Shown here piece after piece: positions 1-64,000 of a stretch of 64,000 nucleotides of DNA. The stretch lies in IMG/VR virus record IMGVR_UViG_3300027419_000027, positions 1-64,000 of that record. One strand, given 5' to 3'. The translations under genes and the position numbers were made by a program. The stretch is from a virus (lineage: Duplodnaviria > Caudoviricetes). The stretch's first letter is position 1. Each line of letters opens with the position of its first letter. Under the pieces are notes generated by a model that was given only the letters and a program-made list of their open reading frames with translations, did not search any database and was not told where the DNA came from.

Positions 1-94
1 ACGACCCCGACCACGACCCCGACCGCGACAGCGACCCCGACCACGACCACGACCGCGACCACTCAAGCCCGATCCGCATTATTGCTGCATTCAT
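1..94 (-). CDS. Ser-X dipeptide repeat protein (MNAAIMRIGLEWSRSWSWSGSLSRSGSWSGS...), runs off the window edge
   Basis: ATG at 94-92 overlaps the stop of the 91..399 gene (ATGA); the frame stays open to position 1. Confidence 0.7.
   Translation of the reverse strand, partial: MNAAIMRIGLEWSRSWSWSGSLSRSGSWSGS
2..61. repeat. 10 tandem hexamers CGAC(C/A)(C/A/G) encoding the Ser-X repeat
   Basis: cgaccc cgacca cgaccc cgaccg cgacag cgaccc cgacca cgacca cgaccg cgacca. Confidence 0.9.
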
Positions 95-399
95 TTCTGC
101 ACCTGAGGCAAATCGTGATCCCATTGCGTTGCGTCGATTATCACGGCACGCGGCACAACCACGTCATGGACGAATGGCTCGACCTCGTTAAGACTGCCGG
201 TCTTAAGTGCGTCGTGGAATCGTCCGGTATCTGAGATCCACGCCGCTTGGCTCAGCACGAGATCGGTGTCGGTAATCGACGCCAGCCAACCCGTGTAGTA
301 CATCGTGACCGTTCGGATCAGATACTTTTGTCCGATCACGAACGAATGAGTCAGTCGCGGTGCAACCAACTCTCGCAACTCCGACAATTCGATGTCCAT
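91..399 (-). CDS. conserved small phage protein (DUF6948-like)
   Basis: motifs YLIRTVTMYYTG, AAWISDTGR and EVEP recognised from this phage family. Confidence 0.75.
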   Translation of the reverse strand: MDIELSELRELVAPRLTHSFVIGQKYLIRTVTMYYTGWLASITDTDLVLSQAAWISDTGRFHDALKTGSLNEVEPFVHDVVVPRAVIIDATQWDHDLPQVQK

Positions 400-618
400 T
401 TCGTTTATCCTGTAAAAATGCCTCGCTGTAAAACCCGCCGGCTCTTCCCCGGCTCGGTGCTCGCAATTTTGGGATACTCCCGATTAGGGACTTACTACTC
501 ACGGTCGCAACCATGAGCGGCCCACGTCTCTCCAGCACGTTGAGTTTCAGTTTCAGCCCGCACCGGCCAGACAGTAAAACCGGCGCGGGGCGGCCGACGG
601 AACCGGCCGTATGTGGGT

Positions 619-915
619 TCACCAGTCGCAACGAGCAGAGAACTCGTCTATTCGACCAACGAGGATGATGCACTTGTCAGCGATGTTTCCTAAGTCGTTC
701 GCACACTCGCTCATTTCAATGGGCGCGACAGGTTTACCGTTGTCGCTATCAGTGCGAGATGGATATGCGAAACGCGAATAGCGATTGAACATAGTGTCCA
801 GGCTTTGCTCCAGGCGTTGAACGCTCTGGTGAAGGCATTCCAGTTGAATGTCGATCTGGCCACGATCCCGTGTTTCACACGCTGAACATGCTTCTGCTGC
901 ACTGCGAGGCATCAT
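619..915 (-). CDS. hypothetical protein (MMPRSAAEACSAC...)
   Basis: AAGGAG upstream of ATG 915; 3' part of track ORF 619..1452. Confidence 0.6.
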   Translation of the reverse strand: MMPRSAAEACSACETRDRGQIDIQLECLHQSVQRLEQSLDTMFNRYSRFAYPSRTDSDNGKPVAPIEMSECANDLGNIADKCIILVGRIDEFSARCDW

Positions 916-917
916 TA

Positions 918-1142
918 CTAAACTCCTTTGAAGTTGGTTCTCACCGGCCAGGTAAACGGTCCGCTGCCGGATCCTGCCGCTGATGCGCTCGACGGCGGTG
1001 TTCCGGCAGCGGCGCCGATCTTCACTGATGGAAAGAGCCGCTCGGCGTCGGCCACCTGCTCCCGCCGAGCGACTGAAACCCGCCACCGGAAACCGAGCGC
1101 CAACCAGGAGAACGGCAGCAGGTAGAATTGGGATTGATTCAT
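918..1142 (-). CDS. hypothetical protein (MNQSQFYLL...)
   Basis: GGAG 8 nt before ATG 1142; fills the gap between neighbouring genes. Confidence 0.4.
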   Translation of the reverse strand: MNQSQFYLLPFSWLALGFRWRVSVARREQVADAERLFPSVKIGAAAGTPPSSASAAGSGSGPFTWPVRTNFKGV

Positions 1143-1174
1143 GGTTGGCGCTCCGAATGAATGACGCCCGCATC

Positions 1175-1612
1175 CTATGTGACGGGTACTGGGGATTTCC
1201 CGGGGATTTCCCCAGTACCGATTTCCTGGAGAACGAATACCGAGTTTTTGGGCGAGATTTCCCAAAGGATGTCCGAGCAGAGCAGGGCGGCGTTAACGTC
1301 GTAGCACGCCCTGAGAATGGTGGATTCGGCGACAGAGCGGCCGAGCCAGACCGCCTGACGGACTTGATCAACGTCTGCGGGCCCGTGGGAGAGAAGGAAC
1401 CGAACCAACGCGTGTTCGGTTGCTGTGAGCCGGCACTGATGGAGCTCGCCACTTGGAGCTCGGCAGCGAACCATCTGGGGATTCGCCAGAGTCAGGCCGG
1501 TCGGCCGGTCGGTCGCCAAGCAGAGCAGGGCAGTGGTGAGGATTCGGATGGCGTCCGCTATTTCGTCGGGCGACCAGTCGACCTCGATTTCCCCCGGAAG
1601 GGTTATTCCCAC
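1175..1612 (-). CDS. winged-helix DNA-binding protein (OmpR/PhoB C-terminal-like)
   Basis: RLTATEHALVRFLLSHG...AVW...STILRACYDVNAAL pattern; start uncertain. Confidence 0.55.
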   Translation of the reverse strand: MGITLPGEIEVDWSPDEIADAIRILTTALLCLATDRPTGLTLANPQMVRCRAPSGELHQCRLTATEHALVRFLLSHGPADVDQVRQAVWLGRSVAESTILRACYDVNAALLCSDILWEISPKNSVFVLQEIGTGEIPGKSPVPVT

Positions 1613-1632
1613 GGCAGTAGCCTAAATTCGGC

Positions 1633-1661
1633 TTGACGGTGCCGCGGAGTCTGCCTAGCAT
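1633..1661 (+). promoter_or_regulatory. sigma70-type promoter
   Basis: TTGACG-17 nt-TAGCAT. Confidence 0.65.
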
Positions 1662-1666
1662 AGACA

Positions 1667-1779
1667 GAGAATCCTCTGGACCGCCTCGCGATGGTCAGGG
1701 ATGCTCGGGTGTCGGCTGCCAAACTTCCACCCGGGCGTGATGCGTCTTTTAGGACCGCTTCGCAGGCGGTCCTTTTTTA
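1667..1779 (+). ncRNA. candidate ~110-nt small RNA on the strand opposite to the flanking genes
   Basis: bounded by promoter 1633-1661 and terminator 1751-1779; internal hairpin GCTCGGGTG/CACCCGGGC; no credible ORF. Confidence 0.45.
1751..1779 (+). terminator. intrinsic terminator
   Basis: AGGACCGC-ttcgcag-GCGGTCCT followed by a T run. Confidence 0.75.
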
Positions 1780-2013
1780 TTTCACGCCTGCAGCACGCAG
1801 GGCGTTCTTCAGGATCTGCCTGGAATCGTAATCCATTTCGAATCGCTCCAGGCGGGCGAGAACTTCCTTGCAGGCTTTCAGAAGCTTCGGGCTCTCCTGG
1901 GATTCCAGTCGTTTCGCCCACCGATACAACGCCTCACCGTCGAGGTCACCGTGAATTCCTCGCTCCCAGCCTGTATCCATGACGTATGGTCGCTCTTGTG
2001 GCGTCTGGCTCAT
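1777..2013 (-). CDS. hypothetical phage protein
   Basis: purine-rich RBS gaggaaagg upstream; protein-like composition. Confidence 0.65.
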   Translation of the reverse strand: MSQTPQERPYVMDTGWERGIHGDLDGEALYRWAKRLESQESPKLLKACKEVLARLERFEMDYDSRQILKNALRAAGVK

Positions 2014-2148
2014 CCCGACTTCCTTTCCTCGTATTCCCTGATCCTCTGGCCTCGTTCGCCCTTTGTTTTTGGAAGAAGGCCGCCTACGGACAAGTTACCA
2101 GCCTGACGTAGGCGGCTTCCTCAACGGGAGCCCGTTGGCTTTCCGTCG

Positions 2149-2664
2149 TCAACTGTCAGTCTGGCGACAATGCTCATCGTTGTCTTCAAACCGCGATGGA
2201 TCGATGTGCGTATATGGAACCCGCTCGTCCTCCAGGGCTAATTCGACATCGGATAACCGCTGCGCAGCGAGGTCGAATGCAGCAGCTTCCATCAGAAGTT
2301 GGGCTCGCTTGAATGCCAACTCCGGTGGCTTGGCGATCAAAGCAGCCGCGACTCGGCTACATTCCGCCTGAGAGGTCAGGATAGCCGCCACTCGCGTGAG
2401 TTCGTCGTAGGACGCTTTCTGGTTATGCACTTTATCCTCCAAAGTAATTAGTTTGGATGTTCGAACCGGTTGATAGTCCAGGACTTGTGTATTTTTTTGA
2501 CAGACCTTAAACGTCCGATAATGTTTCGATCGTCTTTCGCGATCGCATTGGTGATTGAAACGCTGGGAGGACGGTTCACACCGGAGCCTCCCAGGTACGA
2601 AAGCCGCCCCAAGCAAGTACCACCTAGATTGGAGCGGCGTGATCGTTTCGGAGAATGGATTCAT
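2149..2664 (-). CDS. hypothetical protein
   Basis: 171-aa ORF with a helical-looking C-terminal half; start uncertain. Confidence 0.4.
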   Translation of the reverse strand: MNPFSETITPLQSRWYLLGAAFVPGRLRCEPSSQRFNHQCDRERRSKHYRTFKVCQKNTQVLDYQPVRTSKLITLEDKVHNQKASYDELTRVAAILTSQAECSRVAAALIAKPPELAFKRAQLLMEAAAFDLAAQRLSDVELALEDERVPYTHIDPSRFEDNDEHCRQTDS

Positions 2665-2944
2665 GAGATCAAATCCAAGGTGGTACTTTAGGATGTGCCG
2701 AATTTAGCAGTTCCCAAAAACTGCGTCAAGTGGAATATCCTAGTCTCCGTAGGGAATTCCCCTAATGACGGAAAATCACAATTTCGGCTGTGATTTTTCG
2801 GCAGAGCCATTTTGTTGAGGTCAACAATATGGTATGAGCAGACCGCCACCTTTTTGGCCTCACCGTTAGAGAGTGAGCCTTCAGGCCGACGCTTGAGCAG
2901 AAGCCCACAATACGTGGCATATTTACAAGAGGCTCTCCGACAAA

Positions 2945-3607
2945 ATGCGTGTCGGGATCGACTTGGATAACGCACGCCTGGAGATCCATCGACTTATACT
3001 TAACGTAGAGGAAAACTTCCGAGACTCGTTATCGCTTAATCACCCAGGAGAAGATTTTTGTGTCTCGATGAAGGAGGTCTGTTTCAAGGACGACGTAGAG
3101 GGCCTGAATGGCCAAAACTACCATACTTGTCCGTTTGTGCTGAGCGATATGCCTCTTTTTCGCTACGCAGGAGCAGAGCCTTTCAGGGAAGATGAGGTTA
3201 TTGACAACCTTGATTTCGACGAGAACACTAACAGGAATGAATTTGATCGACTCAGAGAGACCCTGTTCTACAAGAGTTTCGTATCAAGAACAGTGGAGTA
3301 TGTCAGCGAATTTTCGCACGACCAACAACAGTACACTAAACTATTTCGATCCGGACTTGTTGTTCCTGTTGTTCTACACGAAATACCATGGGTGTTCATT
3401 TGCGTTGGCGCCACAGAACCCGCTGTGTTTGGTGAAGATGACAAACAGATCGCGTGTACATTTGCAGATGCAATTGCAGAACTAATCCGGCTTGATATGG
3501 TCTTTAGTGCTGTGACTGATGCAAAGAAGGTGATCGTCATGGATGACGTAAGTGACCTTGAGCTATATAAATTGCTGGAAAATCGCGAGGAAGACCATGG
3601 CTGTTAG
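2945..3607 (+). CDS. GAF-like domain protein
   Basis: C-terminal SGLVVPVVLHEIPWVFICVGATEPAVFGEDDKQIACTFADAIA resembles the GAF terminal motif; AT-richer segment. Confidence 0.5.
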   Translation: MRVGIDLDNARLEIHRLILNVEENFRDSLSLNHPGEDFCVSMKEVCFKDDVEGLNGQNYHTCPFVLSDMPLFRYAGAEPFREDEVIDNLDFDENTNRNEFDRLRETLFYKSFVSRTVEYVSEFSHDQQQYTKLFRSGLVVPVVLHEIPWVFICVGATEPAVFGEDDKQIACTFADAIAELIRLDMVFSAVTDAKKVIVMDDVSDLELYKLLENREEDHGC

Positions 3608-3818
3608 GATCAGGTTTGGCAGAAACCTTGCCGGCAATAGCACGTTGATCGGGAACCCAAATGGAAAGATCAGAGTGATCATTGTCGAGAGAGACAAACG
3701 GTTTACTCCAAACGATTTTGAGTGCGCGCTGCATCGCTTTGGCCCGGTCAGTGCGACAAAGAATAGCGACGTTCAGGCAGCCATACAGCGGCTGCTGCTG
3801 TCGCCTGCCATCCACTGA
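3597..3818 (+). CDS. hypothetical protein
   Basis: GAGGAAG RBS before ATG 3597; overlaps the end of the upstream gene. Confidence 0.45.
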   Translation: MAVRIRFGRNLAGNSTLIGNPNGKIRVIIVERDKRFTPNDFECALHRFGPVSATKNSDVQAAIQRLLLSPAIH

Positions 3819-3821
3819 TCG

Positions 3822-4047
3822 TTATCGGTGGGCCGCATTCTTTGCCGTCACAACTACCTCAAACAGCTCCTCAAAACTCCAGATGTGGCCTTCTAGTTTG
3901 GCCATCATTGCGGCTGTCGAATACTGGAGCCCTCGACCAAGAGCCGTAGAACGAGTTTGGCCTGCCGCAGTCTAGACAACGAAATCGTTGGTTGCCCTTC
4001 CGGTCCCGACCGTGCTTCTTCCTGTTGGCATGAGCACATGCAATCAT
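3822..4047 (-). pseudogene. internally deleted IS1-family transposase remnant
   Basis: N-terminal Zn ribbon MIACAHANRKKHGRDRKGNQRFRCLDCG, HTH fragment AKLVLRLLVEGSSIR and C-terminal AAMMAKLEGHIWSFEELF, lying in different frames. Confidence 0.7.
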
Positions 4048-4429
4048 CGCGAACCCCTTCACTTCTCTGGCGGGGTTCGCTAGAATGAACTTGCAAGGGT
4101 TACATTCTGGGCTAACCACGCCTAGGTTGTGATTCCCCCGGGGCCGCTTCAACGGCCCCGGGGACTTCAACAAAAACGGAAGGCAGGGGTTACGATCCCG
4201 TCCGGCTCACACCGGCCCCCACCAGCCGCTTATAAGGCGGTTGCGGCGTCCAATCCGCGGGGCTACCTTCCGCTCGGAAAAATGGTCGCCTTGCCCTAGC
4301 GGGTTCCCTGGTTGCCACTTGGTTCCCCGCTAGGACTCGGCCGTCTTGCCATCCTCGCCCCATCCTACGGCGACCACATCCGCAGACAAAAAAAGCCGGC
4401 GTGGACCGGCTCGGGAGGGCAGGGGAGGG

Positions 4430-4603
4430 TCAGGTATTTTCAGCAGCCTTTTGTATCGCTGCTTCGGCCGCTTCGACTGTTCGGCTCGGAGGATTGCAGT
4501 CGTATACATTTTCAAATGTACTTGGCAATTCAATCGGCCTTTCGTCGAACCATTCAGTTGGAATGGGCGATGCCAACTTGGCAGCGGCGAATTCTTCTGT
4601 CAT
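4430..4603 (-). CDS. hypothetical protein (MTEEFAAAK...)
   Basis: ATG immediately after the stop of the upstream HTH gene. Confidence 0.45.
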   Translation of the reverse strand: MTEEFAAAKLASPIPTEWFDERPIELPSTFENVYDCNPPSRTVEAAEAAIQKAAENT

Positions 4604-4604
4604 C

Positions 4605-4835
4605 TCACCATCCTCGCTCCGGTTTGGGGGTTTCGATTCGCGGTGGCCGTCCAACCGGCCTGGGAATCTCGGAAAACTCGGCCAGTTCTTCCTCGCTGAT
4701 GAGCCAGTCGCGGCCCATCTTTTTTCCGATGCGACCGGCTACACACAGTTGCCGGACCCGCATCTTGGAGAGTCCCAGTCTGGCGGCGGCTTCGGCGGTC
4801 GTTAGGTATTTGGGATCCATTCTGATTGTGTCCAT
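4605..4835 (-). CDS. excisionase/MerR-like HTH_17 DNA-binding protein
   Basis: YLTTAEAAARLGLSKMRVRQLCVAGRIGKKMGRDWLISEEEL. Confidence 0.8.
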   Translation of the reverse strand: MDTIRMDPKYLTTAEAAARLGLSKMRVRQLCVAGRIGKKMGRDWLISEEELAEFSEIPRPVGRPPRIETPKPERGW

Positions 4836-5005
4836 GGTGTCGTGGGGGTGGTGCTCCTCGCAGGCAGGCCACACGTCAGTTGTCCCATCTAGCCCCGGGG
4901 TAGACTTTCACCCACCTAGTGTGGCCGCACTTTCCGCATACGATTTTTTCGCCCACTCGCGATCGGTGGGCTGTGTGATCTGTTATGGAGCCCTGCGCGG
5001 GCTCC

Positions 5006-5040
5006 CAGCGATCCCGAATTTCCCCTCGGGATCACGGGGG
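5006..5040 (-). repeat. intergenic hairpin module A, copy 1 of 3
   Basis: identical 35-mer cagcgatcccgaatttcccctcgggatcacggggg at 5006, 6131 and 8029; stem GATCCCGA/TCGGGATC. Confidence 0.95.
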
Positions 5041-5045
5041 AGTCA

Positions 5046-5246
5046 TCAATCGCCGATGTGGCACACGTACATTTCATCGGCTACGGATTTTCCCACGAAT
5101 CTCGCCAGTTTCCGTCGCGCTCCTCGCTCGGTGGTGGCAGTCACGGCGTATCCGGCCCCGCGATTGCTGGAAGCTTCTCTCGCTGCCAGAGAAGCCGTGG
5201 AATTCGCCATAAATCGGTAGGTGCGCTTTTTGGGTTTGGTCATCAT
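5046..5246 (-). CDS. small cassette ORF (MMTKPKKRTYRF...)
   Basis: starts from RBS module C (AGGAG) and ends just before module A. Confidence 0.7.
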   Translation of the reverse strand: MMTKPKKRTYRFMANSTASLAAREASSNRGAGYAVTATTERGARRKLARFVGKSVADEMYVCHIGD

Positions 5247-5274
5247 CTGTCGGTTCTCCTGGTTGGCCCTCAGC
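5243..5274 (-). repeat. RBS/start module C, copy 1 of 2
   Basis: identical 32-mer (minus strand gctgagggccaaccAGGAGaaccgacagATGA) at 5243 and 8771. Confidence 0.95.
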
Positions 5275-5303
5275 ACGCCGGCGAACTGCCGGGCGCTGGT
5301 GGG

Positions 5304-5360
5304 GTGGTAAACGCAAGTCCCCGGCCAGGACGCAACCCCTGACGCGGCTGCGGGGAAGGG
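5304..5360 (-). repeat. intergenic structured module B, copy 1 of 2
   Basis: identical 57-mer gtggtaaacgcaagtccccggccaggacgcaacccctgacgcggctgcggggaaggg at 5304 and 8441. Confidence 0.95.
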
Positions 5361-5378
5361 AATCAGGCGTGAAGGCAT

Positions 5379-5693
5379 TCAATTTCGTCGAGCCTCGGCC
5401 TTGGAGACTGCCTCTTCGAGCATTCGCACAGTTGCGTCCAGCCGGGTAATCTGCGCCGGTCCCGTGTACGTGCCAGTCTGGTGATTGTGGCTCAGTTTCC
5501 ATATCACCTGTTTCGCGGCCTCCAGTAGTTCCGGCGCTGCGGCGATCAGACGGGCGTTGGCTTCGTGCGATCCGTCCGCCTTGCGGCCATACGATGCGAT
5601 GAGGCAACATTCGTTCGGGTTTTCAGTTTGCGGCGGGTGATTGATCAAGAAATACTCCCGGTCGAGTATCCATGGTCCTGGTGTGTGGTTCAT
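5379..5693 (-). CDS. HTPGPW...ANARLIAAAPELL family phage protein, paralog 1
   Basis: widespread small phage protein motifs; AGGAG RBS. Confidence 0.85.
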   Translation of the reverse strand: MNHTPGPWILDREYFLINHPPQTENPNECCLIASYGRKADGSHEANARLIAAAPELLEAAKQVIWKLSHNHQTGTYTGPAQITRLDATVRMLEEAVSKAEARRN

Positions 5694-5906
5694 CGCTCAG
5701 ATTCTCCTGTTGGGTGGGTTGTTTCTCAGTCCCCCGTTGGCGCATCGAGCGCCGTAGCGATGGGCGGGGGAGTTCCTCGGGGGTCATTGGCAAAGGGCGT
5801 CGAATCGCGCCGACCACTCCTCTTCCGTGGAGGCTTCCTCGATTTTGGGCATGGTGGCCGGGAACTGCTGGATCGGGTGAATCCTTGGGATCACAGCCGG
5901 AACAAA

Positions 5907-6101
5907 TCATTCCCACGGTTCGCCGTCCTCGACTGTCCCGTCGGGGAACACGTCGAATAGCTCGCCGTCATCTTCCAGCCGCACGGCCTCGCCTCGGTCA
6001 GCAGCGATACGTTTTGCCGCGTGGATTGCCTCGTCACACACAGCAGAGCCTTGCAGCCCCACGGTAATCTCTTCGCCGTTCATCGTGTAGATTTCCGCCA
6101 T
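5907..6101 (-). CDS. small acidic cassette ORF (MAEIYTMNGEE...)
   Basis: RBS leader cacAGGAGatgagacaATG, shared with the 8064..8414 gene. Confidence 0.7.
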   Translation of the reverse strand: MAEIYTMNGEEITVGLQGSAVCDEAIHAAKRIAADRGEAVRLEDDGELFDVFPDGTVEDGEPWE

Positions 6102-6130
6102 TGTCTCATCTCCTGTGGTAGATGTTGTTT

Positions 6131-6165
6131 CAGCGATCCCGAATTTCCCCTCGGGATCACGGGGG
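6131..6165 (-). repeat. intergenic hairpin module A, copy 2 of 3
   Basis: identical to 5006..5040; 4 nt after the stop of the DUF3560 gene. Confidence 0.95.
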
Positions 6166-6169
6166 AGGG

Positions 6170-7132
6170 TTAACTCGATTTCTTGGTGGCTTTCGTGATG
6201 TGCCGCTTGCCGGCCCCTTGGTCCTGGCAAGCGATGCCCATCTTCAGAGAGTCGAGCCTTGACTGTCCTTCTGGGGTCGGATCGGTGGCTCGGCAGTCGC
6301 GGCAAATGAGCGGGATTTCCGGAAGTTTCTCGGCTGCCCATGTCGCGTACATACGGCCATTTCCGTTGAGGTGGCGAACCCAAGCCGATCGAGATGGAGC
6401 CCATCTCCAGCCGTTGCTCTTGAGGTAGTCGCGCACGGAAGAGGCCGGTTTTCCGTTGAATTCGATCAGGATGCGGCCCCATTCCTTGTCCTCGGAAATG
6501 GTGAATCCGTCACCCTCGATTGCCTCGCGCTCCGGCTCGGCCTGTCGCCTCTCAAGAATCGTGATTCGGTCGCGAACCCGCTTGATGTTCGCGTTATTGT
6601 TCGATAACTCGTAGGTGGGGTGCCGATAGTACGGCCTGCAATGGTAGGGGCAGATCCTGCCGAGGGAGACCAATTCCTTGATGCTGTGCTCGGAAAGGCC
6701 GGCGGATCGCATCTGGCCGTCAATGTCGGCTGAGCCGACTGCGATTTTCGCCTTTCGCAGTTTGGCGTTATCGGCCTTCATCTCGGTTTGCCGGGCTTCC
6801 AGTTCCGCCAGCTTTTCCCGTAGCTTGTCGACTGCGTCCGGATCGTCGGAACTGATCGAGGTATTGCTCTCCGCGGCTTCTGCGGCCTGTTCGTAGTGCT
6901 TGGCCTTCTGGCTTGAAGCAATGGCCTGCCTCATGTGGTTGTCGATGCGCTCCAAGTCTCTTCGGTGGCGTTTCTCGGAATGATGGCCCACAAGGATGGG
7001 TTGGCCGAAGGGAATGTAAGAGGCAATCTGGTCTGCGGCTCGATTCCTGGATTCGGATTCCTGCCGTGCGGATTCTGCACGTTCTCGGAGTCGCTCTATT
7101 CTGGCCTGTCGTCGCGTTTCGAAGTCGTTCAT
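6170..7132 (-). CDS. DUF3560 domain protein
   Basis: IPFGQPILVGHHSEKRHRRD...ISSDDPDAVDKLREKLAELE; GAGGTG RBS before ATG 7132. Confidence 0.85.
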   Translation of the reverse strand: MNDFETRRQARIERLRERAESARQESESRNRAADQIASYIPFGQPILVGHHSEKRHRRDLERIDNHMRQAIASSQKAKHYEQAAEAAESNTSISSDDPDAVDKLREKLAELEARQTEMKADNAKLRKAKIAVGSADIDGQMRSAGLSEHSIKELVSLGRICPYHCRPYYRHPTYELSNNNANIKRVRDRITILERRQAEPEREAIEGDGFTISEDKEWGRILIEFNGKPASSVRDYLKSNGWRWAPSRSAWVRHLNGNGRMYATWAAEKLPEIPLICRDCRATDPTPEGQSRLDSLKMGIACQDQGAGKRHITKATKKSS

Positions 7133-7233
7133 GTGTCTCACCTCGCGTGGATTGTGGCGTTGTTGCGGCCCAAGCGGCGCGCCCGTTCTCCGGTCTGGTT
7201 GGCCAGCCGGAGGGCGGGGGAGTCGGTCGGAAT

Positions 7234-7419
7234 TCAGGCGGAAACCGCCTCGAATCTCCAATCCGGGTTCATCGCGCGCAGTTCGGCCAAGCATCCTTCC
7301 AGTCGTTCGGCGGGGATTCTGGCAGCGTGCACACGCAGACGCGTCAGGTTGCCGTCTGGCCGCATGAGCATGGCTCGCTGCATGTCTGGCGCTTTGCAGC
7401 GGATGACGTAGGTTGTCAT
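7234..7419 (-). CDS. small cassette ORF (MTTYVIRCK...)
   Basis: ATGA overlap with the upstream stop. Confidence 0.65.
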   Translation of the reverse strand: MTTYVIRCKAPDMQRAMLMRPDGNLTRLRVHAARIPAERLEGCLAELRAMNPDWRFEAVSA

Positions 7420-7700
7420 GAGTCGGCCCCTGTTGCTTTGGCGATTGCGGCGCGGGCCTGACCTGCAACCTCGCACATATTCACGCGTCCCTGACCCTCG
7501 TTCAGCAGTGCGATGGCCCGGCATGCCTCCAGCAGTTCCGGCGCGGCAGCGATTAGCCTGGCGTTGGCCTCGTGCGCCCAGTCCCTTTTGCGGCCGTAAG
7601 ACGCAATAAGACAACACTCGTTTGGATTGTCAGTTTGCGGCGGGTGATTGATCGAGAAATGCTCGCGGTCAATTGTCCATGGTCCTGGTGTGTGGTTCAT
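7416..7700 (-). CDS. HTPGPW...ANARLIAAAPELL family phage protein, paralog 2
   Basis: 51 of the first 59 aa identical to 5379..5693. Confidence 0.85.
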   Translation of the reverse strand: MNHTPGPWTIDREHFSINHPPQTDNPNECCLIASYGRKRDWAHEANARLIAAAPELLEACRAIALLNEGQGRVNMCEVAGQARAAIAKATGADS

Positions 7701-7951
7701 GCTTCACCTTCCTCTCGCACGCAAATTCCCATGGCTCCAATTTCCTCGCCCTGATGGCTGCAAATAAAGCCCAACTCCCGGGCCTTGTCGAGCAATTCAT
7801 TGACAGCCACTTCGATTGCGTCCGGCAGATAGAACGTGCCATCGTCGTTGCGCGGTAGGTCCGGGCCTATTTGATCCCATTGCTCCGTCATGATTCGGAT
7901 TACCTGATCTGCAATGGGGAGCGGTGTTTCGGGGTTGGCTAGGGTTGGCAT
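7697..7951 (-). CDS. small cassette ORF (MPTLANPE...)
   Basis: coupled by ATGA overlap to the downstream gene. Confidence 0.65.
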   Translation of the reverse strand: MPTLANPETPLPIADQVIRIMTEQWDQIGPDLPRNDDGTFYLPDAIEVAVNELLDKARELGFICSHQGEEIGAMGICVREEGEA

Positions 7952-8028
7952 TTTGTGGGCTCCAGAGGGTTAGGTGTGCCGCGTGATTCCGGCGCGGCTG
8001 TCCGGGCTACGGCACTCCGCGTGCCGTC

Positions 8029-8063
8029 CAGCGATCCCGAATTTCCCCTCGGGATCACGGGGG
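8029..8063 (-). repeat. intergenic hairpin module A, copy 3 of 3
   Basis: identical 35-mer directly after the TGA of 8064..8414. Confidence 0.95.
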
Positions 8064-8414
8064 TCAGGAAACGGCCCACAGTTCGCACCGGCATGGCTCA
8101 GTGTGGGCGTCTGACATGTGATCATAGATGCTATCGAGAGTGGTCATTAATGTCGCACCGTCGGCGTACTCACCGGACCCGACGACGGACCCATCGGCGA
8201 GCCGCTCTAGCCTGCCGACCTCACGCACATAGCACGATTGATCGCCAGGCCGGGTCGGTCGGACATCGTATACGGTCACGAGACCGCCGCCTCCGGCAAT
8301 TAGCCCCTCAGCGAGGCCGTAGGCGAGTCGCTTAGCCTCATCCCCGTCTCTCTCTCCGTAAACGTCGGTGTGATCGCCATTGCTGCGGCGATACTCGATT
8401 TCGTAGTGTTCCAT
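8064..8414 (-). CDS. small cassette ORF (MEHYEIEYRR...)
   Basis: cacAGGAGatgagaccaATG leader. Confidence 0.7.
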   Translation of the reverse strand: MEHYEIEYRRSNGDHTDVYGERDGDEAKRLAYGLAEGLIAGGGGLVTVYDVRPTRPGDQSCYVREVGRLERLADGSVVGSGEYADGATLMTTLDSIYDHMSDAHTEPCRCELWAVS

Positions 8415-8440
8415 TGGTCTCATCTCCTGTGAGGTGGGGT

Positions 8441-8497
8441 GTGGTAAACGCAAGTCCCCGGCCAGGACGCAACCCCTGACGCGGCTGCGGGGAAGGG
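8441..8497 (-). repeat. intergenic structured module B, copy 2 of 2
   Basis: identical to 5304..5360. Confidence 0.95.
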
Positions 8498-8501
8498 GGA
8501 A

Positions 8502-8774
8502 TCAAGCCGGCAATCGGTAGTGCTGGCCATTGCTGGCGGTCATCTCGTCGCCCGGCTGCGGATCGTCCTCGATAATCCAGCAGGCGATTTCCTCGGCGAT
8601 CGATGCCGGAAAGTCCTGCAAGTCAAGCGGGGTCCATGCGTGTCCGACTCCGCTCGGGTCTTCTTGGACTGCGTGGCCGGTGATAATCTCGTTCGTGTAG
8701 GTGTGCAAGACAGGGCGGCGGGTTTCGGTGGTCTGGTAGCTACGGTCGATGGTTAGGGCGGTGGTTTCGCTCAT
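8502..8774 (-). CDS. small cassette ORF (MSETTALTIDRSY...)
   Basis: starts from RBS module C copy 2. Confidence 0.7.
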   Translation of the reverse strand: MSETTALTIDRSYQTTETRRPVLHTYTNEIITGHAVQEDPSGVGHAWTPLDLQDFPASIAEEIACWIIEDDPQPGDEMTASNGQHYRLPA

Positions 8775-8802
8775 CTGTCGGTTCTCCTGGTTGGCCCTCA
8801 GC
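8771..8802 (-). repeat. RBS/start module C, copy 2 of 2
   Basis: identical to 5243..5274. Confidence 0.95.
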
Positions 8803-8910
8803 CCCGCCCACTCCCCATAGAGCGGCGGCAACCAGCAGATAGGGGAGTGAGCGGAGCGTGTTTCGTTGTGCTCATTGGTTGCCGCCTTAGAGCTTGTGCG
8901 TTACACTACT

Positions 8911-8939
8911 AATATACGGATAGGCCCCAACCGAATCAA
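8911..8939 (-). promoter_or_regulatory. sigma70-type promoter, likely driving the cassette array
   Basis: minus strand TTGATT-17 nt-TATATT; ATAGG boxes at 8920, 8939 and 8956 are possible operators. Confidence 0.65.
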
Positions 8940-8966
8940 TAGGCAAAATTCCCGAATAGGGCCAAA

Positions 8967-9350
8967 ATGGCAAAAGAGGCATCCAAGCCGCCAATTAAGA
9001 AGGCCGGCTCAGAGAAGCACCTAGCCCACCTCACCTATTCCCAGATCGCCACATGGGCCAAGCTCGCCCCACGCTCAGTCATCCAGTACGCCTCTCGCGG
9101 CGATTTCGATACTGCGAGCATCGAGAGCGTGCTAAAATGGGTCAACGCCCGCAGGCAACGCCTCGGCCTGCCACTGATTGGCGAGCCGCCAGCACCCGCA
9201 GAAAATTCCTCGGAAAATTTCCGGCCAATTTCCGCGAGTCAAGCCCCCTCAATCACTGACGGGGGGCCGCTGTACAAAAATCCCCAGAAAACAGGCTCGA
9301 AACCGATTCGAGCGATTCCCATTTACCAAGTGTCCAGCAACCCTATGTGA
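8967..9350 (+). CDS. hypothetical protein, possibly HTH-like regulator
   Basis: LTYSQIATWAKLAPRSVIQYASRG helix-turn-helix-like segment; divergent from promoter 8911-8939. Confidence 0.5.
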   Translation: MAKEASKPPIKKAGSEKHLAHLTYSQIATWAKLAPRSVIQYASRGDFDTASIESVLKWVNARRQRLGLPLIGEPPAPAENSSENFRPISASQAPSITDGGPLYKNPQKTGSKPIRAIPIYQVSSNPM

Positions 9351-9395
9351 TACCCTCGCCTCCACTCGTACCCTACAACCCAATCACCGGAGATT

Positions 9396-9746
9396 TTGAG
9401 GATGCGTAGTCTACCACCACTCAGGCCGCAGCAGTTCCACCCGCCACATTCTCCGCATATGGCACCGATCCCGATAATCGGCCAGCAGCAAGCACAGCAG
9501 CAGGCACAAGCACAAGCCGCCATCCAAGCCGCCGTCCAGTCCCTCTCCCTCGGCATCTATTCCGATCTCGCGGTCGGCCACCTTGCTCTCCATACCACGC
9601 ACCCAGCCGATCCATCGCGACTCCGACAACTCGCCGCGGATTCCCTGATTGCAGCCCGGGCGTATTTCGAGGGATTGGGAGTCATCGAGATTCCAGCCGC
9701 CCAGCAACCAGAGCAACCGCAGGGGGATTCCAATGGCCAAGCGTAA
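9396..9746 (+). CDS. hypothetical Gln/Ala-rich protein
   Basis: track ORF; alternative start at 9459. Confidence 0.55.
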   Translation: MRMRSLPPLRPQQFHPPHSPHMAPIPIIGQQQAQQQAQAQAAIQAAVQSLSLGIYSDLAVGHLALHTTHPADPSRLRQLAADSLIAARAYFEGLGVIEIPAAQQPEQPQGDSNGQA

Positions 9747-10608
9747 GCCAGCGAAGAGCCCAGCGACCAAGAGCACCGGCTCACTCATCCCCGCCACCAA
9801 CGCCACACCGCTCAGGTTCGAGGGCGTTTCCAACGCAGACACAGAGGGACAGCAGGGAGAAGGACCAGGGGGCGGAGCCACACGCCCCGTTTCCAGCGAT
9901 AAGCACACAGACGCACAGAGCAATAGCCAGAGCAACAGTGTTACGGATGCAGAAAGCGTAATACCAAGCACAGAAGAAGATACGAAGGACGCAAACGCTG
10001 CCCAAATTAACAGAACAGATGGTGTTACAGATTCAGGGAACGTAACACTCACGCCCAATGCCGACGCGCCGCCGCTGGTGGTGCCCCCCGCGCACGCGAG
10101 ACCCGACGAATCGCGTAGTCAGGCCTGGGAGCGAATCCGCAAGGAAGGTCGAGCGGCTGGCCTAGGCAAGCTGGAGGCGTATGAGCGAGCAACCGTAGAG
10201 GTGGATCGACTGTTTCCATTGGGATCGACTCCGGTAGTCGAGCTCGCCTCCATTGATCCGGCTCCCGCCGAGGGCGAAGGACTGCCGGGGCTGAGTATCA
10301 TTCCGGTCGACTGGCCCGATCTTCCGGCCAACGCAGCCCTGCCGGCTGAGGTGTCGTGGGTGCAGTCCAATCGTCTTCGGGTCCGGGTTGGCGACCGGGT
10401 GGAGCTCGGGCGGGCTCTCTCTCCTGCCCCCAGTCATGCCACGCTCGCCTGGCTCGAGACATCTATCCTGTACGGCAGCAAGTGGGCCGACATCGTGGCC
10501 CGGGCGGCTTCGGCCCAGGTCGATGAGGCATCCCATGCCCGGCGTGAGAGGGCAGCGCTTGAGGTGGTGGGCGAGCTACTGGGCAGCATGGCCGAGGCTA
10601 CCACATAG
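9733..10608 (+). CDS. hypothetical protein; candidate terminase small subunit (position-based)
   Basis: GGGGG RBS, long ORF with a low-complexity N-terminus and helical C-terminus; function is inference only. Confidence 0.55.
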   Translation: MAKRKPAKSPATKSTGSLIPATNATPLRFEGVSNADTEGQQGEGPGGGATRPVSSDKHTDAQSNSQSNSVTDAESVIPSTEEDTKDANAAQINRTDGVTDSGNVTLTPNADAPPLVVPPAHARPDESRSQAWERIRKEGRAAGLGKLEAYERATVEVDRLFPLGSTPVVELASIDPAPAEGEGLPGLSIIPVDWPDLPANAALPAEVSWVQSNRLRVRVGDRVELGRALSPAPSHATLAWLETSILYGSKWADIVARAASAQVDEASHARRERAALEVVGELLGSMAEATT

Positions 10609-10923
10609 CGTATACGCTACGTGATGGGCTGTATTGGGCCTGCTGGGCATCATCGCGTAAGGAGTTACGTCGATTCTTCGTGGGCTACCCTATTTGAGCA
10701 CATGGTCTGGCAGCCGCAGTGCTGCATGGCGAGTAGGCAGCATCGCATCGCCGGGCACTCGATCACCCGGGCGCGCCACCGGAAACCCGCCCAGACCGGT
10801 GGGGGTGGTCGCCGGGACTCCGACGTATGTCCTCATGTACCACATCCCCCATTTCACTTGCGTTTCGGGGTCCATTCCATTATCGCGGCTGGTAGGTATA
10901 CTTTGGGGAAGGAGGATGTCGCC

Positions 10924-11295
10924 GTGAAACGAAGAGAGTTTGCGAAGATTGCTTTTGGAGCGATAGTTTCGCCGTTGGCGCTGGTATCAACGCGTCGGCC
11001 GTTTATTGAGTATTTCGGCGGCGACGAGGTGAAGGCTCTGCTGTGGCTTCTCGGGGAACTCCGAAGTCACCCGAGTTTCAATTTCAGAAATGGCGATCAA
11101 CCGTTCGTGTATCGCAACGTGACACCTGGTTGTCTGTACGTGGTACACGAGAAGTGGCTGTCGCCGGTGAGTCTTGTTTGTCAGTGGGAGAGGATCTACA
11201 GATTTCCGATCTCCAGCCGAGTTAGCAGCCTCGACGAGGCGTTGGAGATGGTCATAGCCGGGCTGGCATCGGCCGAGAAAAGGAGAAAGCCGTGA
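10924..11295 (+). CDS. hypothetical protein with twin-arginine-like N-terminus (MKRREFAKIAFG...)
   Basis: AAGGAGG RBS before GTG 10924. Confidence 0.6.
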   Translation: MKRREFAKIAFGAIVSPLALVSTRRPFIEYFGGDEVKALLWLLGELRSHPSFNFRNGDQPFVYRNVTPGCLYVVHEKWLSPVSLVCQWERIYRFPISSRVSSLDEALEMVIAGLASAEKRRKP

Positions 11296-11525
11296 AACGC
11301 AGAGACTTTGCCAGGATCACCCCACTGGTTCGCGACCGCGAATCAGGGCTGGCAGTCCTTATCAAGCAGCACATAGCGGCCGTTTTCACGAGCCATCATC
11401 ATGATTCCATTGCCGACGGAAACTCGGTCAAACACCTCGACTATCTCCCCTGTTGGGACGTAGTTCTGGATAGAATCGTTCCAGACGCACTTCTCTGCCT
11501 TCAGAACTCCGGTCAAGATTCCCCA

Positions 11526-11915
11526 TCAGCGGTCGTCGTTGACGTGTTCCAGGTTTCGGATAATCCTTCCGTCGTGGAACCAGATTCCGACGATGGAGTA
11601 ATCTCCGCACGTCACATCATGCTTGTGGAATTTCCCTGCTTGCCCGTGGAACATGCGATGGCGTTTGCGTTCGCTGCTCAAGTTGTCGGAATTCCACCGG
11701 GCCAGGCTTGAGTCGGACCATTCCATGAACTGTGGGCAGAACCGCACTTCTCCGGTTTTGTTTTTGCGGATTCCGACGACGTACTTACAGGTTGGAAGCA
11801 GGGCATTAACGGTGGCGGTGTATTCCTGAGTGAGGCCGAAGAGCTCCTTCATCATCATTTCATCAAAGGCTTTTCCTGACAGGTGATACCACAACCATTT
11901 CAAAAGCCGAATCAT
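11526..11915 (-). CDS. hypothetical protein coupled to the resolvase
   Basis: ATGA overlap with the resolvase stop. Confidence 0.55.
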   Translation of the reverse strand: MIRLLKWLWYHLSGKAFDEMMMKELFGLTQEYTATVNALLPTCKYVVGIRKNKTGEVRFCPQFMEWSDSSLARWNSDNLSSERKRHRMFHGQAGKFHKHDVTCGDYSIVGIWFHDGRIIRNLEHVNDDR

Positions 11916-12517
11916 TTGGAGTCTCCTATTTTCATAGCTTTGAGGTATCGTCTGACGGAACTTACGGAAACGCCGAGGGCCTGGGCGATTTCGGCGTGTG
12001 TTAGACCTTGTTCGCGGAGTTGGGAAGCTCGGCGGGTATCGATTCCGGCTTTTGTGGCGCCTCGTGGTCGACCGGTGTAGATGCCGCGTTCTTTAGCGGC
12101 GGCGATACCTGCGGCCTGTCGTTCTCGGCGGGTTTCCTGTTCCATTTCACCGATCCCCAGGAGGACGGCGGCGATCATCTTTCCCACGGTTCCGTTGAAA
12201 TCGATCTGCTGGGAAACTGAGACGACTCGCAGTTTTCGGTCGCACCATTCGCAGAGGACGTTTAGTCCGTCTCGGAGTTTACGCGAGAGTCGATCGAGTT
12301 TGTAGACGACGACGGCGTGGATGAGTCCGTTGAAGATGTCGGCTTGCAACTTCTCGAATGCGGGTCGATTCAGAGTGTCGCCGGATTCTTTGTCGACGTA
12401 GTAGAGGACTTTGCTGTGGTCGAAGCCGTTTCCGTCCAGCCAGCGGTCGATCTCCATTCTTTGTCCTGCCTCATTCTGGCCGACTGTCGAGACCCTGACA
12501 TAGACTGCGGTGGACAT
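11912..12517 (-). CDS. small serine recombinase (resolvase/invertase) with C-terminal HTH
   Basis: YVRVST catalytic motif, DKESG, KLDRLSR, RERQAAGIAAAKERG..GRP, HTH at the C-terminus. Confidence 0.95.
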   Translation of the reverse strand: MSTAVYVRVSTVGQNEAGQRMEIDRWLDGNGFDHSKVLYYVDKESGDTLNRPAFEKLQADIFNGLIHAVVVYKLDRLSRKLRDGLNVLCEWCDRKLRVVSVSQQIDFNGTVGKMIAAVLLGIGEMEQETRRERQAAGIAAAKERGIYTGRPRGATKAGIDTRRASQLREQGLTHAEIAQALGVSVSSVRRYLKAMKIGDSK

Positions 12518-12689
12518 GGCTTTTCTCCCTGGCTGGAAAACGTCCCCAATTGGCTGCACTGTCATTCTAATAGGGTGCCAGAAATAGTCAAGTAGCGTCC
12601 AGCCAACTTGGACGGAAATTCACCCGGCACGGTGGCTGTGTTCCTGGGACTCCCGTGAATGAACGTCTGTGCCGGCCGGTGGAATTGGT

Positions 12690-12718
12690 TTGCGTTTGTG
12701 GGTCCATGTTGATATACT
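12690..12718 (+). promoter_or_regulatory. sigma70-type promoter
   Basis: TTGCGT-17 nt-TATACT. Confidence 0.6.
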
Positions 12719-12763
12719 GATACGTGGTGAACGGGTGCAGAGGCGACGAGAGGAAAGGGAGAA

Positions 12764-12994
12764 ATGAACGGCAAGGGTGACAGGAATCGTTCATTGAGCC
12801 AGTCGTACCGTGACGGTTGGGATCGGATATTTGGGGATCTCTCAGATCTTTTCCCTGATCGGTACTGTTTTACATGCCACAGATACATTCCCTGCGGGGA
12901 ACTGATTGTGTTGGATGAGGATGGTCCGCGTGGGCCGATTCGTTGTCCGCATTGCCTGTCTACTGTTGACCTCTATTGCAAAGTTGGAGCATGA
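12764..12994 (+). CDS. small phage protein (GKGD...WDRIF plus Cys pairs)
   Basis: GGGAG RBS; motif common in phages. Confidence 0.65.
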   Translation: MNGKGDRNRSLSQSYRDGWDRIFGDLSDLFPDRYCFTCHRYIPCGELIVLDEDGPRGPIRCPHCLSTVDLYCKVGA

Positions 12995-13443
12995 CCATGA
13001 AACCGAAGAGTGTTCTGCTGGCTGGCGTGTTGGTTCTGCTGGTTGCGTCACTTTCTCTGGCGGGAATCGGAACCGGCCGGAAGTCTTCCGAGAGCAAGCC
13101 GCTGGGAGCCTTGCGAGAGAATCCATACGACAGCAATTCGCTCTCGAACCCCTATGGCGCCGGAAGCCCCTACCGATCGGACGGCCTGATGAACCCGTAC
13201 AGCCGGTACGGGAGCCCTTACAGCAACCAGTCCTGGCGGAATCCCTATGCGACCGAGGCCCCGAGACTTTACGAGGGCGGCAAGTATCGCGGCCGGTTCA
13301 GCACGAACCCCTACAATCGCGACTCGATCTCCAATCCGTACGGCAGATATGGCAGTCCGTACTCGCGTGACAGTATCAGAAACCCTTATGGTGCGGGCAG
13401 CCCGTATTCCAAAAGCCCCATCTACATCTGGCCGGGGAAATGA
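12991..13443 (+). CDS. secreted protein with NPY/GSPY repeats
   Basis: signal-peptide-like N-terminus followed by repeated SNPYG.YGSPYS units. Confidence 0.8.
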   Translation: MTMKPKSVLLAGVLVLLVASLSLAGIGTGRKSSESKPLGALRENPYDSNSLSNPYGAGSPYRSDGLMNPYSRYGSPYSNQSWRNPYATEAPRLYEGGKYRGRFSTNPYNRDSISNPYGRYGSPYSRDSIRNPYGAGSPYSKSPIYIWPGK

Positions 13444-13739
13444 GACAAGTGGAAGTCAGTCCAGGCGACGAGTATGGCGATCTGACGGTTGTTCGCGAGG
13501 CTGAGAAGTCCTCGGGCAAGCGGCGATTCCTCTGCGTCTGTTCGTGCGGCAACGAGGTGACTGCCCGGCTCGATCATCTTCGCAGTGGTCATACTAATTC
13601 CTGTGGCCGATGTGGGCTGGAATTCCGCGGCGAGCGGAAGACGCTGAAGGAGTGGGCCGCGTCGGCGGGAATCAAGGAGTCGACGCTGAGAGCACGGCTG
13701 AAGGTTATGGGGGTTGGGGAGGCTTTGAGGAGGAAATGA
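13440..13739 (+). CDS. homing-endonuclease-related protein lacking the nuclease core
   Basis: C.CSCG...LRSGHTNSCG N-terminus and F.G...L.EWA...GI..STL..RL C-terminus, both matching 33155..33805. Confidence 0.65.
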   Translation: MRQVEVSPGDEYGDLTVVREAEKSSGKRRFLCVCSCGNEVTARLDHLRSGHTNSCGRCGLEFRGERKTLKEWAASAGIKESTLRARLKVMGVGEALRRK

Positions 13740-13772
13740 CACCAAGGGAAAAAAAGAAGGAAAGAGGCTGAC

Positions 13773-14051
13773 ATGAGACTCACTGCAAAAGAAGCCCACG
13801 CAATGGCTGATGCTCAAGAATACGCGGAACGAAAAGTACAGGCCATGGAAATGGGCGAACAATTCCACATTAGGGCCGTCGCCGACCTGAACACACAATT
13901 GGGGGATTATTACTCAATGCTCTGTGCTGTGCTTGACGCCGCCTATTTGGATAACAACGTCTGCGGATTGATCAAGATCGATTCTCATTCGCTTATGATG
14001 ACGAAAGGCGGACAGAGATTTCTGAGAGCATTGGAAGCAAAACAGACATGA
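13773..14051 (+). CDS. hypothetical protein
   Basis: GAGG RBS; member of a coupled ORF chain. Confidence 0.6.
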   Translation: MRLTAKEAHAMADAQEYAERKVQAMEMGEQFHIRAVADLNTQLGDYYSMLCAVLDAAYLDNNVCGLIKIDSHSLMMTKGGQRFLRALEAKQT

Positions 14052-14299
14052 CACGCCGAACGACGATGCTGTTCACAATATACCCACCAACGACAGAGAT
14101 ACGTGGCTGGATGGACTACGTTAAAAGATTTAAGCAGGATATTACGTTTATCCTGTGGTGTCGAGTGGTCAGAAAGACTCCGCGAGAGAGGATTTCTGAG
14201 TGCAACGTGGAATGCCGACAACTGAAGCCGAAGTGGCACGACAAGTCAGGCGTTACTGGTGTGATCGAAGCTACGGCTATCTGGAAAGAGCGAAGATGA
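14048..14299 (+). CDS. hypothetical protein
   Basis: ATGA overlap. Confidence 0.55.
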   Translation: MTRRTTMLFTIYPPTTEIRGWMDYVKRFKQDITFILWCRVVRKTPRERISECNVECRQLKPKWHDKSGVTGVIEATAIWKERR

Positions 14300-14679
14300 A
14301 CTCTGCACTACAGGAGGGTGTGATGATGTGCTACTGGTGCTATTGGGGTTGGCCAAAGCCAATTCGGGTCATTTACGACGACTGCGTGCAACGGGCTGGC
14401 GAATCGGCGATGGACTACGGCCCGGGGCATGTGGTATGGGCAGATGAAAACTGGGATGAGGCCCAGTCCTGTCTCATCTACTTCGACGAATGGGTGCGAG
14501 ACTGGAATCGCGATGGTGATGAGATTTGTTACACCGCTGAACAACTTGCCGTTGTTCGCGAGTCGCTTGAACGCTTGGTGTTGGTTCCCGACGAATTCAA
14601 GCATGAACCGGAAGGGTATGACGAGGAGCATCCGAACCATTATCCTCCTCCAGCATCGTGGGAGTGCGAGGTGAGATGA
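14296..14679 (+). CDS. hypothetical protein (MCYWCYWGWP...GPGHVVWADEN)
   Basis: ATGA overlap; protein-like composition. Confidence 0.65.
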   Translation: MNSALQEGVMMCYWCYWGWPKPIRVIYDDCVQRAGESAMDYGPGHVVWADENWDEAQSCLIYFDEWVRDWNRDGDEICYTAEQLAVVRESLERLVLVPDEFKHEPEGYDEEHPNHYPPPASWECEVR

Positions 14680-14936
14680 ACAAAGGTTCCATCACGGTAT
14701 CAGACAGCGGAATATCCGTACGCGAAATCGTTCAAAATGGCTGGGCTGAAACTTCATTTCCGCGGACGGCCAATGGGCTACTCGAAGCTGCAAGAATCCT
14801 GGCTGGATGGATGGACTTGCCGTGCGAAGACATTAGCGACGAGTGCAGGCGGATCCATGCGCGTGAACAACAGGACGCGTTGTGGCGCGATGAGATCAGG
14901 CGAGCTTTTGGGGAGGAGTTCGATGAGCAAGGCTAA
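14676..14936 (+). CDS. hypothetical protein
   Basis: GAGGTG RBS, ATGA overlap. Confidence 0.6.
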   Translation: MNKGSITVSDSGISVREIVQNGWAETSFPRTANGLLEAARILAGWMDLPCEDISDECRRIHAREQQDALWRDEIRRAFGEEFDEQG

Positions 14937-15081
14937 GTTAACGCAATTACTGCGAAGGGCCGTTGAACTGCTTGAGCAGGCGAAGAACGCCTGCGAGACC
15001 GAGGGAGACTTTTGCCCAGTAGACGCGTACTTGGCCCGCGAGATTGAAGAGTTCATTCCCGAAGCGGAATCGTACCTATGA
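14923..15081 (+). CDS. hypothetical protein (MSKAKLTQLL...)
   Basis: GGAGGAG RBS. Confidence 0.55.
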   Translation: MSKAKLTQLLRRAVELLEQAKNACETEGDFCPVDAYLAREIEEFIPEAESYL

Positions 15082-15336
15082 ATGGTGAATCCGATGGTTG
15101 AGATTTCGGACGAAGACGCTGACAGATTTATGAAACAGGCAGCGGAATCTATCGCCAAACGTCTAGCACAGGGCGTACCTGTGGATTTAGCACACGCGAT
15201 CGATGTGTGCGAGATTGCCTTGAATCTGGTGCATGTGTTGGACTTCGGCGAAGGTCCGATTCGGTCGCGATTGCTGGATGCGTGCCAAGCAGCGAAGAAT
15301 GAAATCGAGGATCAGTGGGAGGAGTTCGATGGTTGA
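15082..15336 (+). CDS. hypothetical protein
   Basis: abuts the upstream stop. Confidence 0.55.
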   Translation: MVNPMVEISDEDADRFMKQAAESIAKRLAQGVPVDLAHAIDVCEIALNLVHVLDFGEGPIRSRLLDACQAAKNEIEDQWEEFDG

Positions 15337-15739
15337 GATCAAGCCGGGTCCGGAACTTGACCGAGCGGTAGCTGAGGCGATTGGCTGCTACGGTTGGGTT
15401 CGACCGGAAGATGAAAATCGCGTGGTTGGATTTGGTGATCTGTTTTGTGGCACGATACCTGGCGGCATAGTGAGAGTATCAGCCAGCGATAGACGACTTC
15501 CCGACTGCATCATTCCGAACTACTCCCACGACCTGAACGCAGCGTTTGCTGCGGCAGAGAAGGTGGGGCTGTTTGACGCTCGCGATGCACACATCTTCAG
15601 ACGATCGGACGAGTGGTATTGTAGTTTTGCACGGCACATCCTCAATGACGGGACGCCGTACGGGATTACGCACACCTCAGCCACCACTCTCTCTCTAGCA
15701 ATCTGTAAGGCAATTTTGACGTTGAAGAAGATCGAGTGA
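15329..15739 (+). CDS. hypothetical phage protein (GPELDRAVAEAIG...YSHDLNAAF)
   Basis: GGAGGAG RBS; motif common in phage ORFs. Confidence 0.65.
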   Translation: MVEIKPGPELDRAVAEAIGCYGWVRPEDENRVVGFGDLFCGTIPGGIVRVSASDRRLPDCIIPNYSHDLNAAFAAAEKVGLFDARDAHIFRRSDEWYCSFARHILNDGTPYGITHTSATTLSLAICKAILTLKKIE

Positions 15740-15861
15740 TGGCTGAGAAATAGCAGCAACACCTAATCAATGTTCTCGGTGGAGCGATAAAACCTCCACG
15801 TTGGTAGATCGTAATTCCAACGTGTGAGGTTTCTTTTTTGCGCGTTCCACTGAGGCGTTAG

Positions 15862-17793
15862 ATGACACTGTACTACCATCAGAAAACCCCTGACGGTCGC
15901 TGGCTCGTACCACGAAATCCAATCGAGAACGTGAAGTGGCGGATCCGATGCCGGGAGCGTGCGCTGGTTGACAAACGGTTCCAAGACGCCCTCTGGCAGG
16001 CCTGCATGGATGATTTGTTATTCTTCATGGCGTTCACCTGTTGGGGATACGATCCGCGAGCCAGAGTCAAGATTACCCCGTTCATTCCACACCCACACCA
16101 GGAATCGGTGTTCCTGGCGATGGACGATGCCATTGATCGGGCCGAGCGTGAAGAACGGTCGATCGATGTGATTCTCGACAAAGCCCGTGCGCAGGGCGGA
16201 ACATTCGGCTATCTGTGGATCGATCTTCGACGGTGGCTGCGTGACAGCATGTTCTCTGCGGGATACGTGACCAGAAACGAGGCTCTGGTCGACAGCAAGA
16301 CGGACTCGAACACCGTTTTGTGGAAGATTGCATGGGCCATACAGATGCTGCCGACATGGATGCAGCCAGACTATGAAAGGAACCTGGCGCAGCATACGTT
16401 CGTTAATAATGAGAACGGTGCGTTGTTGCGTGGATATGCTGCCGGGCAAGACGTAGCTGCCGGCGGACGGTCGACGGTCTTCACATGTGACGAGTTTGGA
16501 GCGAAGGAATTCATTGCCGGCGGAAAAGATGAGTCGGTGATGGAGAGTCTACACGATGTCACGAACTGCATTCGGATGGTGAGTGCAAGGTACGCCGACT
16601 CAGGAGTTTTTAACGAAGCGTGCGAGAACCCTGACACACGCAAGAACGGCGTCTATCTGGTCCTTGACTGGAAAGATCATCCAGCCCACGGGAAGAACTC
16701 CTACATCGTAGTTGACGGGAAGCCTGTCTCCAAAAAACCAGAGGAACAAGAGGCAGTCGACAAGTACCATGCCGAAAACCCTGATCTTCGTGCGAGACTG
16801 GAGAGAAAGGGGTTCAAGTTCGAGGGAGTGGTTCGCAGTCCGTGGTACGACATGCGGTGCCTGCGTCCCACTGCCACGCCCAGGCTGATCGCGTCACAAC
16901 TTGATCGGAATCCGAAAGGCGCCGTGGGCAAGGTCTTTCTTGTCGATCTTCTGGATCGCATGAAACAGAAGCACTGCAAGCCGCCTGTCTGGCAGGGCCA
17001 GCCGGTATTCGACTCGGAAACGCTGAAGCTGACAGGGCTGATTCCGCGAGACGATGGCCCGCTGAAGCTCTGGTTCAAGCCGGGCATCGACGACTCACCA
17101 CCTCTCGGCCCGTTCACTGCCGGCTGTGACATCGCCTCCGGTGGCGTTTCGCAGTACGCGACGAATTCCACCATGTCGGCGCTGGACGATCGGACAGGAG
17201 AACAGGTGCTGGAATACGCGATCAAGGGGCTTGAGCCGCGCCCGTTCGCCCGTCGCGTGGTCGGACTGTGCATGTGGCTGAGAAATGCCCTGTTAGGGTG
17301 GGAGGATTCTGGCGTATCTGGAGGGTTTGCAAAGGAGATAATGGAAGTCATCTACTATGGCAACGTGTTCTTCCGCGACGTAACGCAACTTGGTTCCCAG
17401 AAGAAAAGCCGCAAGCCTGGCTGGCCGTGCCGGGATGCAGACAAGGCGGACATGTTCGAGCAACTGGCCCTGGCAATGGAGATGGGAAAGTACATTCCGC
17501 GGTCGGAAGACATGATCATCGAGTGCGGAGAATACGAGTGGGAAGGCGACAAGATTATCCACGCGCCCACAAAGAATAAGGGAGCAACGGACAAAAACCA
17601 CGCCGATCGGGCGGTCGCTTCTGGTGGAAGCTGGCTCGTCTACATGACGGACAATGCCGGGGATCGAGTCGATACTGGCGAAGAGGATGGGTCAATTCCC
17701 GAGTACGGGAGCTTCAAGTGGCGTGAGGATCAGGAACGTCGACAAGCCAAAATCGGCAGTCCCAGGTTTGGAATTCGGGACGTGATTTGGTGA
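15862..17793 (+). CDS. terL: terminase large subunit
   Basis: Walker A-like DKARAQGGT, Walker B VFTCDE, RNase H-like nuclease AGCDIASG and C-terminal D(H)ADR; upstream of the portal. Confidence 0.9.
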   Translation: MTLYYHQKTPDGRWLVPRNPIENVKWRIRCRERALVDKRFQDALWQACMDDLLFFMAFTCWGYDPRARVKITPFIPHPHQESVFLAMDDAIDRAEREERSIDVILDKARAQGGTFGYLWIDLRRWLRDSMFSAGYVTRNEALVDSKTDSNTVLWKIAWAIQMLPTWMQPDYERNLAQHTFVNNENGALLRGYAAGQDVAAGGRSTVFTCDEFGAKEFIAGGKDESVMESLHDVTNCIRMVSARYADSGVFNEACENPDTRKNGVYLVLDWKDHPAHGKNSYIVVDGKPVSKKPEEQEAVDKYHAENPDLRARLERKGFKFEGVVRSPWYDMRCLRPTATPRLIASQLDRNPKGAVGKVFLVDLLDRMKQKHCKPPVWQGQPVFDSETLKLTGLIPRDDGPLKLWFKPGIDDSPPLGPFTAGCDIASGGVSQYATNSTMSALDDRTGEQVLEYAIKGLEPRPFARRVVGLCMWLRNALLGWEDSGVSGGFAKEIMEVIYYGNVFFRDVTQLGSQKKSRKPGWPCRDADKADMFEQLALAMEMGKYIPRSEDMIIECGEYEWEGDKIIHAPTKNKGATDKNHADRAVASGGSWLVYMTDNAGDRVDTGEEDGSIPEYGSFKWREDQERRQAKIGSPRFGIRDVIW

Positions 17794-17808
17794 CAACGAA
17801 GTATTGTG

Positions 17809-17836
17809 TTGTGCAATTCAGAATACGTGATAGAAT
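17809..17836 (+). promoter_or_regulatory. promoter with extended -10
   Basis: TTGTGC-16 nt-TAGAAT with TG; TACGTGATA(G/T)AAT is repeated at 18434. Confidence 0.5.
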
Positions 17837-17906
17837 AAGCGATGGATATGCAAGGAGTCCTTGTGGCCTTATGCAGCTTCAGAGCTAGAACCTGATGGAG
17901 ATTCAC

Positions 17907-18212
17907 ATGACGGAAACGATCGGTCAGAAGTGGGACAAGGCGTCCAAGGCAACAAGAGGCAAGATCAATTCCAACCTGACCCCAGACGATAGCCCCAAGG
18001 CGACCCAAGCGGTTCTGAATCTGGCGCAGGCGAAGGCGTTGGATATGGCCTTGCAGACGACGGAATTGGACGAGGAGCTTTCGGTGGTGTTGGACCGGGT
18101 TCGGCCCAACCTGTCCCCGGTGGACATGATGAAGGCCACCCAAGCGGTTCTGAATCTGATGCACGCGAGGATTCAGCAAGAGGGCGCGAAGGAGTTCGCC
18201 AAAAAGACATAA
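17907..18212 (+). CDS. small protein with an internal tandem duplication (KATQAVLNL x2)
   Basis: GGAG RBS; near-identical 27-nt repeat at 17997 and 18132. Confidence 0.75.
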   Translation: MTETIGQKWDKASKATRGKINSNLTPDDSPKATQAVLNLAQAKALDMALQTTELDEELSVVLDRVRPNLSPVDMMKATQAVLNLMHARIQQEGAKEFAKKT

Positions 18213-18238
18213 ACTAACTGATTCGGAGATAGAGCCCG

Positions 18239-18403
18239 ATGGAAATTACATGCCAAAACGCTATTGTTGTCATGCTGGAACGTGCCGTTAGGCCGGAGAA
18301 TACAGCCGACCAAGCGTTGATGTACACTCAGGCAGCGTCAAACATTGCCAATGTGTACGCGTGCTGGTCAGCGAACACTGCGACGGTGCCAAAAACCAAG
18401 TGA
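18239..18403 (+). CDS. small protein, single copy of the TQA..N module
   Basis: GGAG RBS; ERAVRPENTADQALMYTQAASNIAN. Confidence 0.55.
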   Translation: MEITCQNAIVVMLERAVRPENTADQALMYTQAASNIANVYACWSANTATVPKTK

Positions 18404-18433
18404 TTCCAGCGGATTCAGTGATTGAAGAAGCCG

Positions 18434-18446
18434 TACGTGATATAAT
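18434..18446 (+). promoter_or_regulatory. extended -10 promoter upstream of the portal leader
   Basis: TGnTATAAT. Confidence 0.55.
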
Positions 18447-18578
18447 CAAACTGCTGTACACGATTCGGAGATAGAACCCGATGCACGACAAAACGAGGGG
18501 GCCGGCTTCTTAGCCAGCCGCTGAAAGGCATAGACGGAGTAGCTACCGTCGAGATGCCCTATATCATCGCAGCCTGTA

Positions 18579-18614
18579 GGGGGCGCGGCGAAGAGCCACG
18601 CCCCCTTCTTTTTT
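18579..18614 (+). terminator. intrinsic terminator-like hairpin just before the portal gene
   Basis: GGGGGCG...CGCCCCC followed by TTCTTTTTT. Confidence 0.6.
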
Positions 18615-18623
18615 GGCATTGCG

Positions 18624-20414
18624 ATGTTCGATCTTTCCGATCCGGAAAAGCGGGCGAAACTCTTCAAGGCCATCAAATCGTCTCGTGACGCTCTCGAGCC
18701 TCATCGTCGCGTTCGGAAGCTGATGGTCGAGCACTATTGCGGATCGTGGTACAACACCACGACGCCGCAAGACGACGGGAAGATTCTGGTCAATCTGATG
18801 AACCAGACTGCCCGTATCTTCACGGTCGCTCTGGCCTCGAACAATCCGCAAGTCCTCGTCTCTACCCCGCAAATGGACAACCTGCCATTTGCACGCCGGT
18901 TCGAGGTAGGACTGAACAAGCTGATCTCCGACATGGCGCTGGACCAGACGTTCCGCGCCATTCTTCTGGATGCCTTTTTCTGCATTGGGTGCGGCGTCGT
19001 GATGATGCGCGACACCGATACCCGATTCCACGGGCTGCTGGAATCCGAGGAGGATGTGTGGCTGGATCCAGGCGAACCGTGGCTGAACCGTGTTTCGTTG
19101 GACGACCTGATTGTGGACATGCCTTCCAAGGAACGCAACAAGATGCGGTTCTGCGGGCATCGCTATCGGGCAGACTACGAAAAGGTGATGGCCGAGCCTG
19201 GCTATTCCAAGGAGTTCAAGGACAAGCTCACACCGACCAGTCGGGAATCGTTTGATAGCACGGGCTCCACGCGAGACATCGGAACGGATCCGGCCGAAGA
19301 CGACGACCTGAAGGAGATGGTCTGGCTGCAAGACGTATGGATCGCAGAGAACAAGTCGATTGCCACTATGGCGTGCGACCAGGATGACTTGGAGCCGGCG
19401 ATTGAACGCGAGTGGATAGGCTCTCAGGCTGGCCCCTACAAGTTCCTCTCGTTGGGCGATGTGCCAGATCGCATCATTCCAGCCGCCCCGGCAATCAACC
19501 TGTTCGGAATGCACCTTCAGCAGAACCGGCTTCACGTTCGTATGGAAGCGGATTCTGACTCGCACCGGATCGTGAACGTCTATCCCCCAGGCATGGAAGA
19601 CGACGCCGAAAATCTGCGCAAGGCTGTGCGGAACGGATGGTATCGAGGCAAGAGCCCTGATTCGATCAAGCAATTCGAGACGGGTGGAGTCGATCAGCGG
19701 GACATGGCGCTGGCAACGTTCATTATGGACGAATACGACCGTTTCGCTGGAAACCTCCAGGCGATGGGAGGACTTGGGGCACAGGCAGCAACGGCAACCC
19801 AGGAACAGATGATCTACGGCGAACTGTCGCGGAATGTTGCAGACATGCGAATGTCCATGGTTTCTTTCGCCTCTGACTGCATCCTGGATCTCGGACACCT
19901 GATGTGGGAAGACCAGACGCTCGAGATTCAGGCGTCGATTCCTGTCGGCAACAACGGCAGGCAATTCGGATCGAATTGGACTCCAGACAACCGCGTCGGA
20001 GAATTCGATGACTACGAGTTTCGCGTCGAGCCGTACTCGATGGTCTTCAAGACTCCCGAGCAGAAGTTGCAGGAACTGTTCCAGGTCTTGCAACAGATCG
20101 CACCTCTCTGGCCGATGTTCCAGGCTTCCGGAGCTGCGCTCGATGCCGAGGCGATCGTAGACGAAATTGCCCGGCTCAAGAATAGGCCCGAGTTCAATCG
20201 GTTTATAACGTTCGCCAATCCCGCCGAGATGCTGGGCGGGGATCAGAACACGATCCGGCAATCGCCGGTGACTTCCCGAGAAACAGTGCGGCGCAATGTC
20301 GGAACGGGCGGAACGCCCCAAGCTAGATCAAATGTTCTGATCCAGTCATTGATGGGTGGTAAGCCACAAGTCAATGGCCAGCAACAGGCCATGATGGGGA
20401 GACGGCCAGCATGA
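18624..20414 (+). CDS. portal protein
   Basis: 596 aa, after terL and before scaffold/MCP; C-terminal Gln/Met-rich tail typical of podovirus-type portals. Confidence 0.8.
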   Translation: MFDLSDPEKRAKLFKAIKSSRDALEPHRRVRKLMVEHYCGSWYNTTTPQDDGKILVNLMNQTARIFTVALASNNPQVLVSTPQMDNLPFARRFEVGLNKLISDMALDQTFRAILLDAFFCIGCGVVMMRDTDTRFHGLLESEEDVWLDPGEPWLNRVSLDDLIVDMPSKERNKMRFCGHRYRADYEKVMAEPGYSKEFKDKLTPTSRESFDSTGSTRDIGTDPAEDDDLKEMVWLQDVWIAENKSIATMACDQDDLEPAIEREWIGSQAGPYKFLSLGDVPDRIIPAAPAINLFGMHLQQNRLHVRMEADSDSHRIVNVYPPGMEDDAENLRKAVRNGWYRGKSPDSIKQFETGGVDQRDMALATFIMDEYDRFAGNLQAMGGLGAQAATATQEQMIYGELSRNVADMRMSMVSFASDCILDLGHLMWEDQTLEIQASIPVGNNGRQFGSNWTPDNRVGEFDDYEFRVEPYSMVFKTPEQKLQELFQVLQQIAPLWPMFQASGAALDAEAIVDEIARLKNRPEFNRFITFANPAEMLGGDQNTIRQSPVTSRETVRRNVGTGGTPQARSNVLIQSLMGGKPQVNGQQQAMMGRRPA

Positions 20415-20436
20415 TGAAAAAAAATAGGAGGCAGGC

Positions 20437-20613
20437 ATGAGCGCTATCCGCAAAGCATACGTCCTGGCACGGCTGGCAGATGTAGATCGAACACTCGAAT
20501 GGCGTGAGGTTGAAGCTGAAAGCCTTGAACAGGCAATCAAGCTCGTCGAACAACAGAACGACGTTGAGGTTGTTCTGGAATCAAGTTGGATTCCAGGAGG
20601 CGTGGTGACTTGA
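20437..20613 (+). CDS. hypothetical protein (MSAIRKAYVL...)
   Basis: AGGAGG RBS. Confidence 0.6.
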   Translation: MSAIRKAYVLARLADVDRTLEWREVEAESLEQAIKLVEQQNDVEVVLESSWIPGGVVT

Positions 20614-20981
20614 AAAAACACAGACTAAAGCTGAATGGCAAGTGGGTGACGCCATCGGAATTCCATCGAAGTGGGCCGGTCGGAGGCGTTGGCATTCCGG
20701 CCATCCCCGCAACCTGTTCCTCTGCGAAGCCGCGGGTGTCAGAGTCAATGGGTGTGCTTCCACATCAAGTCCCCGTGGAGCGGGCGAAGCTTAGGGAGTT
20801 GCAACACAAAGGCGAGTTGACCGGCGTAAATATTCGCAACGATGGTGCAGTCGAGTACACCTGCAATGGTGAACAGGGTGCGATCGGCTGGCAAAGGTAT
20901 CGCGGAAACAAAGTCAACTTGGACGGAGGGTATTCAGACACATACACTCCAGATGATCGGTTTGGCGCGAAACAAGAGTGA
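20610..20981 (+). CDS. hypothetical head-region protein
   Basis: TTG start overlapping the upstream stop, after AGGAGG; overlaps the scaffold start. Confidence 0.6.
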   Translation: MKKHRLKLNGKWVTPSEFHRSGPVGGVGIPAIPATCSSAKPRVSESMGVLPHQVPVERAKLRELQHKGELTGVNIRNDGAVEYTCNGEQGAIGWQRYRGNKVNLDGGYSDTYTPDDRFGAKQE

Positions 20982-22012
20982 CAGGAGAACGATTCATGGC
21001 AACGGTAGAACTGAGCGAACTCAACAGCAAAGAAGAGATCGCTGCCTACGCCGATCAAGTGGTGAAGGAAGCGGAAGCGGATCGCGCTGGCGAACATGGG
21101 AAGAAGTCCGACGCACAGATCGTTTCCGAAACCGCCGGCAGACCCGCACAAGACAAAACACCTGTCGAGACAAATTCCGACAGCGACGATACCGCCCACG
21201 AGGGCGAGACTTCCGCTGAGGTCGAGGACCAAGGCGAAGATACCGGAACCGAGGAACTATCCTGGCTGGACGATTCCTTGAAAGCCGAGGCAACCGCGTT
21301 TGGCATCGGGGAATCGGATCTTGCCGAGTTCTCCAGCCGCGAGGAATTGGAACGGGCACTGAGGCTCTTCGACAAGAGCGCACTGGAAGCCGGCCGCAAG
21401 GCGTTGGCCGAAGGCGACAAAGGCCAGACTCGCAACGAGAAGGGCCAGTTTGCGAAGACGGATGAGCCCGAAATTACTGAACCGCCAGCAAAACGCGACG
21501 GTCAGTACGAGTTCAAGCTGAACACCGACGTGATATGGGACGAAGCGACTGCGAAAGACCTGACGACAGCAATATCAGGGCTTCGCGATCACTACGACTC
21601 TCGCTTGGCTGCGATCGAAGCACGGTTCGCTGAAGCGGACGCCGTTGCCAAGGAACGGCACTTCGACACTCTGGTGGATTCTCTCGGGCACTCCGACCTT
21701 TTCGGTAAGACCGACAAGGAGACTACCCAGGAGAAGCAGCGCCGCGAAGACCTGTTCGTGGAGGTAGAAACCTACCTGCGTGGGCGAGAGATTCTCGGTC
21801 GTCCAGTTGAACTCAACGAGGCTGTGATCGATCGCGTTGCGAGATCGCTATTCGCGGCCGAAATCAGCAAGAAAGAACTGAAACAACGAACACGGAAGAT
21901 TTCCAAGCAGAGCAACGGCCGGCAAGGCGGCGGGGCGACTCGACCGCAAGACCCGAGGGAAGACCCGAGGGACGAATTCGACCGACTCTACCGGGAACTC
22001 GACCGGAACTGA
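20978..22012 (+). CDS. capsid scaffolding protein
   Basis: acidic, helical, directly upstream of the MCP. Confidence 0.7.
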   Translation: MTGERFMATVELSELNSKEEIAAYADQVVKEAEADRAGEHGKKSDAQIVSETAGRPAQDKTPVETNSDSDDTAHEGETSAEVEDQGEDTGTEELSWLDDSLKAEATAFGIGESDLAEFSSREELERALRLFDKSALEAGRKALAEGDKGQTRNEKGQFAKTDEPEITEPPAKRDGQYEFKLNTDVIWDEATAKDLTTAISGLRDHYDSRLAAIEARFAEADAVAKERHFDTLVDSLGHSDLFGKTDKETTQEKQRREDLFVEVETYLRGREILGRPVELNEAVIDRVARSLFAAEISKKELKQRTRKISKQSNGRQGGGATRPQDPREDPRDEFDRLYRELDRN

Positions 22013-22028
22013 ATAAAGGAGCGGCCCC

Positions 22029-23147
22029 ATGGCGCTTGGAATTGAACAGATTGATGATTTCGTTGCTGGGATTCACCAGAAGTTTGCTGGCGAAGAACGG
22101 CTGGCTGCGCAGGACATCTCCCTGCCATTGCAAGAGTACAAGTACGCATCGCGTCTTTTCAGCGGAAACCTGAAAAAAGACACGATGAGTACGTCGCAGT
22201 GCAAGTGGAAGGTCAAGGTAAATACGAACGACAACTTCCAGGTTGTCGGTCTGTATCACCGGGATGCTTCGACTCGTGTGAACGTGTTGGACGAAGGCGA
22301 ATTGAAGTGGGGCCTGACGACCAACAACTACCACTACGACATCGACGAAGAAATCTTCCGCACCGGCGGCCGGCAGATTTACGACTACATCGAGTCGTTG
22401 GAAAACGACTTGCTCACGTCGTTCTACACCGGCATGGAAGACCTGATGTTCGGTCCTGGCCCGTCCAGCCCGACTCAGTCTCCTTTCCCGCCCGTTTCGC
22501 TGTTGTGGTGGATCACCGCGACCGACGACAGCACGACGGAGAACAACTCGGAAGAGGGCTTCGACGGGTACGAGCCTCTCGGCTGGGGATCCAATGGTGC
22601 GGGCGGGATTTCCTGCACGACTTATCCCCAGTGGCGAAACCGGACGTTCCCGTACGCCAACGTGGATCGTGCCGATTTCGTCGAGAAGACCATCAATTCG
22701 ATGGACCTCTGCCAGTTCATGCCTCCTGTTCAGCGTCCTGACATCGTTGACCAGAAGCGGCACGACTGGGAATTGCTGACCACCCATAGCGTCTTGGCCA
22801 AATCCCGCCAGTTGTTGCAGTTGGGCAACGACAACATCGGCGACGACATGGCGGCGCACAGCGGCACGGTCTACATCCGTGGCGTACCGCTGAACTGGGT
22901 TCCTGCCTGGACGAATTCTGCCAGCGTGAATGCTCGCACGGACGGGATCATTCTGGGCGTGAACTGGGCGACGTTCAAGGCGTACTACGCCGAGGGGCGC
23001 AGGATGCGGAAGCGGAAGGCGTTCCAGCATCCCGACATGTCGAATGTCCGTGTGCGTTGCATGGACGACTCTGTGCAGATCGTGTGCTTCAACCGTCGCG
23101 GGAACTTCCGCGGCTACAGCACTAGCACCGTGACGGAAACCGCCTGA
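22029..23147 (+). CDS. major capsid protein
   Basis: 372 aa after the scaffold; strong AAGGAG RBS; HK97-like layout. Confidence 0.8.
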   Translation: MALGIEQIDDFVAGIHQKFAGEERLAAQDISLPLQEYKYASRLFSGNLKKDTMSTSQCKWKVKVNTNDNFQVVGLYHRDASTRVNVLDEGELKWGLTTNNYHYDIDEEIFRTGGRQIYDYIESLENDLLTSFYTGMEDLMFGPGPSSPTQSPFPPVSLLWWITATDDSTTENNSEEGFDGYEPLGWGSNGAGGISCTTYPQWRNRTFPYANVDRADFVEKTINSMDLCQFMPPVQRPDIVDQKRHDWELLTTHSVLAKSRQLLQLGNDNIGDDMAAHSGTVYIRGVPLNWVPAWTNSASVNARTDGIILGVNWATFKAYYAEGRRMRKRKAFQHPDMSNVRVRCMDDSVQIVCFNRRGNFRGYSTSTVTETA

Positions 23148-23158
23148 CATCCCGAGTC

Positions 23159-23188
23159 GTAGTTGCCCGTAGTTGCCCGTAGTTGCCC
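23159..23188. repeat. 3 x 10-bp tandem repeat GTAGTTGCCC
   Basis: perfect units between the MCP and the next gene. Confidence 0.9.
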
Positions 23189-23225
23189 ATATTTACGAAA
23201 CGCACAATCTCAAAGGAGATAGCAA

Positions 23226-24119
23226 ATGCTTACCATGTGGAGTGAACTCGATGGCGATAGGCTGTTTTCGCCAAAACTCTGGAAGGGCATGGCCCCGCCT
23301 TTGGGGTCTGGCATCTTTCAGACGCAGTCCGGAAATCCAGCCGTTGGCGTGTTTGACGATTTCGTCGGATTCGGCGGCACGTTGAGCACAAACACTGGTT
23401 CGTACTACAGCGGGGCGAATCGGTACATCAGCTACCAAACGGCCAGCACGTTGCTGACCAACGTGGCCCTGACGCCGACGCCCGCGAGTGTCGCGCCGAC
23501 CAGCATCGGAGCGATCATTTTCCAGCCGACCTCTGGCGTTACTGACAACGACCAGATTTCGCTTCAATGGGGTGGCCACGAACTGACACCTTATGGGTGT
23601 TTCCCGTTCTCGGTCATTCCTGGCATGAGCAAGGATCTGGTCTTTGAGTGCCGATTCAAGGTCAGCGCCATCACGGACAGTCTTGGCGACCTGTTCATCG
23701 GCTTGGCGGGCGCCGCTGGCGTGGCCCCGGCGGCTTCGGCCGTCCCGATCACGCAAACGGCCGACACGATGGCGACGACTGTAAGCCATCTCGGTTTCCA
23801 CAAGCTCTCTGGGGACGGCGACAAGATCGACCTGTCCTACGAGCGAGCCAGTGGAACGGTTGCCACCAAGGCGGATGTCGGAACTCTCGTTGCCGACACC
23901 TACATCAAGGCCGGTTACCGCTACGACTCGCTCACGAAGACCTGCACCCCGTGGGTCGACGGGGAGGCTGTTACGGGTTCGCGAGTCAGCGCATCGACGA
24001 CTGGTGCGACACCGTGGCCGAACGACTTCATGGCGCCTGTGTTGGCTTCCATGCAAGTGGACGGCACCACGGGGTTGACGATGACGGTCGACTGGTGCGC
24101 CTGCGCTCAGTACATCTGA
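23226..24119 (+). CDS. minor capsid/decoration-type structural protein
   Basis: follows the MCP; beta-rich Thr/Gly composition. Confidence 0.6.
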   Translation: MLTMWSELDGDRLFSPKLWKGMAPPLGSGIFQTQSGNPAVGVFDDFVGFGGTLSTNTGSYYSGANRYISYQTASTLLTNVALTPTPASVAPTSIGAIIFQPTSGVTDNDQISLQWGGHELTPYGCFPFSVIPGMSKDLVFECRFKVSAITDSLGDLFIGLAGAAGVAPAASAVPITQTADTMATTVSHLGFHKLSGDGDKIDLSYERASGTVATKADVGTLVADTYIKAGYRYDSLTKTCTPWVDGEAVTGSRVSASTTGATPWPNDFMAPVLASMQVDGTTGLTMTVDWCACAQYI

Positions 24120-24132
24120 CCATTTCTGGATT

Positions 24133-24170
24133 GCTGGAGGCAGGCACCCCCTGCCTCCAGCGTCCTTTCT
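24133..24170 (+). terminator. 12-bp hairpin after the capsid genes (possible terminator or processing site)
   Basis: GCTGGAGGCAGG-caccc-CCTGCCTCCAGC followed by gtcctttct. Confidence 0.5.
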
Positions 24171-24183
24171 GGAGACTTGAGCA

Positions 24184-25146
24184 ATGGCTGATCCAGCCGC
24201 CCTGACGGTCAGTTACACAAGCCTACTCGAAAGAGTAGGCCGATTTCTATTCGGGCTAAGAACCGGCTATTCCACTGCGGAAACATCGGACATCAATGAC
24301 TGCATTCGCGACGGACTTCGTCGGACCTACGCTGCGAACGACTGGTCATTCTTCAAGCCGATCGAAGACGTTTCCACTACCGCACCCTACGCTACCGGAA
24401 CAATCGAAGTAGTCGATGGCGTGGTGACTCTGACGAGCGGGACGTTTCCAACCTGGGCAGCAGACGGACTGCTGAGTGCGGATAACAGTTACTACTCTGT
24501 CGCCAGCCGAGGTGATGACACGCATATTACCCTGGACGACACCAGCGTAGACATCGACGCTGGAACGACCTACGAACTTGGTCGGCCCGAGATTTCCATG
24601 CCAACAGCGTTCGAGGCGGTCGCTGGCGATAGCGAATTGACATACTATCCCGACCAAAACGAATTGTATCCGGCAGTCCAGCAGAGACACGATCAGCAAA
24701 TCCGCAAGTGGCAGATGAACGATCCGTATTTCGATCGGCCACGCTACTACTCGGTGCGGACTGTCGAATTCGATCCAACCGTTGGAAGCCGAAAGGTTCT
24801 GGCATTCTATCCGACGCCCGACGCAATTTACGTTCTTCGTTGCCCGATGATTCTGCGGCCAGTGTTCATCGACGCAACCAATTTGTATCCGGTCGGAGGC
24901 GAGACTCTTTCTGCGCTCATTCAGGAAGCGTGTCTAGCGGCAGCAGAGCACAATCTTGATGACGGCGACGGCATTCACGAGAAACAGTTCCGCGAACTAC
25001 TGCCGGCGGCAGTTATGGCAGACAGGGACCGCAGTTCTCCTACGACATTAGGCCCCGATGCTCCAGGAAGCGGGCAGCGAACTTCGGACTACTGGCTGCG
25101 AAGCGCGAGAATGGGGGCGGTTAGCCTCGATGGCACAGAGCTTTAG
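24184..25146 (+). CDS. head-tail adaptor/connector-like protein
   Basis: N-terminal INDCIRDGLRR, C-terminal FYPTPDAIY...LIQEACLAAAE pattern. Confidence 0.65.
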   Translation: MADPAALTVSYTSLLERVGRFLFGLRTGYSTAETSDINDCIRDGLRRTYAANDWSFFKPIEDVSTTAPYATGTIEVVDGVVTLTSGTFPTWAADGLLSADNSYYSVASRGDDTHITLDDTSVDIDAGTTYELGRPEISMPTAFEAVAGDSELTYYPDQNELYPAVQQRHDQQIRKWQMNDPYFDRPRYYSVRTVEFDPTVGSRKVLAFYPTPDAIYVLRCPMILRPVFIDATNLYPVGGETLSALIQEACLAAAEHNLDDGDGIHEKQFRELLPAAVMADRDRSSPTTLGPDAPGSGQRTSDYWLRSARMGAVSLDGTEL

Positions 25147-25163
25147 GTGTAAAGGAGATCGTA

Positions 25164-25499
25164 ATGGCTTGGGATAAACTAGACGCCTTCGGCCTGTTTT
25201 CGCTGACGGGCGCTACCGAAATAACGCTGGAACTGCTTCCGATGTATTCGTACAAGTTAACGCATACAGGGAAGGATTCGGCCGGAAATGACGATGCGAG
25301 TTCCGCGATTTCGGCGTGGCTGTCGACGACTAGCGCGACGATTACCGCCGACAACACCGTGGAAGACGACAAGATGTGGATTGCCGACGCCGGCAACGAA
25401 ACCATCGGTCCAGGCATCAGCAAGTTGTACGTCGTGTCGACGGCCGGGGCCGACGCTGCAATTCAGATCGTTCGGCAAAATTCGCACGACATCTGGTAA
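25164..25499 (+). CDS. small structural protein
   Basis: AAGGAG RBS; inside the structural operon. Confidence 0.6.
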   Translation: MAWDKLDAFGLFSLTGATEITLELLPMYSYKLTHTGKDSAGNDDASSAISAWLSTTSATITADNTVEDDKMWIADAGNETIGPGISKLYVVSTAGADAAIQIVRQNSHDIW

Positions 25500-25523
25500 C
25501 AATTTTTCGCGAGGTCCGATACT

Positions 25524-25934
25524 GTGGCTATTCACGCAATGCTGAACGATTTATCGCGGGCGTTTACCGAACCAGGGCCTGGCTACGTCAACGCCACGGC
25601 GACGGACGATGGATCCGGAACCGGGACACTCCGCGAGAATCTGCTGGTCCAGTTCGTCGTTCCCAACTGGGACGGCGACGCCAACCACATCTTGGTTCTG
25701 CCGAGTCCGCTGCCTGGCAAGATCGTTATCATCGCCGGGGCGGCGACAGGTGGAGAATTGCGAACCACTTCGCCGACGACGGTCGGCATCAACGGTGGAA
25801 CGGGAGCGGCCGCAGAGTCCGCCGTGGCGGCTAGCCAGATGGTGGTTGCCATCTGCGAATCCACAACCAGTTGGAAGGCGTTCACCATCGCGTCCGATGG
25901 GACGACGGCTGGGCTGGAAGCGGCGGCAACGTAA
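25524..25934 (+). CDS. small structural protein, paralog 1 (H..L.D..RAF...GPG)
   Basis: N-terminal motif shared with the next two genes. Confidence 0.65.
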   Translation: MAIHAMLNDLSRAFTEPGPGYVNATATDDGSGTGTLRENLLVQFVVPNWDGDANHILVLPSPLPGKIVIIAGAATGGELRTTSPTTVGINGGTGAAAESAVAASQMVVAICESTTSWKAFTIASDGTTAGLEAAAT

Positions 25935-25996
25935 TGTGGTATGTAACCCAACCGGGTCTTGGGACTTCCCCGAACATAACTGAGAAGGAGTAGACA

Positions 25997-26404
25997 ATGG
26001 CTGGAGCACACAGAAGCCTGAACGATATGTTTCGCGCCTTCGGAACAGGTGGGCCTGGAAGGGTTCCAGATCCTGGCAGTGGTGGAACCATCCAATTTGA
26101 GTTGTGGGGCCAGGTCTGCTCCGTGAACACGACCGGGGGAGGGGCTCGCACGTTAGCACAGCCAAACAGGCCGGGGCTTCTCGCAACAGTGGAGCTTGAT
26201 GTCGACGGTGGCGATATGACTCTCACCGTAACCGGCGGGTACAACCAGCCGGGCCATACCACGATCACGATGGACGATGCCGGCGACTTCGCGACGTTCA
26301 TGTCTGTTGAAATCGGCGGCTCGTATTACTGGCGACAAGTCGGCAAGGAAAGAAAACTGGTCGTTACTTCCAGCACGCCATCCAGTTCGCCTTCGGCGTC
26401 GTAA
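25997..26404 (+). CDS. small structural protein, paralog 2, short Ser-rich tail
   Basis: highly similar to 26461..27021; ends SSTPSSSPSAS. Confidence 0.75.
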   Translation: MAGAHRSLNDMFRAFGTGGPGRVPDPGSGGTIQFELWGQVCSVNTTGGGARTLAQPNRPGLLATVELDVDGGDMTLTVTGGYNQPGHTTITMDDAGDFATFMSVEIGGSYYWRQVGKERKLVVTSSTPSSSPSAS

Positions 26405-26460
26405 GAAGCACTTTATCCTTTCGGGCCAAGGGGCCTTTCACTTTTGCAAGGAGCAGATCA

Positions 26461-27021
26461 ATGTCTGCACACAGAACTCTGAAAGACATGTACCGAGCTT
26501 TCGAGGCAACGGGACCGGGCAGACTTGCCGATCCTGGAGATACCGAGACAATCACGGTAACCATGTATGGGCAAATCTGCTCCGTTGTGACGGCAACGAC
26601 AGAAACCCGCACGTTGGCCCAGCCGGACAGGCCGGGAATTATTGCTACCGTCTGCTTGGCTGAAGACGGTGGCGATCTGACTCTCACCGTTACCGGAGGG
26701 TACAACCAGGACGCCGACACGGTGATGACATTTGCCGACGCTGGCGACTTCGTGACGTTCATCTCGATCGAGGTGGGCACCAGCTACTACTGGCGCGTGT
26801 TTGCTCCAGCAGAGGAATTGGTCATTCCGTCGGCTTCGGCGTCGAACACGCCGTCGTCTTCTGTGTCGAACACTCCGTCGACTTCTCCGTCGGCATCTGT
26901 ATCGAACACGCCGTCTGCTTCGGTATCGAACACGGTGTCGCGTACTCCGTCTGCTTCGGTATCGAACACTCCGTCCGCGTCTATATCGAACACCCCGTCT
27001 ACTTCGCCTTCGGCAACGTAA
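26461..27021 (+). CDS. small structural protein, paralog 3, with mucin-like Ser/Thr/Pro tail
   Basis: C-terminal SASVSNTP-type octapeptide repeats; ends SPSAT. Confidence 0.8.
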   Translation: MSAHRTLKDMYRAFEATGPGRLADPGDTETITVTMYGQICSVVTATTETRTLAQPDRPGIIATVCLAEDGGDLTLTVTGGYNQDADTVMTFADAGDFVTFISIEVGTSYYWRVFAPAEELVIPSASASNTPSSSVSNTPSTSPSASVSNTPSASVSNTVSRTPSASVSNTPSASISNTPSTSPSAT

Positions 27022-27032
27022 GGACGTTTGCT

Positions 27033-27752
27033 ATGTCCGACCTGACAGTTCTCTACCTAACAGCGAATAGGATGCCCCAGCGTTGGGTCGACTTCCATCT
27101 GGAACATCTGTTGGCGGCAGTTGGCGACTATCCGCTAATTACTGTCTCGTCGAAGCGAATGGACCTTGGAGTAGGAGAAACCAACATCATTCAGGATATC
27201 CCCTACGGAGGCTGGAGCACGTTCTGCATGTGGAATCGTGCGGCGAAGTTGGCCGACACGCCATTCGTAGCGATAGCCGAGGATGATTCTCTGTATCCAA
27301 GGGAACACTTTGCGACATTCCGTCCGAAAATGGACGAAGTCGCGTACAACATGGCCCGCTGGACGGTGATGAGTTGGCATGACCGTCCTAGCTTCTCGCT
27401 TATCAGGCGCCTGGGCGGATTCACGATGATCTGTCCGCGAAAACTATTGATCGAAGCGTTGGAAGAACGGGAAGCCAAGTATCCAGACGGACATTACCGA
27501 CCTGGAGAAATCGGCAGACCGGACAGCGATAGGCGAATGCGGGTCACTCCCCGCAAACATGTGGAGTGGTGGTCGAAAACGCCTGTCATAAACCTAGCCC
27601 ATACTGTGGGCGTTTCTCCGACGTACATAGGCGTTCGAGGACATCGACGCAAGGAAGGCGAATTGAAGGCGTTTGACGTACCGTACTGGGGGAAAGCCGC
27701 GGACATAGCGGCAGTATTCAACAGCGGATTGGCGGAAGAAGCGAATGTCTGA
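27033..27752 (+). CDS. glycosyltransferase, GT-A fold (GT2-like)
   Basis: N-terminal TVLYLT strand; FVAIAEDD acidic motif. Confidence 0.7.
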   Translation: MSDLTVLYLTANRMPQRWVDFHLEHLLAAVGDYPLITVSSKRMDLGVGETNIIQDIPYGGWSTFCMWNRAAKLADTPFVAIAEDDSLYPREHFATFRPKMDEVAYNMARWTVMSWHDRPSFSLIRRLGGFTMICPRKLLIEALEEREAKYPDGHYRPGEIGRPDSDRRMRVTPRKHVEWWSKTPVINLAHTVGVSPTYIGVRGHRRKEGELKAFDVPYWGKAADIAAVFNSGLAEEANV

Positions 27753-28362
27753 TTTTCTCGCAATCCTAGAGCAGCATTGCCACTACTACGGACAAACCGA
27801 CAGCCTTCCATTTGGGGTGAGGCCACGGCGCCGGAATCAGCACGGACGTACCATTCTGGCGCGTATCTTACGGGACATGGGATTTCGGGAAGGTGTGGAG
27901 GTAGGCACTGAGCGTGGGACGTCCGCCATGCTCTGGTGCGAAACGAATCCACTTCTGCACTTGACATGCGTTGATCCGTACGGGGTCTATCGCGCAAGGC
28001 AGTCGCAGGAAAAACAGGACGCTGTCTATGCTCTCGCCCAGGAAAACCTGAAGCCGTTCAACGCAACGATTCTTCGGGAACCAAGTTTGGAAGCAGTCAC
28101 GCATTTCGCAGACGGATCGTTGGATTTCGTCCACATTGACGGAAATCACGAGTTCGATGCGTGCATGATGGACATCATCCATTGGGTGCCGAAAGTGCGG
28201 GAGGGCGGCCTAATTCTGATCCATGACTATTGCAACTTCTATCGAGGAGGTGTGGTTCAGGCCGTGGATGCGTATGTGAGTGGACACGCCATCCGGTCAT
28301 GGTTCGTGACGCACGATGCGCCGGCAACTGCTTTCTGGCAGAAAGGCGTGGAGTTGATATGA
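27745..28362 (+). CDS. class I SAM-dependent methyltransferase (Methyltransf_24-like)
   Basis: GVEVGTERG, LDFVHIDGNHEF, DIIHWVPKVREGG.ILIHDY. Confidence 0.9.
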   Translation: MSDFLAILEQHCHYYGQTDSLPFGVRPRRRNQHGRTILARILRDMGFREGVEVGTERGTSAMLWCETNPLLHLTCVDPYGVYRARQSQEKQDAVYALAQENLKPFNATILREPSLEAVTHFADGSLDFVHIDGNHEFDACMMDIIHWVPKVREGGLILIHDYCNFYRGGVVQAVDAYVSGHAIRSWFVTHDAPATAFWQKGVELI

Positions 28363-29177
28363 ACGTCTCCATTTGCATGGCGAGCTTCAACAGAGACCCG
28401 AAGGTTCTCGATGCGGTGCTCAATAGCATTTGTTCGCAGACATGCCACTTTCCGGTCGAAGTGGTCGTTGCAGACGACGGAAGCGAGTTTGGGGCACCGG
28501 ACGTGTGCGGGAACTATCCGGTGGAGTATCGAAGGATCGACAGGGAACCGGCCGTGCGAAACCCGAGCGTGGCACGCAACATTGCCTATCGCCAGGCTTC
28601 CGGCGACATCATTATCGCGCAGTCTGACGATGTGGTCCATGAAGACGGAGCCGTCGCTGAGCTGGTCGAACTGTTGGAGAACAATTCCTCTTCATTCGTT
28701 ATCGCCACAGTCCTTGGGTGCGATAGAAACGGTATTCCGGAAGAGGTGTATACGGGCGAATGGAACGGCCAGTTGAGACATCTTCCGCTGTTTTTCCTTG
28801 GTGCGCTATGGAAAAGCGACCTCTACGCCATCGGAGGAAACGATGAGGAGTTTGCCGTTTGCGGAGGAAATGGAGGGCAGGAAGACAAGTGGTTTGCCAG
28901 GTGTTTGATCGATGGACGTGGATTGTCTCCGGTTTACGCGGAGAACGTAGTTGGCTACCACATGGCGCATGACAGGCCGTCGGAGCGATCTGCCAAGCAC
29001 ACCAACATGAAACTGTATCACCAAAAACTAGAACGAGCGATGAACACTGGTGTGTGGTGTTCCTCGAGCGGGCCTTGGAGGGAATACGATGGGGCGACTT
29101 CGGTTGGCGCCGTTTCGCGGCAGTCACTTGCCTTTGCTGATGCAGGCCGTGGCGAAAACCACCGGTCCGATCCTTGA
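28359..29177 (+). CDS. glycosyltransferase family 2
   Basis: VSICMASFNR, VVVADDGS, IIAQSDD, IGGNDEEF...GQED. Confidence 0.85.
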   Translation: MNVSICMASFNRDPKVLDAVLNSICSQTCHFPVEVVVADDGSEFGAPDVCGNYPVEYRRIDREPAVRNPSVARNIAYRQASGDIIIAQSDDVVHEDGAVAELVELLENNSSSFVIATVLGCDRNGIPEEVYTGEWNGQLRHLPLFFLGALWKSDLYAIGGNDEEFAVCGGNGGQEDKWFARCLIDGRGLSPVYAENVVGYHMAHDRPSERSAKHTNMKLYHQKLERAMNTGVWCSSSGPWREYDGATSVGAVSRQSLAFADAGRGENHRSDP

Positions 29178-29604
29178 ATTGGGTTGTGGTTTGTACTCGA
29201 CCACGCCGCTTCACTGGGCCTGCTTCGTCCCCAAGCGGAAGCTGGTGACGTACGAGAACAACGAAGAATACTTCGACTTCCTGAAAGCGTACGCGACCGA
29301 TTTCCACGAGGTTAATTGCGTTTCCGACTGGGATTCGATTGACATTGCCGGTCCCTGGTCGGTGGCGTTTGTCGATCACGAGCCGTGCCATCCAGGCGAA
29401 CGTGACAGGCGCTTTCGTGAAGTCCAGCGACTCGGACACGCGGAATACGTGGTCGTTCACGATACGGAGCGCAGGAACGAGCAGAGACACCGGATAAGCG
29501 AGATGAATGCTCTGTTCAAATACCGGTTCTGGTTCCGCGATGCACGACCAAACACGACGGTTTTCAGCAACGTCCACGATCTGAACGGTTTTTTGGACCC
29601 ATGA
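29089..29604 (+). CDS. methyltransferase-fold protein
   Basis: GSHLPLL...ILELGCGLYST...VAFVDH...VVVHDT. Confidence 0.7.
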   Translation: MGRLRLAPFRGSHLPLLMQAVAKTTGPILELGCGLYSTTPLHWACFVPKRKLVTYENNEEYFDFLKAYATDFHEVNCVSDWDSIDIAGPWSVAFVDHEPCHPGERDRRFREVQRLGHAEYVVVHDTERRNEQRHRISEMNALFKYRFWFRDARPNTTVFSNVHDLNGFLDP

Positions 29605-30350
29605 TTCAAGTCAGCTTGATTATTCCTGTTCTGAACAGCCATGAGATCGTGCGGAGGCAGATTCTGCATTGGGAGCGGATGAATCTTCCAGATGACGTCG
29701 AGATCATCCTCATGGATGACGGCAGCGCTCCTCCGTTGAAGTTTGACACGAACGTATGCAGGATCGTCCCAACCAACGAAACACGCCCGTGGACAAGTTC
29801 TGTTGCCAGAAACAAGGGAGCGAAGATTTCCACTGGCCGGAATCTTCTGATGGTCGACGTGGACTACATCATCCCCAAGAGCGTCATCATGGAGGTGCGA
29901 GAATTCACCGGCCAGAAGATGCAGTTCTCCCGTGAATTCGGCGTACTGGACGAAAACGGCAACTTCACCCAGGACAAGGACACGCTCCTGGCTTACGGGC
30001 TCCTGCCGGATCGCTACGCGAAGCGAGGAACTCGGGTTCCGTTCCACCCGAACACCTTCGCCATGAACCGGGACGTGTTCTTCGAGATCGGAGGATACGA
30101 CGAAGGTCTTGTGTTCCGCAGGCAGTATCCGCAGGGAGAAGACAATCTATTCAAGCGCCGCTGGTGGCAATGGGAAGCAGCCGGGAAGGGCCAGGTACAC
30201 CAGCATCAGCCGAAAATCTACATGTTTCCCTGTGGCCAGTTCTGCGGTGACGTTGACTACAACCCGCATGGACTGTTTCACGACTTGAGCCGCAAGACAA
30301 GAACCAACGTATTCTGGCACCGTCAATTACGCCGCGAGGTACAGAAATGA
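29601..30350 (+). CDS. glycosyltransferase family 2 with GT7C-like C-terminus
   Basis: VSLIIPVLN, IILMDDGS, LLMVDVD, FFEIGGYDE...GED. Confidence 0.85.
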   Translation: MIQVSLIIPVLNSHEIVRRQILHWERMNLPDDVEIILMDDGSAPPLKFDTNVCRIVPTNETRPWTSSVARNKGAKISTGRNLLMVDVDYIIPKSVIMEVREFTGQKMQFSREFGVLDENGNFTQDKDTLLAYGLLPDRYAKRGTRVPFHPNTFAMNRDVFFEIGGYDEGLVFRRQYPQGEDNLFKRRWWQWEAAGKGQVHQHQPKIYMFPCGQFCGDVDYNPHGLFHDLSRKTRTNVFWHRQLRREVQK

Positions 30351-31591
30351 CGATCTGTCTGGTGCGATGTCCGTCTACGTTTCTGATTGATGAGCGTGCA
30401 TTTCCTCCGCTCGGACTGATGGCTGTAGGCGCCGCACTCAAGCGGGACGGTCACGATGTTGTACTCTACGATGGAGAACTCGAGCAACTTCCATTGGACT
30501 ATGAGTATTACGGATTCGGCCCAACGAGCCCCGAGTATCCTTCGGCGGTGGAATGTTTGACCAGGATCAGATATGCGAATCCAAAAGCCCGAGTTGTGAT
30601 TGGAGGCCCTCACGCCACCCTGGTTCCTTTCGATCCATGGGAAAGTGGATTTGACTGCACGGTCGTTGGAGACGGCGAGAACGTCGCGTCTGAGGCGTTC
30701 TTCGGGACAGAAACCATCATCTACGCAGAGAACTTGCCGCTGGACGAGTACCCGATTCCCGACAGAACATTGGTGGACCTGACAAGCTACCACTTTCGTC
30801 TGCATGATAGGCCGGCCACCACGGTCATGGGGTCTCGCGGGTGCCCTTGGAAATGTGCGTTCTGCTGCAAGAACCATACTGGCGTTCGCTTGAACAGCGC
30901 TGAACGGCTGATCGAAGAGATTGGGATGCTGCATGATGACTTCGGCTACAAGGCAATAGCGTTCCCGGAGGACATCTTCACTCTCAACAAGCAGCGAACG
31001 ATTGAGGTGTGCAGGTTTCTCAAGAGAAAAGGTATCATCTGGCGATGCCTGGTGAGGGCCGATCTGGTCATCAAATACGGAGCGGACTTCCTTGACATGA
31101 TGGTTGATTCCGGATGTATCGGGGTTGGAATGGGAATCGAGTCCGGCTCTGACACGATCCTGAAAAACATCCACAAGTCCGAAACGACAGCTCAGATGCG
31201 GGAGGCCATTACGCTGCTGCGAAGCCGTGGAATCTTCATCAAGGCATTCTTCATCGTCGGCCTGCCTGGCGAGAGTGAGGAGACGTTAGCGGAGACAGAG
31301 CAGTTTCTGCAATGGGCGAAGTTTGACGACATTGACGCGAAGATATTTCACCCGTACCCAGGAAGCCCGATCTACGCCAACAAGGACAAGTACGACATCG
31401 AGTGGGATTCTGTTCCGCTGGAATACGCATTCTACAAAGGGCGTCCCGGTGAGTATTACGGCAATATCCGCACGTCGTCGTTGACCAATCAGCAGATCGT
31501 CGACGCGTGGAAGTATTTCGAGGAAACCTACAAGGATTGGACTTTTGCCATCGAAGGAACGATGGTGGCTGGTGATTCCGATGATCAGTGA
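30347..31591 (+). CDS. B12-binding radical SAM protein (class B methyltransferase-like)
   Basis: N-terminal PPLGL...GGPHAT cobalamin-binding domain; SRGCPWKCAFC (CxxxCxxC); GIESGS. Confidence 0.9.
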   Translation: MTICLVRCPSTFLIDERAFPPLGLMAVGAALKRDGHDVVLYDGELEQLPLDYEYYGFGPTSPEYPSAVECLTRIRYANPKARVVIGGPHATLVPFDPWESGFDCTVVGDGENVASEAFFGTETIIYAENLPLDEYPIPDRTLVDLTSYHFRLHDRPATTVMGSRGCPWKCAFCCKNHTGVRLNSAERLIEEIGMLHDDFGYKAIAFPEDIFTLNKQRTIEVCRFLKRKGIIWRCLVRADLVIKYGADFLDMMVDSGCIGVGMGIESGSDTILKNIHKSETTAQMREAITLLRSRGIFIKAFFIVGLPGESEETLAETEQFLQWAKFDDIDAKIFHPYPGSPIYANKDKYDIEWDSVPLEYAFYKGRPGEYYGNIRTSSLTNQQIVDAWKYFEETYKDWTFAIEGTMVAGDSDDQ

Positions 31592-32219
31592 CTACGTTAT
31601 TTCACGCGACCGGTATCTGCTCATGGCCGACCAGCATCGGCCACTGTGGGCGGCGCTGCATAGGTTCGTCTACTCCAACAAGGTGCAGACGTTGATGGAA
31701 GCGGGATGCGGAGTGGCAGAACTGTCCCATGTGGTGGACGAGTACGTCGGAATTGACGTGAATGTCAGCGTCTTGAAGGAGAACGAACACTTCTACAGCA
31801 AGCGATCAGTCTGGATCAACGACGATTGGCGCAACGTAGACGTAAGGTCCAAGCCTGTCGATATGTTCCTGGCGGCCGGCACGATCGAGCGTTGTGATTC
31901 ATGTGAGACGTTCCTGTCGCATGTTCTGGATATTCCCCGATTGAAATATGCTGTTGTGACGTTTCATAAAGGATTACGACACGAGGCATCGCCACGAACA
32001 GGGCGCGAGGGCTGGTTCAATAACTACATAAGCGAGTCGGAAGTCACGCACTGGTTGGAATCGAACGTGCAAACTCACTGGTGGTTGTGCAATCTGCCAC
32101 ATTCACGGTCGCCACGGTGGAGGAGTAAGCAGTGGGATACTGTACTGGTCGTCGATTGGACAAAACAAGCACAATTGGATATGTGGCAACCTAGGGTAGG
32201 GCATAATGTCACGAGCTAA
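31581..32219 (+). CDS. methyltransferase-fold protein
   Basis: LMEAGCG...YVGIDVN motif I/II; start uncertain. Confidence 0.65.
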   Translation: MISDYVISRDRYLLMADQHRPLWAALHRFVYSNKVQTLMEAGCGVAELSHVVDEYVGIDVNVSVLKENEHFYSKRSVWINDDWRNVDVRSKPVDMFLAAGTIERCDSCETFLSHVLDIPRLKYAVVTFHKGLRHEASPRTGREGWFNNYISESEVTHWLESNVQTHWWLCNLPHSRSPRWRSKQWDTVLVVDWTKQAQLDMWQPRVGHNVTS

Positions 32220-33201
32220 GTTACTGAGTGTCGTTGTTCCAGGCAGGAACGAGCAGTTCATGCGGCATACCGTGGACGATGTTCTCGCACACAGTTGCGA
32301 GGATACAGAGGTCATTGCCGTCTGCGATGGAGCGTGGCCGGATCCGCCACTGCAAGATCATCCGCGACTTCAAGTGCTCCACTTTACCGAGCCTGTAGGT
32401 CAGAGAGCAGCGACCAATGCCGGGGCGAGGTTAAGCAGTGCCAAATACATCATGAAGATGGATGCCCACTGTTCCACGGACGAAGGATTCGATGTCAAGC
32501 TGTTCGCGAAGATGCAACCGGATTGGACGATGATTCCGGCAATGCACAGGCTTCACGTATTCGACTGGGGATGCAGCGGTTGCGGCGAGCGGACGTATCA
32601 GGGGTCGAAACCGGCCAAGTGCGAGGAGTGCGGCGGGGAAGAATTCTACATGCACATGGTCTGGCAACCGCGGTTCCAGTACGACCCGACCGTGACGTGG
32701 TTGTTCGACTCCAGTCTCCACTTTCAGTATTTCAGACAGTACAAGAAGCGGGAGGAATTTAAGGCGCAGGAGCCGACTGGCCTGGCAGATACGATGAGTT
32801 GCATCGGATGTTGTTTCATGATGGACCGAGAGCGTTTCTGGAAACTTGGAGGAATGTCGGAAGAGCACGGAAGTTGGGGGCAGATGGGAACGGAAATCTC
32901 AGGGAAGACATGGCTTTCCGGTGGAAAGATGGTCACGTGTCTCGACACCTGGGTAGCTCACCTGTTTAGAACTGGCAACTTCGGACAGAACGGTGAATCG
33001 TCTTGGCCCTATCCAATTTCACAGAGGGACATTGACAAAGCCCGGCGTGTGTCACGCGACATCTGGTTGAAGAACGCCTGGCCGGGGCAGACGCGGCCTC
33101 TGTCGTGGCTCGTCGATAAGTTCTGGCCCGTGCCGGGGTGGTCAGATGCCGACCTCAGGAAGCTGAAGGAGAGCGAACGTGGTTTCGTTGCAGCGGTGTA
33201 G
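32206..33201 (+). CDS. glycosyltransferase with ppGalNAc-transferase (GT27)-like motifs
   Basis: LSVVVPGRNE, DAHC (DxH), FWKLGG..E....WG....EIS..TW.SGG, VAHLFR. Confidence 0.8.
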   Translation: MSRAKLLSVVVPGRNEQFMRHTVDDVLAHSCEDTEVIAVCDGAWPDPPLQDHPRLQVLHFTEPVGQRAATNAGARLSSAKYIMKMDAHCSTDEGFDVKLFAKMQPDWTMIPAMHRLHVFDWGCSGCGERTYQGSKPAKCEECGGEEFYMHMVWQPRFQYDPTVTWLFDSSLHFQYFRQYKKREEFKAQEPTGLADTMSCIGCCFMMDRERFWKLGGMSEEHGSWGQMGTEISGKTWLSGGKMVTCLDTWVAHLFRTGNFGQNGESSWPYPISQRDIDKARRVSRDIWLKNAWPGQTRPLSWLVDKFWPVPGWSDADLRKLKESERGFVAAV

Positions 33202-33805
33202 TCAGTGTGCGTTCGACAGACCACCCCATGCGAAGGCGCTGGGCGAGGGTTTTTCCGGAGATACCAAGCGTTTCCGCCCAGTCGGGAATGCTTTGGGTGA
33301 CGCCGTTAAATGTCAGCAATCGATTGCGACTGGTGTTGCAGGCCTGCTCTCGTCTGGTGGCCCATCGGCAGTTGTTTTTCGAGTAGCCGAGATCGTTCTT
33401 CACTCTCTCAATCGTGTGCTTAGGCGTAGGTCTTTGCCCCATGTCGCGGTAGAACGTCGCAAACGACTCCCACTCCACACATACGTCAATTCCACGTCCT
33501 CCGTAACGAGCGTAGTTCTTGTCGGCTTGACTTCTGCATCGAGAACGCATCCGCTTCCAGACAATGTACTCTGGGCAGTTGCCCTTGCCGTGCGTTTTGT
33601 TCCGGCATCGGACGCAGGAAGTGCTTCGCCCGAGCCGCAGTTCCTTGCCATCGACAACCGCTTTGGTTCCACAGTCGCAGATGCATGTCCAATAGCGGCG
33701 GGAGTTACGAGGAGCCGCTTCCTGAAGGACTGTCCACTGACTGAAGGAAATGCCAGTCAAGTCTGTGCGGCTGGACAATCTCTGGATAGAATCATGAGAA
33801 GCCAT
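33155..33805 (-). CDS. HNH/AP2-associated homing-endonuclease-like protein inserted antisense
   Basis: WTCICDCG..STSCVRC..HG...EY.VW..M..RC...YGGRGIDVC.EW.SF..FY.DMG.RP...TIERV.ND.GY..NNCRWAT; AAGGAG RBS. Confidence 0.85.
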   Translation of the reverse strand: MASHDSIQRLSSRTDLTGISFSQWTVLQEAAPRNSRRYWTCICDCGTKAVVDGKELRLGRSTSCVRCRNKTHGKGNCPEYIVWKRMRSRCRSQADKNYARYGGRGIDVCVEWESFATFYRDMGQRPTPKHTIERVKNDLGYSKNNCRWATRREQACNTSRNRLLTFNGVTQSIPDWAETLGISGKTLAQRLRMGWSVERTLTTPLQRNHVRSPSAS

Positions 33806-33872
33806 TCGAGTCTCCTTCACAGATTCGGATTGGTTAGAGCAGCCAAGGCGTTCCAGCGCCTCGGCTGCTCGC

Positions 33873-33901
33873 ATTATATCACATGTGGGATGGGGGGTCT
33901 A
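33873..33901 (-). promoter_or_regulatory. promoter of the HNH gene, followed by a leader hairpin (33837-33870)
   Basis: minus strand TAGACC-17 nt-TATAAT with extended TG; hairpin GAGCAGCC...GGCTGCTC. Confidence 0.55.
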
Positions 33902-33905
33902 TTCC

Positions 33906-35000
33906 ATGCCGAGTAGCACACCTTACCAAATAGAATTCCCTCGTCTTGGGGTTGTCAGACGATTTGGTCACAGAGCAACTGCGCAGAGTGGCGAGCACGG
34001 AAGCCCTTACTCAATAAACGTCCGTCTTAAAGATTCTCTCACGGGCAGGCTGCGGGGCGGCTCTTTCACAGCTATTGGACTGCCAGTAAAATCCGACCCT
34101 GTTTACCGCGATCGGGCGATTTCATTTTCAGGCAATATCATAACGGCAGCCAGGCAGGGCAATTCGTCAGACACCGCCCTGAGCACGGATATATCCGATA
34201 CACGTCGCCCGATCATCTTTCCGCTTTCCCTGGCCGGCGTCGTGGGTGGGACTGTCGTGGCGGTAGTTCCGCACAAGGATGCGTACCTACTTTGTTTCAC
34301 CGCAACAGAAATCTGGGTTCTGGCTGGCGATCCAACGACGGGCGGGTTGCGTCGTGTTTCGGACCAAGTTGGAATCGTCGGAGTCAATGCGTGGTGCGTT
34401 GCCCACGATACTGTTTACTTCCTATCGCAGTACGGACTGTACGCCGTTGGAGCGGACGGAAGCGGCCTGAAGCCGCTTTCTGAAGACCGAGTGCCTGAAG
34501 AACTCACCGATACGATTGATACCACGGCGATTCTGGACTACTACCATCTCGACCGAGGCGTCTACATTCACCTGACGAAAGCTCCGTCGTGGTTTTATGA
34601 CACCGAGCATGGCGGCTTTTGGCCATTTGGGGGAAGCACACAGCAAAGCCACCTCCTGCTGGGTCCGTTCCACGTCGGGGAAGAGAATTCCTACGGTCGG
34701 ATTCAAAACCTGCAAGGGAACATGGCTGCCGGAAGCGATGATGTCACTTGGCGGATCGTCACCGGGCTCACTGCGGAAGAGGCTGCGGCAAACGGGAAAG
34801 CCGCTATTGCGGCGGCTGTGGCAGGCAACAGCTATTCAAGCTACGTCGCGGCAAGCGGAACCTGGAGTGCGGGCAGGTCGCACATGTCCTATCCCAGAAC
34901 CCGTGCGATCTGGTGCTGTTTCTGGTTATCTGTCGAGTCTGGCGACTGGGCATACGAAGCTATGGCCATGACTCGTATGCCATCTGGTAAGTGGAGATGA
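33906..35000 (+). CDS. tail/nozzle-like beta-rich structural protein
   Basis: VGIVG..AW...D.VYFLS..GLY propeller-like pattern; position after the head genes. Confidence 0.6.
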   Translation: MPSSTPYQIEFPRLGVVRRFGHRATAQSGEHGSPYSINVRLKDSLTGRLRGGSFTAIGLPVKSDPVYRDRAISFSGNIITAARQGNSSDTALSTDISDTRRPIIFPLSLAGVVGGTVVAVVPHKDAYLLCFTATEIWVLAGDPTTGGLRRVSDQVGIVGVNAWCVAHDTVYFLSQYGLYAVGADGSGLKPLSEDRVPEELTDTIDTTAILDYYHLDRGVYIHLTKAPSWFYDTEHGGFWPFGGSTQQSHLLLGPFHVGEENSYGRIQNLQGNMAAGSDDVTWRIVTGLTAEEAAANGKAAIAAAVAGNSYSSYVAASGTWSAGRSHMSYPRTRAIWCCFWLSVESGDWAYEAMAMTRMPSGKWR

Positions 35001-35004
35001 AACG

Positions 35005-37644
35005 ATGAGCGTAACGAAGCCACCGGCAGTAGATCCCGGCCCTCAGACCGAGATTTGGCAGCCGCAGATGATTTCGCCATACAACGCGGGCTGGTGGGCG
35101 ACTCAGACTGTCTCGAATGTCCCAAAAGAGTCCGTTGGGTGGATGCTTGCAACCAGCTGGATAGTTACCGGCATCACTTACGACGAGACGGTAACGCCCA
35201 AAGAACCGTACTACGCGATGACGCGGCAGGGTGTGCAGACATCGAACATCCTCTATTCTCTCCTGGACGCTTACACGACCGAGTACAACAAGGCGTTGGA
35301 CGCAAACGCCACTCGCTACAATGACGTTCTTACCGGATGGGTCAATCTTGTCAACGGTGCCTACGCCCACATGGATAACGAGGTGGCCGAGCAGAATGCC
35401 CATACGGTTCTGTTCCTCGCGTCCATGCACGACTACATGGGCATCGTGGATACGATGATCGACGCGAACCAAAGCACTTTGGTGACGGAAGCTGAAGGTG
35501 CCTCAACAGCCTTGTCGGAACTCAACGTCAAGCTGGACGACTTGGAGGCCAACGTAAACACCAACACGTCCACTATCGAAGGGTTGTTGAGCGATCAGGC
35601 TAATTATCTCAGCGAGTTCCTGATGGATTTCGCTGCGGAACTGGCTGAACTGGATACCAATTACGCCAATCACCTGGCCGACATCGAGCCGCTCCTGACA
35701 AACGCGACATCGCAACTGGCGACGTTTATTTCGGATCAGGCTACGGAACTGGCTGCATTGGAGGACGAACAGACAGATACCAGAGCGACCATCGAAACGC
35801 TACTTACCGGCGAAGCTACGTCGCTCGCTGAACATCTGGCAGACCACGCCGCCAAACTGGAAGAACCGGGTACGCATGGCGACACCACGCGAACGAACGT
35901 AGAGTCGCTGATCGACGACAAAACATCGGCACTGGCAGAATTCCTGACCGATTACGCCGCGGCAATCGCACTTCTGGCGACCGACTTCACAGATCACCAA
36001 GCTGATGCGCTTGGAAAGCAGACAGACGCCCTCGAGGCACTGACCAACCATATCAGCGATTACGAAGACCAGTTGCTGATTCTGGAGGCCAACTATACGT
36101 CGCACGCGAGCGTTCTGGACGATCTGTTGGCGGCCGCGTCAACCAATGTGGGCACGTTCGTCACTGACGTGGGGGATCTACTGGAAATTCTTCTGTCCGA
36201 CTATTCGACAGTGTCCGCAGATATTGACGACGTGCTGACCAGCGCTATGTCTGCGTTTGAAGACCACAATGTCGACTACAGCGCGGTCTTGGAGTTACTG
36301 GAGTCGGACTACAACACGCACTCGCCGATAGCCACGGCGTTTCTGACCGACCTCGGCGTGACCGAATTAGCTCGAATCAACGAGAAGTTTGCGGCATCGC
36401 TATCAACGCAGCTTCAGCAGTTGACCGACCGCGGACTGTATTCGAGTGTCATCGCAACAGACATCACAGCCAGAAACACGCGGGATCTCAACGAAGAAAT
36501 TGTTGCCCTGAACGATCGGTTGAACCGGGAAAAATGGGAAAATCAGCACCGACTGTACGGGCAGCAATTCGAGGTGCGGACTCGAACTCTGGACGGAAAG
36601 GACCGTTTGCACACAGTCCACCAGGAGATACTTCGCTATAAGGCATCCCAGGTGACCGGCGTCTATGGACTGCTGCAAGAGGCGCGTAATCGCACGCTGG
36701 CCGGCAAGCAGGCGATCCTTGGCGCCCAGGACGCCAATTCCCGGCTGGGAATCGAGGTTCAGTCAGGGCTCTATGCCAAGATGCAGGATGTCCGTGTGCG
36801 ACTGCTTGAATCGGCCGACCGCGTCTACCAATTGCGAGACGCTTTGACGAAATGGAGCACTGACGAATTGCATCGCATCTACGGCGAGCAGCTTCAGACT
36901 CGACTGAAGGCTGCCGATGCAGAAGATCGGCAACATGCGGTCGAACAGGAGGTTTCGGCGAGCATTGCAACCTACCGAATGCAGTTGCATGACCAGTTGA
37001 TGAACGAGGTGCGGATCGTTCTGGATGGCCTGGACCGCGAACGGGCGGCGACTTCCGACGTAGCCAAACTCACGATCGGGACGCAGGAGCGACTATTCGC
37101 AGCGGTGCAGTCCGTTCTGGGCCAGCTACTCGACGGGATCGAGAAGAAACACGGTTTGTCAGTGGACGTGTGGCGGGCCGAGGCGACCCAGCGGGACAGG
37201 CTTCTGGAGCAGATCCAGCAGATCGAGATGCAGCAGGCGGCTGGAGTCGAGAAACAGCACGCTGCCCAGCAGGATATTTCGCGGATTGCCATGGGCGAGC
37301 GTGACGCCCTGCTGGGACAGCTTCAGGACGCCGTCAAGGGCGTTCTGGATGGCAAGGCACGTTATTCCGACATGACGGTCCAGCACGCTTCGACGATGGC
37401 AGAACACCGCCACAGGGCGATTGTCGAGAAGATGAACGAAGCCGCCGTAAGGCTTTCCGGGCTGAGCGAAAAGCACGCCGAGGACATGAAGCTCATGGCG
37501 TACCAGTTCGATGCCCGTAATCAGCTCTACCTCGGGTTTTATGCTTACGTCGAGAGGCGAGAAGACGAGTACCCCGCGTTCGAGTCACTGACGCAGTTGG
37601 CGACCGGCTTGGCGGACTCCGGCGGTGGGTGGTTGACACCATGA
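35005..37644 (+). CDS. helical repeat protein (36-aa period), possible ejection or ruler protein
   Basis: two blocks of 36-aa repeats. Confidence 0.7.
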   Translation: MSVTKPPAVDPGPQTEIWQPQMISPYNAGWWATQTVSNVPKESVGWMLATSWIVTGITYDETVTPKEPYYAMTRQGVQTSNILYSLLDAYTTEYNKALDANATRYNDVLTGWVNLVNGAYAHMDNEVAEQNAHTVLFLASMHDYMGIVDTMIDANQSTLVTEAEGASTALSELNVKLDDLEANVNTNTSTIEGLLSDQANYLSEFLMDFAAELAELDTNYANHLADIEPLLTNATSQLATFISDQATELAALEDEQTDTRATIETLLTGEATSLAEHLADHAAKLEEPGTHGDTTRTNVESLIDDKTSALAEFLTDYAAAIALLATDFTDHQADALGKQTDALEALTNHISDYEDQLLILEANYTSHASVLDDLLAAASTNVGTFVTDVGDLLEILLSDYSTVSADIDDVLTSAMSAFEDHNVDYSAVLELLESDYNTHSPIATAFLTDLGVTELARINEKFAASLSTQLQQLTDRGLYSSVIATDITARNTRDLNEEIVALNDRLNREKWENQHRLYGQQFEVRTRTLDGKDRLHTVHQEILRYKASQVTGVYGLLQEARNRTLAGKQAILGAQDANSRLGIEVQSGLYAKMQDVRVRLLESADRVYQLRDALTKWSTDELHRIYGEQLQTRLKAADAEDRQHAVEQEVSASIATYRMQLHDQLMNEVRIVLDGLDRERAATSDVAKLTIGTQERLFAAVQSVLGQLLDGIEKKHGLSVDVWRAEATQRDRLLEQIQQIEMQQAAGVEKQHAAQQDISRIAMGERDALLGQLQDAVKGVLDGKARYSDMTVQHASTMAEHRHRAIVEKMNEAAVRLSGLSEKHAEDMKLMAYQFDARNQLYLGFYAYVERREDEYPAFESLTQLATGLADSGGGWLTP

Positions 37645-37693
37645 TATAGGTATAACCCGTAACGATTACTAGCGTTTTCAAGGAGTATAACAG

Positions 37694-38215
37694 ATGTCGT
37701 TCGACAAGACGCCCACGAATTGGTTTGAGAGTTGGTCTGAAGACGGAACGTACATTACCGTTCCACTTGCAACCTTTCCAGAGATGTCTGCCGCGGACGC
37801 AGACGCAGCGACTGGCGATATTCGCAAGATCATGTTTGCGATTCTGGAGAAGTTCTACAGCGTTTACTTGGCGACGGCGACCGCTGATCGACCAGTCAAG
37901 CTGACGGTCACAAAGACCGCGACCGCAGACATGGTGCGTAGCGTGATCAAAAGCCGTTACGTATTCACCTGCGAGACGGATATTAGCGCACAGGAGGTTC
38001 GGGAAGAGTCATCGAGCAGTCCGTCCTCTTCGGTTTCGAATACCCCGTCTGCCACGCCATCCGCTACGGTTTCGAGTACACCGTCTGCTACGGTTTCGAG
38101 TACACCGTCTGCTACGCCTTCCGCGTCGGTGTCGAACACGCCGTCGAGCACGCCGTCCTCGTCTGTTTCGAATACGCCTTCTGCAACGCCATCGAGTTCG
38201 CCGTCAGCCACATGA
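37694..38215 (+). CDS. structural protein with a long mucin-like Ser/Thr/Pro tail
   Basis: C-terminal S(N/S)TPSA(T/S)(V/P) repeats; ends SPSAT. Confidence 0.8.
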   Translation: MSFDKTPTNWFESWSEDGTYITVPLATFPEMSAADADAATGDIRKIMFAILEKFYSVYLATATADRPVKLTVTKTATADMVRSVIKSRYVFTCETDISAQEVREESSSSPSSSVSNTPSATPSATVSSTPSATVSSTPSATPSASVSNTPSSTPSSSVSNTPSATPSSSPSAT

Positions 38216-39351
38216 CATTCCGCAAACGTCGCAACCCAACGCCCGGATTCAAACTCCCTCCACCGTATGAACCGCTGGAGGGAATCAGAGCACCGCTCAA
38301 GACAGAGGGTGTGTTTCCATACTGCGCCATGTACCAAGTGGCGGAAGAGGACACAGAAGACGACTACGTCCTCTGTCGCGGGTTCGACGTGCGCGTCAAC
38401 AAGTTCATCGACTACGAGAAGGACAACCCGAACAAGCCCGGAATTCCCGTAGCGAAACCTTACGGACAGCGTGGCTCGGGGTGTTACTCGGTGGGGCAGA
38501 TATTCGCGGCAATGTTGCCGCTCCAGACGCCCAACGCGAGTCCAACTGCCGTAGAGTGGCGGGTCGGGCAGAATCCTGGTGTAGCCGAAACGTCGACCGG
38601 GCATCCGACCGACCTGGAAGAAAAGGTTGACGAGCTGCACACGGAGGAAAACAAGGCCATCAACTGGATGTTCATCCAGTCGCCTGGGATGCAGGTCATT
38701 GAAATTACGCACATCACACACACGAGCCCTTCCTTCGACATGAAGAATTACGGTGTGTGTTTGGGCAAGTACGTCTCATTCGATACGGAATTGGAATGGA
38801 ATGAGACGTATAAGAAGGGATCGGGAGAAATACTGAGCTACGTTCCTGACGACGATCTCGTCGAGGATGTCGAGAAGCGATACATCTTCATCGGTTTCGT
38901 TGACCAGAGCAAGGCTGGTGTTCCCGGCCAACGGTACTTCGCCATGCCGTACGGGACCAAGACGTGCGGAGAATTAACACGCCCGTTGGTCATGGTCGAA
39001 GGAGGGACGCCTGTGGCGTGCGTCCTGGCAGAGGACCATCCTGGCTGCGGCGTGGTGTTCGATGTCTGGATTGCCCCGCGATGGGACATCGAAATGGACA
39101 GCAGTAACGGCGACTGGGATCTGAGTCATTCCACTGCAATTTGGGACATCAAGGGTTGTGACGACGAAACCTACGGCGTGGTGAAGTTCAAGGCGATCGA
39201 CAAGCGAAAGGGAGTTCCGGAGCCTTTGAAGTACGCGACTGGTCTGTTTGCTCCGAGAGTGAGCAAGGCGTACGGAATTATCCTGGAAGTCATCGAACTC
39301 GACTGCGAGTCTCCAGGCGGCTGCTACTTCTGCGAGGAGCCAGTGGCATGA
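38212..39351 (+). CDS. tail-region protein
   Basis: ATGA overlap; GIPVAKPY motif. Confidence 0.65.
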   Translation: MTFRKRRNPTPGFKLPPPYEPLEGIRAPLKTEGVFPYCAMYQVAEEDTEDDYVLCRGFDVRVNKFIDYEKDNPNKPGIPVAKPYGQRGSGCYSVGQIFAAMLPLQTPNASPTAVEWRVGQNPGVAETSTGHPTDLEEKVDELHTEENKAINWMFIQSPGMQVIEITHITHTSPSFDMKNYGVCLGKYVSFDTELEWNETYKKGSGEILSYVPDDDLVEDVEKRYIFIGFVDQSKAGVPGQRYFAMPYGTKTCGELTRPLVMVEGGTPVACVLAEDHPGCGVVFDVWIAPRWDIEMDSSNGDWDLSHSTAIWDIKGCDDETYGVVKFKAIDKRKGVPEPLKYATGLFAPRVSKAYGIILEVIELDCESPGGCYFCEEPVA

Positions 39352-40445
39352 GCAGAAGATGTTGCTGCAAAGGTTGCGAAGTAGTCATCGACAACTTCGA
39401 GCGATACAACCCGGATGCTGTCGCCGGATGGACTGAAGAGGATGGCGATTCGTCTGTTGAAAATCTGAGGTTGGTCGTACCTGCTGGTGGCAAGATCATC
39501 AACAATACTCCGAACACTCGCGGCGGTCGGCAGGTAGTATATGTTGATTTCTGGGATCCTCAGATAGGCGACATCTACCATATTTACGTCAACTCGCACA
39601 ACAACGGAACTCCATCGCCTTACGTGGCGATCGAAGTGCTTTCGATCTCTGAGGCTGAAGTCACGTTGTACGCGTCTGATGATAGTGTAATCGAATCGCG
39701 AACTGTGATATGGGTAGGTTCCGCTGACAACGCTCTATGCGAGAACGTAACTGTCTGCATCACAGAAGATTACTTCCTGTGCATCCTCGGTTCATGCGGA
39801 GATCCTACATCGCTGATCTGGACCGACCAATCGCCTTATGACGCCGCCGGAAGATACGCAGGTCTTGGAAGCGGAGCCAATGAAATAGAATTCGACAATT
39901 TCGAGTTCTGGGCACACTTCTACGACGACCCGGAATGTCCAGAGTGCTTTTGCGTATGCTACGATCCGAACGGTGCAACGTGGAACGAGAAGGTAGCTGT
40001 CCCGCCGAAGGAACTAACGCTCACGTTCGTGAATACCACGGGTGGATGCGTGACACTAGAGGGCAAGACGATCACGTTGACGTACCAATACCCAACAGAG
40101 ACGTTTACGTCACCTCAGTGGAACAGCACAGACGATCCGTATGCGTTGCAGGCGTGTTTCAGTAACTGGTTTCAGGTACAGTTGACTTGTGCTGACTACC
40201 CATCGGGGTGTCAAAACTGGGAATTGTCGTGGCAGACGACGTGCAACGATCATATCGAAGACGCCTACGATGTGCAGTTTGGGGTGAACCCTGAAATAAA
40301 GATCCCAAACATAGCGACTACGCCGTGCACCTGCGAGCCGTTATACCTACTGTACGGTCCGTGGGACTTGACGTGGGACGACATGCTGTGTGGATGTTGC
40401 GGAGGCGCCAACCCTGGAACGTACATGATAGAAATCACGGAGTAG
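39348..40445 (+). CDS. Cys-rich tail-region protein
   Basis: CCC, CPECFCVC, CTC and CGCC clusters. Confidence 0.7.
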   Translation: MSRRCCCKGCEVVIDNFERYNPDAVAGWTEEDGDSSVENLRLVVPAGGKIINNTPNTRGGRQVVYVDFWDPQIGDIYHIYVNSHNNGTPSPYVAIEVLSISEAEVTLYASDDSVIESRTVIWVGSADNALCENVTVCITEDYFLCILGSCGDPTSLIWTDQSPYDAAGRYAGLGSGANEIEFDNFEFWAHFYDDPECPECFCVCYDPNGATWNEKVAVPPKELTLTFVNTTGGCVTLEGKTITLTYQYPTETFTSPQWNSTDDPYALQACFSNWFQVQLTCADYPSGCQNWELSWQTTCNDHIEDAYDVQFGVNPEIKIPNIATTPCTCEPLYLLYGPWDLTWDDMLCGCCGGANPGTYMIEITE

Positions 40446-40635
40446 TGTAGTATGCGTCAGTCCTGGCGTTGAAGTCAGCCAGCATATCGCGATTCCTCTC
40501 ACGATACTCGGCCTGGACTTGTGACTCCTCATAAACGACAAGCGACTGATAGGCTTTTGTACCCACGGATGCTATCACGACTACCCAGACTACTGCCAGA
40601 AAAAGAAGACAACTAAGGCGATTTTTTTTACTCAT
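40435..40635 (-). CDS. small membrane protein on the opposite strand
   Basis: GGAG RBS; hydrophobic N-terminal helix. Confidence 0.45.
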   Translation of the reverse strand: MSKKNRLSCLLFLAVVWVVVIASVGTKAYQSLVVYEESQVQAEYRERNRDMLADFNARTDAYYTTP

Positions 40636-41110
40636 GGAAATCTCCAATAACTGCGAATGCAACATACATGGTGGAGGCTACTGCCAGCGGCACGGCGTCA
40701 CGAAAAGTAAACGGCTGGTCGAGTTGTGCAATACCAAAATTCGATACTGGCAGGCGTGGGAGGCTGGCAGAGGTCCACGGCAAGGGCAGTGGCCTCCGTT
40801 CGTCCAGCCGCCACCAGTAGTCGGCGGTCCAGGCACTGAACTGAAGGCAATTATAGCATGGTGGCAAAAGAGATTTCCATGGTTCGACCTGTCGCCAAGG
40901 AAAGGCTGCGGATGCTGGGCAACGGCAAAGCGGATGGATCAGCTTGGACCTGACGGTTGCGAGAAGAACATGGACAAAATCCTCGACAAGCTGGAGTTTG
41001 AGGCGAGGCAGCGGAACCTGTCGATCCCCTTCCAGAGGTATTTTGCGAAGAAACTCGTGCGGCAGGCGATCCGCAGATCACGAAATAAGGAGCGAGTAAA
41101 TGCCCATTAA
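40634..41110 (+). CDS. Cys-containing GPGTELK-family phage protein
   Basis: CEC...YCQRH, GPGTELK, CGC...MD..G.DGC...L..EA..R motifs. Confidence 0.75.
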   Translation: MEISNNCECNIHGGGYCQRHGVTKSKRLVELCNTKIRYWQAWEAGRGPRQGQWPPFVQPPPVVGGPGTELKAIIAWWQKRFPWFDLSPRKGCGCWATAKRMDQLGPDGCEKNMDKILDKLEFEARQRNLSIPFQRYFAKKLVRQAIRRSRNKERVNAH

Positions 41111-42509
41111 ATTCAAATACCAGCCGGCGGGTGCGATTGTTGGATTGGCTGCGTATGCGGCTGGGCAAAGCAAGGCGAGGGAGCGGGCCTTGTCTGGGGC
41201 CTTGTCTGGACGGCGATACCCTCGCACTTCACAGGCAGACACGGAAGAAATCGGCGGCCGGTGGGTCGATCCGCTGGACCAATTCGAGGGTCCGGACGAG
41301 GCGTTGCAGCAGGCGAGGATTCAGCAGCGGGCCCAGATGAAGGCTGTTGGCAGAGATCCTGGTCGGGCACAGCGATACGGTTCGAACAATCTGCTTCCTA
41401 GGTGGCAATCCGGCGCCCAGGTCAAACAGATACAGGAAGCTCAGAAGGAGGCGACCGAACAAGCGACCAAACAAGCGGGCGAAGTCCGGACGGATACTCG
41501 CGCGTGGCGCCGGGCGCAACTGTCGTCGATGTTCAGCGACTTGCCAAAGATTCCAGAGCATACGGAAGGGGATGACCGACGCCGTCTGGAAGGTCTGCTG
41601 AGAGACATCAACAAGGCGCGATACTCCCGAGATCTCGATCCGACAGACGACGACAAATTCGATCAAGTTGCTGCGTTGGTTAAGGAATATAATGAAGCGG
41701 TAGGTGCAGTTCCGCCGGCCAATCCGAATCAATACGGGTATGTGCTCAACCCAGAAACGAAGAAGCTGGAACCTGCTGGCGAGCAAATGGCGGAATATGA
41801 ATGGAAACCTGGAATGACATCACCTGTGGAGACAGAGTGGTTCAGGAATAAGAGGGCGGAAGATGCGGCAAAGGCGGAACTGGACAGGACAAGGGCAGAC
41901 GCGGCAGAAAAGGAACGAAAGGCCGCTGATGCGGCGGCATTCAAAGAACGGAAGGATGTCATAAAAGGATACTATGACAAGTTAGTCCCAACCATAGGAT
42001 CAAAGTCGACTGGTATAGGGCCTAAGCCACCGGCAACCACTGCGGAAGCGATGGCTACGGCGACCCTACAGGCCGAAGAATATTTCAAGGCCACGTCGGC
42101 GGCTCCTGGCACACCGCCTGGTACGCCAGGAGCCGCTCCTGGTGGAAGCCCCGCGGCCCCTTCCGGCCCGGTACAAATGGGCCCAGATGGCATAGCAAGC
42201 CCGGCGCCCGAACCAATTACCCTTCAGCCAGCCCCGCCATCGAACACGTACCCACAAGACGACGCACGGAGACCAGCGGAACCGACGTCGAATCCCGCAA
42301 GCCCAGCCACAGCGGTGCCTGCTGGGTCAAATGGCCAACCTGTAGATCGGATTGTGCCGACGACGGCGGCGCCACCGCAAATAGCGACAGATCCGGGAAG
42401 GCGGTCAGGTAATTCATCGGCAGTCGATCGCGCCATCGCCGCGGCGCGTGCAGGCGACCAAGCCGCAAGGCGCTCTCTTGAAAGCAGGGGAATTCCATGG
42501 CAACAGTAG
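41100..42509 (+). CDS. internal virion/ejection protein (Ala/Pro/Gln-rich)
   Basis: precedes the giant protein; helical core and Pro-rich tail. Confidence 0.65.
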   Translation: MPIKFKYQPAGAIVGLAAYAAGQSKARERALSGALSGRRYPRTSQADTEEIGGRWVDPLDQFEGPDEALQQARIQQRAQMKAVGRDPGRAQRYGSNNLLPRWQSGAQVKQIQEAQKEATEQATKQAGEVRTDTRAWRRAQLSSMFSDLPKIPEHTEGDDRRRLEGLLRDINKARYSRDLDPTDDDKFDQVAALVKEYNEAVGAVPPANPNQYGYVLNPETKKLEPAGEQMAEYEWKPGMTSPVETEWFRNKRAEDAAKAELDRTRADAAEKERKAADAAAFKERKDVIKGYYDKLVPTIGSKSTGIGPKPPATTAEAMATATLQAEEYFKATSAAPGTPPGTPGAAPGGSPAAPSGPVQMGPDGIASPAPEPITLQPAPPSNTYPQDDARRPAEPTSNPASPATAVPAGSNGQPVDRIVPTTAAPPQIATDPGRRSGNSSAVDRAIAAARAGDQAARRSLESRGIPWQQ

Positions 42510-45500
42510 ACTGGGAATCGGAACTGACTGCCGAAGTTGGTCCACCTCTACAAGGCGGCCAATCGACAGCGATTGACTGGGAAGCGGAATTGGCCGCTGA
42601 ACTCGGACCACCGCCCGTTCTCCGGGCTGAACCACAACCGCAACAGCAACCCACTCCGCAGCAACCGGCTCCCGAACAGCCAGTGGCCAAAGTCGAGCAG
42701 GCATCGCTTGGTTCGTCCGCCATGTCGCCCCGAGAAGAACCCCAGAAGCCGCCGCAAGTATTCGACTTTGAGGGAACCACTTACTCGGCACCGTCCGACT
42801 GGTCGCCTGAAACGATTTCCAGGTGGCTCAACAAATACGCGATACCCGACACTCGCCGCAATCTGACCCGAGAACGTGCCGGAGGTCGATCCCAGTATTT
42901 CGATTCCGAACGCGAACAGAAACTCCGGACGTCAACGCCGGTTGGTCAGCAGGGGCTGAAGGAGTGGGCTGAGTACCTGTCGGGCGAGGACGCCGAGGGC
43001 AAGCCCATCGTCGTGAAGCCTGAAGATGTGACCCCACAGGCTATGGCCGAGGTCGTCAAGGCGTACAAGCAGCAAGCGGAAGAATCGGCCAAGGCGACAG
43101 ACATTAACCCGGTGAAGATGCGAGAGCTTAACGAAGACATCGCGTCCCTGGAGCGGGATCTGGAGCGACGATGGCCAAACGAGACGACAGCCGAGAGCGT
43201 CAAGAGGCAAATCGTCGACAAGATGACCGACAAGGAGGTACTCGAAGGAGCGAAGAAGCGCGGCGCGAAGGAAAGAATCACGGCCGATGCCGCACGGCAG
43301 ATGATCGTCGAGGAACGAGTCAAGGGCCGGACTCCGCAGCAGGTAGCTGCCGATGAGGCGATTCTGAATTCCAGGCCGGGATACGTCGCCAGGAAGAACC
43401 AGCCGAAGGAAGCGTTCTGGGCAGAGAACCTTTTGCGAGAATACCAGCAGAAATACGGAGACGAGATCCCTCGCGACAAGAAGCCTGCGTTCGACAACGC
43501 CAACAAAGCCTACGATGCGTGGCTGAAGAGCAGCCCCAATGGCGCCGAGGAAGGATTCGACGACTGGAGACGGAGTGCAAAAAGTCGTTCGATACTGCAC
43601 CCCGAGGAACAAAAGCAACTGGAGGAACAGAAGCGAGATCCGCAAAATCGGCAACGCTACAACAACCTGTCGGAAGCGATGGTGGCTTACCACGCCTACA
43701 ACACGGGCGACTTGGATGTCGTGCCCTATCTCTTGAAGCGGATCCCGTTTGCAGGAACGGCGGTCGAGGCTGCCGATCTTCTGTCGCTCCGCAATGCCGT
43801 CAAGAACATCGAAGCCAAAAAGGCGACCGATTCGGATTGGTTCACTCTTGCGGGGGCGATCGACGCTGCGGAAAAGAGCAAGGACAGAGGATTTGGCAGG
43901 AAAGTCTTCGATCTGGTATCGCAGCTTCCCGCGATGGGTGTTGAATTCACCATGACCGGCGGTGGATTCACGGCAGCGCGCGCCGGGGCCAGGAAGCTCG
44001 CCGCGCAAGTGCTTGGAAAGCAGCTTCTGCGTCGTGCGGTTCCCAGGATGGCCGTCAAGGCAGCCGGATTCGCGGCTGGCGTGGCTGGCCGAACAGCTCT
44101 CAATGCACCGCTGGTAGCGGCCAAGGTATCTGAGAAGTGGATGCCGGAATACGATCTGACGCGAGACGAGACTGGTCAGCTTACGGCTGCCATCACGGGT
44201 GACGATCCGTCCTTCCTGGAGGCCCTGGGAAAGGGATTTGGGGCAGCCTACATAGAGATGGGATCCGAGGAAGCCGGGCGCCTCATCGGGATCGGCGGCA
44301 AGGCCTTAGCACAAAGCGCGGTCGGTCAGGCGTTGGCAAAGATTCCGCTGGCCCAGCGTACCATGGCCTTGAAAGCCGCCGTGCTCAACCGTTTCCTTGC
44401 AAAGGGCGGCACTGCCGCAAAAGCCAGGGAGATCCTCGACAAGGCCGGATGGAATGGCATGATCGGCGAGGTGTTCGAGGAACGTGTGGCGGACGTTGCT
44501 GGCGGTGTGACTGGTATCGAAAAGGACTATGGCACCACAGGAAAATTGCTCGCCAATGATCCAGAGGGGTGGGAACAGTTGGGCGTCGAGGCGCTGTCGT
44601 TCTCGGCGATTCCCATTGGGCAGACCGTCTTGTCGGCCGCAGATGCTGCAATGGCGCCGAAGGATACCAGGGGGCCTGTCGCTACACGAGAACCGGTCAG
44701 TACGCCCAGGGCACAGACTGAATTGGAAAAGCTGCGTCAGATCGTGGCGAAAGGGTGGGTAACGGTTGAGGAGGCGAATGATGCCGGTCTGTCCGGTCAG
44801 AACCGAGGCTCGCGAAAGGCGGCAGTACAAGCACGCATCCAACAACTCGAACAGGAGATTTCCGATGCCGAGAAAGTACCTAGCGATCAAGTCGTCCCTG
44901 AAGAAGCAGGGCAAGTCGGAGAACGAGTCCCAGCGGATAGCCTCGGCGACATTCGTGGGCCAGGGCAAGAGCAAGTCGGAGCGCAGCCGGCGGGCGAAGT
45001 CGCTGAAACACAAGTAGAGCCCGAAACTCCGGACATCGCTGAATTGAAGCGAATGGATCCCAAGGAGATCGAACAGATGTGGCTGGCTACCTTCCCTGGC
45101 GGGGAGTTCATGCCAACCGACGTGGACGAACAGATTCAGCAGATCGCGAAGGCGTGGGGAGGCGAGAAACAGAAGACTACCCCGTCTGCTGCCGATTTGA
45201 ACACCTTTGCCGATGAACTCGAACAGGAGAAACAAGATGCCGAACTGGTGGCTGATCAACCTGGTGCGGTGGCTCCGGATGTGGGACCGCCCGCAGGACC
45301 AGTGGCCGATGGAACGGACAGTGCACTACCGATCGCACCCGCCCCGAGCGTTTCGGAACCGGCGGATGTTGCAGCCCAACCCGAGGGACGGGAGGGAGTA
45401 GGGCAGGCAGGGAAGCATGAATTCTCGTCCACGCAAGTTAATCTTCCCAAAGCTATCGCAGACGAGATTGTGTCTGCCAGCCAACTGATCGACGAAGCTG

Positions 45501-48500
45501 ATCTTGCGGAAGACGGCCGCGAAACAGAACCCCACATTACGGTCAAGTACGGACTTCACACCGAAGACGTTGAAGCGGTTCGTAAACTCGTCCAGAATGA
45601 GCCCCCGATTACAGTCAAGCTCGGGAAGATATCCACGTTCGAGAATGACGATTACGATGTGGTCAAAGTGGATGTTGAAAGCGACGACTTACGCCGGATC
45701 AACAAGAAGATTGCCGACAACCTGGAAGTCACCGACACGCAGCCCTCGTACAAACCACACGTCACTCTGGCGTATGTTAAGAAGGGAGAGGGCAAGAAAT
45801 ATGCTTCCGCCAAGGAACTCGGGCATGAAATCACTCTGGACGCACTGACGTTTTCCAGCAAGACAGGCGAGCGAGTCGACATTCCGCTTCTGGGAACGAC
45901 ACCATCCATCGCGGAGCCCCCACAAGCCCCACAAACGCCCATTCCGGCCGAGACGCCTCAAGACACCACCCCGCCCGCGGAAACGCAGCAGGAAGCGACC
46001 CAGGCGGTTTCCGTGGACTATTCCGGCATGACCGGCAAGGAATTGACAGCAGAGGCCAAGAAACGGGGGCTGAAGGGTTTCGGCGGGAAGAAAGTGGCTG
46101 CGATTCGGACGATGCTGGAAGAGGATGACCGGGCGGCAGTCAAGAAGCAAACCACCAGCGAGCCCGCAGAAGTGACCGGGGAAGTAGCCACAGAAACAAA
46201 ACAGCCGTGGCAGGTGTCCAGCGAAGCGTACTCGTCCGCCACCATGCCGGAAAGGCGAATATCCGACGAACTCGGCAGGACTCTTCAGGAACTCGACGTC
46301 AAGAAGCGTTCATGGAGAAAGCCTGAAGAGTCCAATCAGATATACCCGACGTTGAGTGATCTTGGCATCGACAAGAAGGCGTTTCGTTCGCTCGTCAAGG
46401 AAGGGTACGCGGAAGATCGAGGCTTTGGGCCATCAACGACACCAAAGGCTTGGTTTGAACTGCAAGTTCTTGCTGGCGAGAATCCGATCGTTGGCGTTAG
46501 CATTAAGAGCCATGAGCAGATTGTCGAAGAAGCACTTGCCGCCGGCAAGGAAGTTCCCGCCGAAGTCCTCGCCGAATATCCCGACCTGAAGCCCGTGGCA
46601 GAAACTACCAGCACTCCCGCAGAGCTCCCGAGCGAGCCTGTAGGGCCGTCCGTTGGCGTTCCCGAGGGGCTGGACCCTATATTCTACCGCAGGGGGTTGG
46701 AGGCCCGCTCAGCCGGTATCCGCAACCCGGAAGCGTCTGGAGTGAGACCCGGTACGATCCCTTGGAAATCGTGGATGGCAGGGAACGAGGCAGGCGAGAA
46801 GCCCCCCAAGAGGAAAAGCCGCGTCAAATCGGAGGAGCCCCCGAGCGAGCCAGAGGTTGTGACGGAAAAAACAGGTTTCGACGCTGCCATTCCAGAAGCA
46901 ACCGAGGCGCTGAAGTCTGCAGACATGTCCACCCGCGATGGCGAGCTCGCGGCCATGCGTGAGGTCAAGGCTATTGCCGAGAAACATGGCGTGGGGGCCA
47001 ACGAGCTTTGGCGTGACGTAGCGTGGGATGCGGTTGGCGGAATGGACATCGAGACGGAAACAGGAACCGAGCGGAAGGGCGAGCGAACCAAACCATCAAC
47101 GCCGAGTGGTCCTGGCCCTGGCAAAATGGAAGCCGAATCAGATATTCGTGAAGCCTACGAAAGCGGAAACATTGACGTAAGCGAAGCGAGGCGGATGCTC
47201 GCAGAGCTTCGGGCAAAACCTTCCGAGCCCGAAACGAAGCCCGCGAAGGGGTTCAGGAAGTCAAAGACTCCGAAGGCCGCCCGCGGGGCCGCTTCCTCCC
47301 TGTCCCAAGCCTCCAAAGCAGCGGACAAGGAAGTTTCCGAAGCGCTCGACAAGTTTGGAAAGACTCTCCGCAGCAAGGGAGCAGGATCCAACCTGTTCCT
47401 TGATGCCGAGATTCTCGCTGCTGCCGCGAACCTGACCGTTAAGTTGGTCAAGGCCGGGGTGCTTCGGTTCGCTGTGGCGATGGAACGTATGACCGCCCGT
47501 TTCGGCGAAGCGGCCGAGCAGTACCGGCCTGCCATGGAACGAGCATGGGACGACACCCGGGCCGCCAATCCGGACTGGGGCATGGAAGCTCGCGAACCGG
47601 AAACCGCCGAGCCAGAAGAACCCACCTCGCCGCCTGCCCCGCCCGCGGCCGTCCCTTCGCAACCTCCGCAGCCAGCAGCGAAGAAACCGCCACCGTCTGG
47701 ATTCATCGGAATCAAGAGAGCACGGCTAGAAATGCAGGCCGATGCCGCTGGATTGCCTCGTCCAACAGAAGTCGAATCCGTAAACGCCATTGAGCTTGTG
47801 GCGAATGCAGTAGCCAATTTGACGCCCAAATCTGATCAGGACATTCAAGCACTTGCAGCAGAAGTCATCACTTCCCAAAAATCAATTACGGTTGAACAGA
47901 CAGCCGAATTGTTGGCTAGCGTAGATTACCACAGCCGAAAAGCGGACGAGGCAGACGACTTATACAACAAGCATATGGCTGCCGGTGAACTGGAGAAAGC
48001 AAGAATAGCGGAAGAGGAATCAGCCCTCCACAAAACCACCGTGCGCAATCTGTCACAGGCGGCGAGAGATGTCGGACGGCGGCAGTTCGCATACATGGGG
48101 CATGTTCTGCAAATCCTAGTTGACAAGGATGGACAAGCCCACATTGAACGACTTCTGCGAAAAGCCAATGACGGACGGCTGGACGAAAGCGATATTGCCT
48201 GGGCCGAGAAGATGGCAAAACAACTGGAGAAGGCAAAGAAGGATCAAGCGAAACGCGGCAGGGAGCTTGACGAAGAAGAAGCACTGACTCAAGCAAAACA
48301 GAAGATCGCCGAACTGGAAGCGGAAATCAAACGGGAGCGGATGCGACCACGCACACGTGGTTCCAAAAACAAGATCGTTACCCAAGAGGCAAAGGACGCG
48401 GCGGTACAGCGAATCTTGGCTCGGCTGAAGAACGTGGGAACCACATCTTCTTCAACTCCAGCCGGGATAATAGTAGAAATGCTGGCGGATGCCGCGATTG

Positions 48501-51500
48501 TTGCCGGCTACCATGTCGAGGCTGGAGCACGGAAACTCGCAGACTTCTCCAAGGCAATGATTGCGGATCTTGGTGCTTGGGTCGAGCCGCACTTGGACGA
48601 TCTGTATCGCAAAGCCAGAGCGGAGTATGCCAGCATCCGCCTAGCGGAACTTGGAGAGAAACTTGCAGAAACCGACGATCTGCGTGGACAGCATAGCTAC
48701 GTTGAGAAAATGGCGAAGGAGATCCTGGCGGAAACTCGCAGGGAGGACGGCACATTCATTCATCGGGAAGAATTGCTGGACAGACTGCATGAAAAGATGA
48801 AAGCATTTGATCCAGACATCACTCGGCGCGAGACAATGGATATGTTTTCTGGGTATGGCAAACATCGCGAGTTGTCGCAGGAAGACCTGGAGGTGGCGTA
48901 CCGAGATCGTCGGGGAGAGTCCAGAGAACTTGGTAAGATCGACGACATGCGGCAAAAGATAGCACCCAGTTCCACTGGCACGGAGAGGCACACGCCATCT
49001 GACGAGGAACGGCAACTGCATAGAGATGTGAGAGAGTTGAAGAGACAAGGAGAGGCGGAAGGGTGGTATTACTCAGGGGATAAAGAGAGGAAACTCAAAG
49101 GCACACTTGAATCGCAGAAGACACGCCTACACAATGAGATTCGCGATCTCGACAACCAAATTGCATCCGGCAAGAAGACGGTAAAGGACAAGACAGCGCC
49201 TCTCACCGATGCAGAACTGGAATATTTGCGTGAACAGCGAGATCAAAAGAGGGAACGGCTGGATGCCGTCATACGTGCTTCCGAAGAAGCCGACTTCGCG
49301 AGATGGGAAAGCGAAGGAGGAACTTTTGTCGATCCCGCAGTCGAGGAATACCTGAAGGTGTTGGATCGACAGATTAGATCGCTACAAAAACAGTTGGCGA
49401 CGAAAAGTGTGTTTTCAAAACCTTCGCCGTGGCGACCTGGCGGACAGGCAGTAGATGTCAAGAGGGCACAGATCGAAGCATTGCAGGCCGAAAAGGCTTT
49501 GATGCGGAAAATCTTGGACCCCAATTACGAAACGAATCAAAAACTCTTGAATGCCGAGAAGGCGGCAGAACGAGAACTTGCAAAACTGGAAAAGGAACAG
49601 GCCGAAGGTTTCAAGATGCGAGAGAAACCACAGCCCATAGTCTCTGATAAGCTCAAGGAAACGCGCGCTAAGTTGTCCGCGATACGTCAACAGAGAAGGG
49701 ACTCGCTAGAAGGCGAGTATGCCCTGCGAGCCGCTATTGCCCAAAGCACACGCAATTCCGCGAAGATTTCCGAACGCCTAGCAAGCGGTGACTTTTCGCC
49801 AAGGAAGCGAAAGCCCAAAAGAACATGGGACGATCCAGAATTCAAGAAGGCAAAAGCCAATGAATTGGAGGCACGAAAGCAACTGGCCGAAAAAATAGCC
49901 GAATACGAGTGGGAACACATGACTGGCTGGGGAAGAACCAAGTTCTATGCCGGGCGAGTCAGAGACGTATGGAAGGCGGTCATGACAGGATTCGACCAGA
50001 CGGCACTTGGATTGCAGGGTGGCATCGTCACGTTTACTAATCCGGCGGTATGGTCGAAGGCGTTAGTTCCTACCGCCAAAGCGCTGATGAGTGAAGAAAA
50101 CCGCGAGCTGTTGGATGCAGAGAGAGAGTCGCATCCGAATTACGAGCGATTCAAAAACTATGGACTTGCTGTGCGAGAACACGGTGTCAGTAAAGACATG
50201 GCAGCTACGGAATTCTACGGCTCAGATGCGTTGATAGACCGCATCTTTGGCGTAGCTATGAGCGAGCGTTCATTCTCCACGTTCATCAATGAGCTGAGAT
50301 TCAACTTGATGCAGGTGCTGGAATGGTCGTACACCAAGGATGGGCGACAACTCACGCCAACTCAAGGCGAAGCTCTGGCCAGGATCGTAAATGCATTCAC
50401 TCTCGCGTACAAACCAAAAAGCCACAAATTGCAGATAGCATTAGGTGTTGCGGGTGAGTTTTTTTGGGCTCCATCCATGTACGTTGCACGTCTGCAATTA
50501 GCGGTGGGGGCGCCTGTATTGTTTAATCCTGGGGCCGATTCACGGGTACGCATGATAGCTGCGAAACAGTATCTCAAGGCGGCGGTAGGCATTGCAGTCA
50601 CAACCGCCGTCCTGCGAATGCTGTTGGACGGTGACGATGATGATGAACTGAATATGACAGACCCCGATTACTACAAGGTGAAACATGGAAATATCCGGAT
50701 GGATCTGACATCGGGGCTAGGCCAGATGATGGTACTTGGTGCCAGAATCCTTAACTCTATCGTCGATGCCAGACTTGGCGAACCTCTGTGGGAAACCAAG
50801 GGCCGCCCGACGAGCACTAGAGAACTATTCGGATCTTTTGCCAGTTTCAAGACAGCTCCATGGGTGTCCGCAATCTTCGACTTCACCGAGGAAAAGGATG
50901 TAGTCGGTCGTCCGACATCGTTGGGAAACATATTACTGTCAAACATCACTCCCCTATCAGTTCAAACGCTTGTTGAGTCAGTTGAAGAGGCGGGAATGAT
51001 CGAGGGGTTGGCATGGACGCTTCCTGGCGTTACGGGGCGCAACCTGTCGATATACGACCAAACCGCACCGAAGTCCGAAGAGACATTTCTAGCCACCACG
51101 CTGCGACTAGGCAGACGAATGATCGGCGCAGAGGCTCCTGGGCTTAAACCGGCCGAAATGGACAAGTGGCTTGAATCTAAGATCGAGTGGGACGCTGACC
51201 TGTCTGCGGTCGATAGATTTCTGACTCCTGAACAAGTTAAACAGGCAAAGTCTCGCCTCGAAAACAGGAAACAGGCTGTTGTGTTTAATGGTCTGAATCC
51301 GGAACCCAAGCGAACCCCAAAAGACACGGACGAGACCTACCAGAAGAAACTGGACGCGCACTCGAATGCCCAGAATCGGCTTCGGGAAATGACCCAGACC
51401 CTCGGGCTGAGTCACGCCGAGGCTCAGCGGCTTCTGGTGGAGTCCTACCGCAAACCGAACGCAGAAGGCGTCATGCAGACGGAAGTGAATGCCAGGAACA

Positions 51501-51646
51501 CCAGGGCCTTCGACAAGAGTTATCCGGAAAAGGGGATTGCCCTGGCGAAACTCTACGGGTTATCGGAAGAGGACTTCTGGAAATTCCGAGATAGCGCCGA
51601 ATTCCAGGCGTGGGATACACGGTGGCAGGCGGAACAGGGCTGGTAA
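42497..51646 (+). CDS. giant (3049 aa) internal virion/DNA-ejection polyvalent protein containing a 2H phosphoesterase domain
   Basis: single uninterrupted ORF; HITV and HVTL motifs at aa 1013 and 1088; role inferred from size and position. Confidence 0.85.
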   Translation: MATVDWESELTAEVGPPLQGGQSTAIDWEAELAAELGPPPVLRAEPQPQQQPTPQQPAPEQPVAKVEQASLGSSAMSPREEPQKPPQVFDFEGTTYSAPSDWSPETISRWLNKYAIPDTRRNLTRERAGGRSQYFDSEREQKLRTSTPVGQQGLKEWAEYLSGEDAEGKPIVVKPEDVTPQAMAEVVKAYKQQAEESAKATDINPVKMRELNEDIASLERDLERRWPNETTAESVKRQIVDKMTDKEVLEGAKKRGAKERITADAARQMIVEERVKGRTPQQVAADEAILNSRPGYVARKNQPKEAFWAENLLREYQQKYGDEIPRDKKPAFDNANKAYDAWLKSSPNGAEEGFDDWRRSAKSRSILHPEEQKQLEEQKRDPQNRQRYNNLSEAMVAYHAYNTGDLDVVPYLLKRIPFAGTAVEAADLLSLRNAVKNIEAKKATDSDWFTLAGAIDAAEKSKDRGFGRKVFDLVSQLPAMGVEFTMTGGGFTAARAGARKLAAQVLGKQLLRRAVPRMAVKAAGFAAGVAGRTALNAPLVAAKVSEKWMPEYDLTRDETGQLTAAITGDDPSFLEALGKGFGAAYIEMGSEEAGRLIGIGGKALAQSAVGQALAKIPLAQRTMALKAAVLNRFLAKGGTAAKAREILDKAGWNGMIGEVFEERVADVAGGVTGIEKDYGTTGKLLANDPEGWEQLGVEALSFSAIPIGQTVLSAADAAMAPKDTRGPVATREPVSTPRAQTELEKLRQIVAKGWVTVEEANDAGLSGQNRGSRKAAVQARIQQLEQEISDAEKVPSDQVVPEEAGQVGERVPADSLGDIRGPGQEQVGAQPAGEVAETQVEPETPDIAELKRMDPKEIEQMWLATFPGGEFMPTDVDEQIQQIAKAWGGEKQKTTPSAADLNTFADELEQEKQDAELVADQPGAVAPDVGPPAGPVADGTDSALPIAPAPSVSEPADVAAQPEGREGVGQAGKHEFSSTQVNLPKAIADEIVSASQLIDEADLAEDGRETEPHITVKYGLHTEDVEAVRKLVQNEPPITVKLGKISTFENDDYDVVKVDVESDDLRRINKKIADNLEVTDTQPSYKPHVTLAYVKKGEGKKYASAKELGHEITLDALTFSSKTGERVDIPLLGTTPSIAEPPQAPQTPIPAETPQDTTPPAETQQEATQAVSVDYSGMTGKELTAEAKKRGLKGFGGKKVAAIRTMLEEDDRAAVKKQTTSEPAEVTGEVATETKQPWQVSSEAYSSATMPERRISDELGRTLQELDVKKRSWRKPEESNQIYPTLSDLGIDKKAFRSLVKEGYAEDRGFGPSTTPKAWFELQVLAGENPIVGVSIKSHEQIVEEALAAGKEVPAEVLAEYPDLKPVAETTSTPAELPSEPVGPSVGVPEGLDPIFYRRGLEARSAGIRNPEASGVRPGTIPWKSWMAGNEAGEKPPKRKSRVKSEEPPSEPEVVTEKTGFDAAIPEATEALKSADMSTRDGELAAMREVKAIAEKHGVGANELWRDVAWDAVGGMDIETETGTERKGERTKPSTPSGPGPGKMEAESDIREAYESGNIDVSEARRMLAELRAKPSEPETKPAKGFRKSKTPKAARGAASSLSQASKAADKEVSEALDKFGKTLRSKGAGSNLFLDAEILAAAANLTVKLVKAGVLRFAVAMERMTARFGEAAEQYRPAMERAWDDTRAANPDWGMEAREPETAEPEEPTSPPAPPAAVPSQPPQPAAKKPPPSGFIGIKRARLEMQADAAGLPRPTEVESVNAIELVANAVANLTPKSDQDIQALAAEVITSQKSITVEQTAELLASVDYHSRKADEADDLYNKHMAAGELEKARIAEEESALHKTTVRNLSQAARDVGRRQFAYMGHVLQILVDKDGQAHIERLLRKANDGRLDESDIAWAEKMAKQLEKAKKDQAKRGRELDEEEALTQAKQKIAELEAEIKRERMRPRTRGSKNKIVTQEAKDAAVQRILARLKNVGTTSSSTPAGIIVEMLADAAIVAGYHVEAGARKLADFSKAMIADLGAWVEPHLDDLYRKARAEYASIRLAELGEKLAETDDLRGQHSYVEKMAKEILAETRREDGTFIHREELLDRLHEKMKAFDPDITRRETMDMFSGYGKHRELSQEDLEVAYRDRRGESRELGKIDDMRQKIAPSSTGTERHTPSDEERQLHRDVRELKRQGEAEGWYYSGDKERKLKGTLESQKTRLHNEIRDLDNQIASGKKTVKDKTAPLTDAELEYLREQRDQKRERLDAVIRASEEADFARWESEGGTFVDPAVEEYLKVLDRQIRSLQKQLATKSVFSKPSPWRPGGQAVDVKRAQIEALQAEKALMRKILDPNYETNQKLLNAEKAAERELAKLEKEQAEGFKMREKPQPIVSDKLKETRAKLSAIRQQRRDSLEGEYALRAAIAQSTRNSAKISERLASGDFSPRKRKPKRTWDDPEFKKAKANELEARKQLAEKIAEYEWEHMTGWGRTKFYAGRVRDVWKAVMTGFDQTALGLQGGIVTFTNPAVWSKALVPTAKALMSEENRELLDAERESHPNYERFKNYGLAVREHGVSKDMAATEFYGSDALIDRIFGVAMSERSFSTFINELRFNLMQVLEWSYTKDGRQLTPTQGEALARIVNAFTLAYKPKSHKLQIALGVAGEFFWAPSMYVARLQLAVGAPVLFNPGADSRVRMIAAKQYLKAAVGIAVTTAVLRMLLDGDDDDELNMTDPDYYKVKHGNIRMDLTSGLGQMMVLGARILNSIVDARLGEPLWETKGRPTSTRELFGSFASFKTAPWVSAIFDFTEEKDVVGRPTSLGNILLSNITPLSVQTLVESVEEAGMIEGLAWTLPGVTGRNLSIYDQTAPKSEETFLATTLRLGRRMIGAEAPGLKPAEMDKWLESKIEWDADLSAVDRFLTPEQVKQAKSRLENRKQAVVFNGLNPEPKRTPKDTDETYQKKLDAHSNAQNRLREMTQTLGLSHAEAQRLLVESYRKPNAEGVMQTEVNARNTRAFDKSYPEKGIALAKLYGLSEEDFWKFRDSAEFQAWDTRWQAEQGW
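44865..45017 (+). CDS. nested 50-aa basic protein in an alternate frame of the giant gene
   Basis: AGGAG 7 nt before the ATG; MPRKYLAIKSSLKKQGKSENESQRIASATF resembles small phage proteins. Confidence 0.5.
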   Translation: MPRKYLAIKSSLKKQGKSENESQRIASATFVGQGKSKSERSRRAKSLKHK

Positions 51647-51658
51647 ATTTCTGGTGCC

Positions 51659-51994
51659 TCAGTCCGCATCAATGACGATTCGCAAATCGCGTTTCCTCAC
51701 GGGAAACGTGTCCCTGTTGCTTGATCCATCGATCACGATGAAATACGCGAAGAACGTGCCTGCGGTATCCACATCGCCGCTGGAGAACGTGTACTGTACC
51801 TCGCCGGAATCGGCATCAGTCACAGTCACACCCGAGGTTGTTTCGGCTACCACGTCAGCCCCGTCGCTGTCGACCATCGTGAACTTGACCGTCAACCCCG
51901 TCAGATCCACCACGGTCCCATCCGGCCTGACGAGCGTTGCCGCCAGAGCCACCTCGGTATCGCCTACGTGTCGTAGCTGTTGGCTTGTGCTCAT
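51659..51994 (-). CDS. BppU N-terminal-like Ig-fold protein
   Basis: VDLTG.TV.F.M...G...A.GEVQY.F...DVDTAG.F.A.F...TFP. Confidence 0.75.
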   Translation of the reverse strand: MSTSQQLRHVGDTEVALAATLVRPDGTVVDLTGLTVKFTMVDSDGADVVAETTSGVTVTDADSGEVQYTFSSGDVDTAGTFFAYFIVIDGSSNRDTFPVRKRDLRIVIDAD

Positions 51995-52185
51995 CGTGTC
52001 CCCTCCAGGGTAATGCGTTGCGAATCCGTACCAACGAGCGATAGGCGGGTTGCGTCGGTGCCGGCCAGGGTGATGCGTGCCGTTGACGTGCCGATGAGGT
52101 CGTATCGCTCAACGACTGTGCCAGGAGTTACAGGTGCACTCCACCAGTGAAGCACGACCCCCAGAATATCCCTGAATCCCGCCAC
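51991..52185 (-). CDS. small hypothetical protein
   Basis: coupled to both neighbours. Confidence 0.55.
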   Translation of the reverse strand: MAGFRDILGVVLHWWSAPVTPGTVVERYDLIGTSTARITLAGTDATRLSLVGTDSQRITLEGTR

Positions 52186-55100
52186 TAGCTCACCCCCGTG
52201 ATCGGGTCAGCGGCGCCGTCACTCGTGACCGGCTTGGTGGCATGCGTCGTAATGTTGTCTGTGCGGTAGATCGTCCACACGTCATCAGCCACACTCGAAT
52301 GGAACCCGGCCAGAATCAGGGTTATCAGCGAATCCTCTTCGGCGGCTGCTTGGTCGTTGGTCACGCTTTTGGTGAACAGTTCGGTACGAATCTGTGCGAC
52401 CGTTGGAGCAGCAGTTTTCGCCGCATCGTATGCCGATGTGAGCGTCATAGCCGACCCTACAGCAGCCGGTGAAGCAGGGATCAGGCCGGTCTTGGCGGCC
52501 ACCGTCGATAACTGCGTGTCGAGATTCGCCGCGGCCATCCCAACGGCTGTACGCACGCCAGCGGCATCCAGTGTGCTCGTTCCGGTGCCTCGGCTACTGA
52601 TTGCGACATCCAGGTACCCCGCTCTGGTCGGTGTCCAGTCGCTTGCGGCTGGAGGTATGACCCACGTTGCCGGAAGACAGTCAACGTAGGTGTTGACATC
52701 ACCGATCTGCGTATCCAAATTCGCCTCAGCAAGCCCAACGGCTGCCCGCACAACATCCTGCAATTCACCCTCGCTGTTCGGCCAACGCGATGCGGTATAT
52801 CCAAGCTCGACTGCCGCGGCTGCGAGAATGGCAACAAGCTGTGCTCCAGCCGAGTTGTAATGCGTTCCGCCATCCTCTGTGTATGTTGCATCGAACGTCG
52901 GAATAGACTCCAATTCCGTGCCGGCCTCAACAACCTCATACCACGGGTTCACGAATGCACACCTGGATGCCGTCGCTGCACCTTCCAGCACACCATTGAG
53001 TTGATCGCGAATCGCGGCTGCGTCTGCCGCCGATGCGGTACCAGAACTGTAAGGCGGCAATCCAATAATCAACGATGGAACCGATCGGTCTTGCAGATCA
53101 TCGATAATTTCCGCAAGTCGCGTAGTGATCAACGATACTGCCCCATTGCGATTTGCCTCCAAATCGTTCACGAGCCCGGAAATGTCGTTCAGACCCATTC
53201 CACCGTAGACGAATAACGGAGTAGTCATTTCGCACAAGTCGCCATATCCTGCCGATGCGGACTTATATCGCAGGTATCCTGCCGTGCTGCCGCCGACAGA
53301 TGTGTTGCACAATGCATTGCCAGCAATCCACGCCTGCCACCAGATCCGATCATGGGTAAATGCCGTTGGCAAGTGCGTTCCCAATCTCGACGAAGTTCTA
53401 GAACATTGAGAATCCCCAAGGATCACCAATGGTTGCCAACCAACCTCCAACGCTGAAACAGTCGCAGTTCCAGAAAGTCTGAGCCAATCCCCGCTGGTAA
53501 CGCTGTACTCGGCGGCACGAGCACTGGCGTTTTTACAGGCGTGGGAAATCGTCGCAATATCCGAATCACCTTGCCCGCCTTGCCCGCTGGTTTTGTTCAC
53601 ATAAAACACGTCGGCTTTATTGTCGGCTCGCTGCTCATAGAGCAAGTCGAACGTATCGCCAGCCTCAGCACCAGCAGCGGCCAACGACACATTCGCCGCA
53701 CCGAACGTCACCTGATCCGTCGCACCCATGTCAAGAGCAAGCGTCGTCTGCGTTGCATCATTTCCGGAGCTGGTGACCATCACTGCACACGAAAGAGATT
53801 GCCCGTCAGCTACCACGGAGTCTTGGAGCTTTACGCAATAATCGCCATCGGTTCGCTTGGGAATCAATACGTCTTTCGCTGTGCTGTACGTCGTACTCAG
53901 AAGCTTTCGTGCGGATGTAGTGAACGTAATATACCCACGCGGCAATTCTCCCGAGCTATTGGCTGCACCTGTGTGTGATGCAGGCGGAAAACTTGTCAGC
54001 GTGTACGTGCTATAGCACGTCAGATTTTGCGGCCCCTTTGTGTCATTAAATCGGACGATCCCAGGATGTGCCGCCGTACGCCCTGCCTTGCCCTCGATGC
54101 CCCAACCCATCTGGTAACTCTTACCAGATTCGAGTGTGAACGACACGCTCGCAACGGTTGTCGGTCCAATCTTTGCCCCGCTCGCAGCAAGATGTTCAAT
54201 GTCCGCGGTCATGTCGATGTACGTCGCACCATTTCCAAACGTGATCGGAGTAAGCGTGCCTCCATCGTCCTCGAAAATGGAAAACCGTGCATCGCCAATG
54301 TCGGCGTCTAGCGTGAATCCCGCGAACACGAAAGTCCCAGTTAGGTAGTACACACCAGGATTCAGAGTCAGCGGAATTGTGTGGCACATCCACTTGTTGT
54401 CTGTGCCAGAAAATCCCGTGTCGTACACTCCGCCGGGTGCTGTTGAAACAGCAACTCCGTACTTCCAGGCCGACGCATTGGAGGCGCCACTATAAGCCGG
54501 GTAATGTGCAATCTGTGCATCGCCAGTTCCGGTCGGCAGATTAACTGGATTGGTGAGTGCTCTCACAACGCCAACGGCTCCGCTTGCAGTCGTGATTGCG
54601 CCACCGGTGACGATGTCTGTCGCTACCATCGTGGATAGCCCGGCCTGTATTTTCGTCACAGCATCGGCCTTAACCGCGGCGGCAGTGATGGCATCTGTGC
54701 TGATCGTTTTGACGTTCACATCCACATCATCCGCCACCGCTGCATTCGTTATCGCACCCGCCGCAAACGCCGTGCTGGCAATCGCTCCGGTGGCAATGGT
54801 ATCGTCGGTGATGGCGTCGGTGGCAATCTTCGCGGCTGTGATAGCGTCGTCTTTGATCGCAGTCGCGTCGATGGCGTTGGCGGCAATCGCTCCAACGGAA
54901 GTTGTGCCAGAAACAGCCGTAGCTGTCGTAACAATCGTCACCGTCGCCGTTGTGCAATCGGCTTTGTAGACGGTTACGGTGAATGCCGTGTAATTTGTTT
55001 CGGCTTGCGTTGGCGTGTAGTACCAAATCCCAGACGTTGCACCAACAGCCAGAGTCCCATCGCCAGCACCCTCGTTTCCACCTTCTGCTCGCACAACAAC

Positions 55101-55205
55101 AGAAGCATCGGCAACGACCTTCGCTCCAGTTGCAATAACGTAAATCGCACCAACAGCAATCCGTGGAGGTGATGCGGCATTTCTCGGATACATGCTATAC
55201 TCCAC
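52185..55205 (-). CDS. tail fibre/spike with an SGNH/GDSL hydrolase domain
   Basis: AIT..IA repeats near the N-terminus; ILGDSQ, GMGLND and DGGTHYN SGNH blocks. Confidence 0.75.
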   Translation of the reverse strand: MEYSMYPRNAASPPRIAVGAIYVIATGAKVVADASVVVRAEGGNEGAGDGTLAVGATSGIWYYTPTQAETNYTAFTVTVYKADCTTATVTIVTTATAVSGTTSVGAIAANAIDATAIKDDAITAAKIATDAITDDTIATGAIASTAFAAGAITNAAVADDVDVNVKTISTDAITAAAVKADAVTKIQAGLSTMVATDIVTGGAITTASGAVGVVRALTNPVNLPTGTGDAQIAHYPAYSGASNASAWKYGVAVSTAPGGVYDTGFSGTDNKWMCHTIPLTLNPGVYYLTGTFVFAGFTLDADIGDARFSIFEDDGGTLTPITFGNGATYIDMTADIEHLAASGAKIGPTTVASVSFTLESGKSYQMGWGIEGKAGRTAAHPGIVRFNDTKGPQNLTCYSTYTLTSFPPASHTGAANSSGELPRGYITFTTSARKLLSTTYSTAKDVLIPKRTDGDYCVKLQDSVVADGQSLSCAVMVTSSGNDATQTTLALDMGATDQVTFGAANVSLAAAGAEAGDTFDLLYEQRADNKADVFYVNKTSGQGGQGDSDIATISHACKNASARAAEYSVTSGDWLRLSGTATVSALEVGWQPLVILGDSQCSRTSSRLGTHLPTAFTHDRIWWQAWIAGNALCNTSVGGSTAGYLRYKSASAGYGDLCEMTTPLFVYGGMGLNDISGLVNDLEANRNGAVSLITTRLAEIIDDLQDRSVPSLIIGLPPYSSGTASAADAAAIRDQLNGVLEGAATASRCAFVNPWYEVVEAGTELESIPTFDATYTEDGGTHYNSAGAQLVAILAAAAVELGYTASRWPNSEGELQDVVRAAVGLAEANLDTQIGDVNTYVDCLPATWVIPPAASDWTPTRAGYLDVAISSRGTGTSTLDAAGVRTAVGMAAANLDTQLSTVAAKTGLIPASPAAVGSAMTLTSAYDAAKTAAPTVAQIRTELFTKSVTNDQAAAEEDSLITLILAGFHSSVADDVWTIYRTDNITTHATKPVTSDGAADPITGVS

Positions 55206-56010
55206 TACCTATGACTTGTGAATTGTGTTGACGCGACCAGATCCAATAGGAGGTCGCTGCCGATACCGTCGCCACCGGCCACAGCACTCTTCGCGGCGGC
55301 CGGATCAACCCACCAATCCATGGGTCAGGATTGGCAAGCTGCTGGATTTCAGGAAGTGCAAGGGCTCGGCCGTGGATCAATACGTCAGCAACTTTTCCGC
55401 CAGTAAAATCCTGTGTCGCATCATCAGCCCAGTTTCCGATTCTCACGCCAGAGAATGGACCTCCACCCGATCTGTCTGTGTTATTCACACCACGTAAAAC
55501 ACCATCCACCCATAACTCTCTATTAGTTGCGGAAGTGCTTTGAGCGACAATATGCACCCATCTGCCAACCACGCTTACGCCATACTCTATATTCCCACCG
55601 ACGTCTCGCCAATAATACCGCACTCCATTAGAAAAATTTGAATCACCGACGTAGATGATCAGATCGTCCGTTCCGTTCACTGTGAAGGCAGCAGGCGTAG
55701 CAATTGCTGATGACGCGTACGCCCAAAACGAGATCGCATAATTCTGGTTAACGAAATACGAACTTATGTTCGGTAGTTGGATGTACTTCGTGTTTGAGAA
55801 TCCACCAACAGCGAATCTCCCGATCGTCCCATCGAACCCCCAATCACTCGACGGGTCCATCCCAGTGAGTGTGCCGTTGTAGCCGTAGACGCTTGAGTCG
55901 TGGTAGTACATGCTCCCAACGAAACGAGCCGGAGCTATCCAGGCACATACCAATTCATTGGCAAGCTGGTGCCCGTAGCTCAGTCGAGGATATTCAGGCC
56001 GAATCTGCAT
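55195..56010 (-). CDS. LamG/concanavalin A-like lectin domain protein
   Basis: YAISFWA...RWVHIV...ELWVDG...RIG...G.VADVLIHGRAL...EIQQL. Confidence 0.85.
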   Translation of the reverse strand: MQIRPEYPRLSYGHQLANELVCAWIAPARFVGSMYYHDSSVYGYNGTLTGMDPSSDWGFDGTIGRFAVGGFSNTKYIQLPNISSYFVNQNYAISFWAYASSAIATPAAFTVNGTDDLIIYVGDSNFSNGVRYYWRDVGGNIEYGVSVVGRWVHIVAQSTSATNRELWVDGVLRGVNNTDRSGGGPFSGVRIGNWADDATQDFTGGKVADVLIHGRALALPEIQQLANPDPWIGGLIRPPRRVLWPVATVSAATSYWIWSRQHNSQVIGSGV

Positions 56011-56011
56011 G

Positions 56012-56527
56012 TTAGGAAGCCGCTACGTTGCGGTAAACACCCTTAGTTGTGATCTGATTTCCGCCAGCCGCAGCTAGATGATCGTTTGTGTTGTGGGTGA
56101 CGAACAGGCAGCACTTCGCCGGACACACACCTCCGAACAGATTGGCAATCGAGAACGGCCCAAAGTAGTAGACCTTGTTTTCCACGTCGTCGCAGGTGAT
56201 GTTTGCACCTTGCTTCGCGTGGTTGCGAATCACGCTTGCGTCCACTGTTTCCGCCGATGCCGTTCCGTCAAATGGTGCAGGCCAATTGGTATCGTCCAGC
56301 ATTCCAATCACATAGATTCGGATGCTGCTGTTCAGTAAGACCGCCGTGTCACCAACAGTGATCTTTCCCGAGACGAAAATGTCCTCGTACAGATTGCTGC
56401 TGTTGTCGATAATTGGAGACTCCCAGCCATCTGTCCAAGTGGCGGAAGTGGCTAGGCCGTCCAACCCCGAGTCTACCCCCATATTGGCTGATGCGGCCCA
56501 CACTAATTTGCAATCGCCTACGGCCAT
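56012..56527 (-). CDS. hypothetical structural protein
   Basis: part of a coupled operon. Confidence 0.65.
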   Translation of the reverse strand: MAVGDCKLVWAASANMGVDSGLDGLATSATWTDGWESPIIDNSSNLYEDIFVSGKITVGDTAVLLNSSIRIYVIGMLDDTNWPAPFDGTASAETVDASVIRNHAKQGANITCDDVENKVYYFGPFSIANLFGGVCPAKCCLFVTHNTNDHLAAAGGNQITTKGVYRNVAAS

Positions 56528-56575
56528 AGTGTCATCCTTTCAAAATCCTCGAATAACTTCCCTGTCCGCCGACCA

Positions 56576-56848
56576 TCAGCACCGATGGAGCAAGGTTTTC
56601 ACTTCATGCACTTTATCTTCGCCGCCACGCTTCCGGACAAACACAATCTTCTCGACGCCCATCGCCCGAAACCGCTCCACAATCGCTCGCCAGATCGAAG
56701 GCGTCATCTGTTTCGTTACCCCCAGGATTTCCACTCGGCTTGGATCCAGGAATCTGCATGTCGCACACCACTCGTACGAGTCGCCGTAGGTCTTGCCGTC
56801 CGCGAAAACACGGACGATTCCACACAGCGGCTCGAAGTGCGCGTTCAT
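56576..56848 (-). CDS. hypothetical protein
   Basis: AAGGAG RBS. Confidence 0.6.
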   Translation of the reverse strand: MNAHFEPLCGIVRVFADGKTYGDSYEWCATCRFLDPSRVEILGVTKQMTPSIWRAIVERFRAMGVEKIVFVRKRGGEDKVHEVKTLLHRC

Positions 56849-56851
56849 GCT

Positions 56852-57166
56852 TTACTCCTTTAAGCGGTCTAGGATGTCATCGAGACGTAGCATCATGTTT
56901 CGCTGCCCGGCCACAATCTCTTTCTCCATGGCGTCCTGGCGCGTCTCCACACGGCCGACTCTCTCGGCAGTGTTGCTCGACATATTCATGGCTGTGCCGA
57001 CCCCGCCCAACATGAGCAAGAAGAAGCCCCCCAGGAAAATCAGCGTCCAGAGCGTACTTCCATGTCTCTCGCGGCATCGCGCGTGCGTCACGAATTCACT
57101 GTCTCCATTCGAGCTCGGTCGTGCGTTCATCAACTTGCCCTTCTTGCTCACAGATTCCATAATCAA
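56852..57166 (-). CDS. single-TM protein with a coiled-coil tail (holin/spanin-like candidate)
   Basis: LWTLIFLGGFFLLMLGGV followed by a coiled coil. Confidence 0.55.
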   Translation of the reverse strand: MIMESVSKKGKLMNARPSSNGDSEFVTHARCRERHGSTLWTLIFLGGFFLLMLGGVGTAMNMSSNTAERVGRVETRQDAMEKEIVAGQRNMMLRLDDILDRLKE

Positions 57167-57759
57167 TCAGCCACGATAATCACAGCGAAGTACACGCCCC
57201 GCCTCGATCTTGCCAGCCCGTCCCCGAATCGCTTGTGTGGTGTTGCGACAACCCGCCAGTGTCCCGCTGATTGCCGCCAGTCGTGGAATGCCTCGCGGGC
57301 GATGTCGTCGCCTTCTCCCGGTCTCTCCATCGCCGACACCTCCACACCGGCCATTCCGAGCTTCCGCCGAATCTCTGCATGGCGTTGGTTCCAGCCGGGG
57401 TGCCCGTCCCATCTGTAGCCTCGCTCTCCGCGCCGAGCCATCGCGTCTGCCGCCTCTTGAGCCAACTGCACCAGCAACGGGTCGCGGACGCCATCGTGGA
57501 ACCGAACTCCTGGGTAGAGTCGCGCTGCGGAAACCAGAGGTGAGTCGTCCGCGGCCTGTGCGGGGAGGATGAAGAGCAGGAGGAGGATGAGCGCTGTTGG
57601 GAGCATGGATACGTTGATCACTGTTTGCCGAATACCTCTGTACGGCTCATCAAATTCGGTGGCATCTTCATCGCAATCACGCATTTCCAACTCCTCCATT
57701 ACGGTTGCGTATCCGTCACCGAACTTCTGAATCGTAAGCCAACTATCTATCGTCGTCAT
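57163..57759 (-). CDS. CAP (SCP/Tpx-1/Ag5) domain protein
   Basis: LAQEAADAMA...GH......E.....A...WRQSAGH; signal-like segment at about 57606. Confidence 0.65.
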   Translation of the reverse strand: MTTIDSWLTIQKFGDGYATVMEELEMRDCDEDATEFDEPYRGIRQTVINVSMLPTALILLLLFILPAQAADDSPLVSAARLYPGVRFHDGVRDPLLVQLAQEAADAMARRGERGYRWDGHPGWNQRHAEIRRKLGMAGVEVSAMERPGEGDDIAREAFHDWRQSAGHWRVVATPHKRFGDGLARSRRGVYFAVIIVAD

Positions 57760-57786
57760 AGTCCTAGGTCCGTTGTGGTTCTCAGT

Positions 57787-58590
57787 CTACGCGGCCACGG
57801 CGGTCAGGCTGGAGCAAATCCCGATCATCTCGTCAGGGATCGCCCGATCGCCAGTCAACTCGATCAGGTCATCCTCATCGTGCGAATTCCGCTCGATCAC
57901 TCGGAGGTTGTTCTTCTGGCTCTCGTCCCACTCGACTCCGACAACACTCGTGGCGTGTCCCCACCAGTTATGAGCGTTGTAAATCGTGGTCCCGGTCTTT
58001 AGGATCGAAATCATGTACTGGATTCGGGACGCGATGGAATCGTTCGGCGTGTCCCACGTGTCGCCAAGAACGGACTGGAGTGCGTTTTCCTCCCAGCCAT
58101 CCTTGAACGTCTTGGGGCTCCGGCTGTGCGGGTTAGGGGTGTATTCCATCTCGCACAGCCCGTACTTTCGGAAGCCAGCCACGGCGTCTTCGAGATAGTT
58201 TCCGGCATTCTGCCAGTTGACGATTCGGCCGAGGCTGACAGGCGAGAGCAGCTTGACCGGCTTGCCCTCGATTGCTTGGGCCGTCATGAATGCCCCCGCG
58301 AGCGACCAGATCCAGCAGTAATTGAGCCCGTTCTGATTCCAGCGAAAGCCGGCCGGGGCCCACGTCGCCTGCTGGTGATACATGGGGAAGATTTTTCGCT
58401 CGTGGCACCACGCGATTACTTCCTTGTAATCCTTCGGGTCGATGAGATTGTCAGGGTACGCTTCTCCGAACGGGATCAGGTTTGGCGCGTACCCGTACAG
58501 CGTTCGGCGGGGAATAACACCCGGCTCTGCGAACGAATGACGAGCGGCGACTGGTAGCGGACGATCAGCGTCGATTATGATTCGGCTCAT
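57787..58590 (-). CDS. papain-like (C1) cysteine peptidase
   Basis: QNGLNYCW (Gln/Cys), WWGHA (His), RNSH (Asn). Confidence 0.8.
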   Translation of the reverse strand: MSRIIIDADRPLPVAARHSFAEPGVIPRRTLYGYAPNLIPFGEAYPDNLIDPKDYKEVIAWCHERKIFPMYHQQATWAPAGFRWNQNGLNYCWIWSLAGAFMTAQAIEGKPVKLLSPVSLGRIVNWQNAGNYLEDAVAGFRKYGLCEMEYTPNPHSRSPKTFKDGWEENALQSVLGDTWDTPNDSIASRIQYMISILKTGTTIYNAHNWWGHATSVVGVEWDESQKNNLRVIERNSHDEDDLIELTGDRAIPDEMIGICSSLTAVAA

Positions 58591-59456
58591 TGCTGCGCCT
58601 CCAGTAGCTTGTAGAACGCGGCCTCGTCGGCCGGCATCGGGAAATCGCGAATATCCCCGCCATCAATCGGTGCGATCGCCAGGCGGGGCAGCGAATCGCC
58701 CTTTACGGCGCCCCACCAAGGAGCCAAGTCGGACTTGACCGCAAGGTACGGCCGGCAAGTCACGCCGTTGCAGGTCGAGCGAGTCTCCATGACGGAATTG
58801 CGATCGTAGCGGCCCATGAACCGGTGCCCGGAGGCATCAAGCGACTGGCGAAACGTGAGGCTTGAGACTAACTCGATTTGTCCGGCGGACAGATCGTCAG
58901 CGTCGGTCGATTCAAGGAAGAACATCACCTGCCATTTCGCTGTAGGATTCGGCGGGGGAGGGTCCGGAGGGTTCGGTGGATTCGGAGGCAACGGAGGGTT
59001 TACGTTGCCCTCCACCACAACCATGTGTTCGACGAACTGGTTGGTCTGGTAGTTCCAATCGACAATCACGCGGTACTCGCCCGGCTGCCCGGCAGGAAAA
59101 TGAACCTGGGGCCGCATCGTAGCTCCGCCGGCGGAGAATACAATCGTGCCCTCGACATCAAGTGGGACCGCCGGCTGCCCGGGCATCAGGACGTGGGCCG
59201 TCATGGCGTTTTCGCCCATAAGCCAATCGAGCTGCGTCGTCAGGGGCTGCGTGAGGTCAAGTGCCGGCGTGCCAACGAGATAGATCGTGACCGTGCTCCC
59301 GCTCGAGGCCTTGTCGGGGCCCGACAGATCGACCGCGCCCTGTACGGCAGAGGCGGCGCTTGCCGGCGTTGCGTGCACTACGATTGACGGTTCTTGCGAT
59401 GGGCACGGCTGCCAGAGTGCGGCAGCCAGTGCGAGTGAGAGGAGTATGTTTTTCAT
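58587..59456 (-). CDS. exported protein with a Pro-rich linker
   Basis: signal-like N-terminus; PPNPPNPPDPPPP linker. Confidence 0.7.
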   Translation of the reverse strand: MKNILLSLALAAALWQPCPSQEPSIVVHATPASAASAVQGAVDLSGPDKASSGSTVTIYLVGTPALDLTQPLTTQLDWLMGENAMTAHVLMPGQPAVPLDVEGTIVFSAGGATMRPQVHFPAGQPGEYRVIVDWNYQTNQFVEHMVVVEGNVNPPLPPNPPNPPDPPPPNPTAKWQVMFFLESTDADDLSAGQIELVSSLTFRQSLDASGHRFMGRYDRNSVMETRSTCNGVTCRPYLAVKSDLAPWWGAVKGDSLPRLAIAPIDGGDIRDFPMPADEAAFYKLLEAQQ

Positions 59457-59526
59457 TGGATGAGTCCTAAAGGTGCCGGCCGACGCATCCGATCGGCTAC
59501 GCCGGCCGGCGGACCGGGGAGGTGGA

Positions 59527-59898
59527 TCACGCCGCTGTCTTCAGCTCGTCCCACGCCTGAGCCAGCAAGCCTTCGCCGGCTGTCTTTTTGGACGTGGCCT
59601 TGACTTCCTCGATAATCGCATCCTTCGCGGCGAACGACATCAGCATCGTTTGAAACACTCCCCATTCATGCTCGCGGCGAACATCCCACAGCAGGTCAGC
59701 GATGTGCCGGCGAAGCCGGTTCTCGTGTGCCGCGGACGGGTTCGCGCAGGCGGCGACGAAGCCGGCTTGCGTTTCGGAGCACTGCTCCATAAACAACTGA
59801 AGCGCTTCCATGAGAATTGGAAGCAGCAACATGAACCAGCTACCAACCTTCTCGTTCCTCGACGCTCCCAACAAAATCGTTTCGACTGCACTACTCAT
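59527..59898 (-). CDS. hypothetical protein
   Basis: GAGG RBS, ATGA overlap. Confidence 0.6.
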   Translation of the reverse strand: MSSAVETILLGASRNEKVGSWFMLLLPILMEALQLFMEQCSETQAGFVAACANPSAAHENRLRRHIADLLWDVRREHEWGVFQTMLMSFAAKDAIIEEVKATSKKTAGEGLLAQAWDELKTAA

Positions 59899-60143
59899 GG
59901 TTTGGTTTCCTCCCTTGGGTCAATTCGGAACGTAAACGGTAATTTCCAGCCCCACTTCTCCAATACGGAATCAATGAGCGGTATACCAGTCGGCTTGACG
60001 CCGATCTCGATGTTCACCCCATCGGACAAGTCCTCGATCAATACCTTGATCAGGCCGGTCGCTTGATCTGCCTTGTTCAGGGTCTGGTGCGAGTGTGACT
60101 CCAGCCCGTCCAGCCTCTGTCGTAGTCGTCTCAGTCCCATCAT
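59895..60143 (-). CDS. hypothetical protein (MMGLRRLRQRLDG...)
   Basis: coupled to the downstream gene; overlaps the 3' end of the metalloprotease. Confidence 0.55.
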   Translation of the reverse strand: MMGLRRLRQRLDGLESHSHQTLNKADQATGLIKVLIEDLSDGVNIEIGVKPTGIPLIDSVLEKWGWKLPFTFRIDPREETKP

Positions 60144-60645
60144 CCACCGCCTTTACTGTTGGTTTGCCGTACTTTGCTTGGAGCTTATTCAGGCACGATG
60201 CACAGAGCACGTTCTGTCTTCCACCCTGAATCGTCATCAGGCACTTGCCTGCCCCGACTGGATTGTTGCAGTGACCGTTCGGCAACAAAAAGATGTGGCC
60301 GTACTCGTGGAGGAAGAGACTCTTCCAAATCTTGGGATCTTTCCATTGGGCGTCCGTCTTCCACACCTTGCGGCTGTAGGTGACGTAGATGGAATTCCCG
60401 CGGACCTGTCCCCATACCGCCGAGGAACTAGTCGGACGGACGTAAATGTTCGGCCGGCTCGACCCAGTCCAGGTGATGTTCGCGAATTTGCTCCACTCTT
60501 TCTGCGCGTCCCGGCGCCCCTGGTCCAGAGCAGACCACGCTCCCACGTAGTAGCGTTCCATGCCGGATTGGTATCCGACGCTGAAGTTTCGAGCCTCGGC
60601 GGTGGAAGTGATTAGGAACAGGATGCAAAACAGTCGAACAATCAT
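59971..60645 (-). CDS. secreted zinc metalloprotease (metzincin/matrixin-like)
   Basis: signal peptide; HEYGH...H plus CLM Met-turn. Confidence 0.7.
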   Translation of the reverse strand: MIVRLFCILFLITSTAEARNFSVGYQSGMERYYVGAWSALDQGRRDAQKEWSKFANITWTGSSRPNIYVRPTSSSAVWGQVRGNSIYVTYSRKVWKTDAQWKDPKIWKSLFLHEYGHIFLLPNGHCNNPVGAGKCLMTIQGGRQNVLCASCLNKLQAKYGKPTVKAVDDGTETTTTEAGRAGVTLAPDPEQGRSSDRPDQGIDRGLVRWGEHRDRRQADWYTAH

Positions 60646-60647
60646 GC

Positions 60648-60800
60648 TTATTGCAGCCACCAAATGAGGATGTTTCCAACGATGAATCCGATAACAATTC
60701 CAACCACATCGCCAGTGAACCGCCACAGACGCATTGGTTTGTTTTCCGGCTTCGATAGCCAGTCATCCAGCCACTTGTCAATATCGGTGCGTTGGCTCAT
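60648..60800 (-). CDS. small protein with a C-terminal TM helix
   Basis: GGAGG RBS; VVGIVIGFIVGNILIWW. Confidence 0.55.
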   Translation of the reverse strand: MSQRTDIDKWLDDWLSKPENKPMRLWRFTGDVVGIVIGFIVGNILIWWLQ

Positions 60801-60816
60801 CGCTTCCTCCGTTGAA

Positions 60817-61299
60817 TCATGCTGCTTGTGCCTTAAAACGAGGTCCCGCCAAACGCACCCAGAGCCAGATATGGTTGGCCTTGGCTTCCTTCGCCCCGTT
60901 AGCTCGGCAGGCGTCGTGCAGGTCCAGATGAGCTATCGGAGAATCAACCGGGTACGGTGGCGTGCACTCCCAATCATGAACAACGAACGCTGGGAGACAG
61001 TCGGGTTGGTCTGGCGGGTAGAGCCACCAGAACAGGAATGGCACAGACCCCCCATCGAAAATGAACCCGCGTTTGACCAGGATTCTACGGCGAATTCCGT
61101 TCTCGTCCGGTGCCGTGAAGTACAGGATGTCTTCCAACAGCAGGTACTGCGGAATCTTCACCCACGGGAACAGCAGGCCCCAGATACCGGGTAGCGGCTT
61201 GCCGGCCATGTGCCTGAGACAAACATCCTGGAAGAGCAGCGGCTGCTCTGACACGGTGTCCGCGAAATAGCCGTATGGGTACTCGGTCTGATGGATCAT
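60817..61299 (-). CDS. DUF1353 domain protein
   Basis: GFIFDGGSVP..FWW...P.....A..VHDW. Confidence 0.8.
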   Translation of the reverse strand: MIHQTEYPYGYFADTVSEQPLLFQDVCLRHMAGKPLPGIWGLLFPWVKIPQYLLLEDILYFTAPDENGIRRRILVKRGFIFDGGSVPFLFWWLYPPDQPDCLPAFVVHDWECTPPYPVDSPIAHLDLHDACRANGAKEAKANHIWLWVRLAGPRFKAQAA

Positions 61300-61490
61300 T
61301 CCGCCAATCCCCCGTTCAGGAGGTCGCGGAGCAGAAGCAGCTCACGGCGGATGAGGACAGGGTCGCCGTCAGAGCGAGCGGAGTCGAGCAGATGTGCACG
61401 CTCAGAGGCAAGGCGTGCGATGTCATCGAGCGAGAGAATCTCCTCGCGGTGTGGATGGGGAATCAGCGGATCTTTACGTTGGCCTCCCAT
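61296..61490 (-). CDS. hypothetical protein
   Basis: first gene of the operon; overlap-coupled to the next gene. Confidence 0.5.
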   Translation of the reverse strand: MGGQRKDPLIPHPHREEILSLDDIARLASERAHLLDSARSDGDPVLIRRELLLLRDLLNGGLAE

Positions 61491-61528
61491 CGGTCAATTA
61501 TCCGCCTCGTGGTTAGGCGGTGCCACCC

Positions 61529-61583
61529 AAAAGAAATAGGGACGGCAACGCGGGGCGTCGTAGACACACCGCAAAGCCATCCC
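61529..61583 (-). terminator. terminator-like hairpin at the very start of the transcript
   Basis: minus strand GGGATGGC...GCCGTCCC followed by TATTTCTTTT. Confidence 0.5.
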
Positions 61584-61590
61584 ACGAAAT

Positions 61591-61618
61591 AGTGTAGCCG
61601 AGGTGGATTATTTGTCAA
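61591..61618 (-). promoter_or_regulatory. sigma70-type promoter for the fibre/lysis block
   Basis: TTGACA-16 nt-TACACT. Confidence 0.65.
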
Positions 61619-61787
61619 CAGCGGAAACAGTCGTCACGACCCCTCTCCCTTTCATGCACTTCTCGCAGTAAGGCCCATGCCCGTTGATCCACCACCACCC
61701 CAGATGATAGCCGATGCACTTGTAGCTGGTGTGGCACTTGACACATTCGGTCCACTCTGACTCTGCGTAGGTAACGTCAATTCCCAT
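61608..61787 (-). CDS. small Cys-pair (zinc finger-like) protein
   Basis: GGAGGAGG RBS; CVKC and CEKC. Confidence 0.6.
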   Translation of the reverse strand: MGIDVTYAESEWTECVKCHTSYKCIGYHLGWWWINGHGPYCEKCMKGRGVVTTVSAVDK

Positions 61788-61874
61788 CGGATCGTTTCCT
61801 CCTCCTCAAACAGCAGGCGCGGCGGCTACCGGGGGATGGTCGGTGTGTCGCGCCGCCGGCCTGCTGAGTGGTTG

Positions 61875-62063
61875 TTACTGTTCTGCAGCCTGCTTCAGTC
61901 GTATAGACAACTCCACAACACATAGCACACCGTCCACGTCAGCTAGGACAGCCATATTGCACGGTCCCAAGTCTGGTCGCATAACCGGGTCCGACAGTGC
62001 CGTTACTCCAGGATAGATTTCATGCCCCTTTATGGGCGGCAGCCTGAGTTCGCCTGTGATCAT
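61875..62063 (-). CDS. hypothetical protein
   Basis: member of an ORF chain. Confidence 0.5.
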   Translation of the reverse strand: MITGELRLPPIKGHEIYPGVTALSDPVMRPDLGPCNMAVLADVDGVLCVVELSIRLKQAAEQ

Positions 62064-62067
62064 CGTC

Positions 62068-62382
62068 TCATTCCTTGCTCGCTTTCGTAGTAATCGCCAC
62101 ATCCAGCAGGTCGAGGTCGGCCAGAATTCGGCGCTCCTGTGCGCGATACCGATCGAGCTCCGCCTTTAGACGATCGATCAGCACGTTCACCCGGTCGTTG
62201 TCCTCCAGCAGCCTCCGAATCGTCGCCGCTCGGCCGTTAGATTTTGCACCAAGACGCTTGATCTCTATAAAATCTAACGCCTCTCCTCTCCGCAATCGGC
62301 TAACCTGTTGGCACATCGCAGTCGGTCCCAGGTGATCTCGCCACGCCACTCCGCACGCCGGGCATTTGGGTTCGTCACTCAT
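62068..62382 (-). CDS. hypothetical protein (CPACG...H...C plus coiled coil)
   Basis: GAGG RBS. Confidence 0.6.
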   Translation of the reverse strand: MSDEPKCPACGVAWRDHLGPTAMCQQVSRLRRGEALDFIEIKRLGAKSNGRAATIRRLLEDNDRVNVLIDRLKAELDRYRAQERRILADLDLLDVAITTKASKE

Positions 62383-62638
62383 GCGTCGCCTCAATAGCTT
62401 TTGCTAGGATAGCTCGGAACATCTGTAACGCCTCGACTTTTGCTTGGTCGATGTCTTTTGATTCCAGTGGTTGGCAGTCGCAAATTCCATGGCATGAACA
62501 CAACCACACGTCGGGCTTGAAGTAAATGTGCCGATGCACAGACAGACGGAATTGACCGATCCTCGCATCCCATACGCGCGGTGTTCTGTCCTTCTCGCCC
62601 CGAGAGTAACTCGTTACATTCTTCCATTCAACGCTCAT
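62375..62638 (-). CDS. hypothetical protein
   Basis: ATGA overlap. Confidence 0.65.
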   Translation of the reverse strand: MSVEWKNVTSYSRGEKDRTPRVWDARIGQFRLSVHRHIYFKPDVWLCSCHGICDCQPLESKDIDQAKVEALQMFRAILAKAIEATHE

Positions 62639-62835
62639 GTCGTCTCCTTCAGCCAGGGCCACTCGATTGATCGTCTGAATTCCACCAGAGACGCGTATTC
62701 GCGTTCACACGTCTTCACTTGCTTCGTCACCAGATCCACGGTCCACGGCCGAACTCCGCAGTCCCAAAGCCACTGGTAGGCGTCTCGTTCGGCGCGTGTG
62801 AATTTGGCTGGCAGTTCGTCGCGTCGGTCAGTCAT
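62635..62835 (-). CDS. hypothetical protein (MTDRRDELP...)
   Basis: GAGG RBS. Confidence 0.55.
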   Translation of the reverse strand: MTDRRDELPAKFTRAERDAYQWLWDCGVRPWTVDLVTKQVKTCEREYASLVEFRRSIEWPWLKETT

Positions 62836-62980
62836 CGCTCGGTTCCTCGTACGCGTCGTCGATTTCGTCGTCAGCAACCTTGCCGCAAACGCTGCACGTC
62901 CATGTTGTCCATCCAGGTTCTTTTTTAACGAAACACTCGGTGACTTCCATGCAATGCGGACAGAATACCATTTCACCCAT
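62828..62980 (-). CDS. small zinc-ribbon protein (CPHC...CSVC)
   Basis: GAGG RBS; two Cys pairs. Confidence 0.6.
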   Translation of the reverse strand: MGEMVFCPHCMEVTECFVKKEPGWTTWTCSVCGKVADDEIDDAYEEPSDD

Positions 62981-63254
62981 CGCTCGGTTCCTCCCCTCTC
63001 GATCGAATCATCGCGTCAATTGCGTTGTAAAGGTTCTGGTCGCCGTTGTTGTCAACCATCCCATCCCACACGTCGTCGGGAATTTGCTCACAGATTCGGC
63101 CCCAGAGCCAGTCTGTTCCCAGCCATTCCAGCGCGTCCCACACGCGTTCGCCGAGCCATTGCTCGTGCAGGCTCCAGGGATCCTCTGATAAGTCGTACCA
63201 CTCGGAAACCGGGTGGCTCGCGATGCAGATGTAGGATGTTGATTCGAGTGTCAT
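62973..63254 (-). CDS. hypothetical protein
   Basis: GGAGG RBS, ATGA overlap with the MTase stop. Confidence 0.6.
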   Translation of the reverse strand: MTLESTSYICIASHPVSEWYDLSEDPWSLHEQWLGERVWDALEWLGTDWLWGRICEQIPDDVWDGMVDNNGDQNLYNAIDAMIRSRGEEPSDG

Positions 63255-64000
63255 GTCGGTTCCTCCTCGTAATTCATCCAGACGCACTCAGTCTTCCGCT
63301 GCTTTTCTTTGGCGCCGCTTGCGTTGTTCGGCAGATCGAATTCCACACATCGCCAGCCGTACCATTCGTACAATTCCGAACGATACCCTGACAACTGAAA
63401 TGTCCCCTTAATCTCACTCAATACCTTCAAAAGCCGCTTGTGCTGATCGCGGTCCATTTCGTACTGGTAAGCGTCAGTCGTTGAGCGCGTCTCATGCAGA
63501 TAAGGCGGATCGAGGTAGAAATGGGTGTTAGGTCCGTCCTGTTGCTGGATCACGTCCAAGGCGTCGGTGTTCAGGATCACAACCCGCTTGAGTCGCTCGT
63601 GGGCCTCTGGAAGCCCCTCAATTGCCGATAGCCATGACGAGACCTGCTCGTTCATCCCGCGGCGAGTGCGATTGCGGGAGAGGGTTGCAAAGTCCTTGCC
63701 GAGGCCCTGGCGGGACTGACGGTAGCGGATGAAGAATCGTGCAGCCTCTATCCCGACAGACGACGCCTGAATACCAGAGTCTTCCCATTCAACTTGCGAA
63801 AACGGAACAGCCTCTATGAACCGACAAAACTCCTGAAACCAATGGTCATGTTGCAACGCCGTCCAGAACGTCGTCAACTCACGATTGATGTCGTTGACAG
63901 CCTCACTGACGCCCTCTGGATTCTTGGCGAACAGTACCGCCCCGCCGCCGAAGTACGGCTCGACGTAGTGGACATGCTTCGGCATCAGAGCAATGATCCG
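63251..64000 (-). CDS. dam: N6-adenine DNA methyltransferase (Dam/D12 class), 5' end outside the window
   Basis: YVEPYFGGGAV (motif I), VNDIN, YLDPPY (motif IV); the frame is open to the window edge. Confidence 0.9.
   Translation of the reverse strand, partial: RIIALMPKHVHYVEPYFGGGAVLFAKNPEGVSEAVNDINRELTTFWTALQHDHWFQEFCRFIEAVPFSQVEWEDSGIQASSVGIEAARFFIRYRQSRQGLGKDFATLSRNRTRRGMNEQVSSWLSAIEGLPEAHERLKRVVILNTDALDVIQQQDGPNTHFYLDPPYLHETRSTTDAYQYEMDRDQHKRLLKVLSEIKGTFQLSGYRSELYEWYGWRCVEFDLPNNASGAKEKQRKTECVWMNYEEEPT

Follow-up and report, generated by a model that had tools for sequence, protein, structure and literature searches.

How do unrelated genes come to be joined by the same few intergenic sequences? 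This question is raised by a variable array of about ten small, mostly orphan genes on the minus strand of the 80,038-bp genome of an uncultured phage, in which reused modules lie between the genes (Table 1; the window, the whole stretch of DNA analysed here, comprises 64,000 nucleotides). From sequence comparison we conclude that the array is probably a variable ('hyperplastic') early-gene operon, whose intercistronic hairpins and adaptors with a ribosome-binding site (RBS) would double as short homologies for cassette exchange.

Table 1. Elements of the array and its promoter region, listed in the direction of transcription.
Feature	Position	Strand	Evidence
Operon promoter, predicted, TTGATT-17 nt-TATATT	8911..8939	-	consensus scan
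Leader with 16-bp hairpin (about 8857-8801), ends at module C start	8803..8910	-	fold z = -2.07
Module C copy 1 (RBS AGGAG + ATGA), joined to g1	8771..8802	-	repeat search
g1, 90-aa orphan	8502..8774	-	ORF and homology searches
Module B copy 1, bulged 12-bp hairpin, 4 nt past g1 stop	8438..8497	-	repeat search, fold
Module D copy 1 (RBS to ATG of g2)	8412..8430	-	repeat search
g2, 116-aa orphan	8064..8414	-	ORF and homology searches
Module A copy 1, 11-bp hairpin overlapping g2 stop	8029..8065	-	repeat search, fold
H2' hairpin, H2 shape with different stem sequence	8009..8027	-	fold
g3, 84 aa, 97% nt identical to L020 gene	7697..7951	-	contig comparison
g4, phrog_1273 member, g9 paralogue	7416..7700	-	family match
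g5, 61-aa orphan	7234..7419	-	
Module E, hairpin after g5 stop	7165..7233	-	97% to L020 9327-9395, ~81% to L103
g6, DUF3560 protein, 320 aa	6170..7132	-	E = 4.5e-41
Module A copy 2, begins 2 nt past g6 stop	6131..6167	-	repeat search, fold
Module D copy 2 (RBS to ATG of g7)	6099..6116	-	repeat search
g7, 64-aa orphan	5907..6101	-	
g8, C-terminal remnant of 109-aa gene, intact in L020 and L107	5784..5876	-	homology
Module IG7, nested hairpin after g8 stop	5716..5783	-	68/68 identical to L020
g9, phrog_1273 member	5379..5693	-	family match
Module B copy 2	5301..5360	-	repeat search
Pre-C hairpin and module C copy 2, joined to g10	5243..5300	-	53/53 identical to L021 743-691
g10, 66-aa orphan	5046..5246	-	
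Module A copy 3 and H2 hairpin, closes variable array	4987..5042	-	comparison with L020, L021, L022

The initial annotation had described the locus as being built from three copies of module A and two each of B, C and D, and a repeat search confirmed this composition. The perfect identity over 32-57 bp that it ascribed to all modules holds for B (57 identical nt), C (32/32, copy 2 lying at 5243-5274) and two of the three A copies, which are identical over 37 nt (5006-5042 and 6131-6167 in plus-strand coordinates); the third, copy 1, matches at 35/37 positions, both mismatches lying under the g2 stop codon. It does not extend to D, since the two D copies share 14 exact nt, followed by a 1-nt indel and AATGG. 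Across the whole 80,038-bp genome, no copies of A, B, C or D were found outside the array, and comparable dispersed repeats were mostly absent from about 60 other phage loci of 8-22 kb in a census. The order of elements along transcription stands as first read, with two exceptions: the supposed 'C-like' element was rejected as a C copy, the 10-nt likeness sitting in the variable hairpin loop of a separate module, E, and the 'hairpin, gene' listed after g7 is in fact the g8 remnant followed by IG7.

A consensus scan of positions 4000-10000 yielded one sole promoter-like site, of the sigma-70 type, on the minus strand (8939-8911). A, B, C, D, E and IG7 contain no such site, in agreement with the first reading. 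This operon promoter is common to the related contig L107 and present in a TTGACT/TATACT version in L103; the leader is 80-82% conserved in both. Downstream, A with its companion hairpin H2, B, E and IG7 form C-run/G-run hairpins located 0-20 nt after a stop codon, with the C-runs in the 5' arms and the G-runs in the 3' arms of all five folds (A, H2, B, E and IG7). The C-runs previously noticed at the start of the post-stop hairpins are borne out by CTCCCCCG, which occurs six times in the genome, both strands together, four of these directly following stop codons within the array. Modules C and D carry AGGAG 9 nt before ATG and thus supply both RBS and start codon, again in agreement with the first reading; the pattern GGAG-N-GAGA-N-ATG has only two occurrences in 80 kb, plus one variant before g6.

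The cargo of this operon consists nearly entirely of orphan proteins, and the analyses lend no support to the suggestion that these are early host-takeover or anti-defence genes. They are mutually unrelated except for g4 and g9, g3 and its homolog in contig L020, and g8, which shares 79% amino acid identity with the last 34 residues of the L020 protein h1, nucleotide homology beginning at 5876. No homologues of g3 were found outside its own cluster in a set of 5.8 billion proteins, and the INPHARED phages gave matches only to short stretches of the g4/g9 family. Paralogy of the genes that share a module was considered and rejected, g1, g10 and k2 being unrelated to one another, as are g2 and g7.

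A search of metagenomic phage contigs, as originally suggested, uncovered the same modules next to different ORFs in five others, giving a comparison set of six contigs with the window's phage included; L103 and L107 were recovered by searches with B-like and leader patterns. In L020, L021, L022, L103 and L107 the modules, often 97-100% identical, lie beside unrelated genes and in other orders, indicating that the array is a gene-swapping hot spot. The flanks of L107, for example, are 91-96% identical to the window, yet the only parts that its array has in common with the window are the g8 remnant with IG7 and a divergent A copy (A') with H2. In L020, IG7, E, B, pre-C/C and A+H2 recur at 97-100% identity, differently ordered and with different genes. 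Modules are all that L021 and L022 have in common with the whole genome, even in a tblastx comparison. Variants of B are present in L020, L022 and L103; C is present in L021, and only its 5' half in L020 and L103. Linker sharing reaches phages with terminases of only 31% identity. No modules were detected in the DUF3560 relatives L004-L019 (at most 47% amino acid identity) or in 80 terminase relatives (53-79%, searched with 10-kb flanks).

The proposal that recombination shuffles cassettes at the modules was to be checked against the gene content and order of relatives, and these differ in both. Insertions, deletions and replacements of orphan genes between the window and all five related contigs are bounded by modules, and homology between relatives begins and ends at or inside them. 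Footprints of individual crossovers are a C/D hybrid RBS in L020, an H2 cut within its loop in L021, the gene remnant g8, and the break with L107, where homology of the leader ends at 8800, exactly at the leader/C junction. Since the modules recur in six independent assemblies, they are not assembly artefacts.

Hairpin A is invariant over 35 nt, including the loop, in seven copies from four contigs with little or nothing else in common. The 54-nt A+H2 core is identical in L020 and differs at one position in each of L021 and L022, and a covariance model of this pair (R1) aligns end to end with 8009-8063, where H2' replaces H2, at 66.6 bits. Three metagenome contigs contain module A in exact form; in IMG/VR, neither the exact A core nor exact C had a match. 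Over about 1 Mb of loci from DUF3560 and terminase relatives the model recovered known copies only, and a search of Rfam returned no family match for the modules.

A forms a stem of 11-13 bp within a palindrome of 28 bp, its copies lying in direct orientation, and spacers containing it fold with z-scores of -2.2 to -3.0; the two B spacers (z = +1.06 and -0.78) fold no better than shuffled sequence. In A' of L107, two stem pairs are compensated and no stem change is uncompensated (one divergent copy; shuffle control 28/500), and the IG7 inner stem of L107 likewise has two compensated pairs (one divergent copy; shuffle control 126/500). These changes, which the shuffle controls do not decisively set apart from chance, point to selection on RNA structure, although a palindromic protein-binding DNA site would show symmetric co-variation, too. 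In E, the stems are kept and the loop varies between relatives. A function of the modules as RNA and translation signals is thus supported indirectly, by the compensatory changes in A and IG7 and by the position of the RBS. B was rejected as an intrinsic terminator, a U-rich tail being confined to the window/L020 type; two Micromonospora matches to a gapped B pattern lie in GC-rich surroundings and look like chance.

It is conceivable, but unlikely, that the modules are regulatory signals only, maintained by purifying selection, and that the mosaic stems from random illegitimate recombination, with selection keeping the joints that fall at gene borders. Structural selection on the hairpin stems fits this explanation, as do the conserved intergenic motifs of actinobacteriophage clusters, for which no recombination role has been claimed (PMC3203893, PMC7302621). 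Some breakpoints moreover lie within genes instead of modules, in g8 and in the first 20 nt of g4/h4, indicating that illegitimate recombination also contributes. However, identity extends over loops and unpaired spacers (53/53 for pre-C and C between window and L021, 68/68 for IG7 between window and L020), the coding sequence adjoining identical modules is just 79-97% identical or unrelated, and hybrid and truncated modules place crossovers inside the modules themselves.

An integron-like, site-specific cassette system, in which palindrome A would be a recombinase site, for instance for a small serine recombinase encoded 3 kb away, is very unlikely. In its favour, the layout resembles an integron: behind one promoter come cassettes that lack their own and that end, on the 3' side, in a repeat able to form a hairpin. 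A serine recombinase gene is found close to the array both in the window (12083-12508) and in L020, and in the latter the array has the opposite orientation relative to its flanks. These two enzymes are dissimilar although A is identical, and a serine recombinase was rejected as the driver on this ground. In contrast to integrons, no IntI-type tyrosine recombinase is encoded (0 matches to PF00589 in the whole 80-kb genome), at least four unrelated module types are in use, the array of L103 is without A, and breakpoints are scattered over the RBS, the H2 loop and gene interiors, with no single fixed crossover point. The attC core-site pattern (an RYYYAAC/GTTRRRY pair) was not seen on reading the sequences of A, B, E and IG7. 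Furthermore, wherever palindrome A is imperfect, the transcribed strand, and that strand alone, can form a G-U pair, which favours RNA over a recombinase site. That hairpin A is more than a passive stabiliser and stretch of homology and is recognized by a dedicated trans-acting factor, such as a phage RNA endonuclease, an RNA-binding protein or a recombinase that works on the folded single strand, is a rather doubtful proposition; if so, the array would be a true promoter-less cassette platform common to a community of unrelated phages.

We regard as highly improbable that the modules are small self-inserting mobile elements of the REP or MITE type: A is a palindrome after stop codons, as REP sequences are, and is identical in otherwise unrelated contigs, but no exact copy of its core exists in 185,579 GTDB species-representative genomes of bacteria and archaea, nor in the phage outside the array, and it keeps the same orientation and distance from the stop codon throughout and comes without terminal repeats, target duplications or a transposase. 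An assembly artefact has a negligible chance of being the answer: the record is a metagenome assembly, in which repeats can cause chimeras, but the six assemblies carry the same modules in frame with their flanking ORFs.

The preferred reading, a hyperplastic operon with linkers serving in cassette exchange, suggests the following course of events. One host-type promoter and a structured leader would drive a series of small genes, most of them orphans. Within the polycistronic RNA, the hairpins would most likely protect 3' ends, mark processing sites or serve as attenuators, and in this way adjust how much of every cistron is present, and the adaptors (C, D and their relatives) would supply a working translation start to each incoming gene. 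The modules may also act as short homologies for recombination because they offer 30-70 nt of near-identical sequence. Among the proteins encoded by the phage are a Rad52/22 annealing protein, a 5'-3' exonuclease and NinG; during co-infection, cassettes could be swapped, lost or gained through its Rad52-type annealing protein together with the exonuclease, or through host recombination. The dedicated 'system' that had been envisaged for this purpose is nowhere apparent, and general homologous recombination at short shared linkers suffices.

Intercistronic hairpins that shape polycistronic mRNA are familiar from REP/BIME stabilisers and from the early RNase III sites of phage T7. The hairpins described here resemble them in being stable, in lying directly past stop codons within an operon and in having no U-tract. 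The modules show no sequence relation to either of them, and unlike REP/BIME, A has no host-chromosome copies among the species-representative genomes. Compared by structure only with a classic RNase III site, the A stem is short and that of B has 12 bp with a bulge.

Closer parallels exist among phages. The PeSLs of T4-type phages are repeated intergenic motifs with G/C-tract stem-loops that border the orphan genes of hyperplastic regions (Arbiol et al. 2010, PMC2839356; Comeau et al. 2014, PMC4122927). They bound insertions, deletions and replacements between related phages, for which homologous recombination between the motifs has been proposed, and each unit carries a sigma-70 early promoter, its stem-loop being a tested terminator (PMC2839356, PMC4122927). 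Our array shares with them the G/C-tract stem-loops and the module-bounded replacement of orphan genes, but its modules are without promoters, the whole array depends on a single one, and several unrelated module types are mixed, with separate, reused RBS adaptors. The latter recall the SAS/ESAS of Cluster K mycobacteriophages and Cluster EF Microbacterium phages, over-conserved sequences at the RBS position before ATG (PMC3203893, PMC7302621). SAS consists of one 13-bp motif, present 10-20 times per genome and with no claimed role in shuffling, and the inverted repeats of ESAS were reported as not supporting RNA pairing (PMC3203893, PMC7302621). C, D and the GGAG..GAGA..ATG pattern are similarly placed just before ATG, in one orientation, at non-structural genes of different families. 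In contrast to SAS, however, there are several longer adaptors with two copies each (C, 32 nt; D, about 19 nt), and, unlike the ESAS repeats, the hairpins do support RNA pairing.

Phage genomes are mosaic, and it is debated whether their joints reflect random illegitimate events or homologous recombination between short conserved linkers. For the linker view, the present locus offers a clean example from nature: its linkers measure 30-70 nt, reach 100% identity and separate unrelated orphan genes. Cassette arrangements of this kind are already known from T4-type phages, from which the promoter-less form differs: a promoter is not required in the linkers, a post-stop hairpin and an RBS adaptor being sufficient for a gene to become portable in an operon. 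The modules are candidates for studying how intercistronic hairpins tune early phage expression, and the array is a defined place to search for new early genes, possibly with putative roles in host takeover or counter-defence.

A run of small minus-strand genes separated by reused modules forms an array that is real and well supported, within an 80,038-bp IMG/VR record rated complete by CheckV, of which the window covers bases 1-64000. A scan of positions 4000-10000 returned a sole sigma-70-type promoter match on the minus strand (TTGATT-17-TATATT, 8939-8911), downstream of which the array genes were called by reading and translating that strand. Family matches among g1-g10 were confined to the DUF3560 gene and to the two phrog_1273 genes, whose function is unknown. 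When the cargo proteins were compared all against all by BLASTP, only g4/g9 and g8/h1 were related, h1 being an array gene of the metagenome contig L020; g3 was matched to its L020 homolog at the nucleotide level. The first gene past the variable array encodes an HTH_17 (excisionase/MerR-type) DNA-binding protein (4605-4874, minus strand) and is followed by a canonical terminator at 4412-4393.

Array genes and phage recombination genes
Feature	Position	Strand	Match or remark
g1	8774-8502	-	orphan
g2	8414-8064	-	orphan
g3	7951-7697	-	
g4	7700-7416	-	phrog_1273
g5	7419-7234	-	orphan
g6	7132-6170	-	DUF3560
g7	6101-5907	-	orphan
g8	5876-5784	-	short remnant
g9	5693-5379	-	phrog_1273
g10	5246-5046	-	orphan
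NinG, 5'-3' exonuclease, Rad52/22-family annealing protein	genome 73930-76692 (L108 11931-14693)	-	outside window

The initial annotation had described perfectly identical modules joining unrelated genes. The repeats are confirmed for the hairpin modules A (5006-5042 equals 6131-6167; 8029-8065 matches at 35 of 37 positions) and B (two copies, identical over 57 nt) and for the RBS module C (two copies, 32/32), while the second RBS module, D, is repeated, but more weakly than claimed, with 14 exact nucleotides, a 1-nt indel and 5 further matching nucleotides. A supposed C-like element turned out to be a separate module, E (7165-7233), and what had been taken for a hairpin and a gene after g7 is the remnant of a gene (g8) with an additional module, IG7 (5716-5783), behind it. 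As proposed, C and D supply RBS and start codon, both spanning AGGAG through ATG, and the C-run is common to all four post-stop modules; CTCCCCCG occurs six times genome-wide, both strands combined, four of these in the array directly after stop codons. In the window and its relatives, A or its divergent form A' starts 0-20 nt past a stop codon in 8/8 copies, and the invariant A copies do so within 10 nt in 7/7. A search across the 80 kb genome found no module copies outside the array, and dispersed repeats of 24-150 nt were wholly absent from most of about 60 other phage loci (8-22 kb each). Two short stretches, window 557-608 and genome 78347-78402, are 96-98% identical to L020 within surroundings of 73-89%, and may likewise be conserved modules between genes, lying beyond the array.

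Neither IMG/VR nor 185,579 species-representative genomes contained an exact match to the A core (24 nt). This core does occur in three contigs from metagenomes, L020, L021 and L022, and two more contigs were retrieved with a gapped B pattern (L103) and a leader pattern (L107). L107 is a close, syntenic relative, with flanks 91-96% identical to window 12557-16709 and a promoter and leader that, together with the adjoining divergent gene, align to the window at 80% (nucleotide level). This homology ends exactly at 8800, the leader/C junction; four other genes precede A' and its second hairpin, H2, and only the g8-IG7 stretch (89%) and A+H2 (85%) of the window array recur. L020 carries IG7 (68/68), a g3 homologue (97%), E (97%), B (98%), the hairpin before the second C copy (pre-C) with half of C, and A+H2 (100%), in a different order and beside different genes, and its array is inverted relative to the flanks it has in common with the window. 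Between the inverted L020 array (8684-10761) and a block homologous to genome 76869-2708 (L020 1263-4575) lie 4 kb of small genes that are unrelated and lower in GC, several encoding '..PEPW..' proteins that resemble g4/g9. L021 and L022 have the modules alone in common with the phage genome, even by tblastx, and L021 contains an A-to-C junction absent from the window. L103, whose terminase is only 31% identical to that of the window, nevertheless shares the leader (82%), E, a B variant and the 5' half of C, alongside nine other genes, its array lacking module A. Gene content and order at the modules thus differ between the window and the five contigs, and both a fixed arrangement in relatives and an assembly artefact are excluded.

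The joints themselves retain footprints. g8 corresponds to the 3'-terminal 33 codons of a gene (109 aa) that is intact and first in the array in both L107 and L020, so that some 2.9 kb (C through g7) in the window replaces its former 5' part. L020 contains a hybrid RBS, its 5' half from C and its 3' half from D, and one H2 copy in L021 is truncated within the loop, a decayed RBS coming next. In L020, short repeats of the TACCAC type bracket a gene that lies between B and pre-C; the window has one such repeat there, through which the two modules adjoin directly. In both L020 and L107 the h6 cassette comes with its own upstream 50 nt, preceded by E in the former and by IG7 in the latter. Joints thus fall directly past hairpins, in the RBS or sometimes within genes. 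The first 20 nt (MNHTPGP) are identical in g4 (7681-7700), g9 (5674-5693) and L020 h4 (9117-9136), after which h4 diverges completely; this conserved 5' end is a possible additional point of exchange.

With only one divergent copy per hairpin, the evidence for RNA structure is suggestive but not statistically strong. Spacers containing A fold better than shuffled sequence (z = -2.2 to -3.0), those containing B do not, and no module matched an Rfam family. Seven positions distinguish the A' of L107 from A (four stem, two loop, one in the 5' flank). The stem changes amount to two pairs compensated in full (A-U to G-C, U-A to C-G), with none uncompensated; the inner stem of IG7 holds two further compensated pairs. 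H2', following the first A copy, has the shape of H2 with a different stem sequence, and the copy is aligned end to end by a covariance model built for A+H2. For B, a bulged 12-bp helix is the best description of both sequence types, a single U-G to C-G change being the only stem variation. Palindrome A has two imperfect positions: on the transcribed strand these pair as G-U, while the opposite strand would have A-C mismatches there, which favours an RNA element over a symmetric DNA site. In the leader, an 11-nt stretch has a perfect complement 40 nt downstream (8876-8886 with 8824-8834, minus strand), and a C-G pair there is U-A in L103 (1750-1835), a compensated change.

A pattern of exchange at the modules is evident from these alignments; the modules' function as RNA and the enzyme responsible are what we infer. 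An integron-like, site-specific cassette system is argued against by the lack of a tyrosine recombinase in the genome, by the many module types and variable crossover points, and by the phage's one small serine recombinase being unrelated to that beside the L020 array. For Red-type systems, homologies a few tens of bases long can suffice for recombination, and the phage has a gene set of that kind at ~73.9-76.7 kb. A D12-class adenine methyltransferase is encoded at 63251-64060, and an exact 96-nt direct repeat with a 135-nt period (genome 79808-79903 and 79943-80038) at the record's very end, outside the window, may stem from the terminus or from assembly.

Several actinobacteriophage clusters are reported to have conserved intergenic motifs within otherwise diverged non-structural regions. 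SAS motifs, known from phages of Clusters K and EF, are reminiscent of the RBS adaptors but differ from them in length and copy number. Locus L009 (IMGVR_UViG_3300045988_068914, 3024-5620), from an unrelated phage, has a DUF3560 gene immediately preceded by small genes whose spacers hold a module particular to that locus (80-106 nt, five copies), every copy ending with an AGGAG; L008 is a further case. This set can be regarded as an independent analogue. The nearest known system, the PeSL of T4-type phages, follows the same logic, but its defining feature, a promoter and terminator stem-loop of its own in every unit (PMC2839356, PMC4122927), is absent from the array modules. The array thus follows PeSL-type logic without a per-unit promoter: its hairpins and RBS adaptors would serve as the expression signals of an operon whose genes have no promoters of their own, and their near-identity would make them substrates for homologous cassette exchange between co-infecting phages.

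Follow-up and report, generated by a model that had tools for sequence, protein, structure and literature searches.

A complete 80-kb genome of an uncultured phage carries, amid its particle genes, a block of eight enzyme genes that probably encodes a cytoplasmic protein O-glycosylation system, the substrates of which would be the Ser/Thr/Pro tails carried by three displayed proteins of the same phage, P1, P2 and T. The window analysed here is a stretch of 64,000 nucleotides of this genome. Since the last enzyme of the block, GTd, has its closest relatives among the animal enzymes that initiate mucin glycosylation, and since the cassette adjoins the tailed proteins, the appendages of the phage probably receive a sugar coat from its own enzymes. 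The gene content, the fold kinship of GTd and the comparative linkage of cassette and Ser/Thr/Pro tracts are established. To our knowledge, the only phages shown to glycosylate their own particles are a few mycobacteriophages.

The gene block and its enzymes

The block spans positions 27033-33201 on the plus strand and starts 12 nt past the end of P2 (Table 1). Its reading frames are tightly packed, with neighbours overlapping by 4-14 nt except for GTb and MTb, which overlap by 89 nt. The first-pass annotation of this DNA had placed the block inside the structural operon, and it does lie amid particle genes, but the operon is interrupted after GTd by a minus-strand HNH-like gene (33155-33874). 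The latter has no Pfam match and shows tblastx matches at the same position in the relatives L014/L056 and in L104; a promoter-like site lies beside it at 33901-33873. The virion structural gene that follows is found directly 3' of GTd in most relatives, the structural calls for neighbouring genes being based on weak matches and gene order.

Table 1. Genes of the putative glycosylation system and its surroundings (window positions).
Gene	Position	Strand	Assignment	Basis
P0	25524..25934	+	First of three tandem paralogues, ~115-aa domain, untailed	N-terminal motif common to P1 and P2
P1	25997..26404	+	Paralogue with short tail SSTPSSSPSAS	Translation
P2	26461..27021	+	Paralogue with 66-aa octapeptide Ser/Thr/Pro tail, putative acceptor	Repeats, tail composition
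GTa	27033..27752	+	Probable GT-A-like transferase (putative)	AEDD motif, weak hhalign match, cassette membership
MTa	27745..28362	+	TylF-like class I SAM methyltransferase	Pfam Methyltransf_24, E 1e-19
GTb	28359..29177	+	GT2 glycosyltransferase	Pfam PF00535 (Glycos_transf_2), E 2e-18
MTb	29089..29604	+	Putative class I methyltransferase	ELGCG motif only
GTc	29601..30350	+	GT2 glycosyltransferase	Pfam PF00535, PF10111
B12-radical SAM enzyme	30347..31591	+	Class B (B12-binding) radical SAM enzyme, 414 aa	Pfam B12-binding and Radical_SAM
MTc	31581..32219	+	Putative class I methyltransferase	EAGCGVAEL motif only
GTd	32206..33201	+	GT27-like GT-A transferase, proposed peptide-initiating	Profile, fold, motifs
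HNH-like gene	33155..33874	-	Homing-endonuclease type, outside the system	Translation motifs
Structural gene	33885..35000	+	Virion structural gene	Weak PHROG matches (virion structural and head-closure proteins), synteny
T	37694..38215	+	103-aa domain with 70-aa Ser/Thr/Pro tail, second putative acceptor	Repeats, tail composition

Four GT-A glycosyltransferases and four methylating enzymes had been counted in the block, a count confirmed as three and two, respectively, because GTa, MTb and MTc match no family or sequence in Pfam, NCBIfam or PDB and are supported by motifs. In GTa the AEDD motif is conserved, a weak in-register hhalign match links the protein to GTd (E 0.077), and its Atlas neighbours are viral clusters, one of which is auto-named glycosyltransferase. 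GTa and GTc are core members of the cassette in relatives, in which GTb is rare; the NCBIfam match of GTb is EpsD-like and under the cut-off. In MTb, residues E30-G32-G34 and D96 are invariant in 12 homologues and the gene recurs in cassettes of other loci, while homologues of MTc were found in none of the loci compared. The B12-radical SAM enzyme matches the NCBIfam PhpK family (138 bits, under the cut-off) and, in the PDB, AprD4 (6fd2, E 8e-27), and is predicted to be a sugar C-methylase or an AprD4-like sugar-modifying enzyme.

None of the eight enzymes has a membrane segment, and all are predicted to be soluble. Pfam and NCBIfam searches with the eight proteins returned GT2, methyltransferase and radical-SAM families only, with no flippase, polymerase, oligosaccharyltransferase or lipid-carrier gene among them.

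GTd and the GT27 family

GTd is a protein of 331 aa that stops after the catalytic domain, with no match to a lectin family in Pfam and no hydrophobic segment as a membrane anchor (maximum KD19 0.71). In Pfam it belongs to Glycos_transf_2, and Glyco_transf_7C falls just under its cut-off (22.8 against 23 bits). When the GTd profile was compared with the PDB, the best 15 matches were all ppGalNAc-Ts (E 1e-14 to 2e-8), with the best other GT-A enzyme at E 1e-6. Its AF2 model (pLDDT 92.7) gave the same picture: the best ~50 Foldseek matches are all GT27 enzymes, and the VIA Z values against GT27 are 26.1 (rmsd 2.5 A over 267 residues) and 23.9, compared to at most 17.4 for other GT-A enzymes. Identity to GT27 enzymes is 17-23%; the N-terminal half also weakly matches streptococcal GalT1 (5hea). 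By profile, Foldseek and fold Z, GTd thus groups with GT27 protein O-glycosyltransferases and not with DNA-modifying or LPS/EPS enzymes.

The motifs originally read from the letters, MDAHC, FWKLGG...WGQMGTEISGKTWLSGG and VAHLFR, are all present in GTd, and none of their key residues varies among 46 homologues. These residues include D86-x-H88 (here D86-A-H88) and H252-x-F-R255 (H252-L-F-R255), which line up with LDAHC and vgHvfr of GalNAc-T1. The proposed match to GT27 motifs holds for DxH and the distal His, the Mn2+ ligands of that family, and for part of the Gal/GalNAc-T motif, WGGENxE(L/I)S..W..GG, of which W224-G225, E230-I-S232, W236 and G239-G240 are retained, but not for GGEN, replaced by GQMG. 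In GT27 the GGEN residues contact GalNAc; therefore, the donor sugar of GTd, and perhaps its acceptor too, may differ from those of GT27. A further feature is an insert at residues 121-146 forming an invariant four-Cys Zn-ribbon.

The tailed proteins and their linkage to the cassette

Both tailed genes announced by the first-pass annotation, one directly before the block and one at 37694, were recovered: P2 and T, respectively. In P2, 35 of the 66 tail residues are Ser or Thr, encoded by 24-nt tandem repeats at 26826-27015; in T they are 42 of 70, with 24-nt tandem repeats at 38024-38190. The last five residues of P1, P2 and T read SPSAS or SPSAT (SPSAT in P2 and T), and among the real genes of the 80-kb genome only these three contain Ser/Thr/Pro tracts. 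P and T match no family. The P domain of relatives occurs in fusion with LamG or GDSL-esterase modules, and fibre-type modules (Gly_rich_2, GDSL/CE2) are present on proteins with tracts elsewhere. P0 has homologues of 56-88% identity in L046, L048, L077, L104, L114 and L120.

In syntenic relatives the cassette always lies within the virion module, adjoining a tailed P-family protein, and tailed P2 orthologues occur in cluster-bearing relatives only. Tailed T homologues are present in L002, L008 and L014, and the position of T in the cluster-less L068 and L118 is taken by untailed proteins. Relatives with the cluster and no tails had been named beforehand as counter-evidence. The P proteins of the cluster-less relatives (L046, L066/L068, L104, L118) are all untailed, in line with the proposal, but one close relative, L005/L049, has the cluster and no tract in the covered DNA. 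On the g24184 tree the cluster state changes at least three times, and the tails follow it in two to three of three independent contrasts and never in the opposite direction, a comparison that is underpowered (p 0.25 or more). A tract of at least 40 aa was found in only 2 of 74 GT-less family loci (755 kb).

The co-occurrence of GTd-like genes and tracts, suggested earlier as a check, is seen in unrelated phages as well: a Ser/Pro tract protein lies within 10 kb in 18 of the 19 GTd loci that have 5 kb on both sides on unrelated viral contigs, the structural genes of which are different. Every set of loci anchored on GTd carries a bias from that choice. On MAG contigs, such a tract is near GTd in 19/34 loci and absent nearby in 15/34; the tract proteins usually have 500-2372 aa and start within 3 kb downstream of GTd. 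On Patescibacteria chromosomes, GTd cassettes are located beside, and in front of, giant Ser-tract proteins of 500-2372 aa, which are followed by tatC. The converse relation is weak. GTd lies within 10 kb in only ~7 of 27 viral loci found by the tail peptide, and none of nine such records searched whole has GTd. Two of the nine are 95-99% complete, and one of these two lacks GT2 altogether. Tracts do not need a GTd cassette, because many tract-bearing phages lack it.

These last records, together with the GTd loci devoid of tracts, are what one would expect if the cassette glycosylated something else, for instance different proteins of the virion, a polymer of the host envelope or a soluble oligosaccharide, and the tails were unmodified flexible bristles or linkers in the same variable region. 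GT2 enzymes commonly make polysaccharides, in keeping with the weak EpsD-like and PgaC-like NCBIfam matches of the cassette GT2 enzymes, and the capsid C-terminus of Che8 is an example of another virion acceptor. We consider this explanation unlikely, since the nearest relatives of GTd by sequence and fold act on peptides, the enzymes are all soluble with no lipid-carrier, flippase or polymerase genes in the cluster searches, and within a single phage family cluster and tails vary together, a pairing that recurs in unrelated phages.

Still less probable is a host-conversion or superinfection-exclusion module altering LPS, capsule or S-layer glycans of the host. Phage GT2 enzymes often serve serotype conversion (PMC12619734), and CPR homologues adjoin sugar-nucleotide genes in chromosomal glycan loci. 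The cluster, however, sits within the late virion operon with gene overlaps of 4-14 nt and, in relatives, goes together with virion-module proteins that bear tracts, and its eight proteins show no family match or membrane segment pointing to membrane-bound GtrA/GtrB/GtrC or a lipid-carrier pathway. Glycosylation or methylation of the phage DNA against restriction is very improbable: DNA is the target of many phage GTs (Pyle et al., 2024, as cited in PMC12619734) and methyltransferases are present, but the complete genome contains no thymidylate-synthase-like hydroxymethylase for DNA hypermodification, GTd resembles peptide O-GTs, MTa belongs to the TylF type of sugar O-methyltransferases and the cluster lies amid structural, not replication, genes.

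Proposed mechanism

The proposal of a methylated O-glycan coat on the phage's own mucin-like tails draws its support from the kinship of GTd, the linkage to the tails and the solubility of the enzymes. During late expression, the lectin-less GTd, through its DxH and distal His metal site, would move a first sugar from a host nucleotide-sugar onto Ser/Thr hydroxyls in the disordered tails. Chain extension would fall to GTb, GTc and probably GTa, MTa and possibly MTb and MTc would O-methylate the sugars, and the B12-radical SAM enzyme would C-methylate or otherwise tailor one of them. For GalNAc as the sugar, and for one initiator with three extenders, we infer rather than observe. Short appendages, held in place by the ~115-aa P domain and the T domain, would in this way acquire a mucin-like glycan brush, with possible roles in protease protection, hydration, adhesion or masking.

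Comparison with known systems

In the chlorovirus PBCV-1, virus-encoded cytoplasmic GTs and methyltransferases make methylated glycans on a virion protein. These glycans are N-linked, on the major capsid protein of a eukaryotic virus, and their acceptor sites are unrelated to those described here. Among phages, virion glycosylation is already known from mycobacteriophages, and the enzymes and acceptors here are different. Che8, Corndog and Myrna use their own GTs to attach glycans to capsid and tail-tube proteins at the C-termini (PMC12619734; PMC12363180; both citing Freeman et al., 2023, Cell Host Microbe 31:1216). The likeness would lie in phage GTs that modify virion proteins of the same phage in their C-terminal parts. 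Che8 gp108 combines GT2 with a C-terminal half of the Methyltransf_24 type, the Pfam family of MTa, but pairwise similarity between Che8 and window enzymes of these common families is insignificant. The essential Che8 gp110 is GT25-like, matching Pfam Glyco_transf_25 as none of the eight window enzymes does, and is unrelated to GTd (hhalign probability 0.2%). The acceptors here would be tandem octapeptide tails on small accessory proteins rather than capsid and tail-tube C-termini, and the GT genes lie inside the virion operon, whereas in Che8 they are at the right genome end.

The closest fold and sequence relatives of GTd are eukaryotic mucin-type GT27 enzymes (mouse GalNAc-T1, 8v9q/1xhb; human T2, 2ffu), which have in common with it the GT-A fold, the metal site and part of the Gal/GalNAc-T motif, as well as acceptors, putative here, made of Ser/Thr/Pro-rich tandem repeats. 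Unlike them, GTd lacks a ricin-type lectin domain and a membrane anchor, has GQMG for GGEN and a Zn-ribbon insert, and would act in the bacterial cytoplasm.

In Gram-positive bacteria, serine-rich repeat glycoproteins are modified by dedicated soluble cytoplasmic GTs encoded beside the substrate gene, with GtfA/GtfB and the accessory Sec system (PMC6973325; PMC7948813). Long Ser-X tracts O-glycosylated by dedicated soluble GTs would be common to both systems; however, neither a GtfA/GtfB-type initiating pair nor accessory SecA2/SecY2 was matched among the eight cluster proteins (Pfam, NCBIfam), and the substrate would be a phage particle protein instead of a cell-wall adhesin. Staphylococcal SdgA/SdgB, dedicated GTs that decorate the Ser-Asp repeat stalk of surface adhesins (PMC3794999), act on an SD repeat in another organism and setting, and the analogy is of function only.

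Distribution and implications

GTd has 4379 homologues, the best 120 of which are 64-78% identical to it, and tblastn found no match in 50,697 deposited phage genomes. GTd-type enzymes could be true prokaryotic and viral counterparts of GT27 that start cytoplasmic O-glycans on Ser/Thr tracts, at the core of a widespread undescribed system common to many uncultivated phage lineages and Patescibacteria chromosomes, with which phages would build mucin-like brushes on fibres and appendages; we see the case for this broader proposal as evenly balanced. If the cassette works as proposed, mucin-like O-glycan brushes would be common among abundant uncultivated phages (>4000 GTd homologues) and built by relatives of the enzymes that start animal mucin glycosylation, with a bearing on how environmental phages stick to, or avoid, surfaces and hosts, on the evolutionary history of GT27 and on the surface biology of Patescibacteria. 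Glyco-engineering would also gain tools in the form of peptide O-glycosyltransferases that are small, soluble and free of a lectin domain, and the contrast within one phage family, between members having cluster and tails and members having neither, is a direct experimental handle. Many of the GTd homologues are located on phage contigs of 50-80 kb.

Virion module and Ser/Thr/Pro-tailed proteins

The enzyme block, a cassette of eight genes (GTa, MTa, GTb, MTb, GTc, rSAM, MTc and GTd), probably glycosylates the phage's own Ser/Thr/Pro-tailed particle proteins. The first-pass annotation had read it as a phage-encoded O-glycosylation system for the virion; the underlying observation was confirmed, with the eight enzyme ORFs and two repeat tails located where that annotation had placed them, and the interpretation is supported by the kinship of GTd, the proposed peptide-initiating transferase, by the linkage between cassette and tails and by the solubility of the enzymes.

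The IMG/VR record behind the window is 80,038 bp long, with completeness rated at 100%, and the window corresponds to its first 64 kb. Structural genes were assigned from PHROG and Pfam matches at E values of 4e-4 to 3e-3 together with gene order. The protein in the major-capsid position is 82-95% identical over 80 IMG/VR contigs, and its gene is followed on the + strand by those for several small proteins, by the enzyme block and by large tail-type genes, with a 3049-aa protein last. From this arrangement, the enzyme block is likely to sit in a structural operon. In PHROGs and Pfam, no match was found for P0, P1, P2, T, the putative capsid protein and most tail genes.

Features of the window, the whole record and related loci
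Feature	Position	Strand	Basis or detail
ACGACC hexamers in tandem	window 1-62; genome 79783-80028		both record ends
Terminase-like gene	15862-17793	+	weak PHROG/Pfam matches, gene order
Portal-like gene	18624-20414	+	weak PHROG/Pfam matches, gene order
Acidic scaffold-like protein gene	after portal-like gene	+	weak matches, gene order
372-aa protein gene, major-capsid position	after scaffold-like gene	+	gene order
Hairpin	24132-24162		13 nt past stop of gene 23226-24119
P0	25524-25934		tandem paralogue
P1	25997-26404		tandem paralogue
P2	26461-27021		tandem paralogue
Enzyme block	27033-33201	+	eight genes
GTb/MTb overlap	29089-29177		89 nt, different frames
GTd	32206-33201	+	last gene of block
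Four-Cys insert of GTd	32566-32643		residues 121-146
HNH/homing-endonuclease-like gene	33155-33874	-	239 aa
Promoter-like site of HNH-like gene	33901-33873		TAGACC-17-TATAAT with TG
T	37694-38215		tailed protein
P-domain fusions in relatives	L065:7478-9718; L118:4597-5592; L005:6155-7027; L046:6248-7273
HNH-like homologues in relatives	L014:11503-12177; L104:10760-11443
Poly-Ser protein of L118	10873-11394		position of window gene 39348-40445

Upstream of the block, P0 has no tail, P1 has about 12 tail residues and P2 has 66. T consists of a 103-aa domain, unrelated to the P domain, followed by a 70-aa tail. P1, P2 and T share the tail ending SPSAS or SPSAT, and no such tract was found in the other real genes of the genome. 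Judging from their position, from the fusions of the P domain to LamG and GDSL-esterase domains in relatives and from an Atlas link to a depolymerase beta-sandwich cluster, which is a lead only, P and T are probably displayed on the particle surface. The P domain (about 115 aa) looks like a modular anchor, with GDSL esterase, LamG lectin-like or unknown C-terminal domains replacing the tail in relatives.

Composition of the enzyme block

The first-pass annotation had counted four GT-A glycosyltransferases and four methylating enzymes. This stands in Pfam for GTb, GTc and GTd (all GT2-type), for MTa (Methyltransf_24/TylF) and for a B12-binding radical SAM enzyme; GTa, MTb and MTc found no support in Pfam or NCBIfam and no significant match in PDB profile searches. 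The radical SAM enzyme is nearest to PhpK-type methylases in NCBIfam and, in the PDB, to AprD4, which acts on a sugar, both far under the family cut-offs. By hhalign, GTa is weakly related to GTd (E 0.077), and MTb matches neither MTa nor MTc. The conserved motifs, AEDD in GTa and E-x-G-x-G in the methyltransferase candidates, together with the recurrence of these genes in cassettes, make the enzyme identities of GTa, MTb and MTc probable. No homologue of MTc occurs in any of the related loci compared. GTb, which is rare among relatives, overlaps MTb if the homologue-supported MTb start at 29089 is correct, and it may carry a spurious C-terminal extension.

Kinship of GTd to the GT27 family

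The reading of GTd as a GT27-type enzyme (CAZy polypeptide GalNAc-transferases) in the first-pass annotation was supported by profile, Foldseek and fold-Z comparisons, all of which rank GT27 first. In phmmer, ppGalNAc-T10, T9, T1 and T2 stand at the top. When a 46-sequence profile is searched against the PDB, GT27 enzymes take the first 15 places (E 1e-14 to 2e-8), with alignment over each half of the catalytic domain, and non-GT27 GT-A enzymes begin at 1e-6. The AF2 model built from the same 46-sequence alignment reaches a pLDDT of 92.7 (37.8 for the single-sequence model), and its approximately 50 best Foldseek chains are all GT27. In an all-against-representatives fold search, GalNAc-T1 is found at Z 26.1 (rmsd 2.5 A over 267 residues) and Toxoplasma GalNAc-T3 at Z 23.9, whereas the next GT-A enzyme scores 17.4. 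Moreover, the Mn-ligand motifs are invariant in the 46-homologue alignment.

Unlike GT27 enzymes, GTd has neither a lectin domain nor a membrane anchor, its GGEN motif reads GQMG, and it holds an invariant CxxC...CxxC insert. Judged from sequence and predicted fold, GTd is the nearest kin of GT27 and is predicted to work alike; since it fails two GT27 features, it is kept outside the family. The four-Cys insert, which is not present in GT27 structures, lies inside the GT-A fold and is rubredoxin/Zn-ribbon-like, with C123, C126 and C142 invariant and C139 nearly so. A tblastn search of GTd against 50,697 deposited phage genomes gave no match.

Linkage between cassette and tails

A total of 4379 GTd homologues was collected, the best 120 of which are 64-78% identical to GTd, many on contigs of 50-81 kb. 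The cassette occupies the same virion module, adjoining a tailed protein, in 14 syntenic IMG/VR loci; its core is formed by GTa, MTa, GTc and GTd, and rSAM, MTb and GTb are optional. Relatives without the cassette (L046, L066/L068, L104 and L118) were found by anchoring on the capsid-position protein, and their P-family proteins are untailed or carry a LamG domain instead. The g24184 tree splits these phages among three supported clades, and independent contrasts show tails tracking the cluster in two to three of three and opposed in none, too few pairs for significance. Tracts of at least 40 aa occur in two of 74 family loci lacking the transferases (755 kb), one consisting of poly-Ser within a Cys-rich protein and one at the end of a contig. 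In the cluster-less L118, the Cys-rich protein at the position of window gene 39348-40445 holds a stretch of about 100 residues that is almost pure poly-Ser and differs in kind from the SPS-type tails.

The co-occurrence that the first-pass annotation had proposed to check in related phages extends to unrelated ones. In distant viral contigs whose structural genes are unrecognisable, a Ser-x-Ser-Pro tract protein of up to 2562 aa is present in 18 of 19 GTd loci flanked by at least 5 kb on both sides, some with fibre-type domains (Gly_rich_2, GDSL/CE2). As for the cluster occurring without tails, which that annotation had named as evidence against its reading, one close relative (L005/L049) carries the cassette, and its covered DNA holds no tract. 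In a second lineage (L004, L006, L007, L008 and L013), the capsid-position protein is only 23-25% identical to that of the window, yet its members share the cassette, with GTd at 67-73% identity, and have similar tail genes at 50-70%. This combination points to mosaic exchange involving the glycosylation and tail module.

In the reverse direction, a search with the tail peptide retrieved 27 viral loci, with GTd nearby in only about seven. Nine tail-peptide records, two of them near-complete, were searched whole and contained no GTd. An obligatory link between tract and GTd thus gained no support from this reverse-association test, and the two sets of counts show GTd to be a far better predictor of tracts than tracts are of GTd. 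Long Ser/Pro tract proteins without GTd are encoded in L220 (178 kb, 99% complete, other GT2 genes present), in L226 (28 kb, 95% complete, no GT2) and in other low-GC loci within L206-L230. This cassette therefore does not serve every tract; some may depend on other or host-encoded enzymes, or remain unmodified.

Proposed mechanism and known systems

The proposed route would be sequential glycosylation of a soluble protein in the cytoplasm, prior to assembly. No membrane segment is predicted in any of the eight enzymes, and family searches with them hit GT2, methyltransferase and radical-SAM families and nothing else, no lipid-carrier, flippase, polymerase or oligosaccharyltransferase being among the matches; this combination fits cytoplasmic glycosylation of the kind known for serine-rich repeat glycoproteins. 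No GT2 gene was found elsewhere in the 80-kb genome. Host conversion of the Gtr/LPS type is unlikely, given the lack of membrane components in the cluster. DNA modification, the reading that the first-pass annotation had set against its own, is very unlikely as the main function, the genome having no thymidylate-synthase-like gene for hypermodification.

Mycobacteriophages Che8, Corndog and Myrna are described as glycosylating the C-termini of capsid and tail-tube proteins with their own glycosyltransferases (PMC12619734; PMC12363180). Che8 encodes a GT2 fused to Methyltransf_24/TylF (gp108), a GT2-like protein (gp109) and a GT25-like one (gp110). Such systems share with this cassette the idea of virion self-glycosylation and the GT2/TylF families; by contrast, the core enzyme here is the unrelated, GT27-like GTd and the putative acceptors are tandem repeats. 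The literature searched contained no account, for phages or Patescibacteria, of a GT27-like enzyme occurring together with Ser tracts.

Cellular relatives

Homologues 43-57% identical to GTd occur commonly among MAGs, chiefly of Patescibacteria and including chromosomes of about 0.9 Mb; they lie in cassettes alongside GTa-, MTa- and MTb-like genes. The cassette is therefore not phage-specific. Three MAG loci were inspected and held no phage genes; some MAG contigs (e.g., L123 and L125) clearly belong to phages of the window's family. A Ser/Pro tract protein, usually of 500-2372 aa and starting less than 3 kb downstream of GTd, is present in 19 of 34 well-flanked MAG loci. In eight loci on Patescibacteria MAG contigs (L151, L155, L159, L170, L172, L178, L183 and L202), tatC follows the giant Ser-tract protein at a distance of 550-880 nt. 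It might provide a dedicated way of exporting a protein glycosylated in the cytoplasm, or the arrangement may only reflect synteny conserved within the lineage, the TatC proteins being 49-75% identical. The tract proteins of these loci share the C-terminal motif GFNxxTxxLExWxGxxWLxLPMKKI and have no obvious signal peptide. Upstream in L178 are CapD-like, UDP-GlcNAc 2-epimerase and carbamoyltransferase genes.

Other features of the genome

An Rfam search of window positions 25000-39000 gave no RNA family match. With its strong, GC-rich stem of 13 bp and a T-rich tail behind it, the hairpin could attenuate transcription past the head genes. The 683-nt 'gap' separating GTd from the next structural gene is occupied by the HNH-like gene, homologues of which lie at the equivalent spot after GTd in L014/L056, with one also in L104; in most relatives the structural gene abuts GTd directly. 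The ACGACC arrays at the record ends may be terminal repeats or assembly wrap-around.
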